This document shows, one piece after another, positions 1 to 64,000 of a stretch of 64,000 nucleotides of DNA. Each line of letters opens with the position of its first letter. Within the stretch, counting starts at the first letter, position 1. Where the stretch lies: the NCBI GenBank assembly GCA_000091205.1, contig AP006502.2; one strand, given 5' to 3'. The notes beneath the pieces are model-generated. The model had not been told where the DNA came from. It searched no databases and saw nothing but the letters and a program-made list of their open reading frames with translations. This stretch comes from Cyanidioschyzon merolae (Eukaryota). Both the position numbers and the translations under genes were made by a program.

Positions 1-392
1 ATTCGTGCACGTTTCGATGTTTCAAGGTCGCGACACTGGAGGCAACCCGAGAAGACTACGGCCAGTCAGCCACATACTTGGGCGGGATTGGAGAAGAATT
101 CAAGCTCGATCGCTTTTTCACGTTCCCCAAAGAGAAACCTGTGCGTGTGGACCGCAACACCGCTGAGATCATCCGCCACAGTCGCCTTCATCAGTGGTTC
201 TCTGTGAGCGCAGAGCAACAGCACATGGGATTGTTCAAAGCAAACGATTCTTACGCGTTGTTGCACGCACCACTGAGTATGCAGGTTGAGCAGCTTGTCT
301 GTGAAGTGAAGAAAGGATCCACCGATACCTGCTCGGAACAAGCCTCTGCAAATGGTGCCTCTTGCTGTGCGACAGGGCGACGATGCTGCTGA
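1..392 (+). CDS. 3' end of a gene that starts upstream of the window; hypothetical protein, partial
   Basis: Frame 3 is open from base 3 to the TGA at 390-392 (...[59 protein letters not shown]...). No family recognised. Confidence 0.3.
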
Positions 393-766
393 CCAGCGCA
401 CAAACCGATCGCGATGTCACCGGGCAGGTAATGCCAAAACACCTCACATGTCGTAGTTTACGGAAAGGAAAATTCTCCAGCGATGCATCGAGATGAAGAC
501 TCGGCATCGCAGCGGTAGCTCTGAAGCCAAACTTGTAAACGCTGACTTGCAGCACGCTGAACATATTGCAAATTTGGTGCCATGGACACCACCGTATGAA
601 TACTTAAGGATGCGGTTTCGGCCCCACAGCGCACAAAGCTCACAAAGACGTCACCCCATATAACCACCAGCACAGATCGCAATCGATCCCGATCGCGTAT
701 CGACTTGTGCGTTGAGGGAACACGAGCGAGCGCGTAGACGGTAGTGCACCCGCGGAAGCTGCGCGA

Positions 767-3700
767 TTGGCCCCGCGCAGCTGGATCGCCAGCGGCGGCT
801 GGCCGGCGCGCCGAGCCCTCCACTCCAGCGGCCTGCGAGATACTGGATGCTGCCGGAGCGACTACCCTGTCTGTAAAAGTGCGCTGCGTACCAGCGCTCG
901 CAACAAAGCAAGCGTTTGTGCACAGTCTCGCACGAGGGTGCTCATGCGTTTGTACACCCACGGGATGAAGGGTCAGCTTTATAGGTGCGAATCCGTGGAA
1001 CGAGAACACGCAGGCAAATGGAAGGCTGGGTGGCAACAGCTTCCGGGGCTTCTCGGCTTCATCCAGAGTACAAGCCGCCCGCATTGTAGCTCCCGTTGGC
1101 GGCGTGGACTGAAAGATCCGCGAAGATCCATCCGCTATGTTGGAACCGTAAGCACTGTTCGGCGGAGGCTCTTGTTGAGTACCGGTGGGGGCTCAGGTTC
1201 CGACGAGCAGGATCCAGGCCCCGAACCCGAGCAGCATAAAAAGAACCCGCTCAGGCAAGTTCTTGGCTATGCGGATACACGTGTTTTTAAGGATCCGTCG
1301 GGAAAGAAGATTGTGCACGGTGTTCGCGTACCCGAAACGGGCGAGTTCCTTCGTGTTCGCTATCCAGCACACGTGGAAATACCCGCGGTAGGCGAGCGAA
1401 TGTTGCTTCTCGGGCGCTTCTCTTCCGATGAGAACGGCACGGAGATTTTTGAGGTTCTCGACGTGCGGTTTGTATCTGACATGGAGGGCCCGTCGCGCCC
1501 CGTTTCGAATAACCGTCATGTTTGGGATTTTCGCCAAAACGGCCACGGCTTGCTTTCCCCGTACGCTCTGGTAGGAATGGAAAGGAACACGTCTGGCCCC
1601 GCCAGCAACGCCGACCAACAGAAAACCTCTAAGACACCTAACCCCGAAACAGCCAGCAATCCAGAAGGGCCTGCATCGAATCCTCCGGAGCGTCCTCGTG
1701 ACGAAAGCGAGCGCAAGTCCAGCGAGCCGTCAGCATCTCAGCCGTCCGACATCGCAGAACGTGTCAGCGCGCAAGCCGTTGAAGCAGAGCGTCCGTCGCA
1801 GAGCAGCCTCGTTCTGCATGGAGACACTGCAGGCAGCTCATCTGACACCAAAGCAAGCAATGTAGCAAGTAGCGAGCTCCCGCCAGCGCAAGAATCCCGG
1901 GAAGTCGAGCGTTCGACAATAGAGGGTACGATCAAGAGCATCCTCTACAGGAACGCGCAAAATGAATTCGTTGTATGCGTACTATCCACCGGTGAGAAAA
2001 TTATTGGATCTTGCGCAGAGGACGTGGACTTTCTCCTCAAACCGGGCGCACGCGTTCGCCTCCGAGGTGCATGGGTTACGCATCCAGTCTATGGCAAGCA
2101 GTTTCAAGCCGGAAAAATACGTGAGAGTGCGTTCATCGCCGAAAGCGAGCAAGACCAGGGACGTGTGTCGCTAGTGGCACTCAAATCGTATCTGGCATCC
2201 GGTGTTGTGAAAGGCGTGGGCGTTAAGATGGCCGAACGCATCATCAATCGCTTTGGTGAAAGCACACTCCACGTGCTGGACACTGACCCTGCCAACATGC
2301 TGACACAGGTCGAGGGAATCGGTCGCGTCCGAGCAGAGCAGATTGCGACTGCGTGGAGAGCCCAGGCGCCGTTGCGCGCCCTGATGCTCTTTCTGAGACC
2401 GTACGGCATCGGGCCTGCGATATGTAATCGCATTGCTCGTGCGTATGAGGGTGACCCCGATCCCATTGGCCGCATTCGACTGAACCCGTACCGACTTGTG
2501 GAGGACGTGCGTGGTGTCGGTTTCAGAACGGCGGACCAGATCGCTGCAGGCTTAGGTATAGATCCCGAGTCACCTGAACGGTACGCAGCTGGCCTCCTTA
2601 ACGTGCTTCAAACGGCAGAAAACCTTGAGGGCCATAGTTTTCTCCTGAAGAGCGATGCTTTTGACCGCGTACTCAGACTTCTTTTTGGAACCAACGCTGC
2701 TGCTTCCGATGATACGAACCTTGCGGAAAGGCAAGCGCGATTCTCACAAGCGGTTGAGGACCTGAAACGTCGTCAGGCGCTGGTTGTGAATAATATCGGT
2801 GGCGACGAGGAGCCTCACCTGCTGACACCGAGGATGGACAGAGCTGAGCGTGGGATCATAGAGCACTTGAGGCGGCTCTTCTTCCACTCGAGGAAGCCGA
2901 TCGACTCCAGCGAATCCGCACGGCGCGCAGTCGAAGGACACGTCAACCGCGAGCACATCCTTCGGTGGATTAACGTGAACTATCCGACGCTATCGGCGGC
3001 ACAGCGCGAAGCGGTCTGTGTTGCCGCCGAGCAGCCTATCATGATTCTCTCAGGTGGACCTGGTGTCGGCAAAACGCATACCGCTACGGCCATTGTGCAC
3101 ATGTGGCGTACGCTGCTCGGAATTGAGAACGTCCAGCTGACTGCCCCCACGGGCCGAGCTGCGAACCGCCTGGGCACTGCGGCCAATGTTTGGGGTAACG
3201 CGCGCTGTGCCACCATTCATCGGTGCCTTGAATGCGATAGGCAAGGGAGGTTTCTTCGAAACGAACACAATCAGCTCAATACGAAGGCAGTGATTGTCGA
3301 TGAATGCTCCATGATGGATGCCCTGCTGGCACATGCGCTCCTCCAGGCGATTCCGAACGGAGCACGCCTGGTCCTCATCGGTGACGCAGACCAGCTGCCA
3401 AGTGTAGGTCCAGGCCGTGTCTTTGCGGATCTTTGCGAAAGTAATGCGTTTCCCACGATATACCTTCAGGAAATCTTTCGACAGGCCCTCAAATCGATGA
3501 TTGTTCGTGTTGCGCACGAAGCCCGGAACGGCCGCTACCTCTCGATGCCCCGAGCAAAGACTCCCGCAGAGGCGCTAGAGCTTGGGCGGAAAACCGACCT
3601 GGTCTTTCTGGAAGCAGCTGATCCAGTGATAGGTCTGCAGTTCCTACTCGAGCTGTGCTGTGGTCGAGATAACGAGCCAGAGGGCGAACGCAAGCCCGTG

Positions 3701-4309
3701 CTCCCCTTTGACCCGCTCAAGGAGATCCAGGTCCTGTCGCCCGGACACCGTGGCGTCATAGGCGTGCGTAACCTGAACCTTGAACTGCAGAAACGCCTGA
3801 ATCCCACTCGACTGCCGCTCTCAAAGCAAGCACGGACGTCGGAAGTGTTTCTCCGCATCGGTGATCGGGTCGTGCAAAATATGAACAACTACGACAAGGG
3901 CGTTTTTAACGGAGAGGTCGGCACTGTGATGCACGTCCCCGACCTCGACGCGATCGACAGCGACAACGATCAGAGTAGCCAGCTTCTGGTGGAATTTCAG
4001 AACCACGACGACTGGGTCGCCTACGACTATCCCATGGAAGCCGCCGATCAGCTGCAGCTCGCCTGGGCCATGTCCGTGCATAAGGCCCAAGGCGGCGGCT
4101 ACCCGTGCGTTGTGATACCCATCTTTATGACACATTCGGCCCTGTTGACTCGGAACCTCTTCTACACGGCTATCACGCGAGCTCAAGAGTTATGTGTGGT
4201 TATCGGGAACCTGACGGCCATTCGGATGGCAATTCGTAATGAAATCACTACAAAGCGCAACACGAGCCTCCTGCAACGCCTTGATGAACTGGAACTCGAC
4301 GCGAAATAG
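767..4309 (+). CDS. RecD2-like SF1 DNA helicase with HhH motifs, long S/P/E-rich N-terminal extension
   Basis: 1180-aa uninterrupted ORF. Walker A 'SGGPGVGKTHTATAI'. RecD-type motifs 'LTAPTGRAANRL', 'VIVDECSMMDALLAHALL', 'LVLIGDADQLPSVGPGRVF'. Helix-hairpin-helix 'GVVKGVGVKMAERIINRFG' and 'VEGIGRVRAEQIA'. C-terminal 'FYTAITRAQELCVVIG'. The true start may be an internal Met; the first ~400 aa are low complexity. Confidence 0.8.
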   Translation: MAPRSWIASGGWPARRALHSSGLRDTGCCRSDYPVCKSALRTSARNKASVCAQSRTRVLMRLYTHGMKGQLYRCESVEREHAGKWKAGWQQLPGLLGFIQSTSRPHCSSRWRRGLKDPRRSIRYVGTVSTVRRRLLLSTGGGSGSDEQDPGPEPEQHKKNPLRQVLGYADTRVFKDPSGKKIVHGVRVPETGEFLRVRYPAHVEIPAVGERMLLLGRFSSDENGTEIFEVLDVRFVSDMEGPSRPVSNNRHVWDFRQNGHGLLSPYALVGMERNTSGPASNADQQKTSKTPNPETASNPEGPASNPPERPRDESERKSSEPSASQPSDIAERVSAQAVEAERPSQSSLVLHGDTAGSSSDTKASNVASSELPPAQESREVERSTIEGTIKSILYRNAQNEFVVCVLSTGEKIIGSCAEDVDFLLKPGARVRLRGAWVTHPVYGKQFQAGKIRESAFIAESEQDQGRVSLVALKSYLASGVVKGVGVKMAERIINRFGESTLHVLDTDPANMLTQVEGIGRVRAEQIATAWRAQAPLRALMLFLRPYGIGPAICNRIARAYEGDPDPIGRIRLNPYRLVEDVRGVGFRTADQIAAGLGIDPESPERYAAGLLNVLQTAENLEGHSFLLKSDAFDRVLRLLFGTNAAASDDTNLAERQARFSQAVEDLKRRQALVVNNIGGDEEPHLLTPRMDRAERGIIEHLRRLFFHSRKPIDSSESARRAVEGHVNREHILRWINVNYPTLSAAQREAVCVAAEQPIMILSGGPGVGKTHTATAIVHMWRTLLGIENVQLTAPTGRAANRLGTAANVWGNARCATIHRCLECDRQGRFLRNEHNQLNTKAVIVDECSMMDALLAHALLQAIPNGARLVLIGDADQLPSVGPGRVFADLCESNAFPTIYLQEIFRQALKSMIVRVAHEARNGRYLSMPRAKTPAEALELGRKTDLVFLEAADPVIGLQFLLELCCGRDNEPEGERKPVLPFDPLKEIQVLSPGHRGVIGVRNLNLELQKRLNPTRLPLSKQARTSEVFLRIGDRVVQNMNNYDKGVFNGEVGTVMHVPDLDAIDSDNDQSSQLLVEFQNHDDWVAYDYPMEAADQLQLAWAMSVHKAQGGGYPCVVIPIFMTHSALLTRNLFYTAITRAQELCVVIGNLTAIRMAIRNEITTKRNTSLLQRLDELELDAK

Positions 4310-4751
4310 ACCACACAGCGAAGATCTCCGATTTAAAAGATAAAATCCTTGATGAGCTTGATCACGAGTCCAAGAGCGGTTTCTATGACGTCGATGGCAT
4401 ACCGGCAGGCTGGGAGCACACAGCGGTCCCGTTGATGCACGAACACCACAGGCGCCGCGGAACGTCTCGCCGCACAACGTCGAGCGCGCGTTCTACCGGC
4501 AACATGAAACACCTGACGAACGTCAAAGGAAATCATGCGCTGGTGCTGCGGCTCGGCAGCTGGATCTGTACCAGTGGTGGTGCCGCGTAGCACGCCGTAC
4601 GCGGTCCACGACTGGTGGCGAGCGTGCGGAAGCGAGCGAGCGTTAAACCGCCCAAAGGACTGCGTCTGCGTAACGCCTCCAGGGGCACTAGACCTCACGC
4701 CCACAATTACCAAGTTTCAGCAGTCCCGTTTATGAAAGTCAGCGCGTACCC

Positions 4752-5558
4752 CTAGAACCGCTTCTTCTTCTTGGGTTTGTCCATGGACCAGGGTTGCAGA
4801 CCTATCTTGGGGTAGTGGTCCTCGGCGCGACTAAAAATGCGCAAAACCGCCCGCACAACGTCGTCCAAACGTGCCTCTTTTCCCGTTACAGGTATGGTCA
4901 CTTTCTCCGCAACCTCGTTACCGGGGAGGTTTTTAGAGGCCTCGCTCAGTGCCTGCAGGTTCGTGATGACGTCGTTGAGCTCCTTGACATCCTTCATCAA
5001 CTCGTCCCGGATCAACCGCGTGCGCTCCAGAAGCGCGTCGAGATCCTCGATAGAGCACCCACTCTCTAGGCAAATCTGCGCCTGCTTCCGAACGGTCAAA
5101 CGCTCCTGATCGTCGACAGACATGCGCAGTGCAGCGGAGGCGAGTGTGAATCGGGACGACGTTCCACGGCGCGTGAGCTGCGACAGCGCACAAGTTGTAG
5201 CGTTCACCCTCGGGCGCACGAACGTCAGTCCTGTACTAGGAGTCAGTTGGAAGCACAACATAGTTCCCAGCAGCGGAGCCACAACGACAGCGTTATACGA
5301 AGCGCCTGCTCTGACGACGTCGACGATCATGTACGAGATCCGAGGGCGTCGTCTCGGGGCGAGAGGCGACGCGAGTCGCGCGCACACCACCGCCGCCGCG
5401 GCGCTGCAGCGGCAGGCAGCACAGCGCGCTCCGTATCTGCGTGCCGCTGCGGCGCTGCGATGCCGCTGCAGGCACCACCAGCGTGTGCCAGGCGGATCAG
5501 CAGCGGCGCCCTGCGCAACGTGTCTTCCATATGGTGCGTTCGCCCGGGTACGATCCAT
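4752..5558 (-). CDS. hypothetical protein; probable real start at an internal Met, C-terminal basic tail KPKKKKRF
   Basis: Long ORF on the minus strand. The C-terminal ~120 aa (MSVDDQERLTVRKQAQICLESG...KIGLQPWSMDKPKKKKRF) look protein-like. No family recognised. Confidence 0.3.
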   Translation of the reverse strand: MDRTRANAPYGRHVAQGAAADPPGTRWWCLQRHRSAAAARRYGARCAACRCSAAAAVVCARLASPLAPRRRPRISYMIVDVVRAGASYNAVVVAPLLGTMLCFQLTPSTGLTFVRPRVNATTCALSQLTRRGTSSRFTLASAALRMSVDDQERLTVRKQAQICLESGCSIEDLDALLERTRLIRDELMKDVKELNDVITNLQALSEASKNLPGNEVAEKVTIPVTGKEARLDDVVRAVLRIFSRAEDHYPKIGLQPWSMDKPKKKKRF

Positions 5559-6534
5559 GCGTCTAGCGAGTATCCCTTGTACTCAGATTTTCTGGATGTT
5601 GTCAGCGATGAGAGACGCTTTTCTTATTTAGATAGTTCTACGTTCCGCAAGGCACGGATCTGTGGTCTCGTCGGAACTGGGGAAAACGCTGTGTTCAAGC
5701 AGATAGATCGTGTGTCGGTCTTCTGTTAGCCTCTCGTTGGGCATGTGATCGAATCCTGATCGCGCGCGCGCGCGTGCTTAACAGGTAGGCCCAAACCTGT
5801 GGAGATGCGTTGACCGGTGACCGACACAGGCTTGTGTTCAGCTGCTGGACGATGTGGCAGCATGGGCGCTCTTTCGACTGGGAAAAGAGGGATGCGTGTC
5901 GGAGGAACGCAGTCTCGTGTAGATACACCCGTTGCTTCTGGAGGCTGCAGTATAGTCCAGCGCCGCGTGCTGGTCGTTTTCGTGGACGGGGCTGTACGGG
6001 GCTCGGAAATTGTCCACCAGTCGCTGTGTTTGTGCGATCGTGCGCATTTGCTAGGGAAGGAAGCGGATCATCGGGGGCACGGGCCGTGTCGATCGCGAGT
6101 CGATTTCAGGACATGCGAACACCCGCCCAGAACTTTCATGAATAAACCAGTCTTCATGTGCGAGCTCGGAGCGTCTAGCAGACACCCGGCCTCTATTCAG
6201 ATCGGGGCACGAGCCGTGTCGAAGTGATGCAGGGCTGCAGTCTCGTTCCGCTGACCCGCACCACGACCCGCGAGCAGCATCCATCACGGGAGCGCTTCTC
6301 AAGCCGACGCCTCCAGAGGTACGGCAGGCACTCGTCGCTCAATAGAACGTACGAAACGACCGATCCGTCTGAGAAGAAGTATGGGGAATGGAACTTGGGT
6401 GCATCGCAATGGGGGCGTTTTCGGAATGCCAGCAGCCATTCCTGCGATCTGCGAGACGCGAGCGCAATGATCTCGCAGCGCGCAGCGCATTGGGCGAGCG
6501 CTGCAGTTCGTGAATCCGAGTCGCTCGAAGCGTC

Positions 6535-7509
6535 TTGGGCGAAGCACTTGCCACGGAACCTATGCGAGCGACTTTTAAGTCAACCGCCTTTCTGCAAGTC
6601 TACGGTGGTGGTACGACTCCCTGCAGTAATCGTCACAGGCTGAGGCGACAGACTTGGACTTTGGGCCGACGGCGATCTGGCTACAAGTGCGCCTCCGTTG
6701 CAGCGCTCTCGCTCACACAGCGGACTGAGTACTCTCGGAGAGAACTTCTTCGAGCTTTTTCATTGTTGCCGGCAACCGCTGTCTTTGCCTATACGGCAGC
6801 GATGACCGTGCAGCAGGCAGCTGCAGCTGTCGCGCCGTCGACGACTGGTGCACCGGCAACCGCACCCAAGACGGGTGCTGAGATACCAGTCGCACCGTTG
6901 CCGTATCCATATAATGCCCTTGAGCCGGTCATTGACGCCAAGACGATGCGTCTGCACCATGATAAGCATTTTGCGGGATACGTGAGCAAGACGAATGCGG
7001 CGCTCAACGAGGAGCAGCGGAGGACGTTTCCGGCGATCCTGAGCCGGCTCTCGACGATATCGGATCGGGCGTTGCGCGAGACTGTGCGGAACCAGGGTGG
7101 CGGCGCCATAAACCACCGTATTTTCTTTCAGACCATGCGCGCACCGGTAGCGGATGCCCAGAAGAATGTTCCGGACGGTGCCCTTGGTGATGCTATAGCG
7201 CGGCAGTTTGGATCGTTTGAAGCTTTCCAGAAGGAATTCAGCCGGGCCGCGAAATCGTTGTTTGGTTCCGGTTGGATTTGGCTGTTCGAGCTTGGCAACT
7301 CAACGCGCCGAGAGTTGCGGATTGGGACCTTTGCGAACCAGGACTCGCCGCTCATGCAGGGCAATTTGCCGCTGCTCGGTCTCGATGTCTGGGAGCACGC
7401 CTACTATTTACGCTACGGACCCGATCGAGGTGCTTACGTCGATGCCTGGTGGCGAGTCGTGAACTGGCCTGCTGTGGCCAGAATCTTCGAGTCCCGTCAG
7501 CTGCCGTAG
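6535..7509 (+). CDS. Fe/Mn-family superoxide dismutase (Fe-SOD-like) with ~120-aa N-terminal presequence
   Basis: Core 'LPYPYNALEPVIDAKTMRLHHDKHFAGYV' through 'DVWEHAYYLRYGPDRGAYVDAWWRVVNW' is the canonical Fe/Mn-SOD fold with the metal ligands His...His...Asp...His. Presequence is rich in R/S/T, followed by 'SRRELLRAFSLLPATAVFAYTAA'. Confidence 0.9.
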   Translation: MGEALATEPMRATFKSTAFLQVYGGGTTPCSNRHRLRRQTWTLGRRRSGYKCASVAALSLTQRTEYSRRELLRAFSLLPATAVFAYTAAMTVQQAAAAVAPSTTGAPATAPKTGAEIPVAPLPYPYNALEPVIDAKTMRLHHDKHFAGYVSKTNAALNEEQRRTFPAILSRLSTISDRALRETVRNQGGGAINHRIFFQTMRAPVADAQKNVPDGALGDAIARQFGSFEAFQKEFSRAAKSLFGSGWIWLFELGNSTRRELRIGTFANQDSPLMQGNLPLLGLDVWEHAYYLRYGPDRGAYVDAWWRVVNWPAVARIFESRQLP

Positions 7510-10500
7510 CGCGGCGACGAGTTGGCGCTCGAAGCGCGTGGGACTTTGATTGACTTGTTCACGAGGAAACGCTTACGGCTACACAGCGGGGCTAGCAATG
7601 AAAGACGCCCAGCGGTCAGCCGCGTAGGTGGTCGTCTTCGTGCAGCAGCTACGAAAGACGGCTTGCTGGTCGAGTGTGCCAAAGCGCACCGTGCAAGAAC
7701 GCCGGAACGACGAAGCAACTGCAGGGCGGCAAGATATAGCGTCCTGAGGTGCACCGGCGCTCGTCAAGCCGGTGCCAACGAGCGCAATCTTCAATAAGGC
7801 CCCCGTATAGCACCCGCGCAAACTTTCGCTAAGCGCTTCGAGAATATGAGAGATGTTTGGGCTTGCGCTGCTGCACAGCGGCTCGATGCGGAACGCGTTC
7901 TGTGCGCAACGAACATCGCCTCGCTGCACACGGAAAGAACAACGAATCCAAAAGATGTAGCGAACTGAACGTGATCCATGCGAATATTAACAAACTAAAA
8001 TGATGCTAGATGGATGACACAGCGCGCAGAGGCTGCATCGCCAGGGCCGTTGCGCGCTACGTATCCGGGTAGCGAGGTCCGGGGAAATCGAAACGATGTC
8101 TTCCGTCCCTGGAAGCGTACGGGGTATAACCCGCCGCTGGGGCGCGGCTTATACCCAGTTGGACATCAAAAGGGACGCGTCCGATGAGATAACTCGGGCG
8201 AACACGCGGACGCTTGGTTCACTTGCCACTTCTGATGAACACCAGCCTATGTAGGCATTTTCTGCTACTGCTTCCGATGGATCTCTCTGATTTCAGGTCT
8301 TAAATGCGCAGATCTGCCACATGCCTCCAGCTCTGTAGTCAACCGTCGAAGGGTACTGGCGGCGGCTTTGAGGTCCCGATTTCGCAGCTTCCGGCTCTTG
8401 GCGACGCATTTGATGCATAGACGGGCGTGCCGATCGACACTTTGCTCCGATTTATCAATTGCTTTGTATACAGCTTCAATGCACCTTTCGCAGCGTTCAC
8501 AGTGAGCTTTGGTCAGGTGTTTTCATATGTCCATGACGCTGCTTCTTCCTGCTCCGAGCGTTCGCAAGTCGTGCATGAACGCGTGCTTCTCTGCTCGATC
8601 TATGCCTTTGCCGGGCACAGAATGCTCCGCTCGGTACCGTTTGCAATTCGGCATTCGGTGATGTCGCCGAAGATCACGAGCTTCGTCTGGGCATTCCCGT
8701 CGGCGAGTATGCTGTTCGCTGCACGCTCGGGCGTGTGCCTCTTCACTCGATAACTCAAGATCCGCTACCTCGTACGCGCTTCGTTTTCCGCGCACGCTTC
8801 CCATAGGACATGACGATGAGCGTGACGGACTCTGAGGCACCTGAACCACTCGTGGGCATCGTGTCCATACGTTCCACCGGCGTACAACAATGCGGACAAG
8901 GCTTCTGGGGCTCCCTTCTGCTTCGCGCACTCATCGGGCCACTCTGTCATTCGTTTATCTCCGCAAACACGAAGATGAGAGGCGCGCGAATACACCTCAC
9001 CATTGTTGGGGCAAGTCGGACGACTGGAAACTCGTTGCTCAAACCCGTTGCCGATAACCGCAAGTGGTCGGATTACTCTTCGGATCTCACGCAAAAGCAA
9101 GCGTAGAGGTTCTCTCTCCCTTCAGTCAGGCTTGTGCAGATCACATTGAAAGAAAACCAGTTCGCGAGACAATGCATCCGTATTGCTCGTTGTTCCTCCG
9201 TAAATTTCCTGTTCTGAGCAGGGGCACGTCTGGCCTCAGACAGATCCTTAAGCCTGCGGGATCTTCGCAGTTGCTGACGATGGATACGCTTGCGCTGGTG
9301 GTCTCGGCGGAGGACACGACGTCTCCTCGTGGTCGTGGTACTGACCTCTCGTTGCTCCGTTTCTCCTTCCCATTCGTAATTTCCCTCGCCTTTTGCCGCC
9401 AATTGTTCTTACAGCGGTTCGTGAGCGCCTTCGAATGTACTAGCGAAAGGTGCATAGTTCGCTTCATACCGTCCTTGGTCTTCATTCGCTGCGCATCTTT
9501 TTCGACACGCATGCTCCCCGATGGACGCCTCTGTCCTGCCGTTGGACGGGCAAACCCGTCCACAACGAATGAAAAAACAGAAAGATCGAGAACATGAAGA
9601 ATTTGTATTTAAAGACCGCTAAAATGAATCAATGAAGAAGCGTCAAGGCTTGTACGCGTGCATTGAATAATGGAGTCGAATACGTTGCGAACCCGCGGTC
9701 GCGGGCCTCGTGTGTCATCTTGATGACGGTTGCGTAACGAATTCCAATCGAAGAGCGTGTAAAGAACTACTCGGAAAAGTCGCTCAAGACTCCAAAAATC
9801 GGCCTATGAACCTATAAGCGCTCGTCACCAAACTTGCAGTGTCGAGCCTCTGCACCTAGGAAAAGTTCGGAGAAGCATCGCAAAGCACGAACGTAGCGTC
9901 CAGTTCGGCGCCCGTATACCCAATTGGACACGACTCAGATCTGTCAGGTTTGATCCATGAAATCCAATCTTCAACGCTTTCTCACGGTACACGCCAAGGC
10001 GTCAAGCTGGTACCGCGGGCATCGCGCGCGGTAGCCCAGCGCCCTGCACCGCGGCACGCCAGCGAGGCGCTGGTGGCAGTGCGCTGCTGCCTACGTGAGG
10101 CGGCGGCTGCACCGCTGCACCCGTTGGGCTGCGCGATCGGCATTGCAGCGAGCGCCCATTATCGGTGCGGACGCGCGCGCGCGCACACGCATTCGCCAGG
10201 GTGCCACGAGCCGGTGTTACCGAGTACCGGTGCGGCGACTCGACGCTTGTACTGAAGCCTTCGTATAGGCGCGCGAAGTGAACCAGGCCGATTCAGCCCA
10301 TATATCGCGTAACCTTGGCCTCGGTCACTGCTTTTTTTCGGTCTCTAGGGGCAGTGGTGAGAGCGGAAATACGACGTTCGCGGGCTGCTCGCAAGCGTTC
10401 GAGCGTTTGCGCTGCGTGCCTCGCCCAGCAAAGCGCGCACACCAAGCCGTGAGCACCGCCCCTCGGAGGTGATCATTAGCACTGCGCTTCCAATTCTACG

Positions 10501-10632
10501 CAATTTGGTTTGAAAGCGTGCGAATTGAGGCGAAAAGAGCGACACTCGAGGTAACCAGTGACTTGTTATTCTAGGGACCGCGCGACGGAACCGACGCAAC
10601 TCTTGCAGCGAACTCGTGCCGAACGGCTTTAA

Positions 10633-12168
10633 TTGCGGACGTGCTACGCACGCAACGACTGGGGACGCTCTCCTTTCAGTTGGTGGATAAATTCGAGTGC
10701 TGAGCGACTGGGTTTTGTCACATTGTTTGTGAACTCGTCGACGTGTGCGTTCAAGTGGCGAGACACGAAGCTACCTCTGCACATACGCACGCATACCATG
10801 CGGCAATTCATACCAGTGATTCACGGCTCGTTGGACTGGATTGCTTTGGAGGCATGCTCGCTCGCCTCACTGAAACCGGTCACATTACCACATCAGCGGC
10901 ATCGTGAGCCGGCTGCAGCGGTTGAACTGCATCCAAGCGCCGCAAAATTGTACAACTATTGCAGATTCAATGGAATCCCCGGTAAGCAGCTGGATTCCGT
11001 ACCAGAAGGCGCAAGCGTCGCTGAAGAGGCCCATGTCGCTGTATACTTGCAGCCGATAACGCCAGTGACGGGCGAGAGGCATCGTGCCCGTGCACCGCTT
11101 CTTGTGGACTCGCCGCACTCTGGAAGAATCTATCCGGTCGACTTTGAATTCTATCCGGAATTCACCAAGCTCCGCCGAGGCGAGGACGCCTACGTCGACC
11201 GTCTGGTCGCGCCTGCGTTGCACAGTGGCGCTACCGTAATCGCTGCTCTCTTCCCTCGAACCTATATTGACGTGAATCGGCACGAGAACGACATCGATGT
11301 GGAGCTGCTAGCCTCGCCATGGCCGTACCCAGTGAGGCCTTCCGAGAAAACCGCTCGTGGTCTGGGTTTGTTGCGGCGCTATGTGATTCCCGGCGAGCCG
11401 GTTTACGCCCCCGGGAAGCGTTTAACAGTCGAACAAGTTCACCATCGTATTGTATCTTATTTTGAGCCCTATCTGACCCTAGTCGCGAACGCGATAGATG
11501 CTCTCCACTCCGAGTTCGGTGTTGTCTACCATCTAGACGTACACTCGATGAAATCCAGGGGAAATGCCATGACGCCGGATGGTGCTGGCGCTTCGCGTCC
11601 CGATGTTGTGGTCGGTGACCTGCGCGGCCTGGCATGCGAACCAGAATTTACGCAGTTTGTCGTACAAGCGCTCGAGGCCGAGGGCCTTAGCGTCAGTGTC
11701 AATAAGCCGTATGCTGGTGCCGGCATTCTACGGCGATTTGGAGCACCTCAGGATGGAGTACACTGTCTGCAAATAGAACTGAATCGAGCGCTCTATCTGG
11801 ACGAGGAGCAGGTGGAATGCCTGAGCGATGGCCGATTTGAGCGGCTGCAGAGCGCGCTCGCTCGCGTCTTTGCACGCGTTGCTGACTGGACGCTGAAGCG
11901 TGCCGCAGAGGAAATGGGCAAGCCGATCTCAGAGCAGGACACGGAAGCGGACTTTGTGCGCCGCGTACTTCCGTCCGTCGCGCGGCGCTTGCGCAGCTCG
12001 GGAATGCGCGTCTCGGCGAGCCTTCTGGAGCCACTGCTGCTTGGCGATGCCGACGGGGGTCATGAGTCGGACCCTGACTCCAATGACAGTCTCGACAGTG
12101 ATTACGAGCAAGAACCGGAGATTTCGGAGAAGCAATCCCCAAAAGGCTTGTACTGCATCCCTTCCTGA
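10633..12168 (+). CDS. N-formylglutamate amidohydrolase (FGase) family protein with acidic C-terminal tail
   Basis: 'LLVDSPHSGRIYPVDF' matches the FGase pHsG..iP motif. 'VVYHLDVHSMKS' matches the DxHSM metal-binding motif. Real start probably an internal Met (about 10798). C-terminus is D/E/S rich. Confidence 0.6.
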   Translation: MRTCYARNDWGRSPFSWWINSSAERLGFVTLFVNSSTCAFKWRDTKLPLHIRTHTMRQFIPVIHGSLDWIALEACSLASLKPVTLPHQRHREPAAAVELHPSAAKLYNYCRFNGIPGKQLDSVPEGASVAEEAHVAVYLQPITPVTGERHRARAPLLVDSPHSGRIYPVDFEFYPEFTKLRRGEDAYVDRLVAPALHSGATVIAALFPRTYIDVNRHENDIDVELLASPWPYPVRPSEKTARGLGLLRRYVIPGEPVYAPGKRLTVEQVHHRIVSYFEPYLTLVANAIDALHSEFGVVYHLDVHSMKSRGNAMTPDGAGASRPDVVVGDLRGLACEPEFTQFVVQALEAEGLSVSVNKPYAGAGILRRFGAPQDGVHCLQIELNRALYLDEEQVECLSDGRFERLQSALARVFARVADWTLKRAAEEMGKPISEQDTEADFVRRVLPSVARRLRSSGMRVSASLLEPLLLGDADGGHESDPDSNDSLDSDYEQEPEISEKQSPKGLYCIPS

Positions 12169-12726
12169 CGGCGGACGCTTCGCTTCCACTGTTGAAGCGC
12201 CGGATACAGGCATCGTGGTGGACACCTACCGGTGCCGGTGTTTGACGTGGATGGCGCAGCGGCAGCTCTGGAAGTCGTCGTACACGGGACTGCTGCCGCG
12301 CTCGCACCAGGGCGCTGTCCGACGAGTGCACCGCGTCTGCTGGAAGTGGCGGGCTACTCGCTTTGCGCCGGGCGCTCATCGTAAACGCGTGCTTACAAAC
12401 AAACAAAAGAACGATACAGACGTGCCTTTTACCTCTCTGTCCGACGTACCGAGCAGTTGGACCAGCGCATTCGCACGCAACCTGAGACCTGCCTTGATAA
12501 AAGCCGTGTCGCACGCAGGTCTGCGAAGTTCCAGCACGGAGCTATCCCGATGCTATCGTTCCATGTGCTGGTACTGGAAGCTGTTTGTGGCAGCAACCAG
12601 AACGTCTCGGGTGCCAGTGTATATGTGGTAGTCTGGTCAGGGGTTTCGCGCGGAGGTACTTATTCAAAGTGCCTCCTTAACCCACGAATGACCACATGAC
12701 GACTATTCGGAAAACGAGCGCAAGCC

Positions 12727-12915
12727 TCAAAGCGTCTGGGCGTTGGGACCACGCTTCCTCCCTGGCCCCGTGGCGACGTTCACAAAACGGCGGTTGTACT
12801 TTGCTCTCAGGTTCGCTCTTCCGCGGGGCTTTTTAGGTTTCTCCTGCTTCGCCACTTTCGGGGTTTGTGCCTTGACCTTACCCGCACGCGCCAGTGATCC
12901 GTGAACCTTACCCAT
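12727..12915 (-). CDS. RPS30: 40S ribosomal protein eS30
   Basis: 62-aa ORF '[60 protein letters not shown]' is a near-perfect match to the conserved eS30 sequence. Confidence 0.9.
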
Positions 12916-12994
12916 TTTGTAGCGAGTTCCAGTGCGCTAACCAACTATACTCGAGTGCCACAAAACCTGCGCGATAGCGCAACGGGTGCGCTTC

Positions 12995-13225
12995 CGCTGG
13001 TCCAGTAGCGCGGCGCGGCGTATTTGCCTAAATTCAACAAGTCAATTGACTTAAGGATCTGTTTTCGGCAGTGAGCGCTGGTGCAGCGCAGAAGCGCAGC
13101 GTATTTTCCCTAAATTCAACAAGTCAAATGACTTAAGGATCTGTTTTCGGCAGTGAGCGCTGGTGCAGCGCAGAAGCGCAGCGTATTTTCCCTAAATTCA
13201 ACAAGTCAATTGTCTTAGACAAGCC
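12995..13225. repeat. Tandem array of an ~83-84 bp unit, about 2.5 copies, each with the perfect 14-bp palindrome aagtcaattgactt; lies upstream of RPS30
   Basis: Units at 13019-13100, 13101-13184 and a partial 13185-13225: 'cgtatttTccctaaattcaacaagtcaaTtgacttaaggatctgttttcggcagtgagcgctggtgcagcgcagaagcgcag', with 2-3 substitutions between copies. Confidence 0.9.
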
Positions 13226-13679
13226 TGATGGTGCGCGACGTTCTCCGAATCGACGTCTCGGTAGGCGCACCTCCAGATCCGGCAGGCAGAGGACACGATG
13301 AGCATGCCGATTTCAAAGGGAAATACGCGACCCTGAACAATTGTCGATTTGCCGGGAACCAGCAGACATCGCGTTCGAAACATACACTGTTGCTGGTGCC
13401 GCGTTCCATGCAAGACGACGGCATGGCATGACAGCATCAAGCGTGCATCTCGAACGGACGCGGTGTATTTGCGTTAGAGGCATGGCATAGACTTCGACCT
13501 CGATGGTGTTCCACGCCCAGGTACGTGTCGTCAAATGCATTTTCGTGGTTTATATCAAACGCGTTCGTAGTGCGTTCATTTGAAGAAATCAATATAATCC
13601 AACGGATCTGGTAAGGACATTGGAAGTCGAGGATCCTCGAGGGCCGGGGGCCTCAGGCCTCAGGCACCGGAAAAGCAGA

Positions 13680-14115
13680 ACGAAAAATCCTCTCCTCGCC
13701 GACCAACGAGCGAAGAAAAGCAAGCGATGAAGGAGAAGAAGATGGGTGGTAATGGTCCAAAAAAGGTGTCCACCGGACTGGGCGATGATGAGACTGTCGT
13801 GGCACAGCGGGCACAAGTTCTAGCGATCCTCGCCATGACGAGTTCAGCCAGAGGCAATAAACACAGGAAGGTCGTGAGCCGCGACTTCAATGCCGTCATC
13901 AATATAAGATGATATGTAGTGCTGAGGACGAAAACTGCGGAGCTGACGCGTGCGAGCTTTGTGGGCCAGCCTTCTCGGCTCGAAGTGTGCCTGGATACAC
14001 TGAAGCCGATAGCATCGGGTCGGTCAGAAAAGTCTGGGAGGCATGTGCACATGGGCAGATATATTTACCTCCCATGGCCAGAGCGCGTTTCCCGTTATAA
14101 TGGCCGTGTGTATGA
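13680..14115 (+). pseudogene. 3' fragment of a TnpB/Fanzor-like element (copy 4): C-terminal RuvC-III region plus conserved non-coding tail
   Basis: Translates to '...GPKKVSTGLGDDETVVAQRAQVLAILAMTSSARGNKHRKVVSRDFNAVINIRRYVVLRTKTAELTRASFVGQPSRLEVCLDTLKPIASGRSEKSGRHVHMG'. This is homologous to the C-termini of copies 1-3, and the post-stop sequence is also conserved. There is no upstream part of the ORF. Confidence 0.7.
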
Positions 14116-14202
14116 AGGACTGTTTTCTTAGGGCTCGAATGGATACCGAATTCGTAGGGCCCTATCGTTCGCATGCGTGTCTGAACTAGCCCTCAACACC
14201 TG

Positions 14203-15402
14203 TATCAGCTTAAAATCGGATATTGTATTGCTCGCTCAGCGTCTGTCTTGCGATTTTTTCCTAGATGCATTCGATGTACAGCCTCGACAATCAGATTGCC
14301 GGAATAAACGGCCAAGCATGTATAGTACGTGATAGGATGCCCGGTTGCTTTTTCGAAGTGCCCCCGTTGACGCTGTGCCGCTGGCGTTCGTTACGTACCC
14401 GGAGACTCGCGATGATGTGCGACGCGTTCCGATCAGTGATTCCCAAAATCAACCGGTTCCATGATCAGGTTCATATGCACAAGACTGCGTGATACTCCGC
14501 TCCTGACATGTTGGACGCGCTTACCACGCATGCGTCTCTTTTTCGATATTGTCTGTTTCACGACAACTCGTGGGTGCAGCAACTCGTGCCGCTGGATTGA
14601 CGACGACGACGACGACGACGACGACGAAATAAAAAACTCCATGTCGTCCCTTGGCGACCATACAGAAGCTCATGCACAAAGTTGTACGGATTTGATGGTG
14701 TCCAAATCATCGACTCCGATTGAAAGACAGGTCTGCCTCTGCTTTGTGGCCGCCGCCGCCGCCGAGCCGGCACATGACTGACGCAAAATACCTCCCAGGG
14801 CGTGCGCTTCCACAGGATGCCGTCTCTTCCGTTTGCATAGAATCGGGTGCTGGGCTCGCACTCGAGCCATCGCAACGATCGCTTCCAGTGGAGCGTACGC
14901 CAGCGTCTTGCACGAAACGGGCGTAGATGGACCTGAGGAACTCGACTTGCTCTCCAGCGTGGATATTCCCTCCTGGACTCGTTTCGTGATGGACAATATC
15001 GCGTTCCACCAATCCTCTATCGAATGGAACGGCGAGCGCTTTCATGCGTAGCGGGCAGCGTTCTCGAACAGAACATCGCGCGGCAGGCGCCCGTGAACGT
15101 AGAACGCGACCCCAGGGTCGGCAAACGAGGATGGGATCGAGGCGAGCCTCCTGTTGCCGTCAAGGCCACGTGGGGAGCGATGAACCGAGCGTTCACGCGT
15201 CACGAGGCAGCGATCGGAGTGGCAGCTGTGGTGGTGAACAGGTGGCAGCACCTGACCACAGGCACGTGTCACTGGTGCGAGGGGCGCACAGCGACGCTGC
15301 ATACAAAGAAGACGGAACTGGCAAGCGCGGTATCGATTGCAACTACCGTCTACGTATGGAAAGCGTTGACATTAGCCGACTGCGGCGTCGTCGGGGCTTG
15401 AA
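14203..15402 (+). repeat. Repeat A copy 1 (~1.2 kb), contains (GAC)9; direct repeat of 16912-18200
   Basis: Near-identical over its whole length to 16912-18200. Starts 'cagCttaaaatcggatattgtattgctcgctcagcg', ends '...cgtcggggcttgaacgtc'. Its internal ORFs are split by a frameshift relative to copy 2. Confidence 0.9.
14598..14624. repeat. (GAC)9 microsatellite
   Basis: gacgacgacgacgacgacgacgacgac inside repeat A copy 1. Confidence 0.95.
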
Positions 15403-16176
15403 CGTCGCTGCCTCGCCCTCGATCGCCGACCTCAGCGAGCAAGCATGTGCGTCCGGATGCAGCCGTGTCCACTCGCCGCGCTGCGACACGCTTCGATGCC
15501 AAACCGGGTACTGTGCCCCATTAGAGCCCAATCAGCAACGCACCCAAAATCTCGCGGATGCTGCGCCCTGTAGGCTGGAGTCGGCCACAATGCAACGCAC
15601 CAACCTGGATGCGCTCGAGCATACGTGCACCCTTGGTGGCGTGCATCGGAAACGTCCACTGCGTATTTAGACAAACCTCAAATTCTGAGCATCGAGACAG
15701 GCCGAGAACTGCCAAAACATCGTAACTTGCAATGAAAGAAACTGTAATCTCTCGGCTGGCTGCCACCGCCAATCATCGCGCATTCCGGGATAATCTCATA
15801 GGCTGGTTCCCCGATGCTTCTCAAAGAATCCGAGCCAGGTACCAAGTGCGGCTGGCGCCAGATGCTCCATGGCCGGGGCGTCTTCATCGCACAGCGTGTA
15901 TGCAGCGACCGCACCGGCGCTATAGGCGCCATTGCTGTCGCTCTCGGCAGGCACTAGGCACACACGATAGGACGTATGAAACGACCAGAATATCCGAGAT
16001 GAAATATAGGTCATGTAACATGGAGGTAGGGGTTTGACAGATACCTCACCTCGCACTGAAAAAAAAAGCCAAAAAGAAAAGAAAAACGTGCATAATCGGA
16101 GAACGCTGGCCTATGGAAACGTTTCGTCCATGAAAAAACATCATTTGCCAGCGGACGCAGACGCCACAGACGTCCG

Positions 16177-16842
16177 ATGTTTCCTGCTTTGATTCGTGGT
16201 GCAGCGCGCTTCTCAGAACGTCTTCGGGGTGACTTGAGAAAAAAGATGCAGCACCAAGCCCCGAAGCCGCTGATTCTCATCGATATGGACAACACGATTG
16301 TATCATTTGACGACGCGTTCGTGAAACGCTGGAAGGAATTGGATCCACACGCCGACGAGGCCCTGATTCGGAAACGGCAGCACTTTGAACTCGAAGAAAA
16401 CCTGCCACCCGAAGCTCGGGCAATAGCGGAGAAAATCATGGGGGAGCCCGGGTTCTATGCCTCGTTTCGACCACTGGAAGGAGCTATCGTGGCCCTGCGC
16501 GCGATGATCGACCGGTCCTGGGAGGTCCGGCTGTGCTCGGCCCCGCACCCGCTACAGTGGGAAGACTGCGTGCGAGACAAGTACAGCTGGGTCCGCGAGC
16601 ACCTGGGTAGCGATTGGCTGCACCGCATTATGATCGTGCGTGATAAGACCTGTGTTCGTGGTTCTGTGTTAATCGACGACAAACCCAGTATATCGGGGTT
16701 CTATCCCGATCCCGAGTGGCTCCACGTCGTTTTCGATCAGCCGTACAACCGCGACGTGGAGGCGCGAGCGCGCCTGAGTCACTGGTCCCAATGGGAAGAA
16801 GTGCTTACACCGATCCTGAAGGCTCAAGGGTTTTCTGTTTAA
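16177..16842 (+). CDS. 5'(3')-deoxyribonucleotidase (NT5C/NT5M family, HAD superfamily)
   Basis: 'LILIDMDNTIVSFDDAF' is the HAD DxDxT motif. 'RLCSAPHPLQWEDCVRDKYSWVREHLGSDWLHRIMIVRDKTCVRGSVLIDDKPSI' aligns closely with the animal and bacterial NT5C core. Confidence 0.8.
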   Translation: MFPALIRGAARFSERLRGDLRKKMQHQAPKPLILIDMDNTIVSFDDAFVKRWKELDPHADEALIRKRQHFELEENLPPEARAIAEKIMGEPGFYASFRPLEGAIVALRAMIDRSWEVRLCSAPHPLQWEDCVRDKYSWVREHLGSDWLHRIMIVRDKTCVRGSVLIDDKPSISGFYPDPEWLHVVFDQPYNRDVEARARLSHWSQWEEVLTPILKAQGFSV

Positions 16843-16911
16843 AGAAACGGAGATGAATGGGCCCAGCTGGCAACGTTTGACCGGTGAGCGAGCCGGCTCT
16901 CCAGCTAGATG

Positions 16912-17303
16912 CCAGATTAAAATCGGATATTGTATTGCTCGCTCAGCGTCTGTCTTGCGATTTTTTCCTAGATGCATTCGATGTACAGCCTCGACAATCA
17001 GATTGCCGGAATAAACGGCCAAGCATGTATAGTACGTGATAGGATGCCCGGTTGCTTTTTCGAAGTGCCCCCGTTGACGCTGTGGCGCTGGCGTTCGTTA
17101 CGTACCCGGAGACTCGCGATGATGTGCGACGCGTTCCGATCAGTGATCCCAATATCAACCGATATCATGATCAGGTTCATATGCACAAGCCTGCGTGATA
17201 CTCCGCTCCTGACATGTTGGACGCGCTTACCACGCATGCGTCTCTTTTTCGATATTGTCTGTTTCACGACAACTCGTGGGTGCAGCAACTCGTGCCGCTG
17301 GAT

Positions 17304-17345
<42 letters not shown>

Positions 17346-18200
17346 AATAAAAAACTCCATGTCGTCCCTTGGCGACCATACAGAAGCTCATGCACAAAGT
17401 TGTACGGATTTGATGGTGTCCAAATCATCGACTCCGATTGAAAGACAGGTCTGCCTCTGCTTTGTGGCCGCCGCCGCCGCCGAGCCGGCACATGACTGAC
17501 GCAAAATACCTCCCAGGGCGTGCGCTTCCACAGGATGCCGTCTCTTCCGTTTGCATAGAATCGGGTGCTGGGCTCGCACTCGAGCCATCGCAACGATCGC
17601 TTCCAGTGGAGCGTACGCCAGCGTCTTGCACGAAACGGGCGTAGATGGACCTGAGGAACTCGACTTGCTCTCCAGCGTGGATATTCCCTCCTGGACTCGT
17701 TTCGTGATGGACAATATCGCGTTCCACCAATCCTCTATCGAATGGAACGGCTAGCGTTTTCATGCGTAGCGGGCAGCGTTCTCGAACAGAACATCGCGCG
17801 GCAGGCGCCCGTGAACGTAGAACGCGACCCCAGGGTCGGCAAACGAGGATGGGATCGAGGCGAGCCTCCTGTTGCCGTCAAGGCCACGTGGGGAGCGATG
17901 AACCGAGCGTTCACGCGTCACGAGGCAGCGATCGGAGTGGCAGCTGTGGTGGTGAACAGTTGGCAGCATCTGACCACAGGCACGTGTCACTGGTGCGAGG
18001 GGCGCACAGCGACGCTGCATACAAAGAAGACGGAGGCGGCCTCTGACCGCAGGCACGTGTCACTGGTGCGAGAGGCGCACAGCGACGCTGCATACAAAGA
18101 AGACAGAACTGGCAAGCGCGGTATCGATTGCAACTACCGTCTACGTATGGAAAGCGTTCACATTAGCCGACTGCGGCGTCGTCGGGGCTTGAACGTTGCC
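16912..18200 (+). repeat. Repeat A copy 2 (~1.29 kb), contains (GAC)13 and an internal ~65-bp tandem duplication
   Basis: Direct repeat of 14203-15402. (GAC)13 sits at 17304-17342. The 65-bp unit 'ctgaccacaggcacgtgtcactggtgcgaggggcgcacagcgacgctgcatacaaagaagac' occurs twice (17981-18045 and again to about 18105). The internal 175-aa ORF is continuous here. Confidence 0.9.
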
Positions 18201-19390
18201 ATCAACACGCTTACAATGCGAACAATGGAACTAGAGCGGAGGGAATGACCAGCGTATTTCGTACGGGAACTAGGAGACAGGAGACGGAAGCAGTTGCAGA
18301 AATACCCCGCAAAGGCTTTTACTGATAATAATGGGAGAATACCCAATTGTAGCGTGTACGTCCTTGTTAGCTTACCAGTTCCATTTCATTCTGGTATGGA
18401 TGGAGACGGATACCCGTGGCGTCATGAAATGACGCCAGCGACCCCAACAGCATCTGCTGTGCAATCATGGCAGGTTGAATACAGGTTTACCGCTCGGTTT
18501 GGCCAGCTGGCTCCGATGCTGACGTACACCGTTGGCCATTCTTCGCGTGATGTCGAGCCTGAAGAGGCAACACATGAGGCGCCCCTTCTGCTCAGCAGGA
18601 CGCCTACGGGCGTCTGATGCGCGCGCACCAGGGAGAAAGCGCCGCCCACAACGGCGGCGATGGAAGCATGCGCTTCGCTTTCGCAATCGAATATGCTTAT
18701 AAGCAAACGGGAACGCAGCATCGGTATCGCCACATCAGTGCACGCGTTCGTTGTCACTGCAGAGACGCACCCGGCGCTGGTGGAATCGCAGGCTCAAAAC
18801 TCCGTTCGACATGCCCTGGAAACGTTTTTGCCAACGTGGATTTGCTTCGATACGGATGCACGCTGCCAGTCCACATGCAGGAGCTATCGCGCCGGGCATA
18901 ACTTGCACGACGAAGTGACACCAGCGTCGATTGCCAGTGATCAAGTCGCATCACTGGCATCCATCGGCTGCCGCCAAAAGACGAACCCAGAGGGTCCATC
19001 CGGCAAGAGACACGTATTTGATGCCGCAGCTCTGGACAAACGCCCTTCTTCGCCGTTCAGTGCTTGCATTGCGAATCTTACAGCGGGGTATCACTGAAAA
19101 CCTCGAAACAGGCGAATAGATTTAAGATGGAGTCCTCGACAATCAGCTACGCGAACAAACACTCGTACAGCACTGGAAGGCCCTTGCACTGCTGCTTCCT
19201 GTCATTTCGTGCGATGCCGGTTGCAGCGTCCACGGCCAGCGAAGCAAACGCCAGAGATACCCGCATCTTCATGCGTTCGGTGTGATCGAGAGCGTCGTCC
19301 GACAGCCAGCATGGAGCATTGAACCTTGGCGTTGCGTGGCAGTGCGTCCAAGGTCCATTCCTGCGCAATTACCAACGACCCGGAAGACCA

Positions 19391-20260
19391 TTACGTTATC
19401 GTACAGGTTGAGCAACCAACACGCCCATTCACCGCTGCTGTGTTTGGCGCATTTGTCTCTGCAACGTGTGCACTTCGTTGCGATCGAGTCGAACGAGTCC
19501 CCGAGGTCGAAGCGCGCCCCGCCTGCCGAGACGCTACCTGTCTGTGACTGCGTCGATGACGCCGTTCCGCTTCCGCGCCTGCTGCTTCCGAGCCAGGCAC
19601 CCGGTTTCGCGACGTGTTGTGCGAACTCCATAAATACGAGACAAAATTCGAGCCTAGCGGGTGCTGCGGCGACGATGGAGGCTGGGACCGAGAGCCCGAC
19701 TCCGTGGCCGGTCGAGTGACAACGTGTACCGTCTGACATAAGCCCACCTGAAAGCCGCACTCGAGAAGCGTGTCGGTATCCTCGAGCACGTTGCCGAGAT
19801 ACAGAATACGCAAGTCCGACGCGGTTGAGCACGGTGGCTGGTGGAGCACTCGGAGCTGTTCGAGGAGCTCTTTTGGCTGTAAAGCTAGGAGCGCCTCTTT
19901 CACTTGACCTATTGTCGCATAAACAGGGAAAGATACCGAAAACGCATCGCCATTCACGCAGAGGAAACGAACCTTGGTCGTCTCTAGTGCAAAAGTCCCC
20001 GGTTGCAGAACTTGCTCCGAACTCAAGCGCGCAGGCACCGTAGCTGTCACTTGTGCCTGCTCCGCTGCGTCCTGATCCTTGTCAGAGCTCGGCTCGCTCT
20101 CCATGCCGCCAGAGCCGCAACGTCCGGCGCGCTTCGCAGCGTTCCCTGTACCAAGCGAGGTATCCGAGGTGAGCGACGCGCAACTGGTGTTTTCCGCAGC
20201 AGGTCGGCGCCCTTGGTTTTCCGCGCTACGCGGCGTCTCTATTTCAAGAGCAACCTCCAT
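19391..20260 (-). CDS. ubiquitin-fold (UBL) domain protein, possibly MUB-like with C-terminal CTIT
   Basis: The central 'VRFLCVNGDAFSVSFPVYATIGQVKEALLAL...LRILYLGNVLEDTDTLLECGF' reads as a beta-grasp ubiquitin-like domain. The ORF ends with Cys-x-x-x (CTIT), a weak CaaX candidate. Confidence 0.4.
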   Translation of the reverse strand: MEVALEIETPRSAENQGRRPAAENTSCASLTSDTSLGTGNAAKRAGRCGSGGMESEPSSDKDQDAAEQAQVTATVPARLSSEQVLQPGTFALETTKVRFLCVNGDAFSVSFPVYATIGQVKEALLALQPKELLEQLRVLHQPPCSTASDLRILYLGNVLEDTDTLLECGFQVGLCQTVHVVTRPATESGSRSQPPSSPQHPLGSNFVSYLWSSHNTSRNRVPGSEAAGAEAERRHRRSHRQVASRQAGRASTSGTRSTRSQRSAHVAETNAPNTAAVNGRVGCSTCTIT

Positions 20261-23204
20261 ATACGACCCGCAAACTCGAACTAAGTACCGAACTGAAGTG
20301 GCGACGACGCAACGCCGACTCCGGTCCAGCGTCTGCAGCGTTCACAGGCCGCTGGCAAAACGCGGTCTGCTGGATGATGAGGCCTTACAGTCTTCTATCT
20401 GGCTCGTAAGCGAAATTAAAGACCGGAACAGTCTCTAAAGCGAGCAGCTTTGTAACATGCCTACAGCAACAGATAGGTCTGCGAGTCAAGATGATCAGCG
20501 TATCGGTTCGAGAGCGTTTGCGAGAGGCGCTCCCGTTGCTGTTCATGTACGCACTTGGGATGAATTGTCCAGGTTGGTAACAGCCACAAACAGTCGCGCT
20601 CACGGTAAACTAGGACCCATCCTCGGCATCAGTAGCACCGGTTCTTCGAATCCTCGGTTTCTTTGACAGAAACCGGTCGACGCTTCGTCTCACCGGGAGC
20701 AGAAGGCTCTGTTGGGATAACGGTAGCACATGCTTTGGCGTACAGAAGCAGTATGCCGCCCGACTCTTCCCGGGGGACAGAAAGGACCACGAGCGGAAAC
20801 AAGTGACCCACGGAAAACCTCGCGTCTTCAAGGTGAAACTGAATGCTTTCTTCCAAGAAAGCTATCGCGAACGGATACAGCCCCTCGTCTCGCTTATACC
20901 GGCATCCTCAGCCATGGACTGTAAGGGGAAGCAGTCGCGCTCGCGAACTCCCGAATTCTGAGGGTTCTCGCTCGCGACCCGTGACCCTGATCACGCGAGC
21001 TTTTATTTCCTTTCTTACTGACAACGAAGGGAACGTATTTGAATAAGGTCAAAGATTGCACGAGCTAAGCGGCTGAAAGCGCGTTCCCATCCCCGAATAG
21101 GAACTTTTTTCCCAGTTGCTTGGTCGTCACTACGGAGACTAGCAGAAACGTCCTCGAGAAACCCATCAGCTCGAGTGTCACGTCGCGTGTTGATAAATGC
21201 AATCGTCTCTGACCCGGAATTCCGGAATGACAAATCGAAATCGAAGAACAGCGAGGGTCAACGAATATGGATTACGTTGGAATGACACAGATGCTTGCAG
21301 AGCGTTCCATAACGATGGTCGCGATGGAGACGAATAACATCCAGAAGAACTTCGAGTCTCGTGTCGCTCATGACATCCAGCTGATGCACAAAGTGTAAAT
21401 GAAGGGCGTCTCGGGAGAGAAACATTGTCTGTGCCGAACCCGCTCGATGTTTTGTAAGTCTCGACGTTCCCTTCCCCCGCGAGTGATCGAGATAGGAATC
21501 CGGAGCTGAAATTGGCAGCCGAGATCGCGGAATACCTGAGGATACAGCTTCTCGAAAGCTTCTCTCTGAAAAAAGCGCCTGTCCGAGACGCGTTTTGGCC
21601 CTTCCTCTGGACATCAGATACTTGGAAGAGGGTGGAAACGCTTCGAGTACCCTGCGAGAATAGGATGCACAAGGTAGAACAGATAAACGCCGCCCCAAGA
21701 CGTTCTCTCTCCCGCCGACGAGGCGTAGCCTCGCAATTGGTTACGTTCCTTTTCGTCACGTGAGCGTCATGGGCAATCTACGATGCCATGGCATCGTGGG
21801 CATGAAAGGAAATGAACGGAAAGCGAATGAGGAATTGCAGCGGAAGTTTCACACGAAAACTTCCACATCAAAGCTGCCGAGACCGTAAACAGTCAATTCG
21901 GTTTCCGTTCTCTCTCTGGTGGATACGGTGTCAGCGTCCAACTGAAAGTATCGCCGAATACTTTGGGCGAAAGGGAGACGAAGAAAGGTGTCTGCCTCTG
22001 AAAGACAACGAAAGACTCGTGCGCGTGGACCCGGGTTTGCCAGAGGTTGTCACCTTCGTGGACTCGAGTACAGCGTGAGAAACGCGTGATTACGGCAGCA
22101 GAAGATGCAAGCGCGAGGCGAGGTTCACATACAACGCGAGGAAATCACACAGAAAAAGAACCAGCGTACAGGTGAATCGTCAGCTTGTCACCTCATTCAC
22201 GGGACGACGGACTTGGCTTACAAAACCTTTCTAAGAAGGTACTTGAGCGTTCTCCCTGAATGACTGAAACACAGAGCTCGTTCTGGATACCAGCGACTGA
22301 GACGCTGCCCGTCACCTGTTCTAACATAAAGCAGTCCATGGGATCTACACCCGCCTCTGGTGCCGAGCGGTGAAGAGAAGCCCATCGGGTTCGGAAACAT
22401 GGATGCGGGAGCTACGCACCCAAAGGCCTGTCGCAGGTGCGGTACGTCGAAAGCGACCAAACAGAAGTTCATGGAAATGCGGTATGGTTGTCTGGTACAC
22501 ATCAATGAATGCCGGTCGCCGATAACGTGTTCGTGTTGCGGAATTCGCCTCACGATCATGAAAAAGACGTCGACGACGACGACGAGGGTCATCACTAGCG
22601 AAGAAACGAAATTAAAAGAAAAGAGGTCGCCTCTCGCTCGGATCCACAAAGTACTGCACTAATTGCCTCTAAAATGCGGATCCAGGGCAAACGCTCCCAG
22701 CTGAAGCACATCATGGAACCGTTTCCACAACGGGTGCCTCAACATCCGGGAGCTATTGAAGATCAGATTCAAAGCGGCCAACAACCTGCACCGTTTCCTC
22801 GCACGATAGAAAATGATTATCACGACTCGTAGACAAGAAACCCCGTAGCATCCTTCCAGAGCAAACGTCTCGAGGCAAGAGAAAGACGATCTTGTCCTGG
22901 ATCTCGTGAACAAACAGCGTTATATTCTGATACAATCCTTCACGAGAAAATGGTATAAAAAGGGTATCCCACAATGTTTACGCATGCCTGTACGCTTCAC
23001 GATAGGCGCGTACGCACCAACACATGAACACAGCCACGGACGCCATCGGGTGAACGCGTCCCGCTCTGCGCATCTCTGCCGAGGCGCTCGCTCGCGACGT
23101 CAGCAGGGCATCCATTCGTTCCATATTCGACCTCTGGTGCCTTTAGAGTATCACTGCGATAAGTTTCTGGACGCTCTGAAAACAGTTGTACGGAGTTTCT
23201 AGTC

Positions 23205-24686
23205 ATGAGCAGCGTGTTCAGTCCAATTCACGAGGGTAATACCTATTTTTTGCTGATCCATGGAAAGTTCTTGCGCAGCGAGTCGGGTAAGACAATTACC
23301 GGACAGACACCATTCGATGGAACGCCAACGTACACCATCCAGGCAGCAACCAAGGAGGAAATCGATAGGGCGTACGAGAGCGCAGCTCAAGCGCAGCGCG
23401 AATGGCGTCGGGTGCCGCTCTGGAAACGAGCGGAAGTTGTGCATAAAGCGGCAACCATTCTGCGTGAGCACGTAGACGAAATCGCTACGGTCATTTTGCG
23501 CGAGGTCGGCAAGAACCGCAAGTCCGCGGTCAGTGAGGTGCTTCGGACCGCGGACCTCTGCGACTACACGGCCGAGGAGGGCTTGCGTATGGAAGGGCAA
23601 CTCCTGGTCGGAGACTCGTACCCCGGGCAACCGCGCAACAAGCTGTGTCTGGTTCAGAGGGTGCCGCTCGGGGTGGTGCTTGCGCAGGGACCATTCAACT
23701 ACCCCTGCAATCTGACAGGTTCCAAGGTCGCGCCCGCGCTTATGGCTGGAAACTCTTGTGTGGTGAAGGGTCCCACGCAGGGTGCAGTGTCTGCGCTGTA
23801 CTTGACTGCAGCGTTCCACTTTGCGGGAGCCCCGCCTGGAGTTGTGAATTTCGTTTCCGGCCGCGGCTCCGAAATCGGTGATTATCTCGTCCAGCACCCG
23901 CTCTGTAATTGTATCTCGTTCACTGGTGGTAACATTGGGCTCGAGGTTGCGAAGAAAGCACACATGATCCCGATGCAAATGGAACTGGGCGGCAAAGATG
24001 CGGCTATCGTCTGCGATGATGCAGATCTCGATCTAGCTGCGAAATGTATTGTTTCGGGCGCGTTCTCCTATTCGGGCCAGCGGTGCACGGCTGTGAAGCT
24101 CGTCCTCGCGGTTGAGTCGATTGCAGAGGAGCTCATTTCAAAAGTCGTGGAACGCACCCGGGCACTGACAGTGGGGCATCCCGAGGATAATTGTGAGGTA
24201 ACAGCGGTTATCAACAAGGCAGCAGCGGACTACGCGGAGAGTCTCGCCATGGACGCGAAGGAGAAGGGTGCCAAGTTCCTCCTAGAGTACCGACGAGAAG
24301 CCAACTTGATCTATCCTCTGGTTGTGGACCATGTGAATGAATCGATGAAATTGGCATGGGAGGAGCCTTTTGCGCCAGTGCTGCCCATCATGCGCGTCAA
24401 AGATGAGAAGGCTGCAGTCGCGTTTGCAAACCGTCTTCGCTACGGTCTTCAGGGTTGTGTCTTCACGCGTGATGTGAATCGCGCGATATCGCTTTCTTCC
24501 AGTATTACTGCCGGCACGATCCAAGTGAACGGTGCGCCAGCTCGAGGTCCAGATCATTTTCTGTTCCTTGGTCACAAGGACTCGGGGATTAATGCGCAGG
24601 GTGCCAAATGGAGCATCGAAGCAATGACGAAACTCAAATCAATTGTAATCAATCTCCCGGAGGAGGCGTATATGGTGGCCAACTGA
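23205..24686 (+). CDS. GAPN: NADP-dependent non-phosphorylating glyceraldehyde-3-phosphate dehydrogenase (GapN, ALDH11 family)
   Basis: 493-aa aldehyde dehydrogenase. 'MELGGKDAAIVCDDADLDLAA...FSYSGQRCTAVKLVL' carries the catalytic Glu and Cys motifs. The C-terminal half 'WEEPFAPVLPIMRV...LQGCVFTRDVNRAI...GTIQVNGAPARGPDHF...GHKDSGIN' is co-linear with plant and algal GapN. Confidence 0.85.
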   Translation: MSSVFSPIHEGNTYFLLIHGKFLRSESGKTITGQTPFDGTPTYTIQAATKEEIDRAYESAAQAQREWRRVPLWKRAEVVHKAATILREHVDEIATVILREVGKNRKSAVSEVLRTADLCDYTAEEGLRMEGQLLVGDSYPGQPRNKLCLVQRVPLGVVLAQGPFNYPCNLTGSKVAPALMAGNSCVVKGPTQGAVSALYLTAAFHFAGAPPGVVNFVSGRGSEIGDYLVQHPLCNCISFTGGNIGLEVAKKAHMIPMQMELGGKDAAIVCDDADLDLAAKCIVSGAFSYSGQRCTAVKLVLAVESIAEELISKVVERTRALTVGHPEDNCEVTAVINKAAADYAESLAMDAKEKGAKFLLEYRREANLIYPLVVDHVNESMKLAWEEPFAPVLPIMRVKDEKAAVAFANRLRYGLQGCVFTRDVNRAISLSSSITAGTIQVNGAPARGPDHFLFLGHKDSGINAQGAKWSIEAMTKLKSIVINLPEEAYMVAN

Positions 24687-24977
24687 GACCCTTTTGTATG
24701 GTACGTGGCATCGAAGCACAGGTCGCGGCGGATGCCGAGATGCTCCTCGCGGCATCGAGGCGTTACGACGACCGCGAATACTGAGCACGATACGCCTTTT
24801 GTGATGATGTATCGTCCGCTCTGTGTGCAGCGTTACGCGAATATGATGTGTGGTGTTCTTTATGACTCGCAGGGGGACCAATGGTGATGACTGGTGATCG
24901 TCACATTCATGAATGGGAAACTGCCGCCATCGGGCGGGTTGCGTAAACGCAGGTATCCATGCACGCCGCTGCATGCC

Positions 24978-25135
24978 CGCTCTTGTGACGTGCTCGAGCC
25001 AGATGGGTATCACCACACGATGAATGTCGATGATGCCACAAATCCGGTTCAGCATACTCGCTCTTGTGACGTGCTCGAGCCAGATGGGTATCACCACACG
25101 ATGAATGTCGATGATGCCACAAATCCGGTTCAAGG
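24978..25135. repeat. 84-bp tandem duplication (2 copies) in the intergenic region between convergent genes
   Basis: 'cgctcttgtgacgtgctcgagccagatgggtatcaccacacgatgaatgtcgatgatgccacaaatccggttca' is repeated at 24978-25061 and 25062-25135. Confidence 0.9.
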
Positions 25136-25492
25136 AGCATGGATTCCCGTCCACGGCATTTTGGGATGCAGTGATCAGTATGTGTTGGTCGACGAGGCGA
25201 TCCCTTGCTCGCTCCTGGAAACGACTTGCAGGAACGAGAAGCGCAGTGGGATACCACAACACTTTGGTGTGGCGTGTATAAAACCGATATGGGTGGCGAC
25301 CTTGGAACGTTTTGGATGCCACCACCAATGACCTCCAGTGGTACCGAGACAGTCGTAACCGCGTCTACGCAGGGAAACTTCCGATGAACGGCAGCGTAAA
25401 CAGCCATGGAAGGAACGAATCGCGCATTGAATGAGCGTACTTCAAAACAGGAAAAAGAGCCCAGCGCTTGTTTCCATTTGGGATGCTGATTT

Positions 25493-26995
25493 CTATGAGA
25501 CTTGTGGCTCAGCGTCTATGGGCGAGTTGGATGTTCCGCTACGGTCGACGTCCGCATCGACAAGTTGCGCGGATGGGCAGTTTTCCACATGCGTCGCGAT
25601 ATGGTCGACAACAGGGCGACCATGTCGCCACAGCCACGCCCCGAAATCATTGCGGCTCCATGCCACAATCCGATTATGAGCGGGTATCCATGGAGCATCG
25701 AATTCGACTGCGTAGCGGTCCCAAGAGACCTGGTTCAGTGCAGACGCCATGCGACGCTCAATGTCCTCGCGATCGCTTCCGCCCGAGTGCTGCACGTTCT
25801 TCTTCTTCTTCTTCGTTTTCTGGTCCCATGTGCAGAGGATCACCAGCCACGCGCCACAGAAATAGACGAAGCTTCGCAATAGGTAGAGCACTCGTGCACC
25901 ACTAGAAAAAGGCGATACAAGCACTGATGCACCCGCGACGTCCGGTTTCAGTTGCAAAGTCTCCGGACGCGACGAAGCGCTAATCGCTTCAGGCCGGAGC
26001 TGCCAGATACGCACATGCGGCGCCTGGTGAATGCAAGTCGCCTCATAGGTTGTAACTGGCACTCGATATCGACGCTCATCGGGCAAAACCAAGGATGTGC
26101 CGGCATTCACCATGAGGTCGTAACTCAGGTTCGCCACAAGTAGGCGAACGCTGAAAGCAGCCATCGCTCTGAGTGCTGCCCGATGTTGCGCCATTCGGAG
26201 TAGGAGAGGTTCCTGTTCCTCGTCCAGTAGAAAGAGTTCGCGACCGGTTTGCCCTGCGAAGACGCCAGCTAAAAAGTGGCTCCATCGGGGGCAGTATCGC
26301 AACAAACCATAGCTGCTCACGCCTAAATGAGGTGTGGCAATACAGATGAGGGTGTGCGGCTCCAGACCCGCGACCTTCGTAGTTCCTTCGGTGTCATCGA
26401 ACAGCGTCTCGAGGGCGCTCCGCACATACAGTCCGCCGAGGCTAAAACCGACGAGCGAGATCCACTGAAGCCGCGACCGATAGTCAGCAACAACGTGCTC
26501 TATTTCCGCAGCGACACGCTTGCCACCTGAACTGATCCCGTCGGTGGTGCGACGCCAGTTGCACTGCACGGTGTGCACCAGCAAGCCACGCTGCTGCAGT
26601 GCGTGCGCGAGGTACGTAAGGTCGCCGGGTGCTCCCTGCAGTCCGTGCACTAGAAAGCAAACATGTTTGCTCGATGTGTTTGACGTTTCCATTTGGAGCT
26701 GGAGTTTTGAAGCCGCGTCCCGAGGCGGCGCGCGCCGCTGCGTGTTTACAGCCCGACCTGAACGGGGCAACGGCGTTCGTCTGGACGTGAGGGCAAGGTT
26801 GCTATTGTGGCAGCGTTGCGCCTTGTCGATGCCAAGTAACAGGACGTGTACTTCGCCAGCAAACATAAGCTGGCCTTTGCGGTTGATGCCTGTTTTCGTC
26901 GTCGGCCAACAGGTCGGACTAGTCAGGACTGCAACGAGCCGCGCGCATAACGCTTTGCTACGGTTGCAGCCATGCCCGCTCCGAAAGGTGTCCAC
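25493..26995 (-). CDS. DUF676-type putative serine esterase/lipase
   Basis: 'HVCFLVHGLQGAPGDLTYLAHAL' and the GxSxG nucleophile motif 'ISLVGFSLGGLYVRSAL' are typical of the DUF676 alpha/beta-hydrolase family. Confidence 0.7.
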   Translation of the reverse strand: MDTFRSGHGCNRSKALCARLVAVLTSPTCWPTTKTGINRKGQLMFAGEVHVLLLGIDKAQRCHNSNLALTSRRTPLPRSGRAVNTQRRAPPRDAASKLQLQMETSNTSSKHVCFLVHGLQGAPGDLTYLAHALQQRGLLVHTVQCNWRRTTDGISSGGKRVAAEIEHVVADYRSRLQWISLVGFSLGGLYVRSALETLFDDTEGTTKVAGLEPHTLICIATPHLGVSSYGLLRYCPRWSHFLAGVFAGQTGRELFLLDEEQEPLLLRMAQHRAALRAMAAFSVRLLVANLSYDLMVNAGTSLVLPDERRYRVPVTTYEATCIHQAPHVRIWQLRPEAISASSRPETLQLKPDVAGASVLVSPFSSGARVLYLLRSFVYFCGAWLVILCTWDQKTKKKKKNVQHSGGSDREDIERRMASALNQVSWDRYAVEFDAPWIPAHNRIVAWSRNDFGAWLWRHGRPVVDHIATHVENCPSAQLVDADVDRSGTSNSPIDAEPQVS

Positions 26996-27165
26996 GTATC
27001 AGCGTCCAAACGCTCTTCTGACGCAATAAGGCGATGCTTTCGGCAACATGGGCTCTCGAATAGCAACCTTCGGTGCACTTTACTGGAAAACACCCATACG
27101 GATTGTGCCCAACGAGTTACAGCATTGGAGCGTTTACTCCACGTAGCGCGCGTCGGCTTCGTACG

Positions 27166-27190
27166 CGCACACACAAACACACACACACAT
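27166..27190. repeat. (CA)n microsatellite
   Basis: cgcacacacaaacacacacacacat. Confidence 0.9.
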
Positions 27191-27720
27191 GGATAGGGTC
27201 ACTGCTCATGGACACTTGGCTCGGTTTGTGCTTCGTGTCCAAGCTAGTCGTCGTTGCGTCCAGTCAAGTCGCCGAAGAGAAATCAGTATACCTGTCGCGT
27301 GCCGGTATCAGGCGCTGAAGCCTCTGTCCTGACTTTTTGCAAAATGCATCAGCAGCATCATGTCGCTCGTATTCGAGGAGCGGCGGAAAAAGCACATGCT
27401 CATTGCAAGGAATGCAGTGGTCTCCAGTACGGACCTCGAATAAGACCAGCACTCGGAACGCCACTCCAACGAGTGTCCACGCACGAAAGCGATCTCCAGT
27501 CAGTGCTGTATCGTTCGTATCTCGCACAGTCTTTGAACTTGCACGTGGTCGTTTGCGCTGTGGGTCAAGGGCGCTCAGCTGCCGTAGTCCTTGCGTGCAG
27601 TCGGTACCTCACTGATATCCGATACTGTTATTGCTGGATCAAATTGCCGACGACGCGTTTTGTCGCAAGCACTTCTGAAGCACCGGCTTGACCGGTGCAT
27701 CGTTGAAACACATTTTCCAT

Positions 27721-28338
27721 TCAGTCGTTTCGCGCCTCTGCAGAAGGACTCGTGGCATCGTGGTCGGCACTGCTCGCTGTACATTCGCGTGCAGACTGGT
27801 CGGTTGCATGCCAGCCGCGGTTGTAGCGTGTGAACAGCTCATCCAACTCTGCAAGTCGTTTCGGCCCGATACTGCGCTCCTCGAGGCACATTCCAGCCTC
27901 AGGTCCACCGTAAACCTGGAAGTAAGGCAGTGACGTCACGCCTAATGACCGGCAGAGCTTCTTGTTCTCATCGAACTGCACCGCATAACAGCGGATGTAC
28001 TTGGACGCTTGTTGTTGGCTTGCAAGCTCCAAAAAGCGTGGGTACACGTTGGCACACGCGTGACACCAGCTCGCTTTAAACATAACTATTGAGGCTCGTC
28101 CTGCCTCGGTGTCGGCAGTTACCCATTCCACAAAGTGCGCGTGATCTGGGACAAGCCGCACCGGTTCCGACGCGGACGCGGCGCTGGGATCAATGCACGC
28201 GCGCCAGTGCAGAGACCATCTGCGTGACTCTACAGGATGGCTAAGAACGCATAGACGATCAGCAGAACGACCACATCGCCGATAATTCAGGTTCCAACCC
28301 GTAGTGATAAACGCCGCACAACTCATGCAACCCTCCAC
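27721..28338 (-). CDS. thioredoxin-like protein (WCHAC active site) with N-terminal extension
   Basis: 'IVMFKASWCHACANVYPRFLELAS...LPYFQVYGG' is a thioredoxin fold with a CxxC motif. Confidence 0.65.
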   Translation of the reverse strand: MEGCMSCAAFITTGWNLNYRRCGRSADRLCVLSHPVESRRWSLHWRACIDPSAASASEPVRLVPDHAHFVEWVTADTEAGRASIVMFKASWCHACANVYPRFLELASQQQASKYIRCYAVQFDENKKLCRSLGVTSLPYFQVYGGPEAGMCLEERSIGPKRLAELDELFTRYNRGWHATDQSARECTASSADHDATSPSAEARND

Positions 28339-28829
28339 AGCTCACACGTCAACGGATAACAGAAGTACAACAACAGCGTATTTCGTTAGCGAGAGCCGAG
28401 AGCCGGCGCTGCGGTTCCAGCGCGAAACAGTGCACATCGAGTGTCTGTACATGTTAGTTCCAAACGATACAATAAGGAAAGTAATGCTTATTATATGACA
28501 CCTGCACAGATTGCCCTGCGTCTGTGCGGCGCTGCGCGGCAGCAGCAACAGCACCGGGCGCACGCAAAAACGCATCATCTGGGATCAGGCACTGATGCTG
28601 TTTCTAGCCGCCGCCATGCATCCTGTGGCCCTATGTCCGTGATGGGCAGTTTCAGAAAAAAAGGCGGGAAAGCGTCCGCACGCGAGGCACGCACATGCAT
28701 AGACAGCGGATCGACTGTTGCGGGACACGCGCTGCACACACTGCTGTGTACCTTGTTTACTGAACGCAATCTACCGTCTGCGTTCGGATTGTTCGCGGTC
28801 GTCGTTGCTACAGAGCAATCCAAACTGCT

Positions 28830-31580
28830 ATGTTAGACGCGAAACCTGGCGTGGAGCAGTGGGTGCGGCGTCTGGCAGCGCAAGCAGCGCTAGATGAAAG
28901 AACTGTAGACGAAGCGCTGCAACTGGTTGAACAAGTTCGTTTCCCTGAAGACGAGGCCAGCTGGGCAGCATGTGCGCTTCTAGTGGCGGTACAGAGTCCT
29001 GAGACGGCTGGACACGTGCTCGGGGCGTTTCTCCGCTGTGCCGACGTTACACCGCAACCTAGTCCGAAAGGCAGAGGTAACTGTATTAGCGACTTTTTCG
29101 AGCGGGCGAAGATGATCTCACCCACTGCTCAGCGCATGGAGCAGCTCCTCGTGGTTATTGCGAACGTCCACCGCAAGTTTGTGGAACTTTATCAAGGCGA
29201 CATTTTCGACGAGGAACGGGCCTGGATATGTTTTCTCACGGCTCTCGCGCTGTTGGCGTCACGAGGCGGCCCGCTGGGCGAGCTTCCTGACCTCGTGAGT
29301 GCCTACCATCTAATGGTCGCTGTCATCCGCCGGTTGCAACTGAAGATGCTTAAGCAGCCAGATATCCTCGAGGAAGATGTCGAGCGATACTTGGCACGAC
29401 TCGAAACGACGATGATCCCATGGGATGACACGAGCGGCATGCAGGACCTCTACAACAGCGTCTTTGTCGGCCGCCTCGGGTTTGACGGCCGCATTCTACT
29501 GCAAGCACACCATCTGGGACAAATGTTGTGCGAAATGCATAAGTTTCCTGCCAAGGACGCAGCACCCACTTTGGTTCAGAGAGTGAGACCGGAGCGGTGC
29601 GTCCCGCGCTTCTCACGCGTTATCAGCGAAACGCTATCATCGCTTCGTGCAAAACGGCAGCGTATGGAGTCGACACCATTATCGTCGTCGTCGTCATCGT
29701 CGTCGTCGATGGCGGTGAAACCATCTCTGCACGCCGAACAGGTGCCACCTGCCCGTGGCGCATCGGCTGAGGATGAGCAGCATTCATCTACGGCACCAGG
29801 TCCGAAAAGCACCGCTTTGATATATAATGATGCTGAAACGCCGATGCCCTCTACTCAGTGCGTATACCCGGATCAAAAGGACTCCGCCGATGCTGTTTTT
29901 GATGAGCTGGCAGCGGCCGCGGCGCTCCAGAACCTGGCTCGCCCGCGAGAAGCAGATTCCGCGGGCGGCAAAGTTGCTGCTGCCCTTCGGACACCGCAGC
30001 GAGCTGCACTCTCTACGCAGAACCCCAACCGAGTGCCGCCACCCTCGCCACGTCGCACCCCGATTCGGGGCGGTATTGCCTCTGTTCGTTGGGTGCGCGC
30101 TATAACCGCCCTTGCTTCTCGAGTTTGTGATAATCTCCGGGAAACTTACGGTGGACTTGGAGTCGACCCCTTGGGTTTCGCGAATTCGGCAACTGGGTAT
30201 CTGCTCCAGAGCTTTACGGAGCGATTTCATCCCGAAACTGCAGAGCAGCGTATCGGGGAAGTCATGGCAGTGTACTGGTACGCACTGGAAAGCATTTTGA
30301 ACGCTGAGACGCAACGCATGAACGGCTCGACAGACTTTGTGCCGAAACTACTTGCGCTGCAACCTTTTCACAAGGCGCTGCTCCTGTGTGCCGTCGAGAC
30401 GGTGTGCGCATCATACGGCATCCGAGACGAAATCCACTTTGAGCACCTGCTGGAGTCGCTGAAGCTCTCGCCGTTCGATTTCATCAAAATCATTGGCGCC
30501 TACGTGCTCAATGTGGAGAATCTCCCGCCCCAGGCGAAACGTCGTCTTGCAGCCTGCCAGGAGTGCGTGCTCTGCGTGCTGGCCTGGCAGTCGGACTCGT
30601 TACTCGTACGCGCACTTCGCACGGGCGACATGAGCTCCATACCAACAGCGGCATTGGATTTGTTCTTTGACAAGCTGCTGATGCAAGCGGATTATCGCAT
30701 CCTGAACGTCTGTGCTCGCCTCGGCATCTGCGAAGAAGCGTTTGAAAATCGGGTGTGGTCGATTTTCAAACTGGCGCTCACGGAGCAATGGGAGCTCTTC
30801 ATCGGGCGCCATCTTGATACAGTTCTACTTTGCTGCTTCTATGGAGCAGCGAAGACGCAGCGTTCCCTGCAGTTCAAATTTGTGGATATCATTCGAGCGT
30901 ATCGGGCAGTTGTTGCGGACTCTGAATGCATCCGACTGAGTGACTCGCTGCAGACAGTGTATCGGGATCTTGCCTTGGACGATGGTGGACGTGGCGACAT
31001 TATTGCCTTTTACAACCTTATTTTTGTTCCACATATGAAGCGCTACCTGTTGGGACAAACTACTCCAGAGGGTCCAGCCGCTGCTCTCTCAATGAGCAGT
31101 ACACCCGAAAGGCGCCGTGAATCCGAATCTGAACTCGATGCACATCATGTGAATGCTCCGCACGCGTCACCCGTATCTTCTCCTGGCTTGGGACCGCGTA
31201 TCGTGGACAAGATCATTTCGTCGCCGCTGCGTCTACCACGAATACGTAGCCAGTCCGGAGTGGTTAGCCTTCGCGCGAGTCCCGCAACGAGCCCGCGAAA
31301 TACATTCCCAGTTTGGACGCTGCCGACGTATTCTCCGCAGTCTACGCTAACGCCCCTTGCGTCCTCGCGACGAGCGGCGCTTCTGGCAGCGAGATTGCCT
31401 CCGAACGCGTCGCCACAGTTCCAGGCCCCACGGCCCGAGGGCAGCCCCAGCACTCGAACCCAAGCGGCGGCGGCAGAGGCGGAAACGCAGGCGGAGGCAG
31501 CGCCTGCGTCACCGCACCAGCCGTTGGCCGAGCAGCGCATCACATCCCCGCCTGGACGCCGGAAACTTGTCTTTTTCTAA
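28830..31580 (+). CDS. Retinoblastoma-related (pocket) protein
   Basis: 916-aa ORF. Pocket-B signature 'LDTVLLCCFYGAAKTQRSLQFKFVDIIRAYRAV...DIIAFYNLIFVPHMKRYLLG' parallels human RB1 '[32 protein letters not shown]...[20 protein letters not shown]'. The spacer contains poly-Ser encoded by (TCG)n at about 29680-29706. C-terminus is S/P rich. Confidence 0.75.
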   Translation: MLDAKPGVEQWVRRLAAQAALDERTVDEALQLVEQVRFPEDEASWAACALLVAVQSPETAGHVLGAFLRCADVTPQPSPKGRGNCISDFFERAKMISPTAQRMEQLLVVIANVHRKFVELYQGDIFDEERAWICFLTALALLASRGGPLGELPDLVSAYHLMVAVIRRLQLKMLKQPDILEEDVERYLARLETTMIPWDDTSGMQDLYNSVFVGRLGFDGRILLQAHHLGQMLCEMHKFPAKDAAPTLVQRVRPERCVPRFSRVISETLSSLRAKRQRMESTPLSSSSSSSSSMAVKPSLHAEQVPPARGASAEDEQHSSTAPGPKSTALIYNDAETPMPSTQCVYPDQKDSADAVFDELAAAAALQNLARPREADSAGGKVAAALRTPQRAALSTQNPNRVPPPSPRRTPIRGGIASVRWVRAITALASRVCDNLRETYGGLGVDPLGFANSATGYLLQSFTERFHPETAEQRIGEVMAVYWYALESILNAETQRMNGSTDFVPKLLALQPFHKALLLCAVETVCASYGIRDEIHFEHLLESLKLSPFDFIKIIGAYVLNVENLPPQAKRRLAACQECVLCVLAWQSDSLLVRALRTGDMSSIPTAALDLFFDKLLMQADYRILNVCARLGICEEAFENRVWSIFKLALTEQWELFIGRHLDTVLLCCFYGAAKTQRSLQFKFVDIIRAYRAVVADSECIRLSDSLQTVYRDLALDDGGRGDIIAFYNLIFVPHMKRYLLGQTTPEGPAAALSMSSTPERRRESESELDAHHVNAPHASPVSSPGLGPRIVDKIISSPLRLPRIRSQSGVVSLRASPATSPRNTFPVWTLPTYSPQSTLTPLASSRRAALLAARLPPNASPQFQAPRPEGSPSTRTQAAAAEAETQAEAAPASPHQPLAEQRITSPPGRRKLVFF

Positions 31581-32194
31581 ACAAACGCACGGTGCTGATC
31601 AATGAACGCACTCCTCCTCTGAACGATGCGTTTGCGAATATGTCCTGCAGCGCAGCACGATCGCTGAACAACCCTTGACTGGACAGTGCCAGGACCGATT
31701 CCGTTGCGTGTTCGTGCGGGCGCTTCACGCCAGTCACGTTCCGTGACGCAGTTCCTCGAGATCCGGCACCGTCGTGCGTTACGTACTAGTGCAGTAGCAA
31801 GTGAAGCAGAGTGAAGCAATGCGCCCACAGCGACCGTACAGAACACTTTGCTAGCTGGACGAACGTTACGCATGCGCCTCTCGCATCAGAGGAGGCCACT
31901 GCATTGACCGATGTTACGAGCCAATGCGCTCCGAGAAGCGCATTTGAGCACCATGCGTTGACCAGGGGCGTCTGACACACCACCCCTCCGTGTTACGAAG
32001 CGTACAGCGCTGAACGAAGTCAAAAGAAAGCCCGAGTCGCGTGGAAGTATCGAGTGGTTTCTGTGAACCGCGCAGGTCGTTCTCATACCATACCTAAAAG
32101 TTAAATCTCAATACCCTTCAAGTTGATCCTGGGATTTCGATAGCGATGCCGCAACAGAAGCACCGCTCACCACTAAACGCCCTCCAAAAGCCAA

Positions 32195-34700
32195 ACGTTG
32201 CCGCCAGCAGCGGTATACAGTGGTGGCGCGAAGCCCGCCCTAGACAAGAAGTCTCCAACTGACGTGCAAACGCCTCCCAGTCTTTTTGGACCGGCCACCC
32301 ACTGCTGCTTTCAAGTTCTTCTCATATCATTCCACTTTGAGAGGTTGTCCAACAAAATTCCATCTTGTCAACTCCGGAGGTCTTCTTTCCATGGCCGCGC
32401 ACCTCTTTATATTGATAGCGGCGTTAGTCACGATTCACAAACTCCATACGCTTCTTGCCATTGATTGTACTAACCAGTGCAAGGAGTCCTCGAGCTTTCG
32501 CCCTCCTTTCCATTTGCTCTTCCGTCAGTGGTCCGTACCTTTTTATATCCTCAGGGCTCCGTTGGCACTTTTCCATCTCGAGCCTCTGAAGTATACACCC
32601 CAGTTCATGGTGTGTATAGGACGTTCGGAACTCATCTACAGGTATCGTAACGAAACGCCGTGCACACTCCTTGTCCACCCTCGTCGTTGGAGCTGGTGCA
32701 CACCCCTTTTGGGTCTTCCATCGGCCTGCTCCGTACGCTACTACGAGCCTCTGACTTTCATTCTCCTTCAGGGCGCTCAACTCATTGAAAATTTTCGCGA
32801 ATGCACGTTGCCTCCCACCGTATAGATTCATCCGCAGACGAGCCCACCGGGGCTTTCTACACTCCTCCCACAGCGCATCCCAATACGCAACGCGAACTTC
32901 CATGAACTCTCGAAAAGCTTTAAAGTCCGCTCCGCGGCTCGTCACCTCGCTCAAAGCCTCCAGGTGATCCTTCATTCCTGCGTTCCACGTCTCAATTTTC
33001 TTCCTAGCATTCATGATACCGGATTCTCGATAGTATCTTGCTCTCGAGAATCTCAACAGACGCATGTCCTTCTGACGTAATTTACCGTCAGTACCATCTT
33101 CCGCACGCTTGAGTGCTGCGATGGTTATGATATTCGTGTTTCCGAGGTCCGCGCCAACGACAAAGTCGTTATCCTGCACTTTCTGCGTCGCAAGATCCGC
33201 CTGTTTGTTTTTTCATGCTTGGTCATGGGCAGAACTGGACGATCCACCTTCAACCGCCGATAGTGTACACACATGGCTACTCCATCGGTTTCGGTCATCC
33301 CACTGAATTTCTTTTCCCTGCTTACTTTGAGACGTTTGATTTCGAAGATGTTCTTCCAGTAGGTCTCACAGTTTTCACCGGAGAACTCCTCCCTGTTAAC
33401 ATTGGACTCGGGACTGATCTCCCTCATGATGCCGTAAAGGATTCTGGAATCGATAGTCACAAAACGTGACTTGATGTTGGACAACGGAACGACGTTGAAG
33501 CGCTTACCCAGAAGCGCAGCCTTTCGTCTCCCCCACTCTTCATTTTTTCCTCACTCAGCTTCATCTCTGCCTTGCGTTCGAGTTCACGGTCCAGAAACAC
33601 AAAGTAACGCAGGACGAGGCGATAGTATCTTTCGTTATCTTTTTTCAACTCTGATATGTTTGCTGCTCGGTTTGCCAACCCCAGTACCGCACGATGCTCT
33701 TGTATAGCCGCTCGGATGACGGAATCCTCATTGATGCTCCTGAGTGATTTCTTCTCGTCGATGAATTCAATCTCATCTTCACGCTTGCGATCGTTCGTGT
33801 TGCCATTGACAATCGCCCATATCCCCTGGCGAATGAGACCGGGGTAGAGTGCAAAGATGGAGCGTATCATGAAGCTTTTGAGGTTCATTGTTAAATGGTT
33901 CTTTAGACTGGTGAGGTACTTCATCGCCCCGTAGGTGTAAATATTCCAATCCCCCCTGTATCGAGTACCGTCGAAGCGGAAGTCGGCGTAAATTTTGTGG
34001 AGGGCATGAACTCGCTCATTTCACCTAGACGTTTCCCCGGTGCCAAGCATAAAGTGATAAATAAAGGTTTTGTTGAAAAATTCTTCCAGAATATGGACTG
34101 TTTTGATGTCCGTAACGTCATGATACCATTTTCTTAGGAAATCCACCATTCCTTGAGAAGCGTCACGAACACCGCTGGAGTTCGGCTCGACACGGTTCCA
34201 GATTGCCTCTTGAACGTTTTCCCTGTACGGATCCTTGGTATGTTGAAGAAGACAGGCTTTCACCGCCATCTCGTCGTACCGTCGTCTTTTGTGTAGCCTT
34301 TGACGTAGGGCCTTCCACTTTTACTTCTTCTTCTTATCCTGTTCCTTTGCACTTGGCACTGTTCTTCGTTGTTTCGGGCTGCCGGCGACATTGGCGCCCA
34401 GGATCCTACACTTCCACTTCCGTAACTTTCCTTTTTCAATATAAAAACCGAAACCACTTTGGATGGGACAGCTATTACGCACGAAAAAGCACTTGAATAC
34501 AGTAGAGTGAAGGTTGAAACACGATTGAGGACAAACAATGTATTTTTCTACGACTTGAACATCGTTACAATTTGTACGTTAGAGCTACACGCTTCATTTT
34601 TCCGATGGAAAAACACTTATATTGACAATGGATCCCAGATTGTGCTATGAATGGGTATCGGATTCAGCGAAAGCGTCCATCATGCTGCATCCTAACTCCA
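32195..34700 (-). mobile_element. TnpB/Fanzor-like element copy 1; ORF broken by several frameshifts
   Basis: Minus-strand ORF pieces 34269..34021, 33924..33457, 33484..33125 and 33179..32424, plus a frameshifted tail to about 32275, are co-linear with the 757-aa copy-3 protein. The '[15 protein letters not shown]' RuvC-I-like motif is intact. The RuvC-III region 'RD*..NAAINI' is disrupted by a 2-nt deletion. The 5' leader and the 3' post-stop tail are both conserved with copies 2 and 3. Confidence 0.75.
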
Positions 34701-35269
34701 GATTCCATTACGTATACTTCCTTTCAGATGTACTACTCGTCTCGTGCTTCCTGTCATTCGCCGGGTGCATGCGTTGATGCACACGCCTTAGCGTCTAATC
34801 CGCTGATGCCGATGAATCACAGAGACAGGACAGCGTTGCCGTACTACTGAGAGCGTCGGATCGAGGAATGCTCCACCTGACACAGAGTTGGAGTATAGGA
34901 TCATTCTGGGAGCCAGCAAGCTCCGCAGACAGACACACTGCCTGCGATAGCGTGAAGCTCTATACTAGGACTCCACCGCGACCAGATCGACGCCCAGATG
35001 CAGTTTAACTGCCGCTAGTACCAGAATAAACTGTGCTTCAGACGAATTGCTCAGATTTCTATGCAGCACCCGCCACTGGGTGGCGAGCACGAAGCACGTG
35101 CCTGGGGTACTCGTCTGGCTCGCGGGTTTTTCCGTCGAGAAAATCAACTTTCGACAAAACGGGAACCGTTTCCCCCTTTTATCGTTTATCGTGCAGGGGA
35201 GATAAATTGGGGTACCTTGCTAGTTAATGGTTAGTCTCTGTTCTTTGCTCCGTATGCTGCGGTCGGCTA

Positions 35270-37770
35270 GCGCGCCGGGGAGATCAGGTCGTACGAGACA
35301 AGACGCACGTGTCGCCGTTGAAAGGAGACGCGAAATTGTGAAAATCCGTTTTCTTATTGTTCTACCGTACAAGTTGTATTTGCGTTAAAGTCGTAACAAA
35401 GTAAAGTTGTTTCATGCAATTGTGTTTCAAACCTCAAGTAAGTGTATACAAATGATGTTTAGCGATTCAGATCAGAAGCGTTCAAAGAGCCTTCTTCTTC
35501 TTCAAAAATAACAAAAGTTATGGAAAAGAAACTGGAGGATCCTGGACATCTGGTGTCGTCGACTGCCGGAGACTAACGAAAAACATGGCGGAGCTAAAAG
35601 GAACATGAGAAGACGATGGAGCAAAAGAGGGAGGCCCGAGGTAAGAAGCTGAACGAAACACGACAATACGACCATATGATGGTGAAAACCTGTCTTCTCG
35701 GGCATATCAAGGATCCGTCCAGGCGAAAGCTGCGAGAGGCCATCAGAAACCGTATCGAGTCATACTCCATGAGTGTTATGATGGCTTCTGCAGGTATAAT
35801 GCATTCGGTGAAGGAGATGCACGACGACGTAACGGGCATCAAAACAGTCGAGGTTCTGGAAGAATTTTTCGGCAAAACCTTTATTCGTCACCTGATGCTT
35901 GGTACAGGGGAAACGTCGAGGAGAAATGAGCGGGTGCATGCCCTCCACGAAAATTACGCCGAATTCCGCTTCAACGGTCCTCGAGACAGGGGTGACTCGC
36001 GTATTTACACCGTCGGGGTAATGAAGCACCTCACGAACCTGAAGAACTATTTGACCATGAACCTGGAACGTTTCATGATACGCGCCGTCTGTGCGCGCTA
36101 CCCGGGCCCCTCTCGCGAAGGGATATGGACCATCACCGATGGCATCACAAACGATAGTAAGAATGAGCAGGAGATCGAATTTGTTCACGAGAAGACATCA
36201 CGCAGGAGAGCAAATGAGGATTCTGGAATCCGTGCGGCTATTAAAGAGCATCGTGTGGTCTTGGGGCTGGCGAGTCCAGCAGGAAAGATATCAGAGTTGA
36301 AAAAAGATACGGAAAGATACGATCGCCTCATCTTGCGCTATACCATACTCCTGAACCGACAACTGAAATGCAGGACCGATATGGAGCAGGGTGTGGAAGC
36401 AAATGCAGTGTCGGAGAAACGGAAAGCTGCGCTTCTGGAGAAGCGCTTCAACATCGTTCCGTTATGCAACATCAAGTCACATTTTGTGAGTATCGACTCC
36501 GAAATCCCTCACGGCATCATTACGGAGATCTGTCCAGTGTTCGATGTAAGCAACAAGGAGTTCACCGGTGAAAACCAGGAGACGTACTGGAAGAAGAATA
36601 TCTTCGATTCCAAACGTCTCAGAACGAGCAAGAAAAAGGAATTCACTGGGATGATCGAAAGCGATGCGATAGCCATGCGTGTACATTATCGGCGCTTGAA
36701 GGCGGATTGCCCAGTTCCGTCTTCGTTGCAGTCGCTGGCAAAGCGTGAAGAAAACAAAGAGGTTAGCCCAACGAAGCAGGAGGTGCATGAGAACCACTTT
36801 GTCGTTGGCGCGGGCCCTGGGAACACGAATATCATGACCATCACAACACGCAATTGCGGGGATGATGGCATCGACGGCAACCTACGTCAAAAACACATGC
36901 GTGTTTTAAAGCGCTCAAGAACGAGATATTACCGAGAATTCGGTGTGATGAATGCAAAGAAGAAAAGTGGAACGTGGAATGCTGGAGTAAAAGAGCACCT
37001 GGAAGCGATCAGCCAGGTGACGGGCCGAGGAGCGGACTTTCTAGCTCTTCTGGAGTTCATTAAAGTTCGCGTTGCACATGACGTGGCACTGTGGAAAGAA
37101 TATACAACGCCTCGGTGGGCTCGTCTACGTACGAATCTGTACTGTGGAAGAAGCGTGCATTCGCCAACTTTTTCAATCAGTTGAGCGCCCTCAAGGACGA
37201 CGAGAGGCAGAGGCTCGTCGTAGCATACCGATCAGGGCGCTAGGCGTGGAAAAAGGGACTACCCGAGCTCCAACGCCGAGAGCGAACGAGAAATGCGCAC
37301 CCCGTTTTGTCACGATACCTGTAAATCAGTATCGAGCATCGTATGTGCACCATGAGCTGGGGCGTACACTCCAGAGGATCAAGAAGGAAAAGTGCCAGGG
37401 GAGCCCCGGGGATATAAAAAAGTACGGAGCGCTAACAGAACAGCAAATGGGACGGAGGTCTAAAGTTCGAAGACCCCTGGCATGAACGAGTACAGCCAGT
37501 AACGGCAGGAAACGTATGGCGTTCGTGAACCGAGACTTTAACGCTGCTATCAATATCAGGAGATATACGCTGCTAAAGAAGAGACCCGACAAGCTGACGC
37601 GAGCCAGCTTTGTGGAGCACTCCCTCAAGACCGAACTGTACTAGGAGAAGCTGAATCCAGTAGCAGGTGATCGGTCCAGAAAGACGAGGATCCGCCTGCA
37701 CGTCCGCAGATAAACATGCAGTCCGAGGGCGCGAGGTACCCAGAAACACACCGACGGCGGCTGCGCACGC
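35270..37770 (+). mobile_element. TnpB/Fanzor-like element copy 2; frameshifts plus an in-frame TAG
   Basis: ORF 35616..37184 continues, after a 1-nt deletion, into 37072..37485, and after a further shift into '...GRKRMAFVNRDFNAAINIRRYTLLKKRPDKLTRASFVEHSLKTELY'. The RuvC-I position reads '[11 protein letters not shown]' (Asp to Gly). The 5' leader starting 'ggagatcagg...' and the 3' tail are shared with copy 3. A (gcgtgcaat)3 run lies at 37785-37808, just outside the element. Confidence 0.75.
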
Positions 37771-37785
37771 AGATTCCAGATATGC

Positions 37786-40041
37786 GTGCAATGCGTGCAA
37801 TGCGTGCCGCCGCTTCCGTTCGTTGACCCGCGCGCGCTTGTCGGATTCAGGACCCCCGCCTCCAAGCAACGTATTCGTGTTGAACGCTTCAGGTACGCCT
37901 CGTTTCTGTGGACAACACCCGGGGCTGATCCCATTGATCTTTTCATAATGACAGGAGTTGTGGCAGAGTCTGAGAATCTGCCGCCAAGTGGCGCAGAAGC
38001 AAAGTCGTTGGTCGATGACGCGGGGTTTGCGCCTACCGCACCTCCGCCAGCTGCAGTTGCACCAGCGCCGGTTGACGAAACGGCTGATGCCTTGGGTTCC
38101 AGCAGGAGCCGCGGGAACGGATCCGGTACCGAGGTGGTAGCTGACGCCGATGAGGAGGAGCAGGTAGCGGCGGCAGCAGCGAAAGCTGCGTCAGCAGCGG
38201 CCTCGCGCATTGCGTTTCGTTTTCGCACCGTGCGACCAGGAGACTTTGAACCCGAGCGCCACTTTTATCCGCGCTGTCTTAATGCTCAAATTCATCCGTC
38301 TGTGCGTTTCTTCATGGGCTTGTCCCGGGAGCGCATCGTGTCTCGTTATACGCACCTGAATACGCGGGTCGACCCAGTGGAGCTGCGACGCCTGTTGGCC
38401 TACTCGCCGCGATACTTGCGCTGGGCCGGCTGCGACCTCATGCACGTTGTGGACTCACGATCCCAGCGGAAGTGCATGGTGGTCATTGAAACCAATAGTT
38501 GTCCCAGTGGTCAAAAGTCGACACCGCTGTTCGATGACCAAGATGAATACGGAGGCTATCGAACGCTGCTGCAGCGAGCACTGCTGTCACGGTTGGAGTC
38601 GCCAGCGGAGCAGCCCATTGCTGGAGGCAAATTAGCCGTTCTCTTTGACAAAAATCCCATGGAAGCCAGCGGATACGCAGCGTGTTTGGCTGAGCTCACC
38701 AACGAGGAGGTTTATCTCGTCCCGATGCTTGAAGAGAACGCTGCCGACTGTGCCGAACCCGAGTTGCGAACGCTCGCCGACGGTGCTCGGGGTCAAGCGA
38801 CGACCGGAATACGCGCTACAGACGGGAGCCCGACGAGCGCGCCTGCGACCTCGAGCGGTACAAACGTGGCGAACGGACGATCGTATGCCTTTTTCAAGAA
38901 TGGCATTCTATACGTTCGGCGACCGAAAGAACACTTGCTGGAGAGTATGATTCCGAATGGCGCAAACAATTGTGCAGCTCGTGACCGCGTAAGCGTTGTA
39001 CTCCCGCCGGATTCACGAAAGCAAACATGCGAAGCACAGCCAGCTCTGCGCTCCGAGGCGGCATCGACAACCGCAGGTAAGAACGGCATCCTCCGAGACG
39101 ACGACACAGCCGACGTTGTGCCGATTCGGGCGGCGCTGCGCTATGTGACCCAGCGCCCATGGAACCGGATACCGGTGCACACGCAGACGATCATCACCAA
39201 TTCTGTTGTATCATGTCTTGCTGGCGGGCGCAACAAGCTCGTTGCAGCAAAAGCCTACGACAATGCCAACGTGGAGCTGATGGCTTGCGGCCTGGAGATT
39301 CGCACGCCACTGACGATCCGCGACGTGCCCCTGAACATGCTCAGGCGATGGGTTGATCGCCTCGGCGGCTTTGCCGCAATCAAGGTTCCATACTCCAATG
39401 CAGGGCAAGGTGTTTTCACGATCACTTCCCAGGAGGAGTTTGACAGATTCTACGAGGCCGAATCTAAGCGTCCGAACCGATACGACAAGTACATCGTGCA
39501 AGCGCTGATTTCGAACCATGAATGGTCTTCCGCAGGGAGCGGCACATCAGCAGCAGGCTCCGTCGAATCCTACAGTCGCCTCTATCATGTGGGTACCATG
39601 CCGGATAAGCGCGGTCACATCTACGTCAATGATCTCCGCTTGATGATCTGTGGCGGGCCGGACGGCTTTGTGCCCGTCGGTCTCTACGCGCGCCGAGCTC
39701 GCGCACCGCTCGCAAAAGAGCCCGGCAACAACAGTTGGGAGCAACTCGGCACCAATCTCTCCGTCAAGGTCGGCGAAGGCCTGTTCACATCTGAATCCGA
39801 GCGCCTCATGCTTATGGACAAGAAAGATTTTAATCTGCTGGGTCTGAGTCTCGATGATCTTATCGACGCCTTCGTGGAGACCTGCCTCGCCGTTCGAGCC
39901 ATAGATGTCATGGCCCAGTGGCTCTGTTCGGATGCCGGCGGTCGATTCAGCCTGCCCCTCTTCCGTTCGGTCTGTGGAGATGATTCGCTCATTCGGGAGA
40001 TCATACGGGGCAGTCCAGAACTCCAAAACGCTTCAGGGTGA
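37786..40041 (+). CDS. ATP-grasp domain protein (family uncertain; TTL-like, RimK-like or glutathionylspermidine-synthase-like)
   Basis: The C-terminal half 'FAAIKVPYSNAGQGVFTITSQEEFDRFYE...KYIVQALI...IYVNDLRLMICGGPDGFVPVGLYARRA' resembles the ATP-grasp nucleotide-binding and catalytic loops. The real start is probably Met at about 37947 (MTGVVAESEN...). Confidence 0.45.
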   Translation: MQCVQCVPPLPFVDPRALVGFRTPASKQRIRVERFRYASFLWTTPGADPIDLFIMTGVVAESENLPPSGAEAKSLVDDAGFAPTAPPPAAVAPAPVDETADALGSSRSRGNGSGTEVVADADEEEQVAAAAAKAASAAASRIAFRFRTVRPGDFEPERHFYPRCLNAQIHPSVRFFMGLSRERIVSRYTHLNTRVDPVELRRLLAYSPRYLRWAGCDLMHVVDSRSQRKCMVVIETNSCPSGQKSTPLFDDQDEYGGYRTLLQRALLSRLESPAEQPIAGGKLAVLFDKNPMEASGYAACLAELTNEEVYLVPMLEENAADCAEPELRTLADGARGQATTGIRATDGSPTSAPATSSGTNVANGRSYAFFKNGILYVRRPKEHLLESMIPNGANNCAARDRVSVVLPPDSRKQTCEAQPALRSEAASTTAGKNGILRDDDTADVVPIRAALRYVTQRPWNRIPVHTQTIITNSVVSCLAGGRNKLVAAKAYDNANVELMACGLEIRTPLTIRDVPLNMLRRWVDRLGGFAAIKVPYSNAGQGVFTITSQEEFDRFYEAESKRPNRYDKYIVQALISNHEWSSAGSGTSAAGSVESYSRLYHVGTMPDKRGHIYVNDLRLMICGGPDGFVPVGLYARRARAPLAKEPGNNSWEQLGTNLSVKVGEGLFTSESERLMLMDKKDFNLLGLSLDDLIDAFVETCLAVRAIDVMAQWLCSDAGGRFSLPLFRSVCGDDSLIREIIRGSPELQNASG

Positions 40042-40528
40042 AGCTTGTGGGATGGAAGCGCGGCGAATCCGCCTTTGGTGAGGTCTCACACAACGCGAAG
40101 CATACGCTGCACGCGACCCCTTCAACCGCATCGCTGGGCGTTACAGTCGAAGGGACATCTCCGCAGATCTCTCGCTTTCGCTCGCTCTGGGAGATGTGTG
40201 TGCTCTGGAGCTGCTACATCCGGCGCTTGGGTTCATGAAGAAGCGAATCAGGCCGTAAACGCGCGCTCATGACGGCGCAACGAATGCACCGCGTCCAGAA
40301 CAAAGCGCACTGGTCGTGTGGTTCAGCGAACTGGGCAGCACGACTACGCGATGAACGCTGACGCTGCTACCAGCGATGATTCACGGTGCACGTCGTCTGG
40401 CGAGTCAGACGCAACTGGAACGGATCATGGAGCAGTCGGCAGCATTGGTAAGACGTTGATCGGCCTAGGATCCGGTAATAGCGGCAGCGGTATTCGTTCT
40501 GCTCCGAGTATCGGGGATCGCTACTGCT

Positions 40529-43351
40529 TTATGCGACGTACGCAGTGCCAGGGCAAAGCGTTCGTGTGATTCTCGGAAAAACTCGCTCAGCGCGCGCGTA
40601 TACAGCAGCAGCTGATGCTCGTGTGCGCATCTCCGCATCCATCGAGACGCGGTGCGCTGCAAGACCTCCACTGCACCGCCGATGTGCTGTGTACTGTCGC
40701 GTCCCGGAACGGGAACTTGACTCCCCAGTGCTGGAGATTATGGTGCATGCTGGTGCTGGTGCTGGTGCTGGTGCCGGTGCTGGATAACCGCTCCACTGGT
40801 TACCGGGTGCTGCGTTCGCATGGCGGTAGCCGTGTGCGTACTGCAAAGCCGCCTCTCGCTGTTTCTCTTCCGCGTACTTTTGGACTACTCGCAGGACATT
40901 TTCATCACAAAGTAATTGTAAACGGGTCTCTTCGTCTTTCACGAGCAGGAGATGCTGCAAGATAGCCTCATCTATCTGATTGCGCTGCAATAGGTCGGTA
41001 TGTTGGCCTTGCGATGTAGCCGAAACAGGCGTGCCGCTCGTATTCGGTGGAATCGCTGACCAGAGGCTGGTCTCCAGGTGAGGCGGCTGTATCCGATCCC
41101 AGGGCTTCGTTTGCAATCGCGTTGGATCCAGCGTACTTGGGCCTCGTGTCCCGTGGAACGATGTCAATAGGTTTGCAGTCGTGGCAGCCGCTGGTGCGGA
41201 TACGGTCGCTTCTGGTGTTCCCGCCGGTGCAAGCGCCCCTGCCGGTGTGTAGGAAAACGAGGTTGGAGCTGGATGCTCCACGCGATACTCTGGAATCACC
41301 CGCAGGCTCGGTGGTGGTGTCTGCCTGTCGAGCGAGCGCTCACGAGGTGGCGACGGCGGCATCGGTTCGTCGGGCACACCGGACGATAGCGACCCAGGCG
41401 AAACGACTCCAATGGTACCGCTTTGATGACTGTCCGCGTTGCGTGGAACGCATCCAACAGTAGAGCCGTTGGCGAGAACGTCGGACAGCTGCTCGCATTC
41501 GCCAGCTGCTCCCAGCGGACAGGAACTCTCGACATGTGGCGGCGGGTAGAATGTCGCATCCTCCCGCATTTCAGCAAGAACTTTCTGGCGATGTTGGCGT
41601 TTCTTTTGCATGAGACGACCCTCCTCTACGACCTCTGAGAATCCATTGCCTGGAGCGTGCGTCGATCGCTCTTTGGTCGCACTCGTCGCACCTGATTCCC
41701 CGTCCAATGCCAGTTCATCGGTATCAGCCACAATGCCAGCGAGGTTCACAGGGGCATGCGTGCGCTCGTCGGGAATATATTCAAAGGCATAGACTTGCAC
41801 AAGCACAGGCTCTGGGGCGAAATGAACACGCTTTGATGCAGGTTTTCGAGCAAGTTTCGTCGATGATGCGTCAGCGGATGTTCGGATCCGAAGGGCTGGA
41901 CGCGGAGCCTCCATTTTCGCTCGCTTCGCAGATCGACTGGTTATCGCACAAGTTGCTGCTGCCTCTTCTGGTGCTACGAATGATGTTGATTCGGCTGATG
42001 ATGCTTCCTTTTCGGCGATATCGCCGGTGTGACCTGCATCACGCACGGTAGGTGTAGGTACATGATGCGTTGCTTCGTTCGCACATCGCTCGGGTATTGT
42101 TGCTCCAGGTGGTGACGTTGTCTCGAGGGCATCGGAGTGATGCATTCGCTCCGCTCGAGCTGCTGTTGCGTGTGCTGAAGCTTGTTGTGGCAAGAGCGAC
42201 GCATCTGCGTCACTAACGTCGACGGTCGGCTGCGTACCTACAGATTCCGTAGCTCGAGCAGAAACACTTTGGGAAGCTTCATCAGAGGAGCTTGTAAAAG
42301 CCGGCAAAGCTGTGTCACGTTCTGGTCGTGGACGCGGTCGCTTACGTCCCGTTTTCATCGACGCGTCTGCCGAGGCGAAACTCGAAAGCGCCCCGACCGC
42401 CAGAGGCGTTTCGTGTTCCCCAACAGTCGACTGTGCTGGCTCTGATGTATCATCCTGGGATGCAGCGGCCTTTGCAGAAGCGTTACTCGCATCTGTATTC
42501 GCGTGAATAGATGCTTCAGTGGTACCAGGGTGACCGGAATCGGTTGTTTGGACTGGTGCATGCACGGCTACCGGTAGCGAACGACTCTCACCTGCCTCTG
42601 GTGTTTCTTCGGGCGCTGATGGCGTCGAGGGTTTTTCTCGGCCAGCTACCTGTTCCATTTCAGCGATTATATTCGCAGCCTGCTCACGCAAGGTCGCAAG
42701 TCGCTCGCCCCAGGCTTTTTCGGATGCGTTAGCGACGAAATTCTCCGCAGAAACGCCTTTGCTGCGTCCTAATTTTCGAAGCGCTTTACGGCCGTGAACC
42801 AGCGACTTGCTTTCCTCCAGAAAATCGACCACATCCTCTCTCTGCATCGACTTGACAAGGCACTTAATCACCTGCATCGACAGGTCCAGTAGGTCGACGA
42901 TGTGTGGCTGCGCTGCCCGCAAGGCCCTTTCGATTAGCTGGCCGAGCACCGAGCGAAGTTTCGTCTCCTGTAGGAAAAAAGTGACACTCTCGGGATCTCG
43001 AAGCTCAGAGACCAGCGTCCGCAGCAGAGCCCGCCGAGTATCCCAAGTCTCTGCTCGCGACAGGGCCCGAACAAGCCGCTGGCCCGCTTGTGCGTCGCAC
43101 GGCATGGAAGCGTGCGACGCAGTCAGAGCCTCGTGTCGACGAAGAGACTTGTTTCCACGAACACGGTAGGCGATTTGGGCAGAGCGAAAGTCCGTTTCAG
43201 TCAATGTCGAATGGAAAAGGACTAGACAAACACCGCCACAGGTGCGTCGAGGCTGCGCAGCCCAGCAGGCGGCGTTTACCCAGGTGATCAGTGCAAGTAG
43301 CGTTGCGGGAGCAGTGTCTCCTCCTTGAAGCGCGTGACAGCTGTCCAACAA
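40529..43351 (-). CDS. hypothetical low-complexity nuclear-type protein (possible TFIIS-N-like helical domain)
   Basis: 940-aa uninterrupted ORF with long S/T/A/P-rich stretches and a (GCTGGT)n-encoded PAPAPA run. A helical N-terminal region ('LLRTLVSELRDPESVTFFLQETKLRSVLGQLI...LLDLSMQVIKCLV') reads like a folded domain. No confident family. Confidence 0.4.
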   Translation of the reverse strand: MLDSCHALQGGDTAPATLLALITWVNAACWAAQPRRTCGGVCLVLFHSTLTETDFRSAQIAYRVRGNKSLRRHEALTASHASMPCDAQAGQRLVRALSRAETWDTRRALLRTLVSELRDPESVTFFLQETKLRSVLGQLIERALRAAQPHIVDLLDLSMQVIKCLVKSMQREDVVDFLEESKSLVHGRKALRKLGRSKGVSAENFVANASEKAWGERLATLREQAANIIAEMEQVAGREKPSTPSAPEETPEAGESRSLPVAVHAPVQTTDSGHPGTTEASIHANTDASNASAKAAASQDDTSEPAQSTVGEHETPLAVGALSSFASADASMKTGRKRPRPRPERDTALPAFTSSSDEASQSVSARATESVGTQPTVDVSDADASLLPQQASAHATAARAERMHHSDALETTSPPGATIPERCANEATHHVPTPTVRDAGHTGDIAEKEASSAESTSFVAPEEAAATCAITSRSAKRAKMEAPRPALRIRTSADASSTKLARKPASKRVHFAPEPVLVQVYAFEYIPDERTHAPVNLAGIVADTDELALDGESGATSATKERSTHAPGNGFSEVVEEGRLMQKKRQHRQKVLAEMREDATFYPPPHVESSCPLGAAGECEQLSDVLANGSTVGCVPRNADSHQSGTIGVVSPGSLSSGVPDEPMPPSPPRERSLDRQTPPPSLRVIPEYRVEHPAPTSFSYTPAGALAPAGTPEATVSAPAAATTANLLTSFHGTRGPSTLDPTRLQTKPWDRIQPPHLETSLWSAIPPNTSGTPVSATSQGQHTDLLQRNQIDEAILQHLLLVKDEETRLQLLCDENVLRVVQKYAEEKQREAALQYAHGYRHANAAPGNQWSGYPAPAPAPAPAPACTIISSTGESSSRSGTRQYTAHRRCSGGLAAHRVSMDAEMRTRASAAAVYARAERVFPRITRTLCPGTAYVA

Positions 43352-43838
43352 CGAGGGCCTTGAGCTGAAAAAGCCTGGAGCAAAATGCTCGCCCGATGCA
43401 GGAACCGGGGCGTACTGGACACTCCTTCACCGCCAAGTTGGTACGATGCTGGAGTATATGAAGAACGTAGTTCGAGCCAAGCGAGCTTCGCCCTGGGCGC
43501 TCTCTACAAATGAACCTGGACGCTGTGGTTCCTATCTGTATCTTTATGTATTTTAATGAATATAAGGGACAGCTTGCCAAACGCTGTTGCCATTGCGGAT
43601 GACGCAATGCGCATTCGCCCTCGCACGATTGATGGTGTGTGGTCTCGTTATAACAGGTACATTTACGTATTTTTATGGACACATATGTACGATAGGCCTC
43701 GCGTCGGGGACTGCTCAGCTACGATCCCTTTATCAGCGCTTCTCGGTTGCTTGCATTTTCACTGACTCGGTACAGCATTGGTCTTTATCCAAAGAGGTGC
43801 GTCTGGAATCTCGAATCGTGCACTGAGAAGACGGCGAT

Positions 43839-45485
43839 ATGGCACCACATCGCCATAGCAAACGAGAAACGCTAAAGCACAAGTACAAAGTGCAGCGGAA
43901 AGTGGCGGAGCACAATCGACGAATGCGGCGCCTGGCTCGCAAGCAACGACAAGAAGGTATCATTAAAGGGCAGCGCAAGGCCCAGCGCGAGCTCGGTGTA
44001 CCGAACCTCTACCCCTACAAGAAGCAGTTGCTGGAGCAGGCAGCGCGACGACTGGCCCTGCGATCGACGGTGACGGCAGAAGCGGGCTCCTTGGGCGAGT
44101 CGCCCGTGTCCGCTCCTGCGTTATCCGGTGCGAATGCACTCGGGAAGACTCCGGTGTTCCGCGAAGTTGCGCGCTCGAGGCGATCTTTTGCTGCAGCGCT
44201 TCGTCGTGTCGTGGAGTTATCGGATGTCGTTGTCGAGGTGCTCGACGCCCGGAACCCGCTGGAGAGCCGATCTTCAGCGCTCGAGCTGCTGGTACGTCAC
44301 GAGGGTGCGCGAGCTGCTGGCGGGAAACGGCTGATATTGGTGCTCAGCAAAGCGGACCTGGTTCCACGTGAAGCTCTCCAGGCCTGGCTGTGTCGACTTC
44401 GGGCCGAGTACCCGACATTGGCGATGCATGAAGGCCTCGATCAGACTGGTCAGCACCGGGGCCCGCGGCAGCCAGGTAGCGCAGTACAACCAAAACAGCT
44501 CTCGCAGCTGGTGCAGCTGCTCAAGCTCTATGCGAAACGGCGTGCGGACAAGCAATCATCCAGCAGCACCATCACTGTAGGCATCGTCGGCAAACCGAAT
44601 GTGGGCAAGTCAAGTCTACTGAACGCCCTCTGCCGTGAACAAGGTGCTGTGGCGACTGGCGCCCGTCCGGGTATCACCAAAACACTGCAGGAGGTTCGGC
44701 TTGATAGCAACATCCGGTTGCTGGACTCGCCTGGTGTTGTGCTGGACGATGTGCAGGAAATCGATCCAGCACCCGTGGTGGAGGTGGAGCAGACGAAAGC
44801 CGCGGGCTCACCCGAGCCAGTTGCCAATGCGACATCTGGCTCTCGAGACGAAAGTCGAATGGCGCTCGCTGGATTTCTCGCTGTTGAGGAGCTCAGCGAT
44901 CCAGTGGCTGCGGCTCGCCTGGTACTCGAACGATGTCAGTATAACGCGGATGGAGCGCTCTCTCTACTCTACGAAATGCCTGCATTTTCGATGTGCGATA
45001 TGGTTGCTGCAAACGAAGCTACTCGAGAGGAATCTTTTGCCACGCAGTTCTTGGCACTGTTTGCAAAAAGGCGTGGGTTGTTACGCAAAGCGGGAGTTCT
45101 TGATCTCGAAGCAGCAGCTCGAGTCCTGGTGCAAGATTGGGCAACTGGCAGAATCCCATACTATACGTTGCCGAAGCACGTTGGACTGCCTTCGTCGCAG
45201 CAGCTTGGAGCCCAGATCGTTTCAAACTGGGATAACGCTTTTGATCTTGATGTCTGCGAGCCTTCACCGAGCGCAGAAGAAGTTGTGATGGATGAGAATC
45301 CTGCTACCGACGCTGCCCCGCTATCGGTCGCTGATGTAGACGATGAAGTGGTGTTCCATGTCTGGAAGCATAAAACTCGGAGAGAAAGGCAAACATTTGC
45401 TTTGCCGCTTTCTCCTGGTGCTGCGGTTGAGAACGTCGCAGCTGATGCGGATCTCGAAGACTTTGAATTTTCCACGACATCGTGA
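43839..45485 (+). CDS. Nucleolar GTPase of the GNL3/nucleostemin/Nug1 (YlqF/RbgA, circularly permuted) family
   Basis: N-terminal basic 'MAPHRHSKRETLKHKYKVQRKVAEHNRRMRRLARK' is the GN3L/Grn1 motif. G4 ('LVLSKADLV') precedes G1 ('VGIVGKPNVGKSSLLNAL') and 'DSPGVV', which is the permuted order. Confidence 0.8.
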   Translation: MAPHRHSKRETLKHKYKVQRKVAEHNRRMRRLARKQRQEGIIKGQRKAQRELGVPNLYPYKKQLLEQAARRLALRSTVTAEAGSLGESPVSAPALSGANALGKTPVFREVARSRRSFAAALRRVVELSDVVVEVLDARNPLESRSSALELLVRHEGARAAGGKRLILVLSKADLVPREALQAWLCRLRAEYPTLAMHEGLDQTGQHRGPRQPGSAVQPKQLSQLVQLLKLYAKRRADKQSSSSTITVGIVGKPNVGKSSLLNALCREQGAVATGARPGITKTLQEVRLDSNIRLLDSPGVVLDDVQEIDPAPVVEVEQTKAAGSPEPVANATSGSRDESRMALAGFLAVEELSDPVAAARLVLERCQYNADGALSLLYEMPAFSMCDMVAANEATREESFATQFLALFAKRRGLLRKAGVLDLEAAARVLVQDWATGRIPYYTLPKHVGLPSSQQLGAQIVSNWDNAFDLDVCEPSPSAEEVVMDENPATDAAPLSVADVDDEVVFHVWKHKTRRERQTFALPLSPGAAVENVAADADLEDFEFSTTS

Positions 45486-48320
45486 ACCTCGGAGATGAAC
45501 AGGCCGGGCGCTCTTCACACACGAAGCCAGCTCTGTGCGGTGCAGGTCGCTCGCTTGTGAGTGTATCGCATATCTGCGGCACTTTATTTGTGTGTCTTGA
45601 GATCTGTGTGTCTATATGCTAGAGTATCAGCGGGTCGTCAGGCGCGTGTGTGGCTCCTCGAGCATGCGCTTCCCTGATCGCTCGACTCGGGGCCCTGCGG
45701 GCATTCAACATTCTCGACGCATCTGCGAGACGTGTGTCATGGATCCAACCGGCATTGCACCTAGCCGCTGGCAAGGCGCCTCTGAATCACTGGACATACG
45801 TAAGCATCGTGCTCGAGCTGTTGAGCTCTTTTCGAAGGGAATCTACCGACAACATGGCTTGCAAAGTCATCGGGGCGGGACCACACAACAGGGGCTTTGT
45901 TTGGACCCTCTTTTCAAAAACGCAACCAGAGACGGCACTTGGATGCATTCATTCAGCTTTCCGCACACGTAACAGGTTGCAGCTATGCACAAGCGCCTCG
46001 TACGCGACCGGTCATTAGCGAGATACCTGCGTAGAATCGCGGTCTTCGTAGAGAGCATGCGTTCCGTGCGACGCTCCAAAATGACAGCGTATTCTGTCCA
46101 CGATTCTGCCTGCTCGTCATTTGGCTACAGACCGTCGGCTTTGTGAGCGCAAGCTGAAAGCGTTCACGCAATGCGCATGATGCATCATCAATACAACCAG
46201 CCAAGCAAGACGGGATTCCTGACCATGGACTAGATTTCGCGTCAGGGGAGTCTGTCGAAGAAGCAATGCGTGCGAGGAGGACGTGAGCCAATCACGATCA
46301 TCCTCCATCCGCCCGGTCTTTCTCTGGGGTATTGAGTGAATGCTCAATCATTCGGAATAGAAGCCATGACGAAAAGCACCAAGAGACAAACGTGGGGTCA
46401 CTGCAGCGGCGTGCATACCAGCCCAAGCGCTTGCTGGGGCAACCAGTGCTTGCTGAGCGAACGCTGCGTAACGCTCTTAGCGACAGCAGTTTTAGACTCG
46501 CGATCGGCAGTGGCACACTCGGCAGGTCTTTTGGGCGAAGGATCAGGACGCATCCGGGATGCACTACTGCACACCTGCGGTACCAGAGAGGAACGAGGTT
46601 CCCGGACAGACCGTATTCCCGCTAGTGGAGGGTGCCGTACCCGCGCCTCGGCAATGCCTAACGAGGTTGCTGTTCAGGACTTGAATCTCTAGAATGCTTC
46701 CTACAGATGACGAGACTTTGGACTCAGAGCAGCGCACTTGCAAGAACATGTATCAACACGGTAAACGTGTAATTGTTTGTTTTTCGCACAGGTATTCAAA
46801 ACGTGGATTGTATATTATAGAGCGATGAAAGGTCGCGAGATGACTTTATGCTGGCTGGCTGGCTGGCTTCGGAGCAAAACGCCTTTACTTGTCCAGACCA
46901 GACATTGTGCGGACAGCAGACGTATGAGGTACCCCTCTCGTAGTGCGTTCCTTGAACGACTTGCACCGACCACAGCAAGTTTCAAAAGCTATCTACATGA
47001 GCGTCCCGTCTTTCATGTATTCCAGCCCGGATGATATCCATGACGTACCTCCAAAGAAGCCGCTGGATGAGAGGTTTTCGAACGGTTGATACAAATTGCG
47101 GTGAAGCGACACGAGTGAACGAAGAAGATGGCAGGCTACTACTTGTAGCTGCAGCACCTTGAACAGCGCACGATCGATTTCGCACTGCAACGCGAAAGTT
47201 TATTCCACCAGGGGCATATTGCCGTCTCAATGTATGAGACTTTATTCAGTAGACTTGGTAGATTTGTGTATGGATAATTCAAAACGGGGGCAAACTGCTG
47301 TTCATAGAAAAAAAGCAGCGGGGCTGTCGGTACTATTAGCCCTGGCTACGACTCGGTTATGTAGTTACTTATACATCGCCAAGAATTGTCTAATCGTTCA
47401 ACATCGCATGCTGCGGGGAATCACGTTTTGCGACCTATTCGTTTCACGTTCTTCTTCACTGGCCTTAGACGTTGCCGCTTTCCATCACTATAATGTGGTC
47501 ACGGAGTATGCAGATGAGATCGGCAATGAGCAGTGCTACGTGTGAGCGATGGCTCCCGGTTCCAATCGAGTAGGGGGTATGTCTGTCGGTCTCTGTGCTA
47601 CGCCCGATCCAGCGGTTTGGGCGCTGTTTCGAACGCTCACGGCAGTCGCAGTGCACAATGGAACGTCGGAAAAGCAGAATGTCGGAGATGAGGCACGCGA
47701 TGTGACTGGTGGAAATCGCAGAGCTGGTACGCAATGACGGCAGATTTCCCGGGTGTCGGTACTCGTCGTGAATTCCCGGATCATTGAGCCGTGAGCACAT
47801 TCCATCGATCAGAACGAATTTGCGGTGGGTTGCTCGACACTTGCTGGCCTGGCGCCGGATAGAAACACAATTCAAACCAGTTTCTCATTCCAGCGTCTGT
47901 GCAGAATGGACTGCAAGAAACGGGAATAAACGTGTATCCGTAGTCGGGAAGACTGCGGCGCATAGTTTGTTTACGATCAATAAAACGAACGAAATTCCTG
48001 TTGAGTAGGGTGATGCATACCTCGCCCGCACAAGCGTAAGATACTACAATGGCTACGCTTTTGATACAGGCGTCGAGGGGTATCGTGCCAGGCCCCTGCA
48101 TCCCCTTGTCTGTCGGGGCGGTACTGCGATGGGCAGTAGCGTCGGCACCAGCGACAGAACCTATAGCAAGAGTTCATTCTACGTGAGTTTCCGATGTACA
48201 ATACGTTGTTTTGGCTGCAGTGCACCGGTGAGAGCACGCATGTGCCAATGCGGGGTGTCGGACACGTGTCCTTTATCGATCGGTGCAGCGTCTCGCGCGG
48301 TGCACGCATCGCGCTCAGTG

Positions 48321-50965
48321 CGCGCACCTAGGAGATCAGGCAGGCGTGAGACACGACGCGCATGCCGCCGTTGAAGGGAAACGTAATCGTGATCAGCAGC
48401 GTCTAGCTCTCGTGTTAAAGTTGTATTTTCGTTGACTTTATGGGCAAGTATAGTTTTCAGTTCAATTGTGTTTGAAAACTCAAACAAGTGTATTCTAGTG
48501 TTTTGTCGCAGTATATAAGAGGAGCGTTCAAAGAGGGTTCTTTTTCAAAAAAAACTAAACAAGGAAAGTTATGAAAAAGCAAGTCGACGATCCTGGAGGC
48601 CCAGTGTCGCCGGCTGCCAGAAAGAAAACAAAACACAGTGCCGAGTCCAGAAGAAGAGGAGAAGAAAAAGAAGCAAAAGGAGGAGGCTCTACGTCGAGTG
48701 CTGCAAGAAAGACGAATGTACGACGAGAAGGTGGTGAAAGCTGGTCTTCTTGGATATATCAAGGATCCGTACAGGGAAAATTTGCGAGACGCTATCAGAA
48801 AACGTGTCGACTCGTACTCCAAGAGTACTGTCAAGGCGTCGTCAGGACTGATGCACTCGGCGAGGGAGATGTATCGCGACGTGACGCACATGCAAACAGT
48901 CGAGGTCCCAGACGAGTTGTTCGACACGACCTTTATTCGATACTTGATGCTCGGTACAGGGGAGATGCGAAGGGAAAATGAGCGAGTGCACGCCCTCTGC
49001 CAAAAATACTCCTTCTACAGCTTCGAGGGCACTCGATACAGGGTTGACTCGTGTATTTACGAATACGGAGCGATAAAGTACCCCACGAACCTGAATAAAC
49101 ATTTGACCGTGAACCTCGAACGTTTCATGATACGCGCCGTGTTTGCACTCTACCCGGGCATCTCTCGCAAAGCGATATGGATCATCATCGATAGCATCAA
49201 AAACGATAGTAAGAATGAACAGGTGATCGAATTTGTTCACGAGAAGACATTATGCAGGAAAACGAATGAAGCTTCTGTAATCCGTGCGGCTATACAAGAG
49301 CACCGTGCAGCACTGGGGCTTGCGAGTCCAGCAGAAAAGATATCAGAGTTGAAAAAAGATAAGAAAAGATACCATCGCCTCGTCCTGCGCTATTTCGTGT
49401 TTTTGGACCGAGAGCTCGAACGCAAGGCGGAAATGAAGCTGAGTGAAGAGACAAATGAATATTGGGAGAGACGGAAGCCTGTCCTAATAGGGCAGCGCTT
49501 CAACGTGGCTCCAATGTCCAATATCAAGTCACATTTCCTGACGATCGATTCCGGCGTCGTTCATGGCATCATGAGGGAGATCAGTCCCGAGTTCAATGTT
49601 AACAGGGAGGAGTTCTCCGGCGAAAACCGGGAGACGCACTGGAAGAATATCTTCGATTCCAAACGTCTGAGAGTGAGCAAGCAAAAGTTGTTCACTGAAA
49701 TGATTGAAACCGATGGAGTGGCCTTGTGTATACACTATCGGCGGTTGAAGAGAGATCGGCCAGTCCCTCCCTCGGCCGCGCCCGTGACGAAGGATGAAGA
49801 AAAGGAGGAGGCCGGTCCTGCGACACAGGAGGTAGACGATAACGACCTTGTCGTTGGCGCGGCGGAGCATGAAGATGAGAAGGAGGCGGATCCTGTGATG
49901 CAGGAGGTGGAGGATAACGGCCTTATCGTTGGCGCGGTGAAGCTTGATGAAAACAAAAAGGCAGATCCTGCCACGCAGAGAGTGCAAGATAATGACTTTG
50001 TCGTTGGCGCGGACCCTGGGAATACGAATATCATCACCATTGCAGCACCCAAGCGTGCGGAAGATGGTGCTGATGGTAACTTGCGTCAGAAAAACATGCG
50101 TCTTTTGAGGTTCTCGAGAGCGAGATACTATCGAGAATCGGGAATGATGAATGCAAGGAAGAAAATCGAGACATGGAATGCAGGAATGAAGGAGCACCTG
50201 GACGCTATGAGCGAGGTGACGAGCCGAGGAGCGGACTTTGAAGCTTTTCGGGAATTCATGGAACTTCGTGTTGCGCATTGGGATGCACTGTGGGAGCAGT
50301 ATACCAAGCCTCGGTTGGCTCGTCTGCTTATGAATCTATACGGGTAGAGGCAGCGGGCATTTGCGAACTTTTTCAATCAGTTGAGCGCCCTCAAAGAGGA
50401 TCAAAGTCAGAGGCTGGTAGTAGCATACGGGGCAGGGCGCTGGGCGCCCAAGAAAGGCACTACGCCAGCTCCATCGACGAGAACGTACAAGGAGTGTGCG
50501 CGGCGTTTTGTTAAAATTCCTGCAGATGAGTTTCGAACATCGTATACACATCATGAACTGGGATGTACACTTCAGACGGTGGAGATAGAAAAGTGCCAAC
50601 GGAGTCCTGAGGAAATAGCAAAGTACGGACCGCTGACGGAAGAGCAAATGGAAAGAAGGGCGAAAGTGCGAGGGCTACTCGCATTAGTAAGTACAACCAG
50701 TGATGGAAAGAAACGGATGGAGTCTGTGAATCGAGATTGTAACGCCGCTATCGATATAAGGAAATGTGCGGTGCTAGAGAAAAGACCTCCAGAATGGACA
50801 AGAGAGAACTTTATTGGACAACCTCTCAAAGTCGAACTATATGAGAAGAAGTTGGAAGCAGTAGTGGGTGGCCGGTCGCAAAAGTCTGGGAGGCGTCTAC
50901 ACCTCGGATGAAAGCGTTATGTCTAGGGCGGGTTTCTCGCCACTAGTGTGCACGGTCGGCATCGT
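48321..50965 (+). mobile_element. TnpB/Fanzor-like element copy 3 (best preserved)
   Basis: A ~300-bp leader is shared with copy 2. A single reading frame runs 48638..50911 with one internal TAG. About 55 bp of post-stop sequence is conserved with copies 1, 2 and 4. Confidence 0.8.
48638..50911 (+). pseudogene. ~757-aa TnpB/Fanzor-like (RuvC-fold) protein gene with one in-frame TAG at 50345-50347
   Basis: ORFs 48638..50347 and 50381..50911 are in the same frame, separated only by 'tac ggg TAG agg cag'; copy 1 reads 'tac ggt ggg agg caa' at that point. Motifs: K/E-rich N-terminus; '[16 protein letters not shown]' (RuvC-I-like); 'FVKIPADEFRTSYTHHELGC...EKCQ' in the position of the TnpB zinc ribbon; 'NRDCNAAIDIRK' (RuvC-III hallmark D-x-NAA-x-NI). 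Confidence 0.75.
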
Positions 50966-51216
50966 TCGACTGCGTTTAGGTTCTCTCTTTTGCAAATGAA
51001 ACACATCCTCCATCAGACTTGCGAAAACGACGCAGCGCTCCTTGTCGTGCGAAGGCGTTTCCGCGCTCGTGCCTGCAACGCTGTACATACCCGTGTGTCT
51101 ACAGAGGCCGGCGCCATGCAACCGCCCTGGCGAGCAGCTGTTTATCCGGAGATGCTTATAGCATCTTGAACTCGGAGTCGAGCTTCGTTTTCCGTTGTGC
51201 GCAGATGGTGGCGTGG

Positions 51217-53388
51217 TCACACGATGCAAGCTGCCGCCGCCGCCGCTGCTGCAGTCGTCGAGGTGCTCGGTCCCGAAGAATGCCCAGTCTGACCCGCATT
51301 CCAGGTCGCAGCGCTCGCTGGATCCACAAAGCGAGTTTCGAACGCTTCTCGCTCTGCCTCGTAGTCGATGAGCACTGTTTGCCCCTCCTTGCCAGGTAAA
51401 TCAAACTGACAATCAAGGAGCACCCGTTCCAAGATACCCCGAAGACCTCGTGCACCAACGCCTTTGTGAACAGCCTCGCGTGCCACTGCCCGCAGCGCTT
51501 GATCCGTAATGTGCATATCGACGCCACTCATGCGAAACATCTCTCGAAACTGACGCACGAGTGCATTGCGCGGCTCGGTGAGCACCTGGACCAACTGCGG
51601 TTCAGTGAGCGCCCGGAGATTGACAACGATCGGGAGACGTCCCACAAACTCGGGTACCAGTCCGTATCGAATGAGGTCCGTTGACTCGACATGATCCAGC
51701 AGTGCATCGTCGACAGCGTCGGAAGCAGCCACATGCGCACCGAAACCAATCGAAGTCGCTGCTAGTCGATGACCAACGATGCGCTCCAGGCCGGAAAACG
51801 CACCGCCACAGATGAAGAGGATGTTGCGCGTGTCCATGGGAATGTACTCGGCACGAGGATTCTTCCGACCGCCTTTCTCCGGTACATTGACGATCGAGCC
51901 TTCCAACATTTTCAGTAGGGCCTGCTGGACGCCCTCGCCGGATACATCGCGAGTGATGCTGGGGCTCTCTGACTTGCGCGAGATCTTGTCGATCTCGTCG
52001 ATATAGACAATGCCCCGTTGGGCCAGATTCAAGTCGAAATCCGCTGCTTGGAGCAAACGGTGCAGAATGGATTCAACGTCCTCGCCAACGTAGCCGGCTT
52101 GGGTCAGGGTGGTTGCGTCCACCATAACAAAAGGGACCCGGCACTTGCGCGCCAGGGATTTCGCCAGCAGCGTCTTTCCGGAGCCGGTCGGCCCCAGCAA
52201 CAGAATATTCGACTTTTCGAATTCGACGCAGTGATCGAGGAGGCTGTTGAGTGTCAACGATGCAGCCGATGAGGCATCACCCATTCGGTACGGAAGCGAA
52301 CCAGGCATACAACCGGCGTTGCCAGTCCCGTAGGAGGCCGCACCGGGCGTCGAACTGCGCAGTTCCAGAATCGGCCCAGGGCGGCTCTTGACCGACTCCC
52401 GTGACGTCGCATGTGCGTCATCTGCACCAGTCGACTCATGGATGTATGGGGCACGTGTTTTCGTGCTCGCAGTCAAGTCGAGGTCACTGCTTCGAAACGC
52501 TGCTTCCGTTAGGTCGTCAAGCACAATCGGGCGGCGAGACATGTTCGACTCCGCCGGGGATGCCTCTGCATCACTGTCGAGCGGCATGCGGCGAGGACGA
52601 ACGTTTCCCGATGACCACGAGGATGACGGGTTTGCGTTACTGCTGTCGATGGAGTGGATTGCTGGAGGAACGCGTGTACCAGCACCCGATGTGCGTCGTG
52701 ACCCATGCATATCCGACATCATCATCAGCAGAATGCGCCCTGCGGAGGACTGGAGCGACGGTTTCCCTGAAATCGTTTGGGATGTGTTGCCGCTGGTGCT
52801 CGTGCTACTGCTCGTGCTACTGTTGCTACCACTGGTACTGTTATTGCTCAAACTCTCTTCGAAACCGGGCCAACCAAAGCGGGTGCTGGTGGTATTCTCG
52901 TTTTCGCTGGTGCCACCCATGCCCACGGTTGAAGCAGCGGAGGCAGCCCGCACGCGCTCCATCAGTTCACTCGCGAGCACCTTCTTATAGTGATTATGGG
53001 TGGCGACTGCCAAGACGCGTTTCGCCTTTTCCTGTCCTATGCAGTACTCGTTCAGGTGGTCGAAAAGCGCACGCGGCGTCGGGAGCGCCGCAACCCGCTG
53101 TCTCAGGAGCCGCGTATAGGTCGCCATTAGGTGACCGTCCCGCACTGCAGAACCGTAACGAAACTCGTCGGCGTCCTCCCAGCTTCCTGAACGAGTACCG
53201 CTTGTGCTCAAGCACTGGACACCGCCCTGGCGCCGACACCGGTGAATGGTACCGACTGCGGCCAAACGAGGCTCCACTGACTTTTGTCCCAGAGAGCACC
53301 AGGCTTTCCAGTCTACCAGATAACTCCGTTGGGAAAGCACCGCATCGACCCGAACCAACGACATTTCCTCTGACAAGTGCAAGCACAC
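51217..53388 (-). CDS. CLPX: ATP-dependent Clp protease ATP-binding subunit ClpX (mitochondrial-type) with a large low-complexity insertion
   Basis: '[30 protein letters not shown]', Walker A '[18 protein letters not shown]', '[15 protein letters not shown]' and '[28 protein letters not shown]' are collinear with ClpX. A ~230-aa S/T/N-rich insert lies between the N-domain and Walker A. Confidence 0.85.
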
Positions 53389-53540
53389 ACAGACACAGCC
53401 ACAAAAGCTCGCGCTGACCTGGCGCTGCTGAAAAGCCGTTTACTCAGGAAACGTTGTGCAGGCGCGCCGCGGGATCGTTGCCGCTCAACGGGCTCGAGGT
53501 GCACTGCCGGCGGACGCGTGGCGGCGTTCTCCGCACGAGA

Positions 53541-53577
53541 TGATGATGATAACGATGATAATGATGATGATGATCAC
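53541..53577. repeat. (ATG/ATA)n microsatellite-like run
   Basis: atgatgatgataacgatgataatgatgatgatgatca, between ClpX and the cullin gene. Confidence 0.8.
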
Positions 53578-54897
53578 GGGGTACGGCTGCGGCATCCTCC
53601 GCATCTGGGGCAGCGTAGGGCGCGCGGTGAGCGGCCTGCGCGCGATCCGCCCATCGATGATGCTGGTGCCCCAGCGCTGTCTGTGTGCTGTTTCCGACCT
53701 ATGGATCGCAATGGAGAAACTGAAACTCATGAGACATGAATGTATATTACAGTCATGCGTGCGCAAGCTCGGCGCTGACCAGCGACGCTGCCGGTGCTGC
53801 GCAGCGTCCCCTGGAGCGCGCGAAAGACGCTCTGTCTTCGAGTTACATCGGCATGAACAGTGTAGGTGGTATTGTGGATGCAGTGCGGCAGGTGCTCGGT
53901 GCACAGTGGAACGCATGAAACGACCAGTAGATTCGCGGGGCAGTATTGGTCATGGAACGTGAAGGTGGAGTGCAGCATGCAGGGCGCTTTCCCGGATGCA
54001 GGTATTCATTACGCAAGCCGGGACCCGTGGTCCACGGAAACCTTTTGTTTAACGAGAGAAATTGACGGTGCAAACCAGCACGCGATCCTCGTCTGCTTTG
54101 CCTCGCAAAATGGGAGTAACGACATGCGGGTATATCAACAACACGTCGCTATCTTGCTGCTACGTTCCGGATATTCATTCGTTTGCTTAACTTACCACCA
54201 TTCGATCATCGAAATTCGCTTGAACAACAACACGTCGCTATCTTGCTGCCACGTGTTTCCCGCTTCGCATATTACAACGCACCGTATGGCAGGCGACGAC
54301 GCTGTGCCGCTTATGCAGTCAGTACCGCAAGGATGCCCAGACCTGCGGCAGGCACACAACGCGCATGACGCGCTAAACTTGCAACTAGAGCATCTTCCAG
54401 CGGCTAATGAATGCCCCAAAGAACAGGTCCAGGGAACTCGTGGCGGCCGCGGTTGCATGTGCACATGCTGTAGTAGCGCGGAGGATTGCGGTGCGCTCGG
54501 TGCTGGTTGCCTGCGCACCCTGCCACCAGTGCAGCCACCACAACTTGTCCATGGCATCTGTGCGAGAACACGTAGCACGCGGCCGCCTTGCCTATGTGAA
54601 ACCGTTCATTGTTTACGGCCAAAGTTTCGAAGAAAGATGGTGAACCGAGACTCGCTGAAGCACATCGTTTCTTTCTCCAGACCAGTACGGAGACGATGTC
54701 GCGACGTTCATGAGCTGAACAACTCCAGCAGTACCCAGGATGCTCCGTGGCACCCTTGGAAACGCGGGCCATTGCCGCTGACGTTGCGAAGACGCCAGGG
54801 TCCGCATCCGCACGCCAGCGAGCAGCGAACTCTAGACGTGCTATTTTCAAGCAGGCGCTGGCTACAAGAGACCGCATCCCGGTACGGGCGCTTCGCT

Positions 54898-57800
54898 TCA
54901 GGCCAGGTAGTGATACAAGCTTGGGTCCTGGGGGTCGCGCTCCAGATACTCGCGTGCAATCAAGCTTTCAATCCGTTCCTTGATAGAATGGACATCCGGG
55001 GTAAAGCGGGTACTCAGCGCATTCTGGACGCCCGCCACAAGCTTCTGGTGCGCAAACTGGCGATGCATCTTCATGATGCGCACAATGGTAGCCTCGAGCA
55101 GCGGTACCTGATCATCGTGCCCGTTCTGGCGTGTTGCCTGGCACTCCTCTCGCTTGAACCCGTCCGCAAGATAGGCAAACGAAAGACGCCGTTGCTGCGG
55201 GTCGAAATACCGGTTCAACTGGAGCGTATCGGTGGGGCGTAGCTCCGCGCCCGCCGGCGACTTGATGAATAGGCAATGCTTCTTGTTGCAGAGTGAGAGT
55301 ACGCAACGCTTAAACAAGTCCAGAATTTCCGGGGCTTGGATATTCAGCGCGTCACAGATCTGCTCGAAGGTCATCTCATTGCGATCCTCAAATAGTAGCA
55401 ACATGCATAACTGGTACGTATTCAGTTCAAGTTCCACCTGGTCATACCGCGTCATATACGGGAACGCAGCTCGTGTGCACTCCACGAGCCCTTTGCTGAG
55501 TACGTGAATCCAACGTAATTGGCGATACTGCGTCTGATGTGCGTAGAAACATTCGTATTCTGTGAGGCAGGATGCCAGCGCCGGCGGCAAACGGAGATCA
55601 TCGTCGCTGGGAAAGGACGGCCAGATGCTCGTGGTCGTAAGAATCGCTTGGAAGACGGGCGTATGCGACGGGGTCGCGTGCTCCAAGGTGACCGCACCGG
55701 TTGAACGCTGCCGTTCCCTATTGTCTAGGATAGCGTTCCATTGGTTGAAGCGCTCCTGGAACCTCAGCGATGTGCGCATATCACGCAGCATTCCTTCAAC
55801 GCGTGCCGTGAACAGGGGTCCAATGACCGCCTTGAGCTCCTCGACGAAGGTGATCTCCAAGTCGCGCGCAATGCTCAGATCGAAGATCAACCGTCTGCAC
55901 AAGAGGAATTGATACAAATCGGCAAATACATCCTTATCGTAAACGTACTCCAGCAGTTGTACGATAACTCGGAGGTGTCCACTCAAGTCCGCTCCTGGTG
56001 GTTCGATCATGTAGATGCGCTGGAGAACTCGGTCCACGTAGGATGCAAGCAGCTTTGGTATCATGCTCATATCCCGTGGATTATTCAAAATAGACTCAAA
56101 CGCCATTCGAAAGTGCTGGGAGAAAACCTCGTGATTTTCAAAGCACGTTCGCAGAACAAGTTGATATGTTTCATGCAGGTTAACAAGCTCGCGGACCAGC
56201 CACATACCGGCCTGTTCCGTTGGTGAGATCTCTGCCTCAGGGCCGCAGCTAGCATAAGGTGCATCAAACTTTGGTGACAGGACACAAGAGAGCGCGCTTG
56301 ACATGGGCCCTGTTTCCTGCTTCTCGCTACCGTCTGCGTGTCGCTTTCGTGCGACCGAGCGGTCCGAGTCTTCATAGCCAACACTATCGCCGTTTGGATT
56401 CATTTCAGTGGTGATTGCGTCATAATGCGCAAACAAGGCCGCGCCTTCGGCTTCGGCGCAGCGCGCAAACTGTTGCGCGATGGGTCGCAGCGCACGCTCT
56501 TGGTGCGCCTGGGACTCAGGAACGAGGCGACCACTCGCGTTTGATCGAGCAAGCCCGCCGTTGCCGTCCATCGGTTGCCCGCAAAGCTCATGTATCCACT
56601 TGCCACTGTAGAGCCAGTACACCCTTTTGAGGTCATCAAACTGCCGTTGAGATAAGAGTGCGACAAATCCAGAGGTCTCCGCAGCAAGCAGCTTCTCCTC
56701 GTGTGCTAGCAAAATCACGTTCTCGATGGCATCCTTGACGCGATCCATTGATGACGGGTGCAGCACTGCCTGCGCGATAGCGATTTCTTGGCGCAAGGCT
56801 GCTTCTGCCTCTCGCATGTACTCGGGGAAGGAGCAATCTCGCAGCCAGCGTTCTGACGCCTCCGCGTAATGGGTCTGAAACGCTGCCAGATAAGGGGTTT
56901 CTATTTCGTCCGTATAATAGGAGACCCAGTCCGTTGCCGTGAAGACAACCACAGCCGAGTGGATGAGCGCCCGATCCACGACTTCTCCACTGCGGTCTCG
57001 GGCAATAAGTGTCAGGATCGCGGTTCGGAGTACGTCGCGCATCTTGTCCAAAACCTTGGTGCGGAACAAAATTCGACCCAAGTGTTCCAGAGGAGGTGGT
57101 CCGTTCTCCTTGTCCGTATAGCAACGGTCTAGATAACTGAATATCTTGCACACAAACTGCACAAGATGCTGGTATGCCATCCACCATGCACAGAACGCAT
57201 GCAGCAGTTCTTCAATGGATGTGATGCTCGCGCCCGCACCGTTGTTTTCCTCGGAGGTATCAGACACGTCGTCGGAAGCCATATCCATGAGCTCGATTCC
57301 TTGTAGACTCCCCTCTTCCATGGACTGGTGACTCACCGGAAACTGGTCACGGTCCGAGTCACCCACGGTGCTTTTCGAATGACTGAAGTGTGAGCTCTGA
57401 GTATCCATACTGGTGCGAGCTCTGCCAGCTCGCAATGCTGAACGCCCGCTGCGTGCCTCTTCCAGTTCACGCATTGGCGAGCAGCCGCTCGGTGCGTAAG
57501 ACAACATCGCCGACATTGCTCGGTTGGCACCTTCGCGAGTCGGTATTCGCCTTTCCATGTCTGGAAGAATCTTACTCGTACAGAACGCCCCCATCTCACG
57601 CTCGACTTGCTCGTAGAGCGCCCGTTTCACTGCACAAGGCCCTGGTTTTGTGCACAGGAGGAGCACGGTTCGGTACAGCTCCATCCAAACCGAGGCACTG
57701 AGGATGCCCCGCGGCGCCGGCACGTGAACCGTGTGTATCGTCGGCCGCGTTAACGCGGACTGTCGAGTTTCTGCAAGCGACCGTGAAGGCTCGAAGTCGT

Positions 57801-58254
57801 CGGCAAGGTCTCCACCGCCAGAGGAAACCGGCGAACCAGGCGGTGCAGACTCTTCCCCAACCAGCTCTGCTTCGCGCGTCTCGTGAAACGGCGCCGTACT
57901 CACCGCGTGCCGGGATGCCGGCGGCGTTGTAAGCGCCGCCATGACACGCTCTACAAGCGCCCGCTCCAACGGCTCAAAGCCCTTCTGTACAAGGGCACTC
58001 CAGTCTCGCCGAAACTGGAAGCGTAGGGGCTCACTGAACGCATAACTATCGAGCACCGCGAGCAGCTCGTTCGTAGCCTCCTCAGCAGGCACCGCAGCCG
58101 ACGCAACGGTTGAAACGGACCCTGTCGTTTCAAAGTCGACGTCGTCGTCATCACCTCCAACAGGTCCCCTGCTACCTCGCTGCCCTGAGGAAACGTCACG
58201 AGATCCCAAAACCTGACGCCCAGCTCGTGCCCGACGACTGTACGTAGAGTCCAT
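54898..58254 (-). CDS. Cullin family protein with long N-terminal extension
   Basis: C-terminal neddylation / winged-helix region '...IVRIMKMHRQFAHQKLVAGVQNALSTRFTPDVHSIKERIESLIAREYLERDPQDPSLYHYLA' matches the cullin C-terminus, including the terminal Y-x-Y-x-A. Cullin-repeat region lies upstream. About 400 aa of low-complexity N-terminus. Confidence 0.8.
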   Translation of the reverse strand: MDSTYSRRARAGRQVLGSRDVSSGQRGSRGPVGGDDDDVDFETTGSVSTVASAAVPAEEATNELLAVLDSYAFSEPLRFQFRRDWSALVQKGFEPLERALVERVMAALTTPPASRHAVSTAPFHETREAELVGEESAPPGSPVSSGGGDLADDFEPSRSLAETRQSALTRPTIHTVHVPAPRGILSASVWMELYRTVLLLCTKPGPCAVKRALYEQVEREMGAFCTSKILPDMERRIPTREGANRAMSAMLSYAPSGCSPMRELEEARSGRSALRAGRARTSMDTQSSHFSHSKSTVGDSDRDQFPVSHQSMEEGSLQGIELMDMASDDVSDTSEENNGAGASITSIEELLHAFCAWWMAYQHLVQFVCKIFSYLDRCYTDKENGPPPLEHLGRILFRTKVLDKMRDVLRTAILTLIARDRSGEVVDRALIHSAVVVFTATDWVSYYTDEIETPYLAAFQTHYAEASERWLRDCSFPEYMREAEAALRQEIAIAQAVLHPSSMDRVKDAIENVILLAHEEKLLAAETSGFVALLSQRQFDDLKRVYWLYSGKWIHELCGQPMDGNGGLARSNASGRLVPESQAHQERALRPIAQQFARCAEAEGAALFAHYDAITTEMNPNGDSVGYEDSDRSVARKRHADGSEKQETGPMSSALSCVLSPKFDAPYASCGPEAEISPTEQAGMWLVRELVNLHETYQLVLRTCFENHEVFSQHFRMAFESILNNPRDMSMIPKLLASYVDRVLQRIYMIEPPGADLSGHLRVIVQLLEYVYDKDVFADLYQFLLCRRLIFDLSIARDLEITFVEELKAVIGPLFTARVEGMLRDMRTSLRFQERFNQWNAILDNRERQRSTGAVTLEHATPSHTPVFQAILTTTSIWPSFPSDDDLRLPPALASCLTEYECFYAHQTQYRQLRWIHVLSKGLVECTRAAFPYMTRYDQVELELNTYQLCMLLLFEDRNEMTFEQICDALNIQAPEILDLFKRCVLSLCNKKHCLFIKSPAGAELRPTDTLQLNRYFDPQQRRLSFAYLADGFKREECQATRQNGHDDQVPLLEATIVRIMKMHRQFAHQKLVAGVQNALSTRFTPDVHSIKERIESLIAREYLERDPQDPSLYHYLA

Positions 58255-61200
58255 GGTATCCGTACGAACACTTCCAGCGCGTGTACGACGTTTCTAGTTT
58301 CGCGCGTGCCGCGCTAGCGACGCGACAGCGCCGGATGCGCCTACCGATCGAACTGCATGTGTGAGGCGCGCACGGATCATCACACGCCGCGAGCGCTCGC
58401 GAAGCGCAGCATGCGCGCGCGCAACGCAGTGTCCATCTTAGATCTGAAACAAAAATGGACATTGACCCAGACGGAGGCACAGGCGCGGCATCCGTGGTAG
58501 TGTGCTTTCGTGCAGCGCCTGGCGAGCGCATCTTCGATGTTGTTGTTGCTGTAGTTGTTTGGACATAACTATGGCGCACAGAACAGAGATCCTCGATTGC
58601 GCTCATCGATAGGGGAAAGTGTCCATCATGATTCACGCTAGCTGCAGGTTCCACGATCGCTGGTCGACTGCGGAGATCCTGGCTATTGTCCAGGTCCTAT
58701 CGTGCATCGAATGCCTGCCTTGAGCGTTCGTGATAGCGCGTATAGCGCCGGTGCGGAAGTACAGCACGGAGGCGTCGATGCGTGTGCGTGGCGCCGGCAG
58801 CCGCGCGCACCCACACGAGCAGCGTCCGGTTGGATGCATCGCTCTGCGGACTCTGGCATGCCATGGGCGCTTGCGCATGAATCGAGCGCTCTGCACTGGG
58901 GTTTGAGGCGTTCAAGGCAGGCGCTCGACGCTCGCTGGAACATGCGATATGAGCGGTATCTCTGAGGGGACCGATGGGTAGCGGCTCGTGGAGCCTGCAG
59001 GTATGGTGCGGAATGATGGACGCTATCCTGCATGTCGATATGGGCCATGCAATCGCGCGGATGCGTGGTGAATGTCAAGCTTCTGTCAAATACAAAAAGT
59101 TGGGCAAGATGCATGCTCCCGAGGTGTGCGCAAAAGCGGCAATAACGCGCTCCCACGACGCCGGGATCCAGGTCTTGTGTCGATGTAATTGAGTGCATCA
59201 ACGAGATGAGCGGCCCGCTTGCGCAGTTCACAGCTGTGTTCCCAATTGGAATCGATCGCGCGGGATGCATGAAGCGCCGCCTCGAGTCGTGAAGAAAGAG
59301 CATGTACCTCAGGGATTTCGTACCTGGGGCGACTCGCCTGATGCGAACGCCGGCCTCGAATCCTCGGCACATGCGGTTTTGGTACTGCATCCATGTGAAA
59401 GTAGTGGCTGCTGTTCGCTTGCGTCTGATATCGCATATTGCAGGGATACGCGCGCCGTAATGATGCATGTACAGTTCAGATGGAGGGAACTTTTAAAAGC
59501 TTGCTTTGGCACTGTCTCACTGAGTCGACACCCGCAAAGTCTTGGCGAGGCGGTTCCATGTCCCTGCGGCAGCAGCACCAGCAGCACTTGCCGAATGGAC
59601 GCTCGACAATCTTATGATCATCAGAGGGATTGATCGTGTCCTCCACAGTGAAAGTTGAATCGGGCATTTCTAAAGAAACTGTGGTCTTTATCCCTGGTAA
59701 TTGGCAATATTTACGAAGCCGACAGCATCCAATGAGATGCACAACCCCTACCCCGCACGAAAAAACACTGCTTTACGTCCAGATGTTCACAGTGGCGTCC
59801 GGGAACGTGCATGCAGGGTAAGCACTTGGAGGATCCGATGAGGAATGATGGCTCCACAGTTACAAGCTGATAACAATTGCGGAACCGGGGATCCCTCGTT
59901 CGTCCCAACGGCCTTATACGATGTAATAATGCTGGGTAGGCACGAGCGTCTCGAACTGCGCTCGACACTGGAGCTCGACCCAGCCGAGTGCGATGTCAAT
60001 GTTGCTCGTTGGAGATCATCGCCAGATCACAAGTGGACTACCCGTTTGGACATGGTGGTGAACGAACACGCACAACGCTGGCTCGTAAGCGTAAACGAAC
60101 GTGAACTGAGGCATCCGCGACGAGTGCTTCCTCCAATCCTTAGGGCCAAATTGATTCTTTGTAACAACAGGGACACTTTTTCTGAACTGGTCGCTCGCGA
60201 AATTTATCCTCAGTGGGTATACCCAGTTCCGGATACCTAAAGGAATAGAGGATACATCCGATATGCGTTGAATCGTGCGACTCCGGCCGCATCAAGATAC
60301 GGCAGGCTAACGCGCTGACGAAGACATCTCGAGCGCAACGCTACCCTGTGCAGAGAGGCAACTCTGCGAAGATGATTGCTTTCTTTGGTTCGCAAGGATT
60401 TTCAACTGATGCGGGTGTAGATCCTTGGAGTTCAAATTCACCAGTCGAGTAGCACGCGTCAAGCGCCTCAAATCCATCAAGTTCGACGTGAATCGGGCTC
60501 CAGGGCGAGCTCGACGGCTTTAGTGTACAAAGCGTCCTCTAGAAACCGGCGACGCGTGCAGTGATTCCACTCTGTAATTGAATGACATGCATGTACTGTT
60601 GTTCGAACCTAGGGTACAAGTACCGCTCAGGATGAGATTCGGCGGAATCACCACCCGCTCTGAGTGCTCGGGAGTTTTCTGTATCCCCTGCACTGAGGTA
60701 CATCGAGGATCCTGGGCCGGATCAAGCACACTCTCTCTGGACCAAGTGTCGGAACGCGTCCTTGATTCACATCGAGCATACCTTCTCGCAGTAATCGAGG
60801 AAGCGACAAGCCCCGAGGGCGTTTCGCTTGGAAGAGCATTCATTACGCCGCCTCGGCTCAGTAGCGCGACCTCTGAGCTACGCATTCTGAAAATTGCAAC
60901 GCCATGCCGCGAATCCACGTAGCGGTTCGATGCCCTGACTAACAATGTCATCGTTCGGTGTCAGCGACCTGATGGTGCCGGTGAAAACGGAACGCCGTCG
61001 TCTGCACACCATGGTTGTCGTTGTCGTTGTTGTTGGCATCCATTGAAGCAGTGCAGTTTTCTGCGGCTTTTTCCGAGTATGCATCAGATTCGCTCAAACC
61101 GGGATATAAGAGGGCACCGCCAAAGCGCTTCAGCCCGAGGCACGTACGCATGTCTCCAGAAATTGCAAAAAGCTTCTCTGGGATGGAGAGCATTACCCGG

Positions 61201-61540
61201 ATCCGAACCGTACGCGGCAGCGTCTAATCGAAGCCTAGGGGTCTGGCATCTCCCTGCGTGTCCGCGGCACCAGCTGCGGAATTCAAATAACACACTTGAC
61301 CAATGACACCGAAGGAAAGCATTCCTCTGCCCAGTTACCAATCAGAGAACTCGCTGGATGTGAAGCGTACCCGTCTCGAGCTCGGCCGAAGCCACAAGGC
61401 ACGCCTACTCCACTGCGAAGATCATCAGAACCACACCTTGCCTGGGAATCGGACAACCGCCGTGGTCGGCACATCACGAGACGTGTGCTTTTCGCAAACA
61501 ACTTGCCATAGCAACTTGTCTCGTGCAGTTAATCGCTTTC

Positions 61541-63016
61541 CTACCCCATATCAAGGGTAACAGCGGCAACACCATGCGGCGGTATGAGGCCAAACTCCGT
61601 GATGAGTGCGTCTACAGCTTCCGCTGGTGTCACATCATAGTACAGGTGCAAAAGTTTCAGATTTGGATAGCGTTCGCGCCAGTCTTCACCCAGCGGTGGT
61701 TGGATGCCACCATTCTGACCTACCTGGGAAGCATTGGGCCGCATCCAGGTGCCCCATGTCAATTCATCCGGATTTCCCAGCTCATTCAAGCAAATTGAAT
61801 CGATCAAGACTCGTTCGCTAAACTTGAGCGATTCACAAGCAACTGCTACGGGAATACGCTCCTGCTTCGCAAGGGAGGCAACACTGGCCGTCCCTGCTGC
61901 AGCCAGCACCGCACCGTTGCTGAAACAAGCTTCCGCGCCGAGCAACAAGAGGTTTGCCTCCTGAACCAGCATCGGTGCGCCCTGAAGCAAACCGTACGTA
62001 CACTGGGCAACGCCACCCTGGAGCAGACGATGCACGAGCGCGCAACCGCGATGACGCGGTCGAGCATCAAGAACAATCACCCGAAAGCGACGTTTGTGTT
62101 TCTGCACAGCTCGCAGCAAGATACTCTCGACCAAGAAGGAGGCATCATAGGTCATTACGACATCTCCGTCGCGAATACGATCCGCCCCTGCGTCGAAGAT
62201 CGTCTCCAGCGCGAGCACCACCCGTTCTTCAATGAAGGCGTCGATGTCGTTTATGATTTGCTGCTGGAGCTCAAGGAAGCTCTGCGCTAGTGCTTGTATA
62301 CCCAAACGACTCTTCACAAAGCGCACAGCGTTGCCCATGGCGATTGAAAGCGGTCGCGAGTCCACGAGAAACTGAATATGGCGATTAAGCGCACGCTCGA
62401 GCTCTCGCCTGGTCTCGGTGATACTCTCTGTTCCAGAATCCGACACTTTCACTGGCATAGAAGCTGCTGCGTCCGTCGCTGGTGGTAGTGTACTTGACGA
62501 GTTCGTCGGTTCAAAGTCCGCGATCATTTCGCGTAGTGCCAACAGCAGCGCAACGACTCTCGCAGAGCCGCCCTGTACCACACCGTGCGCGAGCTGCTGG
62601 CCGAGTCTCACCACCCTCGGATGCAAGCCGCTAGTTTCCACAAAGCTGACTTGTGTGGCGTCGGGCCGTAGCGGCTCCAACTGCGGCAAGTGTGCAAAGA
62701 GCGGCACCAGACGCTGAGCTGGTGCGCGCTTCAACACAGCTCGCTTCTCGGCCTTTGCGACTGCGTCGGGATCGTCGTACTGTAGTCGCTGCTTCGTTCG
62801 TGCTCCACGCGAAGTCATGACAAGGATCTGTTCGCTTCCAACTAGGCGTGCAAGCGCGACGGTTCGCAAGCCGCGGCTTCGCTCACAAAGCCGCCTCAAC
62901 CATCGGTGGCTGAGTCGCGTCGACAGCTTCGCGGATTGGTGGCACCCACAGTACCTTCGCTTGAAGTTCAGGTCTTTTTTCGTGACAAGGCTGCTCTTGG
63001 ACGGCTTTGCTGTCAC
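61541..63016 (-). CDS. Translation initiation factor eIF2B subunit (IF-2B alpha/beta/delta family; size fits delta)
   Basis: 'VVMTYDASFLVESILLRAVQKHKRRFRVIVLDARPRHRG...GAEACFSNGAVLAAAGTASVASLAKQERIPVAVACESLKFSERV' matches the IF-2B fold. N-terminal extension is present. Confidence 0.7.
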   Translation of the reverse strand: MTAKPSKSSLVTKKDLNFKRRYCGCHQSAKLSTRLSHRWLRRLCERSRGLRTVALARLVGSEQILVMTSRGARTKQRLQYDDPDAVAKAEKRAVLKRAPAQRLVPLFAHLPQLEPLRPDATQVSFVETSGLHPRVVRLGQQLAHGVVQGGSARVVALLLALREMIADFEPTNSSSTLPPATDAAASMPVKVSDSGTESITETRRELERALNRHIQFLVDSRPLSIAMGNAVRFVKSRLGIQALAQSFLELQQQIINDIDAFIEERVVLALETIFDAGADRIRDGDVVMTYDASFLVESILLRAVQKHKRRFRVIVLDARPRHRGCALVHRLLQGGVAQCTYGLLQGAPMLVQEANLLLLGAEACFSNGAVLAAAGTASVASLAKQERIPVAVACESLKFSERVLIDSICLNELGNPDELTWGTWMRPNASQVGQNGGIQPPLGEDWRERYPNLKLLHLYYDVTPAEAVDALITEFGLIPPHGVAAVTLDMG

Positions 63017-63261
63017 TTCAAGGTATTACCACACGAGAAATGACTTTCTGAGGCCCGTTTTGATTCGGGACTCTAAGCGAGGCTTTCCGGGGGAACGCAC
63101 CAACGACACCCCCACGAGACGACGCCTGGGGCGGCGGACTTGGCTTCGAGTGCGGAGTGTGCTGGGGTAGCCTCGCTGGGCCTACTGGTGTGCCTGGACA
63201 AGAACTAGAGCACGAATATTGGGCGTGGGTGCTGCGGACCTGTCTGCCGGAGAGAAAATAG

Positions 63262-63630
63262 ATGCCCTGGAAGCTGGACGGGACGAGAAAGCACCCAAGT
63301 CCAGGCACTGCAGCAGATCACGAGGTGAAGCTGCGCACCAACTTTGAGACTCTCCGCGAAACATATGGCCAAAGCAATTATACGTTCTCCCCAACAGAAG
63401 AGGTTGACGTTCAAAAGCACGAGCGCTTGCGGAAACGAGAGCGCTTGACCCTGGCTAAGCGCACGAGCTCAAGGCGTTCGTTCCGCGTGCCGCCAGTGGG
63501 TGCTCCGCCAAATGCCCCGAGGAACATACGTCCGATAATTTTGTTTATGACTGCTTTTACGCCTCGTCTACAGAATGGAGAATTGAATTCGAGAAGCGTG
63601 GGGACAATAGCATCTTCGCCCGCCGACTAA
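63262..63630 (+). CDS. hypothetical small basic protein
   Basis: 122-aa ORF with charged coiled-coil-like text (EVKLRTNFETLRETYG...HERLRKRERLTLAKR). No family assigned. Confidence 0.25.
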   Translation: MPWKLDGTRKHPSPGTAADHEVKLRTNFETLRETYGQSNYTFSPTEEVDVQKHERLRKRERLTLAKRTSSRRSFRVPPVGAPPNAPRNIRPIILFMTAFTPRLQNGELNSRSVGTIASSPAD

Positions 63631-64000
63631 TAACCGGATCAGTCTATGGTATTCGTTTGTGAATATCGCGATGCGTTGCAGCAGCGTTCCCGGGAGCCGG
63701 ATACGTTCTCGAGGATGCTCGGCACCAGAGAAAGCGCTTCGTCACAGATTGCGGCACCATGGCTCCCGAGGAGAGCCTCTTCGTCAGCTCTATTGCCCAC
63801 AGGCATCTCCTCCAATTCGCCTCCGACGCAGCATGGATGTACCGCACCAGCCGTGCTTTGCTCGGAGTTCAGTTTTCTCGCGAGGTCGCCCTGCAGTCAC
63901 CTGACTTGGTCTTATCGCTTCGCGATAGCTGGCCCGTTTTCACCTCGCGATGCGATCCACGCTGGAGCTCCCGACTGTCGAGGTTGCAGATGCTGTCCTG

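Follow-up and report, generated by a model that had tools for sequence, protein, structure and literature searches.

Direct repeats around a deoxyribonucleotidase gene of Cyanidioschyzon merolae as probable relics of an old, dispersed IS630/Tc1-mariner-type transposon

Figures often quoted for the genome of Cyanidioschyzon merolae are eight class II elements and a transposon content of only 0.7%. Nozaki et al. (2007; PMC1955436) described eight transposase-related elements, termed class II, which were nearest to bacterial transposases with weak E-values, and no LTR elements were found in the genome. Two further families, CMe-1A (Fanzor1) and TE-N2_CMe, were described by Bao and Jurka (2013; PMC3627910) as old and dispersed, with copies ~80% identical to the consensus and with target-site duplications that could not be determined.

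The window analysed here, a 64-kb stretch of chromosome 20 of C. merolae 10D, holds three CMe-1A copies and an additional relic of that family (element Y), as well as a pair of direct repeats, termed repeat A, that bracket the NT5C gene CMT031C. The A family is likewise old and dispersed in the same genome, but it appears to be the relic of a DDE transposase and not of a TnpB/Fanzor nuclease, and it gave no match to the CMe-1A copies. Weak similarity to bacterial transposases, as reported for the eight class II elements, is the look expected of a decayed IS630-like family, although this likeness does not establish shared membership; the presence of at least three A copies in the 64-kb window suggests that there are more than eight genome-wide. 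Our reading of the locus, to which we give a probability of about 0.78, is that two dead copies of one old, dispersed IS630/Tc1-mariner transposon flank a gene that never moved, and that gene conversion has kept these copies nearly identical.

The repeat pair and its dispersed family

The two repeats lie in the same orientation, 2.7 kb apart, and span 14206-15408/15411 and 16913-18199/18202 (Table 1). The original prediction had placed them at 14203-15402 and 16912-18200, of which the pair itself stood and the bounds were refined. At aligned positions the copies are 98.9% identical, with 14 substitutions and 3 indels in 1,203 bp, and the differences are clustered, with six of them falling within 45 bp and none over a stretch of 550 bp. 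No further near-identical copy was found in the 64-kb window. The left edge of copy 2 is situated 70 bp past the NT5C stop codon.

Table 1. Positions of the features at and near the CMT031C locus, numbered from the first letter of the window
Feature	Position	Strand	Basis or remark
Third A-family copy, old and rearranged, in the SOD-FGase spacer	8236..9911	-	nhmmer and profile match
Element Y, internally deleted Fanzor1 CMe-1A relic adjoining copy 1	13480..14100	+	nhmmer and motifs
Repeat A copy 1	14193..15411	+	3'-truncated A-family member, putative decayed Tc1/mariner-IS630-type transposon
(GAC)9 microsatellite, copy 1	14599..14625	+	TRF
Unique spacer (mid), copy 1 to element P	15412..15911	.	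nhmmer
Element P, ~230-bp dispersed repeat directly upstream of the NT5C start codon	15912..16140	+	invariant 37-bp core
CMT031C, 5'(3')-deoxyribonucleotidase, 221 aa	16177..16842	+	Pfam NT5C, exact protein match
Repeat A copy 2	16913..18431 (end approximate)	+	full-length A-family member, ~1.5 kb
175-aa poly-Asp ORF	16972..17499	+	apparent chance frame across the N-terminal, HTH-bearing portion of the dead transposase
(GAC)13 microsatellite, copy 2	17305..17343	+	TRF
DDE catalytic-domain remnant, copy 2 (...RKIPPRACASTGCRLFRLHRIGCWARTRAIATIASSG...FVMDNIAFHQSS...)	17438..17760	+	tblastn of consensus peptide
73-bp tandem duplication, copy 2	17962..18107 (units 17962-18034, 18035-18107)	+	units 93-94% alike; TRF

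Three copy-specific differences had been noted from the sequence beforehand. The unequal (GAC)9 and (GAC)13 runs were recovered by TRF, and the predicted frameshift corresponds to a 1-bp indel (14440/17146) by which the 175-aa ORF of copy 2 becomes two ORFs of 75 and 106 aa in copy 1. The tandem duplication specific to copy 2 is also present, with a measured length of 73 bp in place of the 65 bp first given; in strain L001 it sits in the upstream copy and not in the downstream one. The (GAC)n tract ranges from 7 to ~13 units across strains and is missing, as an alignment gap, from the old A-family members. Translated in the ancestral transposase frame, the copy 2 tract gives poly-Thr; the frame of the 175-aa ORF gives poly-Asp. 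The difference in (GAC)n length, a (GCC)n run and the 73-bp duplication would all represent later replication-slippage events. The 175-aa ORF gave no Pfam match and its exact sequence was missing from the protein collection, the frames and lengths of the repeat A ORFs vary between copies and strains, and the ancestral transposase frame in this region is a different one. On sequence evidence, this poly-Asp ORF is a chance open frame and not a conserved gene.

Diverged A-family copies were located at no fewer than four other loci, in addition to a third copy within the window, which agrees with the possibility of further copies raised by the original prediction. Full-length diverged copies were found by nhmmer flanking CMT302C and a zf-CCCH gene, partial copies were found near GLTP and at 8.2-9.9 kb of the window, and one copy adjoins PRPPS in metagenome contigs; of 10D itself, the search covered this window. 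The copy within the window consists of two pieces, 8236-8753 (query positions 823-1413) and 9634-9911 (profile positions 500-783). Full-length members measure 1.26-1.5 kb, lie at no fewer than five loci, in either orientation, and have common ends. Pairwise identities among five of them are 55-58% and star-like in pattern; neither 3-periodicity nor a bias towards in-frame indels was seen. Repeat A belongs to a dispersed family with a full-length member of ~1.5 kb. Scans of the region for tRNAs and against Rfam (E up to 1) gave no match.

With a profile made of the diverged members only, copy 1 matched over 14193-15435, corresponding to profile positions 473-1706, and copy 2 matched profile positions 483-1888, with alignments extending to 18403-18454. 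Both copies begin at the family 5' end, and copy 1 is without the 3' 200 bp of the family. Scored alone, the flank to the right of 15411 in copy 1 had no significant A-family match, whereas the copy 2 tail past 18202 is family sequence that is missing from copy 1; the segment 18203-18311 alone scored 13 bits, as against at most 1.9 bits in 150 random segments.

The transposase relic

The majority consensus of the five full-length copies matched Pfam DDE_3 (E = 1.1e-8, 35.5 bits; cut-off 28.6), and a 209-aa reconstruction of the transposase matched it again (E = 4e-8), with a weak, sub-cut-off match to HTH_Tnp_Tc3_2 (E = 0.035, 14.8 bits) lying N-terminal of DDE_3. The consensus contains the motifs IDET and MDN...HKS, and an AYSP remnant of PPYSPxxNPIE. 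A database relative of 261 aa (P0325; PF13358), 36% identical over 98% of the query (E = 1e-25), carries the corresponding motifs DETGF, LMDNIAFHKS and PPYSPWFNPIK; against the PDB this relative gave weak matches to the Mos1, Tc3 and SETMAR transposases and a weak match to the Tc3 DNA-binding domain 1u78 (E = 0.045). Pieces of the same DDE domain are kept in four independent old A copies. The remnant in copy 2 was aligned by tblastn to the consensus DDE peptide with 65% identity (E = 2e-42), copy 2 itself being one of the five inputs to that consensus, and its counterpart in copy 1 lies at ~14720-15042. The region of the first catalytic Asp in the remnant is overwritten by the (GCC)n run.

All A-family copies seen are dead, and the two at this locus are full of stops and frameshifts. 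The frameshift-joined translation of the window copy gave no significant Pfam match, and the individual repeat ORFs on both strands gave only sub-threshold noise (DUF7107, MCP1_TM, Plavaka). Protein-like ORFs on the minus strand of the repeat were considered and set aside as the antisense of the transposase relic. At the consensus termini, 19 of 26 positions agree between the left end and the reverse complement of the right end, a score equalled in 72 of 2000 shuffles. A TA dinucleotide adjoins the left end of copy 1 and lies near the right end of copy 2; its presence is inconsistent in other members, and the exact termini are not fixed in the old copies. On the basis of the five-copy consensus and the database relatives, the A family is a probable relic of an IS630/Tc1-mariner DDE_3 transposon. 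The mobile-element origin suggested in the original prediction is upheld by a consensus that restores a transposase, and the same consensus of diverged relatives gives the repeat a recognisable family, where none had been seen for its internal ORFs.

The nucleotidase gene and its neighbouring elements

The 1.5-kb segment between the copies contains a 221-aa ORF whose protein is identical to BAM83061.1 (CMT031C), and the proteins of the window also match CMT030C and CMT032C of C. merolae 10D exactly. The assignment of an NT5C-type nucleotidase was confirmed by a full-length match to Pfam NT5C (PF06941; E = 1.1e-21, 77.9 bits, profile positions 2-174 of 180). Its closest resemblance had been expected to be to animal and bacterial enzymes, but the nearest homologues are red-algal, with identities of 76%, 55%, 49% and 47%, and bacterial proteins reach 43% at most. 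In a related species used as the outgroup the gene order is SOD-FGase-S30-NT5C-UBL-Aldedh, the spacers around NT5C measure 1.0 and 0.9 kb, and neither A-like DNA nor a direct repeat was found; in 10D, ~1.2 and 1.06 kb remain when the repeats are subtracted. Because the S30-NT5C-UBL order is found in a repeat-free related species and the nearest homologues are red-algal, capture of the nucleotidase is rejected. CMT031C is, to judge from these comparisons, a resident gene at its ancestral position, and the horizontal origin that had been entertained for it gives way to a vertical phylogeny with red-algal neighbours, an outcome that the original prediction had itself named as counting against its reading.

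For the unique spacer between copy 1 and element P, the sole nhmmer matches were those at the orthologous position of L001 and L012, and it is probably native S30-NT5C spacer DNA. Element P forms the left edge of a block that is common to other loci in wild contigs. Element Y retains the sequence ...SRDFNAVINIR, which is RuvC-III-like, and by nhmmer it matches each of the window's three Fanzor copies at both flanks, these copies being 2.4-2.6 kb long and of the described CMe-1A family (PMC3627910); a Pfam search of Y for a TnpB relic gave no match. The enlargement of the spacers around NT5C is explained by the A insertions, the Fanzor relic Y and the short element P together.

Near identity, rearrangement and known systems

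A full-length element lies downstream of CMT031C and a 3'-truncated copy occupies the upstream spacer in the same orientation. Under the reading that we favour, the two would exchange sequence by gene conversion, giving 98.9% identity between them despite 55-58% to other members. Gene conversion is, we infer, the most likely cause of the near identity. Between 10D and L001 there are seven AABB sites, at which the paralogues agree within a strain, and one ABAB site, at which the orthologues agree, with six of the seven AABB sites inside one 80-bp patch and with L001 being a metagenome assembly that may merge variants of both copies. However the copies arose, so many more AABB than ABAB sites can be explained only by exchange that postdates the separation of the strains. 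The near identity could otherwise reflect a recent duplication without transposase, in which only copy 2 is original and ~1.2 kb was re-copied to a site 2.7 kb upstream, too recently to have diverged; ectopic double-strand-break repair, template switching or single-crossover integration of a circular A-plus-gene intermediate are possible routes. We consider this unlikely, even though the 98.9% block has sharp edges at both sides, significant family homology is lacking to the right of the copy 1 block, and the divergence of 1.08% between the copies resembles, and is no greater than, the between-strain divergence of the unique flanks (1.2%). It also gains from another direct A-family pair, 3.0 kb apart around CMT302C (L016), which is 56% identical and has not been homogenised, so that proximity alone does not force conversion. 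Against re-copying, the block begins within ~1 base of the family 5' end, an improbable breakpoint for a random duplication, and the profile match of copy 1 starts ~10-13 bp further out than that of copy 2 (473 versus 483). Since this extra outer stretch holds a CACCTGT motif common to other members, copy 1 seems to hold terminal family sequence that is absent from copy 2. The segmental duplication listed in the original prediction, taken as a simple tandem one, is likewise an incomplete account: related copies exist elsewhere, copy 2 reaches the family 3' end and the left edge is the family 5' end.

It has also been proposed that the A-gene-A arrangement is a mobile composite or LTR-like unit that carries or captured the nucleotidase. 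In favour of this, both repeats belong to a single transposon family and flank the gene as direct copies, their outer ends (left for copy 1, right for copy 2) make up a complete pair of termini, and the P-NT5C-A block also adjoins PRPPS, GLTP and the X locus in wild contigs. The arrangement is nevertheless very improbable as a mobile unit, with an ancestral S30-NT5C-UBL position shared in gene order with the repeat-free species, a vertical gene phylogeny, and copies that are full of stops and frameshifts and of which one is without an end. Where the wild contigs have alternative junctions, these fall within a shared repeat, either the 37-bp core of P or the body or tail of A, and not at element termini, and no target-site duplications were found at them, which points to homologous recombination or assembly ambiguity and not to transposition. 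Neither is the LTR-like version supported, as reverse transcriptase, gag/pol and LTR features are all absent, each repeat is itself the body of a DDE-transposase element, the interior consists of the host NT5C gene and spacer, and the bounds of the repeats are unequal. That the reference holds a repeat collapsed or wrongly joined during assembly has a negligible probability. Repeats of such size do break short-read assemblies, but nothing specific speaks for this here, the copies are distinguished by the 14 substitutions and 3 indels, and the reference sequence of 10D is finished (PMC1955436). The A-gene-A layout was moreover assembled independently in two metagenome assemblies (L001 and L012), and is therefore not an artefact of the reference.

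In wild relatives the NT5C-plus-A block abuts PRPPS (BAM83125), which is 64 genes away in 10D, and this suggests a repeat-mediated rearrangement, with assembly ambiguity as the alternative. Wild contigs also carry an 80% form of the tail ('tail-prime'). In a search for the reciprocal junction of an inversion, seven UBL contigs ended exactly at the right edge of A, and where a gene-less S30-A-UBL deletion allele was sought, wild contigs broke inside the repeat. Two hybrid contigs (L004 and L034), each from one sample only, were rejected as proof of a mobile block because the switch falls inside 37 bp that do not vary among the P copies; both contigs may be chimeras of the assembly. The A elements would have no present function, and their likely effect would be as substrates of homologous recombination with each other and probably with the related PRPPS-side copy on the same chromosome. 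The recombination cassette of the original prediction survives weakly in this form, in that the copies would exchange with each other and probably, in wild strains, with a third copy near PRPPS. Tentatively, natural populations of Cyanidioschyzon might have an active recombination hotspot in repeat A. If so, exchange between copy 2 and the inverted PRPPS-side copy, 64 genes off on chromosome 20, would give a large inversion polymorphism or a second nucleotidase block, exchange at the 37-bp core of P would connect the block with loci of two further chromosomes, and structural variation in this genome, well known for being simple, would be driven mainly by dead transposon relics.

For annotation, the locus is best given as two probable Tc1/mariner-type relics that flank a native nucleotidase gene, with no gene assigned to the 175-aa ORF. 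The A family adds one old repeat family to this genome and supports later work on its underestimated repeat content. Genetics in C. merolae depends on efficient homologous recombination, and direct repeats of 98.9% identity could delete or rearrange CMT031C by this route. Structural differences that set wild hot-spring populations apart from the laboratory strain may likewise have their basis in these repeats.

Several known systems provide a comparison. The variants shared within a strain and the mosaic differences resemble concerted evolution by gene conversion, as known for duplicated genes and for the LTR pair of a single element, but here they come from one reference and one metagenome assembly, and the CMT302C pair of the same family is not homogenised. 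Bacterial composite transposons and LTR retrotransposons likewise have direct repeats of one family that bracket a gene, whereas at this locus the cargo would be a native gene, the flanking copies are non-functional and unequal, and there is no hallmark of a reverse transcriptase or LTR. From typical IS630/Tc1-mariner elements (DDE_3, PF13358; HTH_Tnp_Tc3_2) the A copies differ in being dead, in falling below Pfam scoring in the window and in having TA duplications and termini that are not fixed. Their ends may be inverted-repeat-like, and they resemble these elements in their dispersed copies with shared ends, in a size of ~1.5 kb that lies within the range of about 1.3-2.4 kb for the superfamily, and in a single transposase frame on one strand.

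The repeat flanking the nucleotidase gene

Three ORFs in the window, encoding ribosomal protein S30, an NT5C-type 5'(3')-deoxyribonucleotidase and a UBL3-like protein (Table), were found by protein comparison to match exactly proteins of C. merolae 10D from the 1,621,617-bp chromosome 20. The paired, near-identical copies that the original prediction placed around the nucleotidase gene were confirmed with small coordinate corrections, and form a direct repeat of ~1.2 kb (A1, 14206–15408/15411; A2, 16913–18199/18202). Global alignment of A1 with A2 gave 14 substitutions and three indels, namely 1 bp at 14440/17146, four additional GAC units in A2 and a tandem duplication in A2. TRF analysis bore out the predicted (GAC)9 versus (GAC)13 difference as well as the presence of the duplication, whose unit is 73 bp and not 65 bp. 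The same repeat-gene-repeat arrangement occurs in L001 and L012, two independent metagenome assemblies from close relatives, and the structure is therefore real. An identical 62-aa S30 was also seen in another neighbourhood (ribosomal S12/S23, EF-Ts and a DNA polymerase subunit) on contig L050, presumably from another species sharing this protein.

The predicted frameshift in A1 was likewise found: because of the 1-bp indel, the 175-aa ORF of A2 is split in A1 into ORFs of 75 and 106 aa. This ORF overlaps the N-terminal part of a transposase relic, and the (GAC)n run encodes Asp in its frame and Thr in the ancestral frame. ORF frames and lengths vary between copies and strains, and the exact 175-aa sequence is absent from the protein collection. 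The poly-Asp ORF is a chance ORF.

Table. Features of the nucleotidase locus and related loci (positions in the window unless a contig is named)
Feature	Position	Strand	Remarks
P copy	6321-6403
A-family copy, third, old, rearranged	about 8236-9911	minus	SOD-FGase spacer
S30, CMT030C	12727-12915	minus	identical to 10D protein
82-bp tandem repeat	13013-13217		2.5 units, 95% identity; upstream side of S30; frequent breakpoint of wild contigs
Element Y	13480-14100		directly left of A1; nhmmer match to both Fanzor-copy flanks
(GAC)9 microsatellite	14599-14625		A1; TRF
Element P	15912-16140		dispersed, about 230 bp; just 5' of nucleotidase start codon
Nucleotidase, CMT031C	16177-16842	plus	identical to 10D protein; Pfam NT5C, E = 1e-21
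(GAC)13 microsatellite	17305-17343		A2; TRF
73-bp unit, two copies	17962-18104		A2; TRF
UBL3-like protein, CMT032C	19391-20260	minus	identical to 10D protein
81-bp tandem pair	24971-25132		near 25 kb; 97.5% identity; separate from 82-bp repeat
Fanzor1-type copy	32222-34811	minus	2.4-2.6 kb
P copy	34599-34811	minus
Fanzor1-type copy	35361-37724	plus	2.4-2.6 kb
P copy	47597-47695
Fanzor1-type copy	48322-50950	plus	2.4-2.6 kb
P copy	53861-54052
P copy	58618-58757	minus
A-family direct pair around CMT302C	L016 5474-6732, 8463-9735		3.0 kb apart; nhmmer
A-family inverted pair around zf-CCCH gene BAM79320	L030 10625-11910, 15978-17254		nhmmer
A-family copy, partial	L026		between GlnRS and GLTP; nhmmer
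A-family copy			beside PRPPS; nhmmer
NT5C-A joined to PRPPS, ATP sulfurylase, CNNM	L001 10737-12490; L018-L025; L035-L041		wild Cyanidioschyzon contigs
Hybrid of GLTP locus (1.28-Mb chromosome) with P-NT5C-A	L004 8200-8600
Hybrid of H3-variant/zf-CCCH locus (528-kb chromosome) with P-NT5C-A-PRPPS	L034 4290-4600

Extent and identity of the A family

Searching with nhmmer, using A2 plus its right flank as query and recovering the other loci from metagenomes, revealed diverged, nearly full-length relatives (query positions about 1–1415) at other C. merolae loci, some of them in pairs that bracket other genes, and repeat A belongs to a dispersed family. The members of the CMT302C and zf-CCCH pairs are only ~56% identical to each other, unlike those of the NT5C pair. 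A profile built from the diverged members only matched A1 at 14193–15435 (profile positions 473–1706) and A2 at 16910–18403 (483–1888), and both copies therefore start at the family 5' end. A2 reaches the family 3' end and A1 stops ~200 bp short; scored alone, the A2 tail to the right of the shared block gave a significant family match and the flank right of A1 gave none. Because A1 is short and A2 full length, the 1.2-kb "repeat" is the overlap of one truncated and one complete member. Five full-length members show 55–58% identity in all pairwise comparisons, with neither three-base periodicity at variable sites nor an excess of in-frame indels, a pattern that fits copies of one ancient burst in neutral decay.

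The ORFs inside the repeat had been described as lacking any recognisable family. In the majority consensus of these five members a plus-strand reading frame is restored. A 121-aa piece of the consensus matched Pfam DDE_3 (PF13358), the IS630/Tc1-mariner-type DDE transposase domain, with E = 1.1e-8 and 35.5 bits against a curated cut-off of 28.6 bits. The consensus ORF upstream lies in the same frame with one stop between, and the joined 209-aa reconstruction again matched DDE_3 (E = 4e-8), preceded at the expected position by a weak Tc3-type HTH match. In a database search the reconstruction matched P0325, a 261-aa PF13358 protein, with E = 1e-25 and 36% identity over 98% of the query; the P0325 motifs DETGF, LMDNIAFHKS and PPYSPWFNPIK align to IDETAF, FIMDNIAFHKS and AYSP of the consensus, and P0325 itself gave weak matches to the solved structures of the Mos1, Tc3 and SETMAR transposases. 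Fragments of the DDE domain are kept in four independent old copies. The window's own copy has lost its score against the Pfam transposase model; in A2 a frameshift lies between its HTH and DDE regions. A strain-variable (GCC)n run of 4–5 units (14749–14763 in A1, 17467–17481 in A2) replaces the first catalytic Asp region (IDET) of the ancestral transposase. The family ends in inverted orientation are alike at 19 of 26 positions, which 3.6% of shuffles equal, and no TA duplication could be fixed at the ends of these old copies, a difficulty that Bao and Jurka (PMC3627910) also met with the old CMe-1A family of C. merolae. The best explanation of these sequence data is that A1 and A2 are relics of an old Tc1/mariner-superfamily transposon beside a native gene.

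Origin of the nucleotidase gene and neighbouring elements

The original prediction placed the nucleotidase nearest to animal and bacterial enzymes and considered its capture or carriage by the repeat. Neither idea held: among the homologues of CMT031C the best, at 76% identity, belongs to a related species of the Cyanidiales, and next come those of Erythrolobus (55%), Timspurckia (49%) and Porphyridium (47%), with bacterial homologues at 43% at most and no paralogue found in C. merolae. The closest relatives are thus red-algal. Contigs L007–L010, which carry the 76% orthologue and one protein clustering with Cyanidiococcus yangmingshanensis, share the gene order of the window (SOD, FGase, S30, NT5C, UBL, Aldedh), and neither A-like DNA nor a direct repeat was detected in them by sensitive BLASTN and family-profile search. 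Their spacers flanking NT5C measure about 1.0 and 0.9 kb versus 3.3 and 2.5 kb in 10D; subtracting the repeat-derived pieces leaves about 1.2 and 1.06 kb in 10D, near the outgroup lengths. The nucleotidase gene is a resident, not a captured gene.

Three further repeats in the window, 74–83% alike and two of them head to head, encode Fanzor1/TnpB-like proteins that are interrupted (522- and 569-aa ORFs), with a RuvC-I motif, and with ADEFRTSY and VNRDCNAAIDIRK in downstream frames; Pfam gave no match. They are assigned by sequence to CMe-1A, a Fanzor1 family in C. merolae (Bao and Jurka 2013, PMC3627910). Element Y, which combines the 5' and 3' flanks of these copies, has no ORF and keeps "...SRDFNAVINIR", looks like a CMe-1A relic with an internal deletion, and the order Y then A recurs at the H3-variant/zf-CCCH locus (L030 9479–11910, 66–70% identity). 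Element P has an invariant 37-bp core, CACGATAGGACGTATGAAACGACCAGAATATCCGAGA, and precedes several unrelated genes at short distance, in most cases oriented toward the gene (NT5C, H3 variant, ATP sulfurylase, L11 and one Fanzor copy; also beside GLTP and an ORC4-like gene). Rfam returned nothing for P, which may represent a short element that carries a promoter, or the 5' portion of a TE family already known.

Likeness of the two copies and possible rearrangement in wild relatives

That A1 and A2 were kept or made alike through homologous exchange is the best explanation of their similarity. Two insertions in direct orientation 2.7 kb apart would be homogenised by gene conversion. Inside the overall explanation, we prefer this at odds of about 3 to 1 to the alternative that 1.2 kb of A2 was recently re-copied. 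Between 10D and L001, seven sites have both copies of one strain agreeing and differing from both copies of the other, although six of the seven lie inside one 80-bp patch and L001 is a short-read metagenome assembly; the sole site that groups copies by position is at the extreme block edge. This count speaks for gene conversion, which also draws support from the A1–A2 divergence, at 1.08% no greater than the 1.2% between strains in unique flanks, and from the patchiness of the differences, with six within 45 bp and none over 550 bp. On the same side, the 73-bp duplication lies in L001 in the opposite copy from 10D, and the family match of A1 starts about 10 bp farther out than that of A2. In favour of re-copying are the sharp block edges, the lack of detectable family sequence right of A1 and the analogous pair around CMT302C, which is not homogenised.

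Many samples contributed to a set of more than 12 metagenome contigs in which NT5C and A are joined to PRPPS, the junction running through a tail paralogous to that of A2 (80%). In 10D, 64 genes separate the nucleotidase from PRPPS (BAM83125), ATP sulfurylase and CNNM, which are on its chromosome, whereas the 123-kb L001 has the order S30, A, NT5C, A, PRPPS, ATPS, CNNM. This order is compatible with an inversion between A2 and an inverted family copy beside PRPPS, and equally with a second copy of the NT5C-A block; UBL contigs from seven samples terminate exactly at the A right edge and S30 contigs just inside A1, and short reads therefore do not decide between the two. L004 and L034, from one sample each, both switch from their native locus inside the 37-bp P core, and may represent real ectopic recombination or assembly chimeras. 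None of the PRPPS, L004 and L034 junctions falls at an element terminus, so they give no indication of transposition. As a product of genome decay the A1/NT5C/A2 arrangement is ordinary, and only the structural variation that the repeats may mediate in wild populations merits follow-up.

What the first reader, a model, noticed from the sequence alone, without database searches (positions are those of the whole stretch)
32195..37770. Two degraded Fanzor-like copies arranged head-to-head as a ~2.5 kb inverted repeat with a ~570 bp spacer; copy 2 abuts a host gene start
Copy 1 (minus strand, multiple frameshifts, 2-nt deletion inside RD..NAAINI) and copy 2 (plus strand, 1-nt deletion, in-frame TAG, RuvC-I Asp to Gly) face each other with their 5' leaders about 570 bp apart (34700 to 35270). 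Large inverted repeats are recombinogenic and hairpin-prone. The pair lies between the Rb-related gene and an ATP-grasp gene. The right end of copy 2 (~37770) is within ~180 bp of the probable ATP-grasp start codon (~37947), so the insertion sits in that gene's promoter or 5' region. A (gcgtgcaat)3 micro-repeat at 37785-37808 marks the junction.
Basis: seen in the sequence. Interest (0 to 1): 0.6.

Follow-up and report, generated by a model that had tools for sequence, protein, structure and literature searches.

The report
Two dead Fanzor transposon copies, head-to-head
Two old, broken copies of the main known repeat family of the red alga Cyanidioschyzon merolae (a Fanzor1-carrying transposon) lie head-to-head upstream of a gene; the arrangement is real and stable but ordinary.

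Summary
Two decayed copies of one element face each other between the Rb-like gene and CMT041C.

- **Source:** the window is Cyanidioschyzon merolae 10D, chromosome 20.
- **Family:** the element is already described, as the 253-copy "WSV486-like" repeat (Nozaki 2007) and as CMe-1A/Fanzor1 (Bao & Jurka 2013). A family profile matches solved Fanzor1 structures (E = 9e-23).
- **The "570-bp spacer" is not a spacer.** It is copy 2's own 5' module. The 5'-truncated copy 1 (32176-34596, minus strand) directly abuts full-length copy 2 (34597-~37783, plus strand).
- **Decay:** both copies are dead. Copy 2 is worse than reported: two frameshifts, in-frame TGA and TAG, catalytic Asp to Gly and Glu to Gln.
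- **Arms:** they are 74% identical and the longest exact match is 22 bp, so a recombination or hairpin hazard is unlikely.
- **Not an artefact:** an independent assembly of a strain 1.8% diverged has the same pair, colinear over 13.2 kb.
- **Lineage-specific:** the sister genus Cyanidiococcus has Rb and the CMT041C orthologue 1.2 kb apart with no copies.
- **Origin:** the two copies belong to one old subfamily but are never sisters (0/100 bootstraps). Separate insertions are favoured over a local inverted duplication.

Leftover leads: several other head-to-head junctions, and one mosaic metagenome contig.

The parts
32176..34596 (-). Copy 1: a 5'-truncated, decayed CMe-1A/Fanzor1 element (core only, lacking the first ~105 nt of the common core and any 5' module). 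The 3' terminus ...GGCGTT is at 32176.
   Evidence: four frame segments; 3' end alignment; 5' end alignment.
32408..32441 (-). Copy 1 RuvC-III motif FVNRD / NAAINI, split by a 2-nt deletion (only 1 nt lies between the two pieces instead of 3).
34596..34597 (.). Head-to-head junction: the truncated 5' end of copy 1 abuts the 5' terminus of copy 2's module with no intervening DNA.
   Evidence: The same junction is present in L077 and in L076.
34597..35254 (+). The 5' module of copy 2 ('modA'). It is probably the TE-N2_CMe-like 5' part of CMe-1A.
   Evidence: it is found upstream of cores in L014, L017, L038, L040, L045, L048, L054 and L070, and detached from any core in L019/L032 and L025/L070. 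The TE-N2_CMe link is taken from Bao & Jurka 2013 and was not tested against Repbase.
35255..37783 (+). Copy 2 core: a decayed Fanzor1 ORF plus the 3' end. The last ~80 nt are too diverged for BLAST, so the terminus was placed by family alignment.
36801..36830 (+). Copy 2 RuvC-I motif [10 protein letters not shown]: the catalytic Asp is replaced by Gly. The same change occurs in P0030 on L076, so it is not private to this copy.
37321..37341 (+). Copy 2 RuvC-II motif VNQYRAS in place of VDEFRTS: the catalytic Glu is replaced by Gln.
   Evidence: The aligned Glu is the catalytic residue in SpuFz1.
37784..37808 (+). Micro-repeat GCGTGCAAT, 2.7 copies, immediately after the inferred copy 2 3' terminus. 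It is identical in four strains.
37948..40041 (+). Host gene CMT041C (BAM83067, annotated as a hypothetical protein) with an ATP-grasp-like fold. Its start codon is 164 bp from copy 2's end.
28830..31580 (+). Host Rb-family gene (BAM83066). Its stop codon is 595 bp from the 3' end of copy 1.
47850..50985 (+). Copy 3: a full-length element with a different 5' module ('modB', 47850-48305). It holds a 758-codon ORF interrupted by a single TAG at 50345.

Best explanation
These are two ancient, non-functional relics of the CMe-1A / 'WSV486-like' Fanzor1 transposon family of Cyanidioschyzon merolae.

**Where and when.** They entered the Rb-CMT041C intergenic region after the split from Cyanidiococcus and have since decayed neutrally.

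**What each copy is.** Copy 2 is a full-length element: a 5' module, a Fanzor1 ORF and a 3' end. Copy 1 is a 5'-truncated element of the same old subfamily in the opposite orientation. Its broken 5' end sits directly against copy 2's 5' terminus.

**How they arose.** Most likely by two separate insertion events, not by copying of one arm from the other. The order of the two events is unknown.

**What they can do now.**
- Neither copy can make an active nuclease. Copy 1 has three frameshifts. Copy 2 has two frameshifts, two stop codons and has lost two of the three catalytic residues.
- At 74% arm identity the pair behaves as ordinary unique DNA, not as a palindrome.
- The only plausible present-day effect is passive. 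The pair lengthens the intergenic region from about 1.2 kb to 6.4 kb. It also places the 3' end of copy 2, which has the same orientation as CMT041C, 164 bp upstream of that gene's ATG. There it may supply or overlap the promoter or 5' UTR.

**Shown:** family identity, anatomy, decay, absence in the sister genus, stability across strains.

**Inferred:** independent insertions, neutrality, any promoter role.
For: - **Organism.** Five of eight window proteins looked up match C. merolae 10D entries exactly (CMT032C, NADP-dependent GAPDH BAM83063, Rb-like BAM83066, CMT041C, Nug1 BAM83069); the other three exact sequences are not in the collection.
- **Family.**
  - 32 close homologues and 71 metagenome loci.
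  - A profile of 42 relatives hits solved Fanzor1 structures: PpFz1 at 9.2e-23, SpuFz1 at 6.5e-16, GtFz1 at 1.7e-9. The DPG..., DEFRTS and NRD motifs are aligned.
  - The literature describes exactly this repeat.
- **Anatomy.**
- **Empty site.** In Cyanidiococcus (L073) and in L074, Rb and the CMT041C orthologue are 1.2-1.6 kb apart in an otherwise syntenic block.
- **Independent assembly.** L077 is colinear with the window over 13,229 bp at 98.2%. L075 and L078 confirm the copy 2 to gene junction.
- **Not sisters.**
  - A neighbour-joining tree of 39 cores puts c1, c2 and L076 together in 97/100 bootstraps, c2 with L076 in 98/100, and c1 with c2 in 0/100.
  - Only copy 2 carries the 5' module.
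  - The Asp to Gly change is shared by copy 2 and L076 but not by copy 1.
- **Neutral decay.**
  - The copies are 15% and 22% from the family consensus.
  - Differences between strains are 2.5-3.9 per 100 bp in the copies, against 0.14-0.55 in the coding sequences.
  - In each copy they split almost evenly between strains: at 43 of the 94 copy 1 differences the window allele matches copy 2 and at 38 the L077 allele does.
- **Low recombination potential.** The longest exact match between the arms is 22 bp.
- **5'-truncated copies are common** in the family: L021, L024, L043, L056, L066.
Against: - Copy 1 and copy 2 share 103 derived bases against about 26 expected and belong to one subfamily. 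The topology (c1,(c2,L076)) would also arise if an ancient inverted duplicate later seeded L076.
- The exact abutment of a copy's 5' end with the module's 5' terminus recurs independently in L055/L052. Truncated head-to-head pairs occur in L042 and in L043/44/56/58/60, and no tail-to-tail pair was seen. This hints at a directed process.
- L076, a metagenome contig with a different flank, carries the same junction and a core that is a mosaic of copy 1-like and copy 2-like blocks. If that contig is real, the arms have exchanged sequence in some lineage.
- The order of insertion and the cause of copy 1's truncation are unknown.
- A promoter role rests only on position and on a stretch of about 260 nt (37600-37865) with no differences in three other strains. 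Because differences are strongly clustered elsewhere, that is weak evidence.
Confidence: 0.85

Rival explanations
1. In-situ inverted duplication. A single insertion was copied in reverse, by foldback or template switching during transposition or break repair. This produced a head-to-head dimer that has since diverged to 74%.
For: - The two copies are in the same old subfamily and share an excess of derived bases.
- There is 0 bp between the copies.
- Head-to-head pairs recur in the family and no tail-to-tail pair was seen.
Against: - The arms are never sisters (0/100 bootstraps). Copy 2 groups with a copy at another locus in 98/100.
- The 5' module is present on one arm only, and the other arm is truncated inside the core.
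- The Asp to Gly change is shared by copy 2 and L076 but not by copy 1.
- The arms of the other head-to-head pairs are only 78-83% alike, which is ordinary for the family.
Confidence: 0.07
2. Nested insertion. Copy 2 landed inside the 5' region of a pre-existing full-length copy 1 and split it.
For: - Copy 1 stops abruptly 105 nt into the core, exactly at copy 2's intact 5' terminus.
- Insertion into an existing element is selectively cheap in a compact genome (inference).
Against: - The missing 5' piece of copy 1 should lie just right of copy 2 on the minus strand. Local alignment of 37740-37947 against core 5' sequences gives nothing beyond shuffled controls. The best match is 25 nt inside the micro-repeat, equal to the best shuffle.
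- BLAST of 37705-39500 against all loci finds nothing.
Confidence: 0.05
3. The pair is a functional or hazardous structure: a recombinogenic or cruciform-forming palindrome, or a source of hairpin RNA, kept or tolerated for that reason.
For: - The inverted geometry itself.
- The family is reported to be transcribed (Nozaki 2007).
- The L076 mosaic could reflect exchange between the arms.
Against: - 74% arm identity and a longest exact match of 22 bp.
- Colinear in a strain 1.8% diverged, with no inversion.
- Strain differences are symmetric with no sign of conversion.
- The copies diverge faster than their flanks, so the copy bodies show no sign of constraint.
Confidence: 0.02
4. Assembly artefact: the inverted arrangement is a chimeric join through a repeat.
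For: It is a multi-copy family with 253 copies, so misjoins are conceivable in principle.
Against: - The 10D genome is a finished telomere-to-telomere sequence (Nozaki 2007).
- An independent metagenome contig (L077) reproduces the Rb, copy 1, copy 2, CMT041C order colinearly at 98.2%.
Confidence: 0.01

Closest known systems
CMe-1A Fanzor1 element of C. merolae (Bao & Jurka 2013, PMC3627910), the same as the 253-copy, 3.2-kb 'WSV486-like' interspersed repeat (Nozaki et al. 2007, PMC1955436)
   Same: - Same organism.
- About 3.1-3.2 kb when full length.
- Copies are 78-92% identical to the consensus.
- No terminal inverted repeats.
- A separable 5' module that also occurs without a core.
- Encodes a Fanzor1.
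   Different: Nothing essential differs; these are members of the family. The head-to-head pairing, the two alternative 5' modules and the palindromic 3' terminus are not mentioned in the passages I read. The Repbase consensus itself could not be compared.
Solved Fanzor1 nucleases: SpuFz1 (8GKH), PpFz1 (9CF0), GtFz1 (9CER)
   Same: Profile-level homology across the WED/RuvC region. The catalytic Asp (DPG...), Glu (DEF/YRTS) and Asp (NRD) motifs are aligned.
   Different: The Cyanidiales family and most of its wider clade lack the CxxC...CxxC zinc ribbon between RuvC-II and RuvC-III. Only 8 of 42 relatives hit the Pfam TNB domain. The copies here are pseudogenes. No omega-RNA has been shown.
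Bacterial IS200/IS605 TnpB elements (OMEGA systems)
   Same: Distant homology of the nuclease through Fanzor1. A palindromic sequence at the 3' (right) end, where the guide RNA scaffold would end. No TIRs.
   Different: No TnpA-like transposase here. The host is eukaryotic, the protein is about 750 aa, and the 5' ends are variable. The transposition mechanism is unknown.
Fanzor1-carrying non-autonomous Helitron2 elements of Chlamydomonas (CRe-1/2/3, Bao & Jurka 2013)
   Same: - The 3' end is well defined and carries a palindrome.
- The 5' regions vary and many copies are 5'-truncated.
- Fanzor1 is the only ORF.
   Different: No Helitron termini or RepHel partner were identified here. This is a resemblance only and was not tested.
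Large palindromes and long inverted repeats known to cause rearrangements
   Same: Two arms of about 2.4 kb in inverted orientation with a short centre.
   Different: The arms are 74% identical with many indels. The longest perfect match is 22 bp. The structure is stable between strains.

Membership tests
Fanzor1 (TnpB-like RNA-guided nuclease of eukaryotic transposons) | Significant sequence similarity to established Fanzor1 proteins | tested here: met
   A profile of 42 family members matches the solved Fanzor1 chains 9cf0 (E 9.2e-23), 8gkh (6.5e-16) and 9cer (1.7e-9). These were the only hits in the PDB. Single-sequence and shallow-profile searches found nothing.
Fanzor1 (TnpB-like RNA-guided nuclease of eukaryotic transposons) | RuvC catalytic triad in the pattern D ... 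[TS][TS] ... RD, with the Fanzor1-specific Glu just before the [TS][TS] | tested here: met
   Family level: D484, E656, R724 and D725 (P0001 numbering) are invariant or nearly invariant in 42 relatives, and they align to the SpuFz1 and PpFz1 motifs. In this locus: copy 1 keeps D and E but its NRD/NAAINI is split by a frameshift. Copy 2 has D to G and E to Q.
Fanzor1 (TnpB-like RNA-guided nuclease of eukaryotic transposons) | C4 zinc ribbon (OrfB_Zn_ribbon / TNB) between RuvC-II and RuvC-III | tested here: not met
   There is no CxxC...CxxC. The segment reads TSYTHHELGCTLQ.VE.EKCQR... in the Cyanidiales copies and has no Cys pairs in the clade consensus. The Pfam TNB domain is hit by only 8 of 42 relatives and not by P0001 above threshold. 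So this is a zinc-ribbon-less branch. Homology to Fanzor1 is nevertheless strong.
Fanzor1 (TnpB-like RNA-guided nuclease of eukaryotic transposons) | omega-RNA encoded at the 3' end, with its scaffold ending at the element boundary | tested here: inconclusive
   The consensus 3' terminus carries a 10-bp palindrome (CGTCGTTCGA CTT TCGAACGGCG) followed by TT, and a GC stem with a variable loop. RNAalifold predicts no consensus fold. Pair counts show 81% pairing but no covariation beyond shuffles. Rfam has no match. No RNA data were available.
Fanzor1 (TnpB-like RNA-guided nuclease of eukaryotic transposons) | TnpB/Cas12-like fold (WED, REC, RuvC) | tested here: inconclusive
   The AlphaFold2 model of intact relative P0001 from a 12-sequence alignment was unusable (mean pLDDT 35). 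Deeper alignments could not be submitted.
CMe-1A / WSV486-like repeat of C. merolae | Host is C. merolae; multi-copy; about 3 kb; copies about 80% identical to the consensus; no TIRs | tested here: met
   Host. Lengths of 3.19 kb (copy 2) and 3.14 kb (copy 3). Copies are 78-92% identical to the consensus. No TIR signal. Literature descriptions.
CMe-1A / WSV486-like repeat of C. merolae | The 5' ~635 bp equals the separate element TE-N2_CMe | not testable with these tools
   The Repbase consensus is not available. Consistent with the claim, the 658-bp module of copy 2 also occurs without an adjoining core (L019/L032, L025/L070). A second, unrelated 5' module exists in copy 3 and others.
Recombinogenic or cruciform-prone long inverted repeat | Near-identical arms with long uninterrupted homology and a short spacer | tested here: not met
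   Arm identity is 74% over 2,356 columns. The longest exact match is 22 bp. The unique centre is 765-777 bp, depending on where arm homology is taken to end. No rearrangement is seen in L077.
Local inverted duplication | The arms are each other's closest relatives | tested here: not met
   c1 and c2 are sisters in 0/100 bootstraps. c2 groups with L076 in 98/100.
ATP-grasp ligase (neighbouring gene CMT041C) | ATP-grasp fold | tested here: met
   The AlphaFold2 model has pLDDT 78 and pTM 0.80. The top Foldseek PDB matches are all ATP-grasp ligases: 3n6x (1.4e-5), glutathione synthetases and RimK. TM-scores are low, 0.28-0.41. Pfam and PDB sequence searches found nothing.

The most novel reading that the evidence does not exclude
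Head-to-head dimers in this family may be made by a directed process and not by chance.
- In two independent loci a core's 5' end abuts exactly the 5' terminus of the 5' module. One is the window pair; L076 shows the same junction, but it has a different flank and may be a chimeric contig. The other is L055/L052.
- Two further truncated head-to-head pairs exist, and no tail-to-tail pair was seen.
- This could reflect site-specific insertion next to the module terminus, for example a palindromic target motif or guide-directed homing.
- The mosaic L076 core could record gene conversion between the arms.

If true, the relics would give the first clue to how this transposase-less Fanzor1 element moves.
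Probability: 0.1. Interest if true: 0.5.

Novelty: already known. Interest (0 to 1): 0.15.

Why it matters
It matters little in itself. The locus is one ordinary example of a repeat family that makes up about 5% of a finished genome and was described in 2007 and 2013.

It is useful as a clean, dated insertion:
- absent in Cyanidiococcus;
- the full pair colinear in one C. merolae-like strain (L077), and the copy 2 to CMT041C junction confirmed in two more (L075, L078).

It also shows that a 5.6-kb inverted pair of 74%-identical relics is stable in a very compact genome.

The side observations could guide a genome-wide study of how CMe-1A moves. No transposase, TIRs or target-site duplications are known for it. 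The observations are:
- the variable 5' modules;
- the palindromic 3' terminus;
- the recurrent head-to-head junctions;
- a sub-lineage lacking the catalytic Asp that still spread.

Tried and rejected
- **Single-sequence family searches.** Pfam and PDB searches with the reconstructed protein and with P0001 gave no hits. A 12-sequence profile against the PDB gave only noise. A deeper profile was needed.
- **Structure of P0001.** The AlphaFold2 model was unusable at pLDDT 35.
- **Rfam** on the whole window found nothing.
- **omega-RNA structure.** RNAalifold on 37 3' ends gave no consensus structure. Counting pairs for my own hairpin model gave no covariation.
- **Nested insertion.** I searched right of copy 2 and left of copy 1 for the missing 5' piece and found nothing beyond shuffles.
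- **Exact insertion point.** Aligning the residual intergenic DNA to the Cyanidiococcus and L074 intergenic regions gave no signal above shuffles, so the insertion point and any target-site duplication remain undefined.
- **Arm-to-arm gene conversion.** Between 10D and L077 the alleles are symmetric, so it is rejected for that pair of strains.
- **CpG-methylation-driven decay.** CpG observed/expected is 1.12 in the copies against 1.17-1.25 in the flanks, so it is rejected.
- **P0030/L076 as an orthologue of copy 2.** Rejected, because it has a different flank with a Bestrophin gene.
- **Terminal inverted repeats.** None found.
- **Exact look-up of the Rb protein in the look-up of encoding contigs** failed, although the sequence is in the cluster table.

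Full report

Yes. The repeat finder reports five gap-free inverted blocks of 77-82% complementarity between 32478-34119 and 35826-37482. Gapped BLAST joins them into one alignment of 2,356 columns at 74.0%, from 32261-34583 against 35361-37704. A third copy on the plus strand lies at about 48.3-51.0 kb. tblastn with an intact relative shows the state of each copy:
- Copy 1 is read in four frame segments.
- Copy 2 is read in three frame segments.
- Copy 3 is read in one frame.

**2. Where the window comes from**

Five of eight window proteins that I looked up are exact matches to Cyanidioschyzon merolae 10D entries on a 1.62-Mb chromosome:
- CMT032C
- NADP-dependent glyceraldehyde-3-phosphate dehydrogenase (BAM83063)
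- Rb-like BAM83066
- CMT041C (BAM83067)
- Nug1 GTPase BAM83069

The 'ATP-grasp gene' is CMT041C, annotated as a hypothetical protein.
- Its start at 37948 is supported by alignment with orthologues.
- An AlphaFold2 model (pLDDT 78) matches only ATP-grasp ligases in the PDB.

**3. What the repeat is**

The reconstructed copy 3 protein has 32 close relatives, all from JGI or ENA data, including an intact 752-aa protein, P0001.
- Single-sequence searches against Pfam and the PDB fail.
- An exhaustive profile search finds 2,408 cluster representatives.
- A profile of 42 of them hits only three PDB sequences, all Fanzor1: Parasitella PpFz1 (E 9.2e-23), Spizellomyces SpuFz1 (6.5e-16) and Guillardia GtFz1 (1.7e-9).
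- The DPG..., DEF/YRTS and NRD motifs are aligned in those hits. These correspond to the catalytic D383, E541 and D606 of SpuFz1.

The literature already describes this family.
- Nozaki et al. 2007 report 253 copies of a 3.2-kb interspersed repeat with a truncated ORF weakly similar to WSV486 of white spot syndrome virus. It makes up about 5% of the genome and is transcribed.
- Bao & Jurka 2013 list that virus as a Fanzor1 carrier. They name the C. merolae family CMe-1A: about 150 copies, about 80% identical to a ~3-kb consensus, no TIRs, and TSDs undetermined. They also report that its 5' 635 bp equals a separate element, TE-N2_CMe.

One departure from the classical definition is that the family has no C4 zinc ribbon.

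**4. Anatomy, corrected**

I compared the window with 71 metagenome loci.

*3' end.* The family has a sharp 3' end...CGTCGTTCGACTTTCGAACGGCGTT, which is palindromic.

*5' end.* The 5' end is variable. A common core starts near ...CGCGCTCGGTGAGCG. It is preceded by nothing recognisable, by 'modA', by an unrelated 'modB', or by an A-rich variant.

- It lies upstream of the core with the same orientation and spacing in L014, L017, L038, L040, L045, L048, L054 and L070.
- It also occurs without an adjoining core.
- It therefore belongs to copy 2.

*Resulting coordinates.*
- Copy 2 spans 34597 to about 37783 (3.19 kb, full length).
- Copy 1 spans 32176-34596. Its homology to the family stops 105 nt into the core, exactly at modA's 5' terminus.
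- There is no spacer between the copies.
- No TIRs were found.

**5. State of decay**

Copy 2:
- Two frameshifts.
- In-frame TGA and in-frame TAG.
- Asp to Gly in RuvC-I.
- Glu to Gln in RuvC-II.

Copy 3:
- One TAG away from a 758-codon ORF.

The copies are 15%, 22% and 11% from the family consensus respectively.

**6. One event or two?**

- A neighbour-joining tree of 39 cores groups c1, c2 and L076 in 97/100 bootstraps.
- It makes c2 and L076 sisters in 98/100.
- It never makes c1 and c2 sisters, 0/100.
- Only copy 2 has the module.
- The Asp to Gly change is shared by copy 2 and P0030 on L076 but not by copy 1.
- A nested-insertion model predicts the missing 5' piece of copy 1 to the right of copy 2. 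It is not there.

I therefore favour two insertions of the same old subfamily. Copy 1 is one of the family's many 5'-truncated copies. An ancient inverted duplication that later seeded L076 cannot be strictly excluded.

**7. Comparison across strains and species**

*Sister genus (empty site).*
- In Cyanidiococcus yangmingshanensis (L073) and a related metagenome genome (L074), the block Aldedh, DUF676, thioredoxin, Rb, CMT041C orthologue, ClpX-like, cullin, eIF-2B is syntenic.
- Rb and the CMT041C orthologue are 1.2-1.6 kb apart there, with no Fanzor copy.
- The intergenic DNA is too diverged to map the insertion point.

*Strains of the same species (occupied site).*
- A JGI contig (L077) is colinear with window 27802-41022 at 98.2%, so it contains both copies and the junction.
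- ENA contig L075 (98.9%) and JGI contig L078 (95.8%) begin inside copy 2 and continue into CMT041C.
- The arrangement is therefore not an assembly artefact.
- The full pair is seen in L077, a strain about 2% diverged. The copy 2 to CMT041C junction is also seen in L078, about 4% diverged.

*Rates of difference between 10D and L077*:

| Region | Differences per 100 bp |
|---|---|
| Copy 1 | 3.9 |
| modA | 3.1 |
| Copy 2 core | 2.45 |
| Left intergenic region | 0.64 |
| Coding sequences | 0.14-0.55 |

- At most differing sites one strain keeps the consensus base, and the two strains do so in nearly equal numbers. This is the pattern of neutral decay. It shows no arm-to-arm conversion.
- CpG is not depleted.

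**8. Is the inverted repeat hazardous?**

The longest exact match between the arms is 22 bp, and overall identity is 74%. By my own general knowledge this is at or below the minimal length for efficient homologous recombination, and such divergence triggers mismatch-repair rejection. Together with the colinearity in L077, the 'recombinogenic, hairpin-prone' reading is not supported.

**9. Effect on CMT041C**

- Copy 2 has the same orientation as the gene and ends about 164 bp before its ATG.
- The GCGTGCAAT x2.7 micro-repeat (37784-37808) starts at the inferred terminus.
- The stretch 37600-37865 shows no difference in L075, L077 or L078, while the body of copy 2 differs by 1.5-2.5%.
- That is compatible with promoter or 5' UTR constraint.
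- Differences in the copies are strongly clustered, however, so I treat this only as a hint.

**10. Chance**

With 253 copies (Nozaki 2007), 4,775 genes in that paper's Table 2 and hence roughly 4,800 intergenic regions by my estimate, about seven intergenic regions per genome should hold two copies. About a quarter of those should be head-to-head. This is my own arithmetic. One such pair is unremarkable.

**11. Loose ends**

(a) L055/L052 show an independent head-to-head pair in which a complete core 5' end abuts the same modA terminus.
- L042 and L043/44/56/58/60 carry truncated head-to-head pairs.
- No tail-to-tail pair was seen among the loci. That is 4 against 0, which is weak statistics.
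- The arms of those pairs are only 78-83% alike.

(b) L076, a 7.7-kb metagenome contig whose other flank is a Bestrophin gene, reproduces the c1|modA junction.
- It is 94-97% identical to the window in modA and the leader of copy 2, but only 79-88% identical in the copy 1 part.
- Its core is a block mosaic of copy 1-like and copy 2-like sequence.
- This is either exchange between the arms in another lineage or a chimeric assembly. I could not decide which.

**12. Verdict**

This is a correct observation of an ordinary feature. It is a pair of dead copies of a known, abundant Fanzor1 transposon family in a finished genome. The pair is stably inherited and shows no sign of acting as a palindrome. 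Interest is low. The only forward-looking value lies in the family-level leads listed above.

Noticed in passing
window 47850-50985 (copy 3); tandem units at 49783-50007: Copy 3 is full length with a different 5' module (47850-48305). Its 758-codon Fanzor1 ORF is broken only by one TAG at 50345. It carries three tandem 75-nt (25-aa) units just upstream of RuvC-I. Copies 1 and 2 have one unit, and relatives have up to five or six.
   Followed up: partly
L076 (JGI24721J26819_10011170) 1-3410, against window 32183-35574: This metagenome contig has a Bestrophin gene on its other flank and carries the same copy 1 | module junction. It is 94-97% identical to the window in the module and copy 2 leader, but 79-88% in the copy 1 part. 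Its core is a block mosaic of copy 1-like and copy 2-like sequence. Either the arms exchanged sequence by gene conversion or the contig is chimeric.
   Followed up: partly
L055 439-6102 / L052; L042 2798-5301; L043, L044, L056, L058, L060: Other head-to-head pairs occur in the family. In L055 a complete core 5' end abuts the 5' terminus of the same module, with zero spacing. L042 has a 6-bp gap and L043-type loci a 48-bp gap between truncated arms. No tail-to-tail pair was seen among 71 loci. The arms are 78-83% alike.
   Followed up: partly
window 36801-36830; P0030 on L076: The RuvC-I Asp to Gly change of copy 2 is shared with a copy at another locus. A sub-lineage lacking the catalytic Asp therefore still spread, presumably mobilised in trans.
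   Followed up: no
family-wide (alignments A1, A4): This Fanzor1 clade has 2,408 cluster representatives at E <= 0.001. It lacks the CxxC...CxxC zinc ribbon between RuvC-II and RuvC-III. Only 8 of 42 sampled members hit Pfam's TNB domain.
   Followed up: partly
family 3' ends; window 32176-32215 (copy 1), 50950-50985 (copy 3): The consensus 3' terminus is a 10-bp palindrome (CGTCGTTCGA CTT TCGAACGGCG) followed by TT. The flank often continues with a G/T-rich ...TGGTG motif. Upstream there is a GGCG/CGCC stem whose loop varies in length. No covariation could be shown.
   Followed up: partly
window 33407-34100 against L077: Differences between 10D and the 98.2% strain are strongly clustered inside copy 1, with up to 20 in 100 bp, many of them changes to G in L077. 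This could be a metagenome assembly or coverage artefact, patchy conversion from a third copy, or local hypermutation.
   Followed up: partly
window 37600-37865: About 260 nt covering the 3' end of copy 2, the micro-repeat and the first 60 nt beyond show no difference in three other strains that are 1-4% diverged. The body of copy 2 differs by 1.5-2.5%. This may reflect promoter or 5' UTR constraint for CMT041C.
   Followed up: partly
window 40100-51200: Between CMT041C and the ClpX-like gene, C. merolae has about 11 kb that is absent at this position in Cyanidiococcus (L073) and L074. It holds a 940-aa ORF with no Pfam hit (40529-43351, minus strand), the Nug1 GTPase gene (43839-45485) and copy 3.
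   Followed up: no
window 13790-13966 (+): A fourth, very short Fanzor remnant. It covers the C-terminal 60 residues, including the RuvC-III region, at 43% identity to P0001.
   Followed up: no
window 14206-15408 and 16913-18199; 13023-13186; 24971-25132: A tandem duplication with a period of about 2.7 kb has blocks 95-100% identical and an internal 73-nt repeat. There are also two separate two-copy tandem repeats, of 82 nt and 81 nt.
   Followed up: no
window 15946-16138 against L001 4402-4594: Another short repeat is shared at 86% between the window and an unrelated metagenome locus. This points to at least one more dispersed repeat family.
   Followed up: no

Follow-up and report, generated by a model that had tools for sequence, protein, structure and literature searches.

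A decayed CMe-1A repeat with a Fanzor1-related reading frame in the nuclear genome of Cyanidioschyzon merolae

The window analyzed here, a 64-kb stretch of DNA from the red alga C. merolae, contains three copies of the repeat CMe-1A, which are 74–83% identical to one another (Table 1). The third of these (copy 3) is flanked by C. merolae nuclear genes, and three ORFs in the window are identical to the C. merolae 10D proteins BAM83066.1, BAM83069.1, and BAM83063.1. These exact matches reject a trypanosomatid source, which GC content and ORFs without introns had suggested. In blastn comparisons, the CMe-1A consensus aligns with all three copies at 82–88% nucleotide identity, and copy 3 matches the consensus in two overlapping segments (consensus positions 648–2196 at 84.6% and 2117–3137 at 87.7%). 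Rfam and tRNA scans of the 64-kb window returned no match. The region 48310–50976 is almost certainly a pseudogenized copy of CMe-1A, a nuclear, Fanzor1-encoding repeat family of C. merolae, with an ORF that descends from Fanzor1, a homologue of TnpB and Cas12 found in eukaryotes. The initial annotation of this DNA had placed the element at 48321–50965. However, the core reaches from 48310 to about 50976, and a further 5′ segment (47850–48309) precedes it.

Table 1. Coordinates of the CMe-1A copies in the window and of the features of copy 3.
Feature	Position	Strand	Basis or remark
CMe-1A core, copy 3	48310..50976	+	Consensus 648–3169 plus TT
Copy 2, long form with TE-N2 head	34603..37704	+	Consensus 1–3089; 6 stops, 2 frameshifts
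Copy 1, head to head with copy 2	32178..34593	-	Consensus 735–3169; 4 stops, 5 frameshifts
5′ head segment	47850..48309	+	No counterpart in CMe-1A consensus; common to a subset of copies; palindrome GGACACGTGTCC
GC hairpin CGCGC-TCAGT-GCGCG at 5′ boundary of core	48310..48324	+	Read directly; function putative
Ancestral ATG, now out of frame	48571..48573	+	Aligns with ATG of consensus CDS (consensus position 906)
A-rich run with 1-nt insertion relative to consensus	48618..48636	+	Codon-aware alignment; comparison with consensus and L001
Fanzor1 ORF part 1, 569 codons	48638..50344	+	Lys/Glu-rich N-terminal tail, REC/WED regions, RuvC-I
Three tandem 75-nt (25-aa) repeat units, linker before RuvC-I	49788..50012	+	Self-blast
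Predicted RuvC-I catalytic Asp in GADPG (50006–50020; Fanzor “DPG” motif)	50012..50014	+	45/45 relatives
In-frame TAG	50345..50347	+	Gly (GGG) in consensus and copy 1
Fanzor1 ORF part 2, 188 codons plus TGA	50348..50914	+	RuvC-II, Ealt, degenerate TNB region, RuvC-III
Tyr at canonical RuvC-II Glu position (LVVAYGAG)	50426..50428	+	Tyr in 38/45, Phe in 7/45 relatives
Predicted alternative catalytic Glu (Ealt) in ADEFRTS	50528..50530	+	45/45 relatives
Predicted RuvC-III catalytic Asp (NRDCNAA)	50735..50737	+	Asp in 44/45 relatives
Asp replacing family-invariant RuvC-III Asn (NAAINI to NAAIDI)	50753..50755	+	Invariant column N731 of 45-relative alignment
Right end past stop: conserved GGGCG...CGCC hairpin and truncated terminal hairpin	50915..50976	+	26-copy alignment, folds, covariation count

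CMe-1 and CMe-1A were described in 2013 in the paper that defined Fanzor, in which CMe-1 is listed as a Fanzor1 (Bao and Jurka, Mobile DNA 4:12; Repbase; PMC3627910). [quoted passage not shown] That publication already covered the family and its host, copy number, absence of TIRs, and homology to TnpB. Copy 3 shares the host and the protein architecture of CMe-1A and differs from it in nothing essential, as befits a member copy; relative to the consensus, it has two additional 25-aa repeat units and a pseudogenized ORF. The CMe-1 consensus protein is colinear with the copy-3 ORF, and the first part of this ORF belongs to the same family as the consensus protein and is 70% identical to a near-intact relative (P0001). 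Related stretches were identified in hot-spring metagenomes (n = 344). Chance is ruled out as the origin of the ORF and its motifs, as the existence of hundreds of family copies and a published consensus lies far beyond what chance could produce.

The plus-strand frame from 48638 to 50911 is interrupted by a single TAG, which separates 569 aa from a further 188 aa, and ends at a TGA (50912–50914) located 5 codons ahead of the consensus stop. The length of approximately 757 aa, the location of the TAG, and the GGG (Gly) codon of copy 1 at that site are as the initial annotation reported them. However, the gene had also been described as intact except for this TAG, and three other lesions are present, namely a frameshift behind the ATG, the Asn-to-Asp replacement in RuvC-III, and the deletion of one arm of the terminal hairpin. 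A +1 indel near 48624 (CDS nucleotide ~53), a 1-nt insertion, has shifted the ancestral ATG (48571) out of the main frame; the TAG, which is private to copy 3 in comparison with copy 1 and the consensus, is therefore not the sole lesion. Owing to the frameshift and the TAG, no open frame leads from the ancestral start codon through to the stop in copy 3. Decay is worse in copies 1 and 2 than in copy 3, as determined by codon-aware alignment to the consensus CDS, and a near-complete ORF was found at one locus (L001) among 80 metagenome loci plus three further loci. The 25-aa repeat unit that forms the linker before RuvC-I is present once in the consensus and up to about five times in other copies, and this linker is disordered in the AF2 model (P0001 residues 388–470).

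The protein encoded by copy 3, with its frame repaired to 757 aa, gave no meaningful match in single-sequence searches (Pfam-A and NCBIfam with hmmscan, the PDB with phmmer), and neither OrfB_IS605 nor OrfB_Zn_ribbon of Pfam matched it. The signals were limited to a DUF8286 label, which was faint, and, on the relative P0001, a match to Cas12f1-like_TNB at E = 0.23. A shallow profile of 12 sequences found no match in the PDB. On the other hand, a profile of 45 relatives, which are 24–46% identical to P0001 and were aligned after an exhaustive representative search, matched the solved Fanzor1 structures of PpFz1 (9cf0, E = 3.9e-20), SpuFz1 (8gkh, E = 1.3e-14), and GtFz1 (9cer, E = 4.1e-7), with no non-Fanzor chain in the PDB at E ≤ 1. 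The profile search recovered 2,213 proteins at E ≤ 1e-3, and a homologue search with a broad alignment retrieved almost exclusively close CMe-1 fragments.

Structure prediction was carried out on the near-intact relative P0001 (70% identical to copy 3) and not on the exact copy-3 sequence. The AF2 model was unusable with an alignment of 13 sequences (pLDDT 36.5), and only the alignment of 45 sequences gave a good model (pLDDT 81, pTM 0.79). In Foldseek searches of the PDB with this model, the top seven matches were all Fanzor1 (SpuFz, PpFz, GtFz; E from 4e-17 to 4e-14), followed by Cas12 and TnpB, and the TM score relative to SpuFz was 0.71–0.73. The predicted fold of the protein family is that of Fanzor1, with WED/REC lobes and an RNase-H-like RuvC domain. 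Because the single-sequence searches were empty, the assignment rests on the profiles and on the model of the 70%-identical relative. Together, profile homology and fold match bear out the identification, in the initial annotation, of a Fanzor1-type gene for a TnpB/Cas12-like RuvC nuclease in a multicopy eukaryotic element.

The motifs of copy 3 comprise GADPGNTNI (50006–50032), LVVAYGAG (50414–50437), ADEFRTSY and THHELGC (50522–50566), and the RuvC-III motif NRDCNAAIDIRK (50729–50764), and all of those quoted previously are present where they had been placed. Alignment with SpuFz1 and PpFz1 located the RuvC-I Asp, Ealt, and the RuvC-III Asp: the Asp of GADPG aligns with DP(G/N) of both proteins, Ealt with DEFRTS of PpFz1 and DEYKTS of SpuFz1, and the RuvC-III Asp with NRD of both. 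Among Fanzors, the canonical RuvC-II position is normally occupied by a non-acidic residue, and the Glu is relocated to a site after beta-5 (Ealt) (PMC10530073, PMC10711439). Judged from the alignment, the Tyr of LVVAYGAG is the standard Fanzor rearrangement, and the predicted catalytic Glu sits in DEFRTS. This Tyr had been taken to indicate either a rearranged catalytic site or an inactive nuclease, and the Glu of DEFRTS, invariant in 45/45 relatives, decides for the former. As these conserved positions show, the family keeps a Fanzor-type catalytic triad made up of the DPG Asp, the Glu relocated to DEFRTS, and the RD-NAA Asp (D459, E631, and D700 in the numbering of the copy-3 ORF).

The original definition of the Fanzor/TnpB motif includes a C4 zinc finger. 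No such finger (CxxC...CxxC) is present between the Glu and RuvC-III in CMe-1, including the segment that the initial annotation had assigned to the zinc-ribbon position. Among the 45 aligned relatives, which are the scope of this comparison as against the 2,213 proteins of the profile search, none has the CxxC pair and one has a single CxxC. We treat the missing zinc finger as a clade-level variant and not as exclusion from Fanzor1.

Copy 3 could still be functional if the TAG were read through or edited and if translation were initiated from an AUG farther downstream or from a codon other than AUG, in which case it would encode an active RNA-guided nuclease. In favor of this, the TAG is the one interruption in a frame otherwise open over 758 codons, all three catalytic residues are present, dN/dS relative to the consensus is 0.30, and some CMe-1A copies keep intact ORFs according to Bao and Jurka (PMC3627910). 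However, translation from the element's first AUG (48571) would run in another frame, and an in-frame AUG is first reached 27 codons into the ORF, beyond the Lys/Glu-rich N-terminus that the initial annotation had called NLS-like. Random lesions of a similar kind are found in the neighboring copies. We regard a functional copy 3 as very unlikely. Copy 3 is a pseudogene, a relic unable to act as an RNA-guided nuclease, because its ATG is frameshifted, its frame contains a private internal TAG, the invariant RuvC-III Asn is mutated, and an arm of the conserved terminal hairpin is lost. The proposal that it is the best candidate in the window for a programmable nuclease fails for this decayed copy of a long-described family. 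Constraint peaks in the RuvC half of the protein, and most of the divergence of copy 3 from the consensus dates from a time when selection still acted on the protein of its lineage. In the 3′ part of the CDS, four-fold-site divergence showed no clear dip of the kind that would signal overlap with an omega-RNA, except in the last 14 codons.

A protein of unrelated fold with coincidental RuvC-like motifs would be consistent with the empty Pfam-A, NCBIfam, and PDB searches of the single sequence and with the faintness of the DUF8286 and Cas12f1-like_TNB matches. Nevertheless, the matches of the profile to the PDB are exclusively to Fanzor1, with E-values down to 4e-20, the fold search gives Fanzor1 and then Cas12/TnpB, and the motif residues are invariant across relatives of 24–46% identity. 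The profile-to-PDB and Foldseek results refute this reading, which we consider exceedingly improbable. The same degree of improbability applies to a prokaryotic TnpB of the IS200/IS605 or IS607 type, acquired through bacterial contamination or recent horizontal transfer. Copy 3 does have the D-E-D architecture of RuvC and the RD-NAA-NI motif in common with TnpB, and a TnpB (8h1j) is among the weak fold matches (E = 1.4e-2), but Fanzor1 matches better by at least 13 orders of magnitude. Moreover, copy 3 is embedded between nuclear genes of the alga, no TnpA-like or transposase-like ORF is located in or beside the element, and neither OrfB_IS605, OrfB_Zn_ribbon, nor any NCBIfam model matches. 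The protein has the DPG motif and the relocated Glu instead of the canonical one, and its length of ~750 aa with a large REC is typical of Fanzor1. A prokaryotic origin of this kind is thus refuted by genomic context, profile, fold, and catalytic residues, and descent of the ORF from Fanzor1 is the reading retained here.

The 5′ end of copy 3 differs from that of the consensus. The first 635 bp of CMe-1A are identical to TE-N2_CMe (PMC3627910), a part that is present in copy 2 and absent from copy 3. In place of the 5′ 647 bp of the consensus, which include this TE-N2_CMe-like part, copy 3 has a 460-bp head of other sequence. Copy 3 begins at consensus position 648, as do ~30 metagenome copies, and thus combines a CMe-1 core with another head. 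By blastn, the head (47850–48309) is 75–80% identical to metagenome copies L068, L030, L054, L032, and L011 and 98% identical to L056. The 5′ heads vary among the copies of the family. The consensus and other short-form copies have an equivalent (GCGCG-N7-CGCGC) of the hairpin that lies at the 5′ edge of the core.

The right end past the stop codon is a candidate for the scaffold end of an omega-RNA or for a signal used in transposition. The terminal hairpin (50962–50974) has lost its 8-nt 3′ arm in copy 3. Among intact copies, the hand-specified terminal hairpin has 83% of its cells paired, compared with 33–56% in slid registers, and three pairs changed on both sides. RNAalifold gave a weak consensus over the last ~240 nt (-8.2 kcal/mol, covariation term -0.1). 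No TIRs were seen at the aligned ends when these were checked by eye. In the left flanks of long-form copies, T is the commonest base at positions -7 to -1 (9–13 of 15 non-redundant flanks at -7 to -2), and TT is located past the element end in 26 of 27; the predicted target or TAM is T-run | TT(T)GTTG. A palindrome is present near the 5′ end of the element, and a 9-nt asymmetric inverted match, a candidate ATIR (GACAAAACG and CGTTTTGTC), exists between the long-form 5′ end and a site ~57 nt from the 3′ end, with no compensatory change. The non-autonomous Helitron2-type carriers of Fanzor1 in Chlamydomonas (CRe-1/2/3; Bao and Jurka, 2013) likewise lack TIRs, and CMe-1A resembles them in its 3′-terminal hairpin with some compensatory changes, the T-run before the long-form 5′ end, and the variable 5′ heads. 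On the other hand, pairing of a 5′ ATIR with a 3′ ATIR and a CTRR-like end could not be shown.

A broader proposal, which is tentative and in our estimate rather doubtful, is that CMe-1 represents a large Fanzor1 clade without the TNB C4 zinc finger, in which purifying selection maintains an invariant D-E-D triad, carried on hairpin-ended, T-run-targeting Helitron2-like elements. If this were true, the currently unclassified CMe-1A/TE-N2 carriers would gain a transposition mechanism, and an intact or consensus-reconstructed CMe-1, if active, would add to the RNA-guided nucleases one that lacks the zinc finger and comes from a thermoacidophilic alga. Because C. merolae grows at ~42°C and pH 2 and can be manipulated genetically, an active CMe-1 could have some practical interest. 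By analogy with characterized Fanzor1 and TnpB proteins, the CMe-1 family may have nuclease activity. In an active member, the 3′ end of the element would give rise to an omega-RNA that carries a guide from the flanking DNA and is bound by the protein, and the complex would cut a matching site beside a transposon-adjacent motif, which would favor retention or homing of the element. Copy 3 itself has little discovery value, although it provides a useful calibration, as three short motifs were enough for the initial annotation, made from the raw sequence, to recognize a Fanzor correctly.

The biochemistry and structures of Fanzor1 were published in 2023–2024. SpuFz1 of Spizellomyces punctatus (PDB 8GKH, 9CEU-9CEZ; Saito et al., 2023; Xu et al., 2024) has its overall fold in common with CMe-1 (Foldseek E = 4e-17) at about 15% sequence identity, and in both proteins the RuvC-I Asp is found in D-P-x, the Glu in DE(Y/F)(K/R)TS, and the RuvC-III Asp in NRD. 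However, the stretch between Ealt and RuvC-III holds a Cys-rich TNB zinc finger (CPRC...CTNPNC) in SpuFz1 but none in CMe-1. The omega-RNA and activity of SpuFz1 were demonstrated experimentally, whereas those of CMe-1 are putative. PpFz1 of Parasitella parasitica (PDB 9CF0-9CF3) is the best profile match, spanning REC, WED, and RuvC, and is among the top structural matches together with GtFz1 of Guillardia theta (9CER-9CET). Both keep Cys pairs, unlike CMe-1. The third catalytic residue is Asn in GtFz1 and Asp in CMe-1, and instead of the FRI insertion of PpFz1, CMe-1 has the variable linker of 25-aa tandem repeats before RuvC-I. Compared with TnpB, CMe-1 lacks a TnpA partner as well as any Pfam OrfB match, carries Tyr at the canonical RuvC-II Glu position and DPG in place of D-hydrophobic-G, and is twice the size. 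Nevertheless, CMe-1 resembles TnpB (ISDra2 TnpB, PDB 8H1J) and Cas12f in its RNase-H-like RuvC core and D-E-D chemistry, and presumably also in the logic by which a guide is supplied from the right end of the element.

The element under study (copy 3, core 48310-50976) belongs, in decayed form, to a family already described in the founding Fanzor paper, and is thus known rather than new. Bao and Jurka (2013; PMC3627910) first defined Fanzor1 and Fanzor2 and listed one Fanzor1 family for Cyanidioschyzon merolae, CMe-1A, with ~150 copies, each ~80% identical to a ~3-kb consensus. The family has no TIRs, its TSDs were left undetermined by the authors, and its 5' 635 bp is the repeat TE-N2_CMe (PMC3627910). 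The reference for comparison was the CMe-1A consensus (3,169 bp) together with the CMe-1 protein (734 aa), both published with that paper. By its blastn identity to the consensus, copy 3 is therefore a member copy of the published family. The multicopy element proposed in the initial annotation was recovered as three copies inside the window with a mutual identity of 74-83%, and all of the motifs quoted there were located in the copy 3 ORF. Three ORFs near copy 3 are identical to proteins of C. merolae strain 10D.

CMe-1A copies, copy 3 motifs and catalytic residues, flank sites, and neighboring ORFs in the window
Feature	Position	Strand	CMe-1A consensus (blastn identity)	Remark
Copy 1	~32178-34593	-	735-3169 (84.7%)	CMe-1A element, head to head with copy 2
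Copy 2	~34603-37704	+	1-3089 (81.7%)	CMe-1A element
Copy 3			648-2196 (84.6%)
Copy 3			2117-3137 (87.7%)
GADPGNTNI	50006-50032	+		Copy 3 ORF
D459, DPG Asp	50012-50014	+		Copy 3
LVVAYGAG	50414-50437	+		Copy 3 ORF
ADEFRTSY then THHELGC	50522-50566	+		Copy 3 ORF
E631, Ealt (relocated catalytic Glu)	50528-50530	+		Copy 3
NRDCNAAIDIRK	50729-50764	+		Copy 3 ORF
D700, RD-NAA Asp	50735-50737	+		Copy 3
Flank sites	34596-34602 and 50975-50990			Insertion-site bias, with metagenome loci L007-L086
BAM83066.1				Neighbor ORF, retinoblastoma-family-like; exact protein match, strain 10D
BAM83069.1				Neighbor ORF, Nug1 GTPase; exact protein match, strain 10D
BAM83063.1				Neighbor ORF, NADP-GAPDH; exact protein match, strain 10D

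Copies 1 and 2 lie directly against each other at the 34593/34603 junction, and because the junction sequence recurs in the related metagenome loci L014 and L052, this arrangement is old or has itself propagated. The lowest G+C of the window (0.475-0.50 vs ~0.56) occurs at 32000-36000, where these head-to-head copies sit. Relics of TE-N2_CMe and CMe-1A are strewn through the window: five scattered pieces match the first ~200 bp of the consensus, the TE-N2_CMe part (54048-53887, 16030-15923, 6454-6323, 59088-58912, and 58613-58771), and two short pieces match the CMe-1 body (13440-13647 and 13853-13972). The window also contains a tandem duplication with a ~2.7-kb period and 95-100% identity (14206-15408 and 16913-18199), within which a 73-nt unit occurs at 15244, 17962, and 18035, and two separate two-copy tandem repeats of 81-82 bp (13023-13186 and 24971-25132).

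Single-sequence searches of Pfam-A, NCBIfam, and PDB returned no match for the copy 3 protein, and the only match for a 70%-identical relative was Cas12f1-like_TNB (E = 0.23). Close relatives are nearly all fragments from hot-spring metagenomes. An exhaustive profile search collected 2,213 relatives at E ≤ 1e-3 (369 at E ≤ 1e-30), and 45 of them, which share 24-46% identity with P0001, a CMe-1-type protein, were aligned (alignment A5). When every PDB chain was searched with the A5 profile, it matched three molecules only, all of them Fanzor1, from Parasitella parasitica (E = 3.9e-20), Spizellomyces punctatus (E = 1.3e-14), and Guillardia theta (E = 4.1e-7). With A5 as input, the AlphaFold2 model of P0001 had a mean pLDDT of 81 and a pTM of 0.79; a model from 13 close sequences had a pLDDT of only 36.5. 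In a Foldseek search of this P0001 model against the PDB, the top seven matches were SpuFz, PpFz, and GtFz (E from 4e-17 to 4e-14; TM 0.71-0.73 relative to SpuFz), while Cas12b, Cas12f, and TnpB ranked below at E ≥ 1e-3. The initial annotation had taken the gene for a Fanzor-like nuclease, to be abandoned if homology or fold failed; owing to the profile and Foldseek matches, both come out for Fanzor, specifically Fanzor1. Among the word-index relatives, P0032 is the most distant (L005 378-3181); it is an intact protein of 629 aa with 35% identity, and a Tc1/mariner DDE_3 transposase gene lies directly upstream of it. Fanzor1 inside Mariner is a classic arrangement, which this locus fits.

Fanzors are marked by a DPG motif and an inert residue at the canonical RuvC-II Glu, with an alternative Glu just before the zinc-finger-bearing (TNB) region (Jiang et al., Yoon et al.; PMC10530073, PMC10711439). 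In A5, the canonical position is Tyr or Phe in 45/45 sequences, and the DPG Asp (45/45), DEFRT Glu (45/45), and RD-NAA Asp (44/45) are conserved. For the Tyr at RuvC-II, the initial annotation had offered either a rearranged site or a dead nuclease; at the family level the former holds. Judging from this alignment, the CMe-1 family is predicted to use the rearranged Fanzor catalytic site. No CxxC...CxxC zinc finger was found between Ealt and RuvC-III in CMe-1 (50531-50734 in the window), and A5 has a single CxxC in 1/45 sequences and a CxxC pair in 0/45, although the triad is still conserved. In contrast, the Cys pairs are kept in each of the solved structures (SpuFz1, PpFz1, and GtFz1). A C4 zinc finger is part of the motif by which Fanzor/TnpB was originally defined; CMe-1 does not have it, but Bao and Jurka classed CMe-1 as Fanzor1 all the same (PMC3627910). 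A non-exhaustive literature search found no mention of a zinc-finger-less Fanzor1 clade.

Copy 3 itself is a pseudogene. It has one open frame (48638-50911, plus strand; TGA at 50912-50914) with a single break at TAG 50345-50347, and had been considered intact apart from that codon. However, codon-aware alignment to the consensus CDS scored further lesions. An A-rich run near 48624 holds a +1 indel (CDS nucleotide ~53), because of which the ancestral ATG (48571) falls in another frame and no in-frame AUG occurs until 27 codons into the ORF, and the frame stops 5 codons ahead of the consensus stop. Besides these, the NAAxN Asn, invariant in the family, is replaced by Asp, and an 8-nt deletion has removed the terminal hairpin's 3' arm. 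In copies 1 and 2 there are 4-6 stops and 2-5 frameshifts. L001 is the only one of 80 related hot-spring metagenome loci and three further loci with a near-complete ORF, and even its ATG is out of frame and its final ~30 codons are missing. Copies decaying neutrally from a master would be expected to show a dN/dS of ~1. Measured against the consensus, copy 3 has a dN/dS of 0.30 and the other copies 0.29-0.56. Divergence at codon positions 1+2, taken relative to divergence at four-fold sites, is lowest in the RuvC half (ratio 0.25-0.47; 74 copies). The CMe-1 family was under purifying selection in the past, which fits the "long lasting coding capability" remarked for CMe-1A by Bao and Jurka (PMC3627910).

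Compared with the consensus, copy 3 has two extra 75-nt repeat units (49788-50012), in a linker that is disordered in the AlphaFold2 model. The unit encodes an acidic 25-aa segment (...EKEADPxxQEVxDNDLVVxA...) just upstream of RuvC-I, duplicates the beta-strand running into the catalytic DPG, and varies in number from 1 to ~5 across elements (also L001 7151-7450 and L002 4426-4651). Long-form CMe-1A copies have the TE-N2 head and begin at consensus position 1; the short form begins at 648-687 and has at least three unrelated 5' heads. The copy 3 head (47850-48309) is common to six metagenome copies. Its 47866-48320 segment is 98% identical to L056 1795-2249 and identity drops to 82% in the 3' part (49863-50971), a difference that points to recombination or conversion among copies, or to a head of more recent origin.

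The right end of CMe-1A is conserved past the stop codon and carries a GGGCG...CGCC hairpin. The terminal hairpin occurs in two sequence variants, CGTTCGA-CTT-TCGAACG and CGTTTTTC-TTTT-GAAAGACG. In the first, 83% of cells are paired vs 33-56% in slid registers, with double changes in three pairs and a covariation score reached by 7/500 shuffles, so that covariation support is modest. RNAalifold over the full 3' 240 nt was weak, and no clear extra constraint was detected at four-fold sites of the 3' CDS except in the last 14 codons. The terminal hairpin may be an omega-RNA or transposition feature. By analogy with SpuFz1, GtFz1, PpFz1, and TnpB, an active CMe-1 would bind an omega-RNA transcribed at the right end of the element that encodes it, guide nucleotides from the flank would locate a TAM-adjacent target, the single RuvC site (D-Ealt-D) would cut it, and the cut would tilt repair toward copying the element back.

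The flanks are non-random. Long-form 5' ends are preceded by a T-run, with T the commonest base over the last 7 nt (at -7 to -2, in 9-13 of 15 flanks), and the 3' end is followed by TT and the G/T-rich TTNGTTGNNGG in 26/27 non-redundant copies. The Helitron2 carriers of Chlamydomonas Fanzor1 have a TTTT^T target, of which the T-rich flanks of CMe-1A are reminiscent.

Follow-up and report, generated by a model that had tools for sequence, protein, structure and literature searches.

The window, a 64,000-nucleotide stretch of Cyanidioschyzon merolae 10D nuclear DNA, carries intronless eukaryotic genes (e.g., RB, cullin, Nug1, and eIF2B) and a repeat of about 2.7 kb, present in three long copies by self-BLAST. 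Three ORFs of the window encode proteins identical to 10D entries from the 1.62-Mb chromosome. The copies of the repeat and their main parts are as follows.

47850 to 48303, plus strand: 5' extension, present also in "class A" copies and probably corresponding to the TE-N2_CMe-like part of CMe-1A
48304 to 50987, plus strand: copy 3, core CMe-1A element (self-BLAST 48322-50949 and beyond)
48571 to 50926, plus strand: degenerate predicted Fanzor1 ORF of copy 3, with a frameshift near 48632, a TGA at 50345-50347, and a TGA at 50909
32168 to 34528, minus strand: copy 1, degenerate (self-BLAST 34528-32217 and beyond; 3' module 32168-32277)
35270 to 37759, plus strand: copy 2, degenerate (self-BLAST 35270-37704 and beyond; tail 37705-37759 marginally alignable)
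13790 to 14056, plus strand: copy 4, C-terminal fragment recognized by protein-level similarity; it comes from a divergent subfamily, and its tail is unrelated

The three long copies are all pseudogenes. In copy 3, a relic, at least three lesions interrupt the ORF and the terminal hairpin is eroded; homologs have Gly at the codon of its in-frame TGA at 50345-50347. Copy 4 is 41% identical at the amino acid level to the last 90 residues of the protein. It represents a divergent subfamily, whose tail is distinct and poorly defined.

The ORF family belongs to Fanzor1, as supported by profile matches to solved structures and by the literature on CMe-1A. An exhaustive profile search collected 2245 relatives of the ORF protein. 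Among PDB entries, a profile built from 47 relatives matched only Fanzor1: 9cf0 (Parasitella PpFz1, E = 6e-18), 8gkh (Spizellomyces SpuFz1, E = 1e-12), and 9cer (Guillardia GtFz1, E = 2e-6). PDB searches with a single sequence and with an 8-sequence profile gave no matches, and Pfam searches of the ORF pieces and their homologs gave none above threshold, with a weak Cas12f1-like_TNB match only. The Fanzor1 signature consists of a RuvC-I DPG, a relocated RuvC-II Glu by the zinc-finger position, and a RuvC-III RD..NAA.NI (Yoon 2023). In the family alignment, D484-P485-G486, E656 (VDEFRT), and R724-D725 show little or no variation, with the DPG aspartate, the DEFRT glutamate, and the RD aspartate invariant; copy 3 keeps NRDCNAAIDI. 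A C4 zinc finger between the Glu and the RD is a further Fanzor1 motif (Bao and Jurka 2013, PMC3627910); it was not found in this family, in which THHE/hhed aligns to the PpFz1 CxxC (CPKC), and the family zinc finger appears degenerate. An AlphaFold2 model from a 15-sequence alignment had a mean pLDDT of 35.6 and was discarded.

By the published description of CMe-1A, rather than its Repbase consensus, the repeated ORF belongs to the CMe-1A Fanzor1 family. This element family is already known, and the window copies add to it. CMe-1A was described as an element of ~3 kb in ~150 copies, ~80% identical to the consensus and without TIRs; its 5' 635 bp are TE-N2_CMe, and its TSDs, termini, and class were left open in 2013 (Bao and Jurka 2013, PMC3627910). 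The window repeat is likewise a multicopy Fanzor1-only element of ~3 kb in the same organism with ~80% identity between copies, lacks TIRs, and shares its 5' part with another repeat, as CMe-1A does with TE-N2_CMe. In contrast to the published description, which gives no termini, TSD, or RNA, the right end and a candidate scaffold are mapped here.

We scanned metagenomes with the C-terminal alignment and found more than 452 relatives, of which 79 loci, from JGI (hot-spring) metagenome assemblies, were used. They resemble the C. merolae element so closely that we take them to be of Cyanidioschyzon-like origin. Together with the window, these loci amount to 54 non-redundant insertions, and the main subfamily accounts for 51. 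One suspect pair aside, non-redundant copies are at most 89% identical pairwise, suggesting that the insertions are old, and no empty site was found when right flanks were compared with all 83 loci and the window. Two of the loci, L034 and L036, do not differ in sequence before the stop codon, yet they have different tails.

The 3' end of copy 3 resolved into the following features, all on the plus strand.

50889 to 50987, plus strand: 3'-terminal module of copy 3, comprising the last ~12 codons and the non-coding tail; it forms the right end of the element and is a candidate template for an omegaRNA scaffold
50909 to 50911, plus strand: TGA, a premature stop specific to the lineage that replaces a Trp codon (TGG in 39/51 relatives, stop in 9/51)
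50924 to 50926, plus strand: TAG, the canonical family stop (TAG/TAA in 36/51 non-redundant copies)
50927 to 50941, plus strand: hairpin GGCG-GGTTTCT-CGCC, with a conserved 4-bp stem and a hypervariable interior; the only helix that RNAalifold keeps in all 51 copies
50942 to 50953, plus strand: conserved linker (family consensus ACTACTGTACAC, copy 3 ACTAGTGTGCAC) with non-coding positions conserved at 90% or more
50953 to 50972, plus strand: short, eroded terminal hairpin CGGTCGG-N6-TCGACTG, from an MFE fold
50973 to 50987, plus strand: last element bases up to the boundary (± 3 nt), GCGTTTAGGTTCTCTC, common to L036 (GCGTTTGGTTTCTCT), with divergence after
50988 to 51007, plus strand: host flank, not alignable between insertions; would be the guide under an omegaRNA model, by inference from Fanzor/TnpB biology

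The right end of copy 3 lies near 50987, and this assignment is secure. Across the 51 non-redundant insertions, column conservation was 0.83 to 0.91 in the last 100 nt of the ORF and 0.69 to 0.88 in the tail, and then fell to 0.27 to 0.39 past the consensus ...CGAACGGCGTTTG, where the flanks are unrelated. Sequences remained alignable for ~75 nt beyond the copy 3 TGA before reaching background, and subfamily-specific terminal bases (...TGGTGYGKG, ...TTTCCAGGGGTG, and ...GGTTTCTCT) add 10 to 17 nt to the end. The last bases shared with L036, the closest paralog of copy 3, set the end at 50987 ± 3. The first-pass annotation had proposed that the tail alignable for about 55 to 75 nt beyond the stop codon includes the element right end; the conservation drop supports a right end in this tail, and the family-wide comparison places it downstream of ~50965, where similarity was said to be lost in copy 3. 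The module start at 50889 was taken from an ORF-less solo module (L023:1300), whose match to all tails sets in at this point.

Protein-level conservation had been said to stop at the copy 3 TGA, a position that requires correction: this TGA is a premature, minority stop five codons before the canonical family stop at 50924-50926. The excess variability of third positions that marks codon periodicity lasts to ~50911 and is gone after it. The family has two alternative stop positions, and the interior of the first hairpin is 5, 7, 9, or 14 nt long, including lengths that differ by 2 nt. These interior lengths rule out a reading frame, and together with the stops and the lost periodicity they bear out the description of the tail as non-coding past the TAG. 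Two metagenome proteins, P0005 and P0006 (...LHLGWRRFVQGGFLATTVHGRH...), do read past both stop positions, as expected if the tail were conserved as a C-terminal extension translated in an ancestral ORF. We regard that explanation as highly improbable, since the counts largely refute it: 36 of the 51 copies stop at the canonical position and nine more stop five codons earlier, periodicity is absent past 50911, and the indels are not multiples of 3.

The tail had further been reported as common to all four copies, with a shared text quoted for them. We locally aligned each tail to the family consensus tail and calculated z-scores against shuffles. The tails of copies 3 and 1 matched clearly (z = 31 and z = 24), and the exact 24-mer TGTCTAGGGCGGGYTTCKCGCCAC occurs in the window only at 50920-50943 (plus strand) and 32246-32223 (minus strand), with 0 occurrences expected by chance. 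A linker motif search likewise found sense-orientation matches only in these two copies. Copy 2 was marginal (z = 3.4), with only ACACCGACGGCG at 37748-37759 in the right offset, and copy 4 was not significant (z = 1.7). Thus, both the shared tail and the quoted text stand for copies 3 and 1, the former marginally for copy 2, and neither for copy 4, while the end points first listed for the similarity were too short: it reaches ~50987 in copy 3 and ~32168 in copy 1. Tails of the copy 4 type (subfamily 2) are few and very divergent, with no definable structure. In the distant relative P0032, the element ends ~18 nt past its stop, suggesting that tail length is lineage-specific.

Conservation of the tail does not by itself imply function. 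Its mean variability (0.19 to 0.21) equals that of the element 5' UTR, the weakly constrained N-terminal region, and third codon positions, compared with 0.43 to 0.5 in the flanks. Because this is the neutral level within the element, alignability alone shows only co-transposition, which is also what would be seen in a passive 3' UTR carried along as co-transposed DNA, its structure an accident of a G+C-rich consensus. The pattern within the tail argues against a passive role. The blocks GAGGCGTCTGCAC, GTCTAGGGCG, and CGCCACTACTGTACAC are at least 90% conserved, as is the stem of the first hairpin, and they adjoin a hypervariable 7-nt hairpin interior (loop variability 0.2 to 0.5). Of the 51 modules, 46 lack UAAA, the poly(A) signal of the host; this equals the expectation from composition and is therefore only weak evidence against a 3' UTR.

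The consensus tail has a simple layout: a hairpin (GGCG-N7-CGCC), a linker of 12 to 16 nt (ACTACTGTA), and, with its base at the element boundary, a terminal stem-loop that is long, as in CACCGTTGGCGTCGTTCGA-CTT-TCGAACGGCGTTGATGGTG. In the well-kept relatives L031 and L053, the terminal-hairpin site holds a 19-bp stem. Other lineages have stems of unrelated sequence at the same site, including GACAAC.../...GTTGTC, AGCAAC/GTTGCT, GGCAGCG/CGCTGCC, CCGGCGAG.../...CTCGCCGG, CACGGTCG/CGACTGTG, and CACTGGCG/CGCCGGTG, so that hairpin potential is kept without kept sequence, a second point against a passive 3' UTR. The terminal 52 nt of the 51 copies had a mean MFE of -18.3 kcal/mol, versus -14.1 for shuffles and -10.9 for the flank, and z was below -2 in 18 of them. 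Whole modules of the well-kept relatives folded with z = -3.0 and -4.4. The window's own modules (copies 3 and 1) folded no better than shuffles (z = -0.7 and +0.2), and 80-nt segments in the tail reached a fold z of only about -1.3.

The modest z-scores of the 80-nt segments favor a passive 3' UTR, as do the tests of covariation. Covariation had been suggested as a check on an RNA structure, and in sequence-based alignments it did not rise above controls. RNAalifold kept 3 bp with all 51 copies; with 24 canonical copies it gave two hairpins, with a covariation term of ~0. The stems it returned are conserved-sequence stems only. In a 35-pair model, 79.2% of cells were paired versus 78.3% in shuffles, and the covariation score of 0.119, versus 0.111 in shuffles, was reached by 51 of 500 shuffles. 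A plus-strand folding bias was also considered as evidence for RNA and set aside as uninformative, as it was also seen in an ORF control. Rfam gave no match at the gathering score in the window and none at E <= 10 in 50600-51100, and a tRNA scan found none.

The module also persists without the ORF. An ORF-less copy of ~100 nt is present at one locus (L023, 1300-1398), with orthologs in L034 and L021. It starts exactly at GGAAGCGTCTGCAC, which corresponds to window position 50889 and is the 5' base of the first stem, and it folds into three hairpins (z = -2.0). As a single locus, it is a lead only. Taking this persistence together with the conserved blocks and the replaced stems, we consider a purely passive 3' UTR unlikely.

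We compared the element ends with those of known transposon classes. Loci with unrelated upstream flanks place the left core boundary of copy 3 at 48304-48312, where the family-wide core starts at a small palindrome, GCGCTC-GGT-GAGCGC. The sequence upstream of it belongs to several repeated classes that start at variable points, and head-to-head and head-to-tail arrangements of elements occur. Left junctions often have (C/A)ATCG before CGCTCGGTGAGCG, with a boundary uncertain by ~6 nt and few independent junctions, from which no TAM is definable; none of the sequences compared was a stand-alone TE-N2 copy that would fix the junction. Within the element, we found no TIR, TSD, Helitron termini, or transposase gene. 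A hairpin is present at the 3' end, where Helitrons have one 10 to 30 nt from the end, and the termini read ...GGTGYGKG and ...TCTCT rather than 5'-TC and CTRR-3', with no ATIR by inspection. IS200/IS605-like elements have subterminal hairpins at both ends and a Y1 TnpA; CMe-1 has the left-end palindrome and the right-end hairpin, and TnpA is absent from the element.

These ends raise the possibility that the hairpin and conserved block are purely a DNA signal, serving a transposase, possibly of an HUH/rolling-circle or IS200/IS605-like type, with no RNA role. Such a signal would fit the missing TIRs and TSDs, a terminal stem-loop that ends ~0 to 17 nt before the boundary, the small palindrome at the left end, and the contrast between variable 5' starts and intact 3' ends. 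Tandem head-to-tail copies and solo 3' ends also recall the 5'-truncated Helitron2 Fanzor1 elements of Chlamydomonas. It fits less well with the lack of Helitron termini and ATIRs and of a Rep/Hel or Y1 transposase gene in the element, and the authors who defined Helitron2 left CMe-1A unclassified in the same paper (Bao and Jurka 2013, PMC3627910). We therefore view a DNA-only role as possible but on balance doubtful. It is compatible with an omegaRNA, because the TnpB right-end hairpin has both DNA and RNA roles.

Positions 50889-50987 are the right-end module of a dead CMe-1A copy. The mechanism best supported by homology and layout, and one we consider plausible and lean toward, is that in active copies this module would be the template of an omegaRNA scaffold. 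It lies on the nuclease strand, covers the last codons of the ORF and the sequence after them, and stops at the element right end, as omegaRNAs do. The SpuFz1 omegaRNA has a 75-nt, two-stem scaffold 3' of the Fanzor1 ORF and abutting the right end, and ORF-less "ghost" omegaRNA copies exist (Saito et al. 2023, PMC10432273). The candidate scaffold in the CMe-1 tail, measured from GTCTAG to ...GGTG, spans ~71 nt and resembles it in size, position, and layout, although the two belong to different types of host transposon.

In other systems, the GtFz1 omegaRNA overlaps 17 codons, Fanzor fRNAs derive from a conserved 3' non-coding region abutting the right end, and Chlamydomonas Fanzor1 in Helitron2 yields small RNAs from a conserved 3' UTR. 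The Chlamydomonas elements CRe-1/2/3 (CrFNuc) share 5'-truncated or variable copies and intact 3' ends with CMe-1, whereas we found in CMe-1 none of their Helitron2 hallmarks (ATIRs, insertion after TTTT, and variable TSDs). In IS200/IS605 elements such as ISDra2, the scaffold of the TnpB reRNA/omegaRNA begins within the 3' part of the nuclease ORF and extends to the right end, and the adjacent flank provides the guide. The candidate CMe-1 scaffold similarly lies at the nuclease ORF 3' end and runs up to the right end. Unlike CMe-1, ISDra2 TnpB is bacterial, is partnered by a Y1 TnpA, and has a TAM defined at the left-end flank; its RNA also overlaps more of the ORF.

Several results count toward the omegaRNA reading: conserved blocks beside a hypervariable loop, stability of the terminal hairpin, unrelated stems at one site, and the solo module. 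Null covariation, neutral-level conservation, modest z-scores, the strand bias of the ORF control, and the lack of a definable TAM count against it. The scaffold proposed in the first-pass annotation is thus plausible from its position and from a two-hairpin-plus-linker layout, and gains no support from covariation, mean conservation, or folding of the window copies.

In active copies, the module and approximately the last 35 nt of the ORF would be transcribed with the Fanzor mRNA, and processing of the transcript would yield an omegaRNA scaffold to which the Fanzor1 protein binds. A guide of 15 to 20 nt would come from transcription continuing into the flank, and the same terminal hairpin may double as a DNA end signal for a transposase. 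This model predicts a discrete RNA of 90 to 130 nt, starting near GGGAGGCGUCU or GUCUAGGGCG and ending 15 to 20 nt past the right end. More speculatively, CMe-1 might be to eukaryotes what minimal TnpB-only insertion sequences are to bacteria, given its hairpins at both ends, lack of TIRs and TSDs, and Fanzor1 as sole protein. Its ~100-nt 3' module of three small hairpins would then be a self-contained omegaRNA gene, surviving as "ghost" copies and perhaps exchanged between elements, as the L034 and L036 tails would allow; we think this unlikely.

For a family described in 2013 without its termini, this analysis locates the right end and proposes a candidate scaffold; it leaves the understanding of how Fanzor systems work unchanged. 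We found no report of an omegaRNA for C. merolae in the literature searched. If the module is a working omegaRNA, it would apply to hundreds of Fanzor1 loci in the thermo-acidophile C. merolae and its hot-spring relatives. C. merolae, a genetically tractable model alga, would then be a test bed for the role of Fanzor in a transposon without a recognizable transposase.

The left end of CMe-1A, the transposon that carries Fanzor1, starts with the palindrome GCGCTC-GGT-GAGCGC, as judged from the left junctions of related loci and from window 48304-48330, where copy 3 has a mutated version. Often (C/A)ATCG precedes it. Some subfamilies end on the right in ...GGTGCG, and a 7-nt sequence near the left end, CGCACCT, is its inverted complement.

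At window 32168-37759, copies 1 and 2 face each other head-to-head with a spacing of about 740 bp. The metagenome loci (classes B and C/D) include two copy classes with mutually reverse-complementary upstream regions; thus, head-to-head pairs recur, with a right-end module at each outer end. Antisense matches to the right-end motif CGCCACTACTGTACAC (13/16 positions) occur in copies 1 and 2 at window 33255-33270 (+) and 36679-36694 (-), at homologous ORF positions, and are probably due to chance.

The Fanzor ORF contains an in-frame 75-nt tandem repeat of three units (window 49788-50012; 76% matches) directly upstream of the RuvC-I DPG motif, and the homologs P0001 and P0006 vary in unit number. 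Two metagenome loci, L034 (3717-4517) and L036, are 100% identical over 800 nt ending at the stop codon; upstream of this block identity is 75-93%, and downstream the tails and flanks differ. The block reflects either gene conversion or chimeric metagenome assembly.

In the relative P0032 (35% identity; L081-L083), the element ends about 18 nt past the stop codon, and one copy adjoins a DDE_3 Tc1/mariner transposase gene. Elsewhere in the window, an ORF of 1180 aa (767-4309) on this red algal nuclear chromosome encodes every domain expected of a RecD2 helicase of bacterial type (OB_YrrC, HHH_RecD2, AAA_19/30, SH3_13, and UvrD_C_2).

The 3' module also occurs solo, without an ORF, at a single locus that is represented by three orthologous metagenome sequences:

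L023 1300-1398, solo 3' module
L034 923-1024, solo 3' module
L021 917-1020, solo 3' module

The solo module, located 20 nt upstream of the TE-N2-like 5' extension of another copy, is possibly a "ghost" omegaRNA locus or the product of severe 5' truncation.
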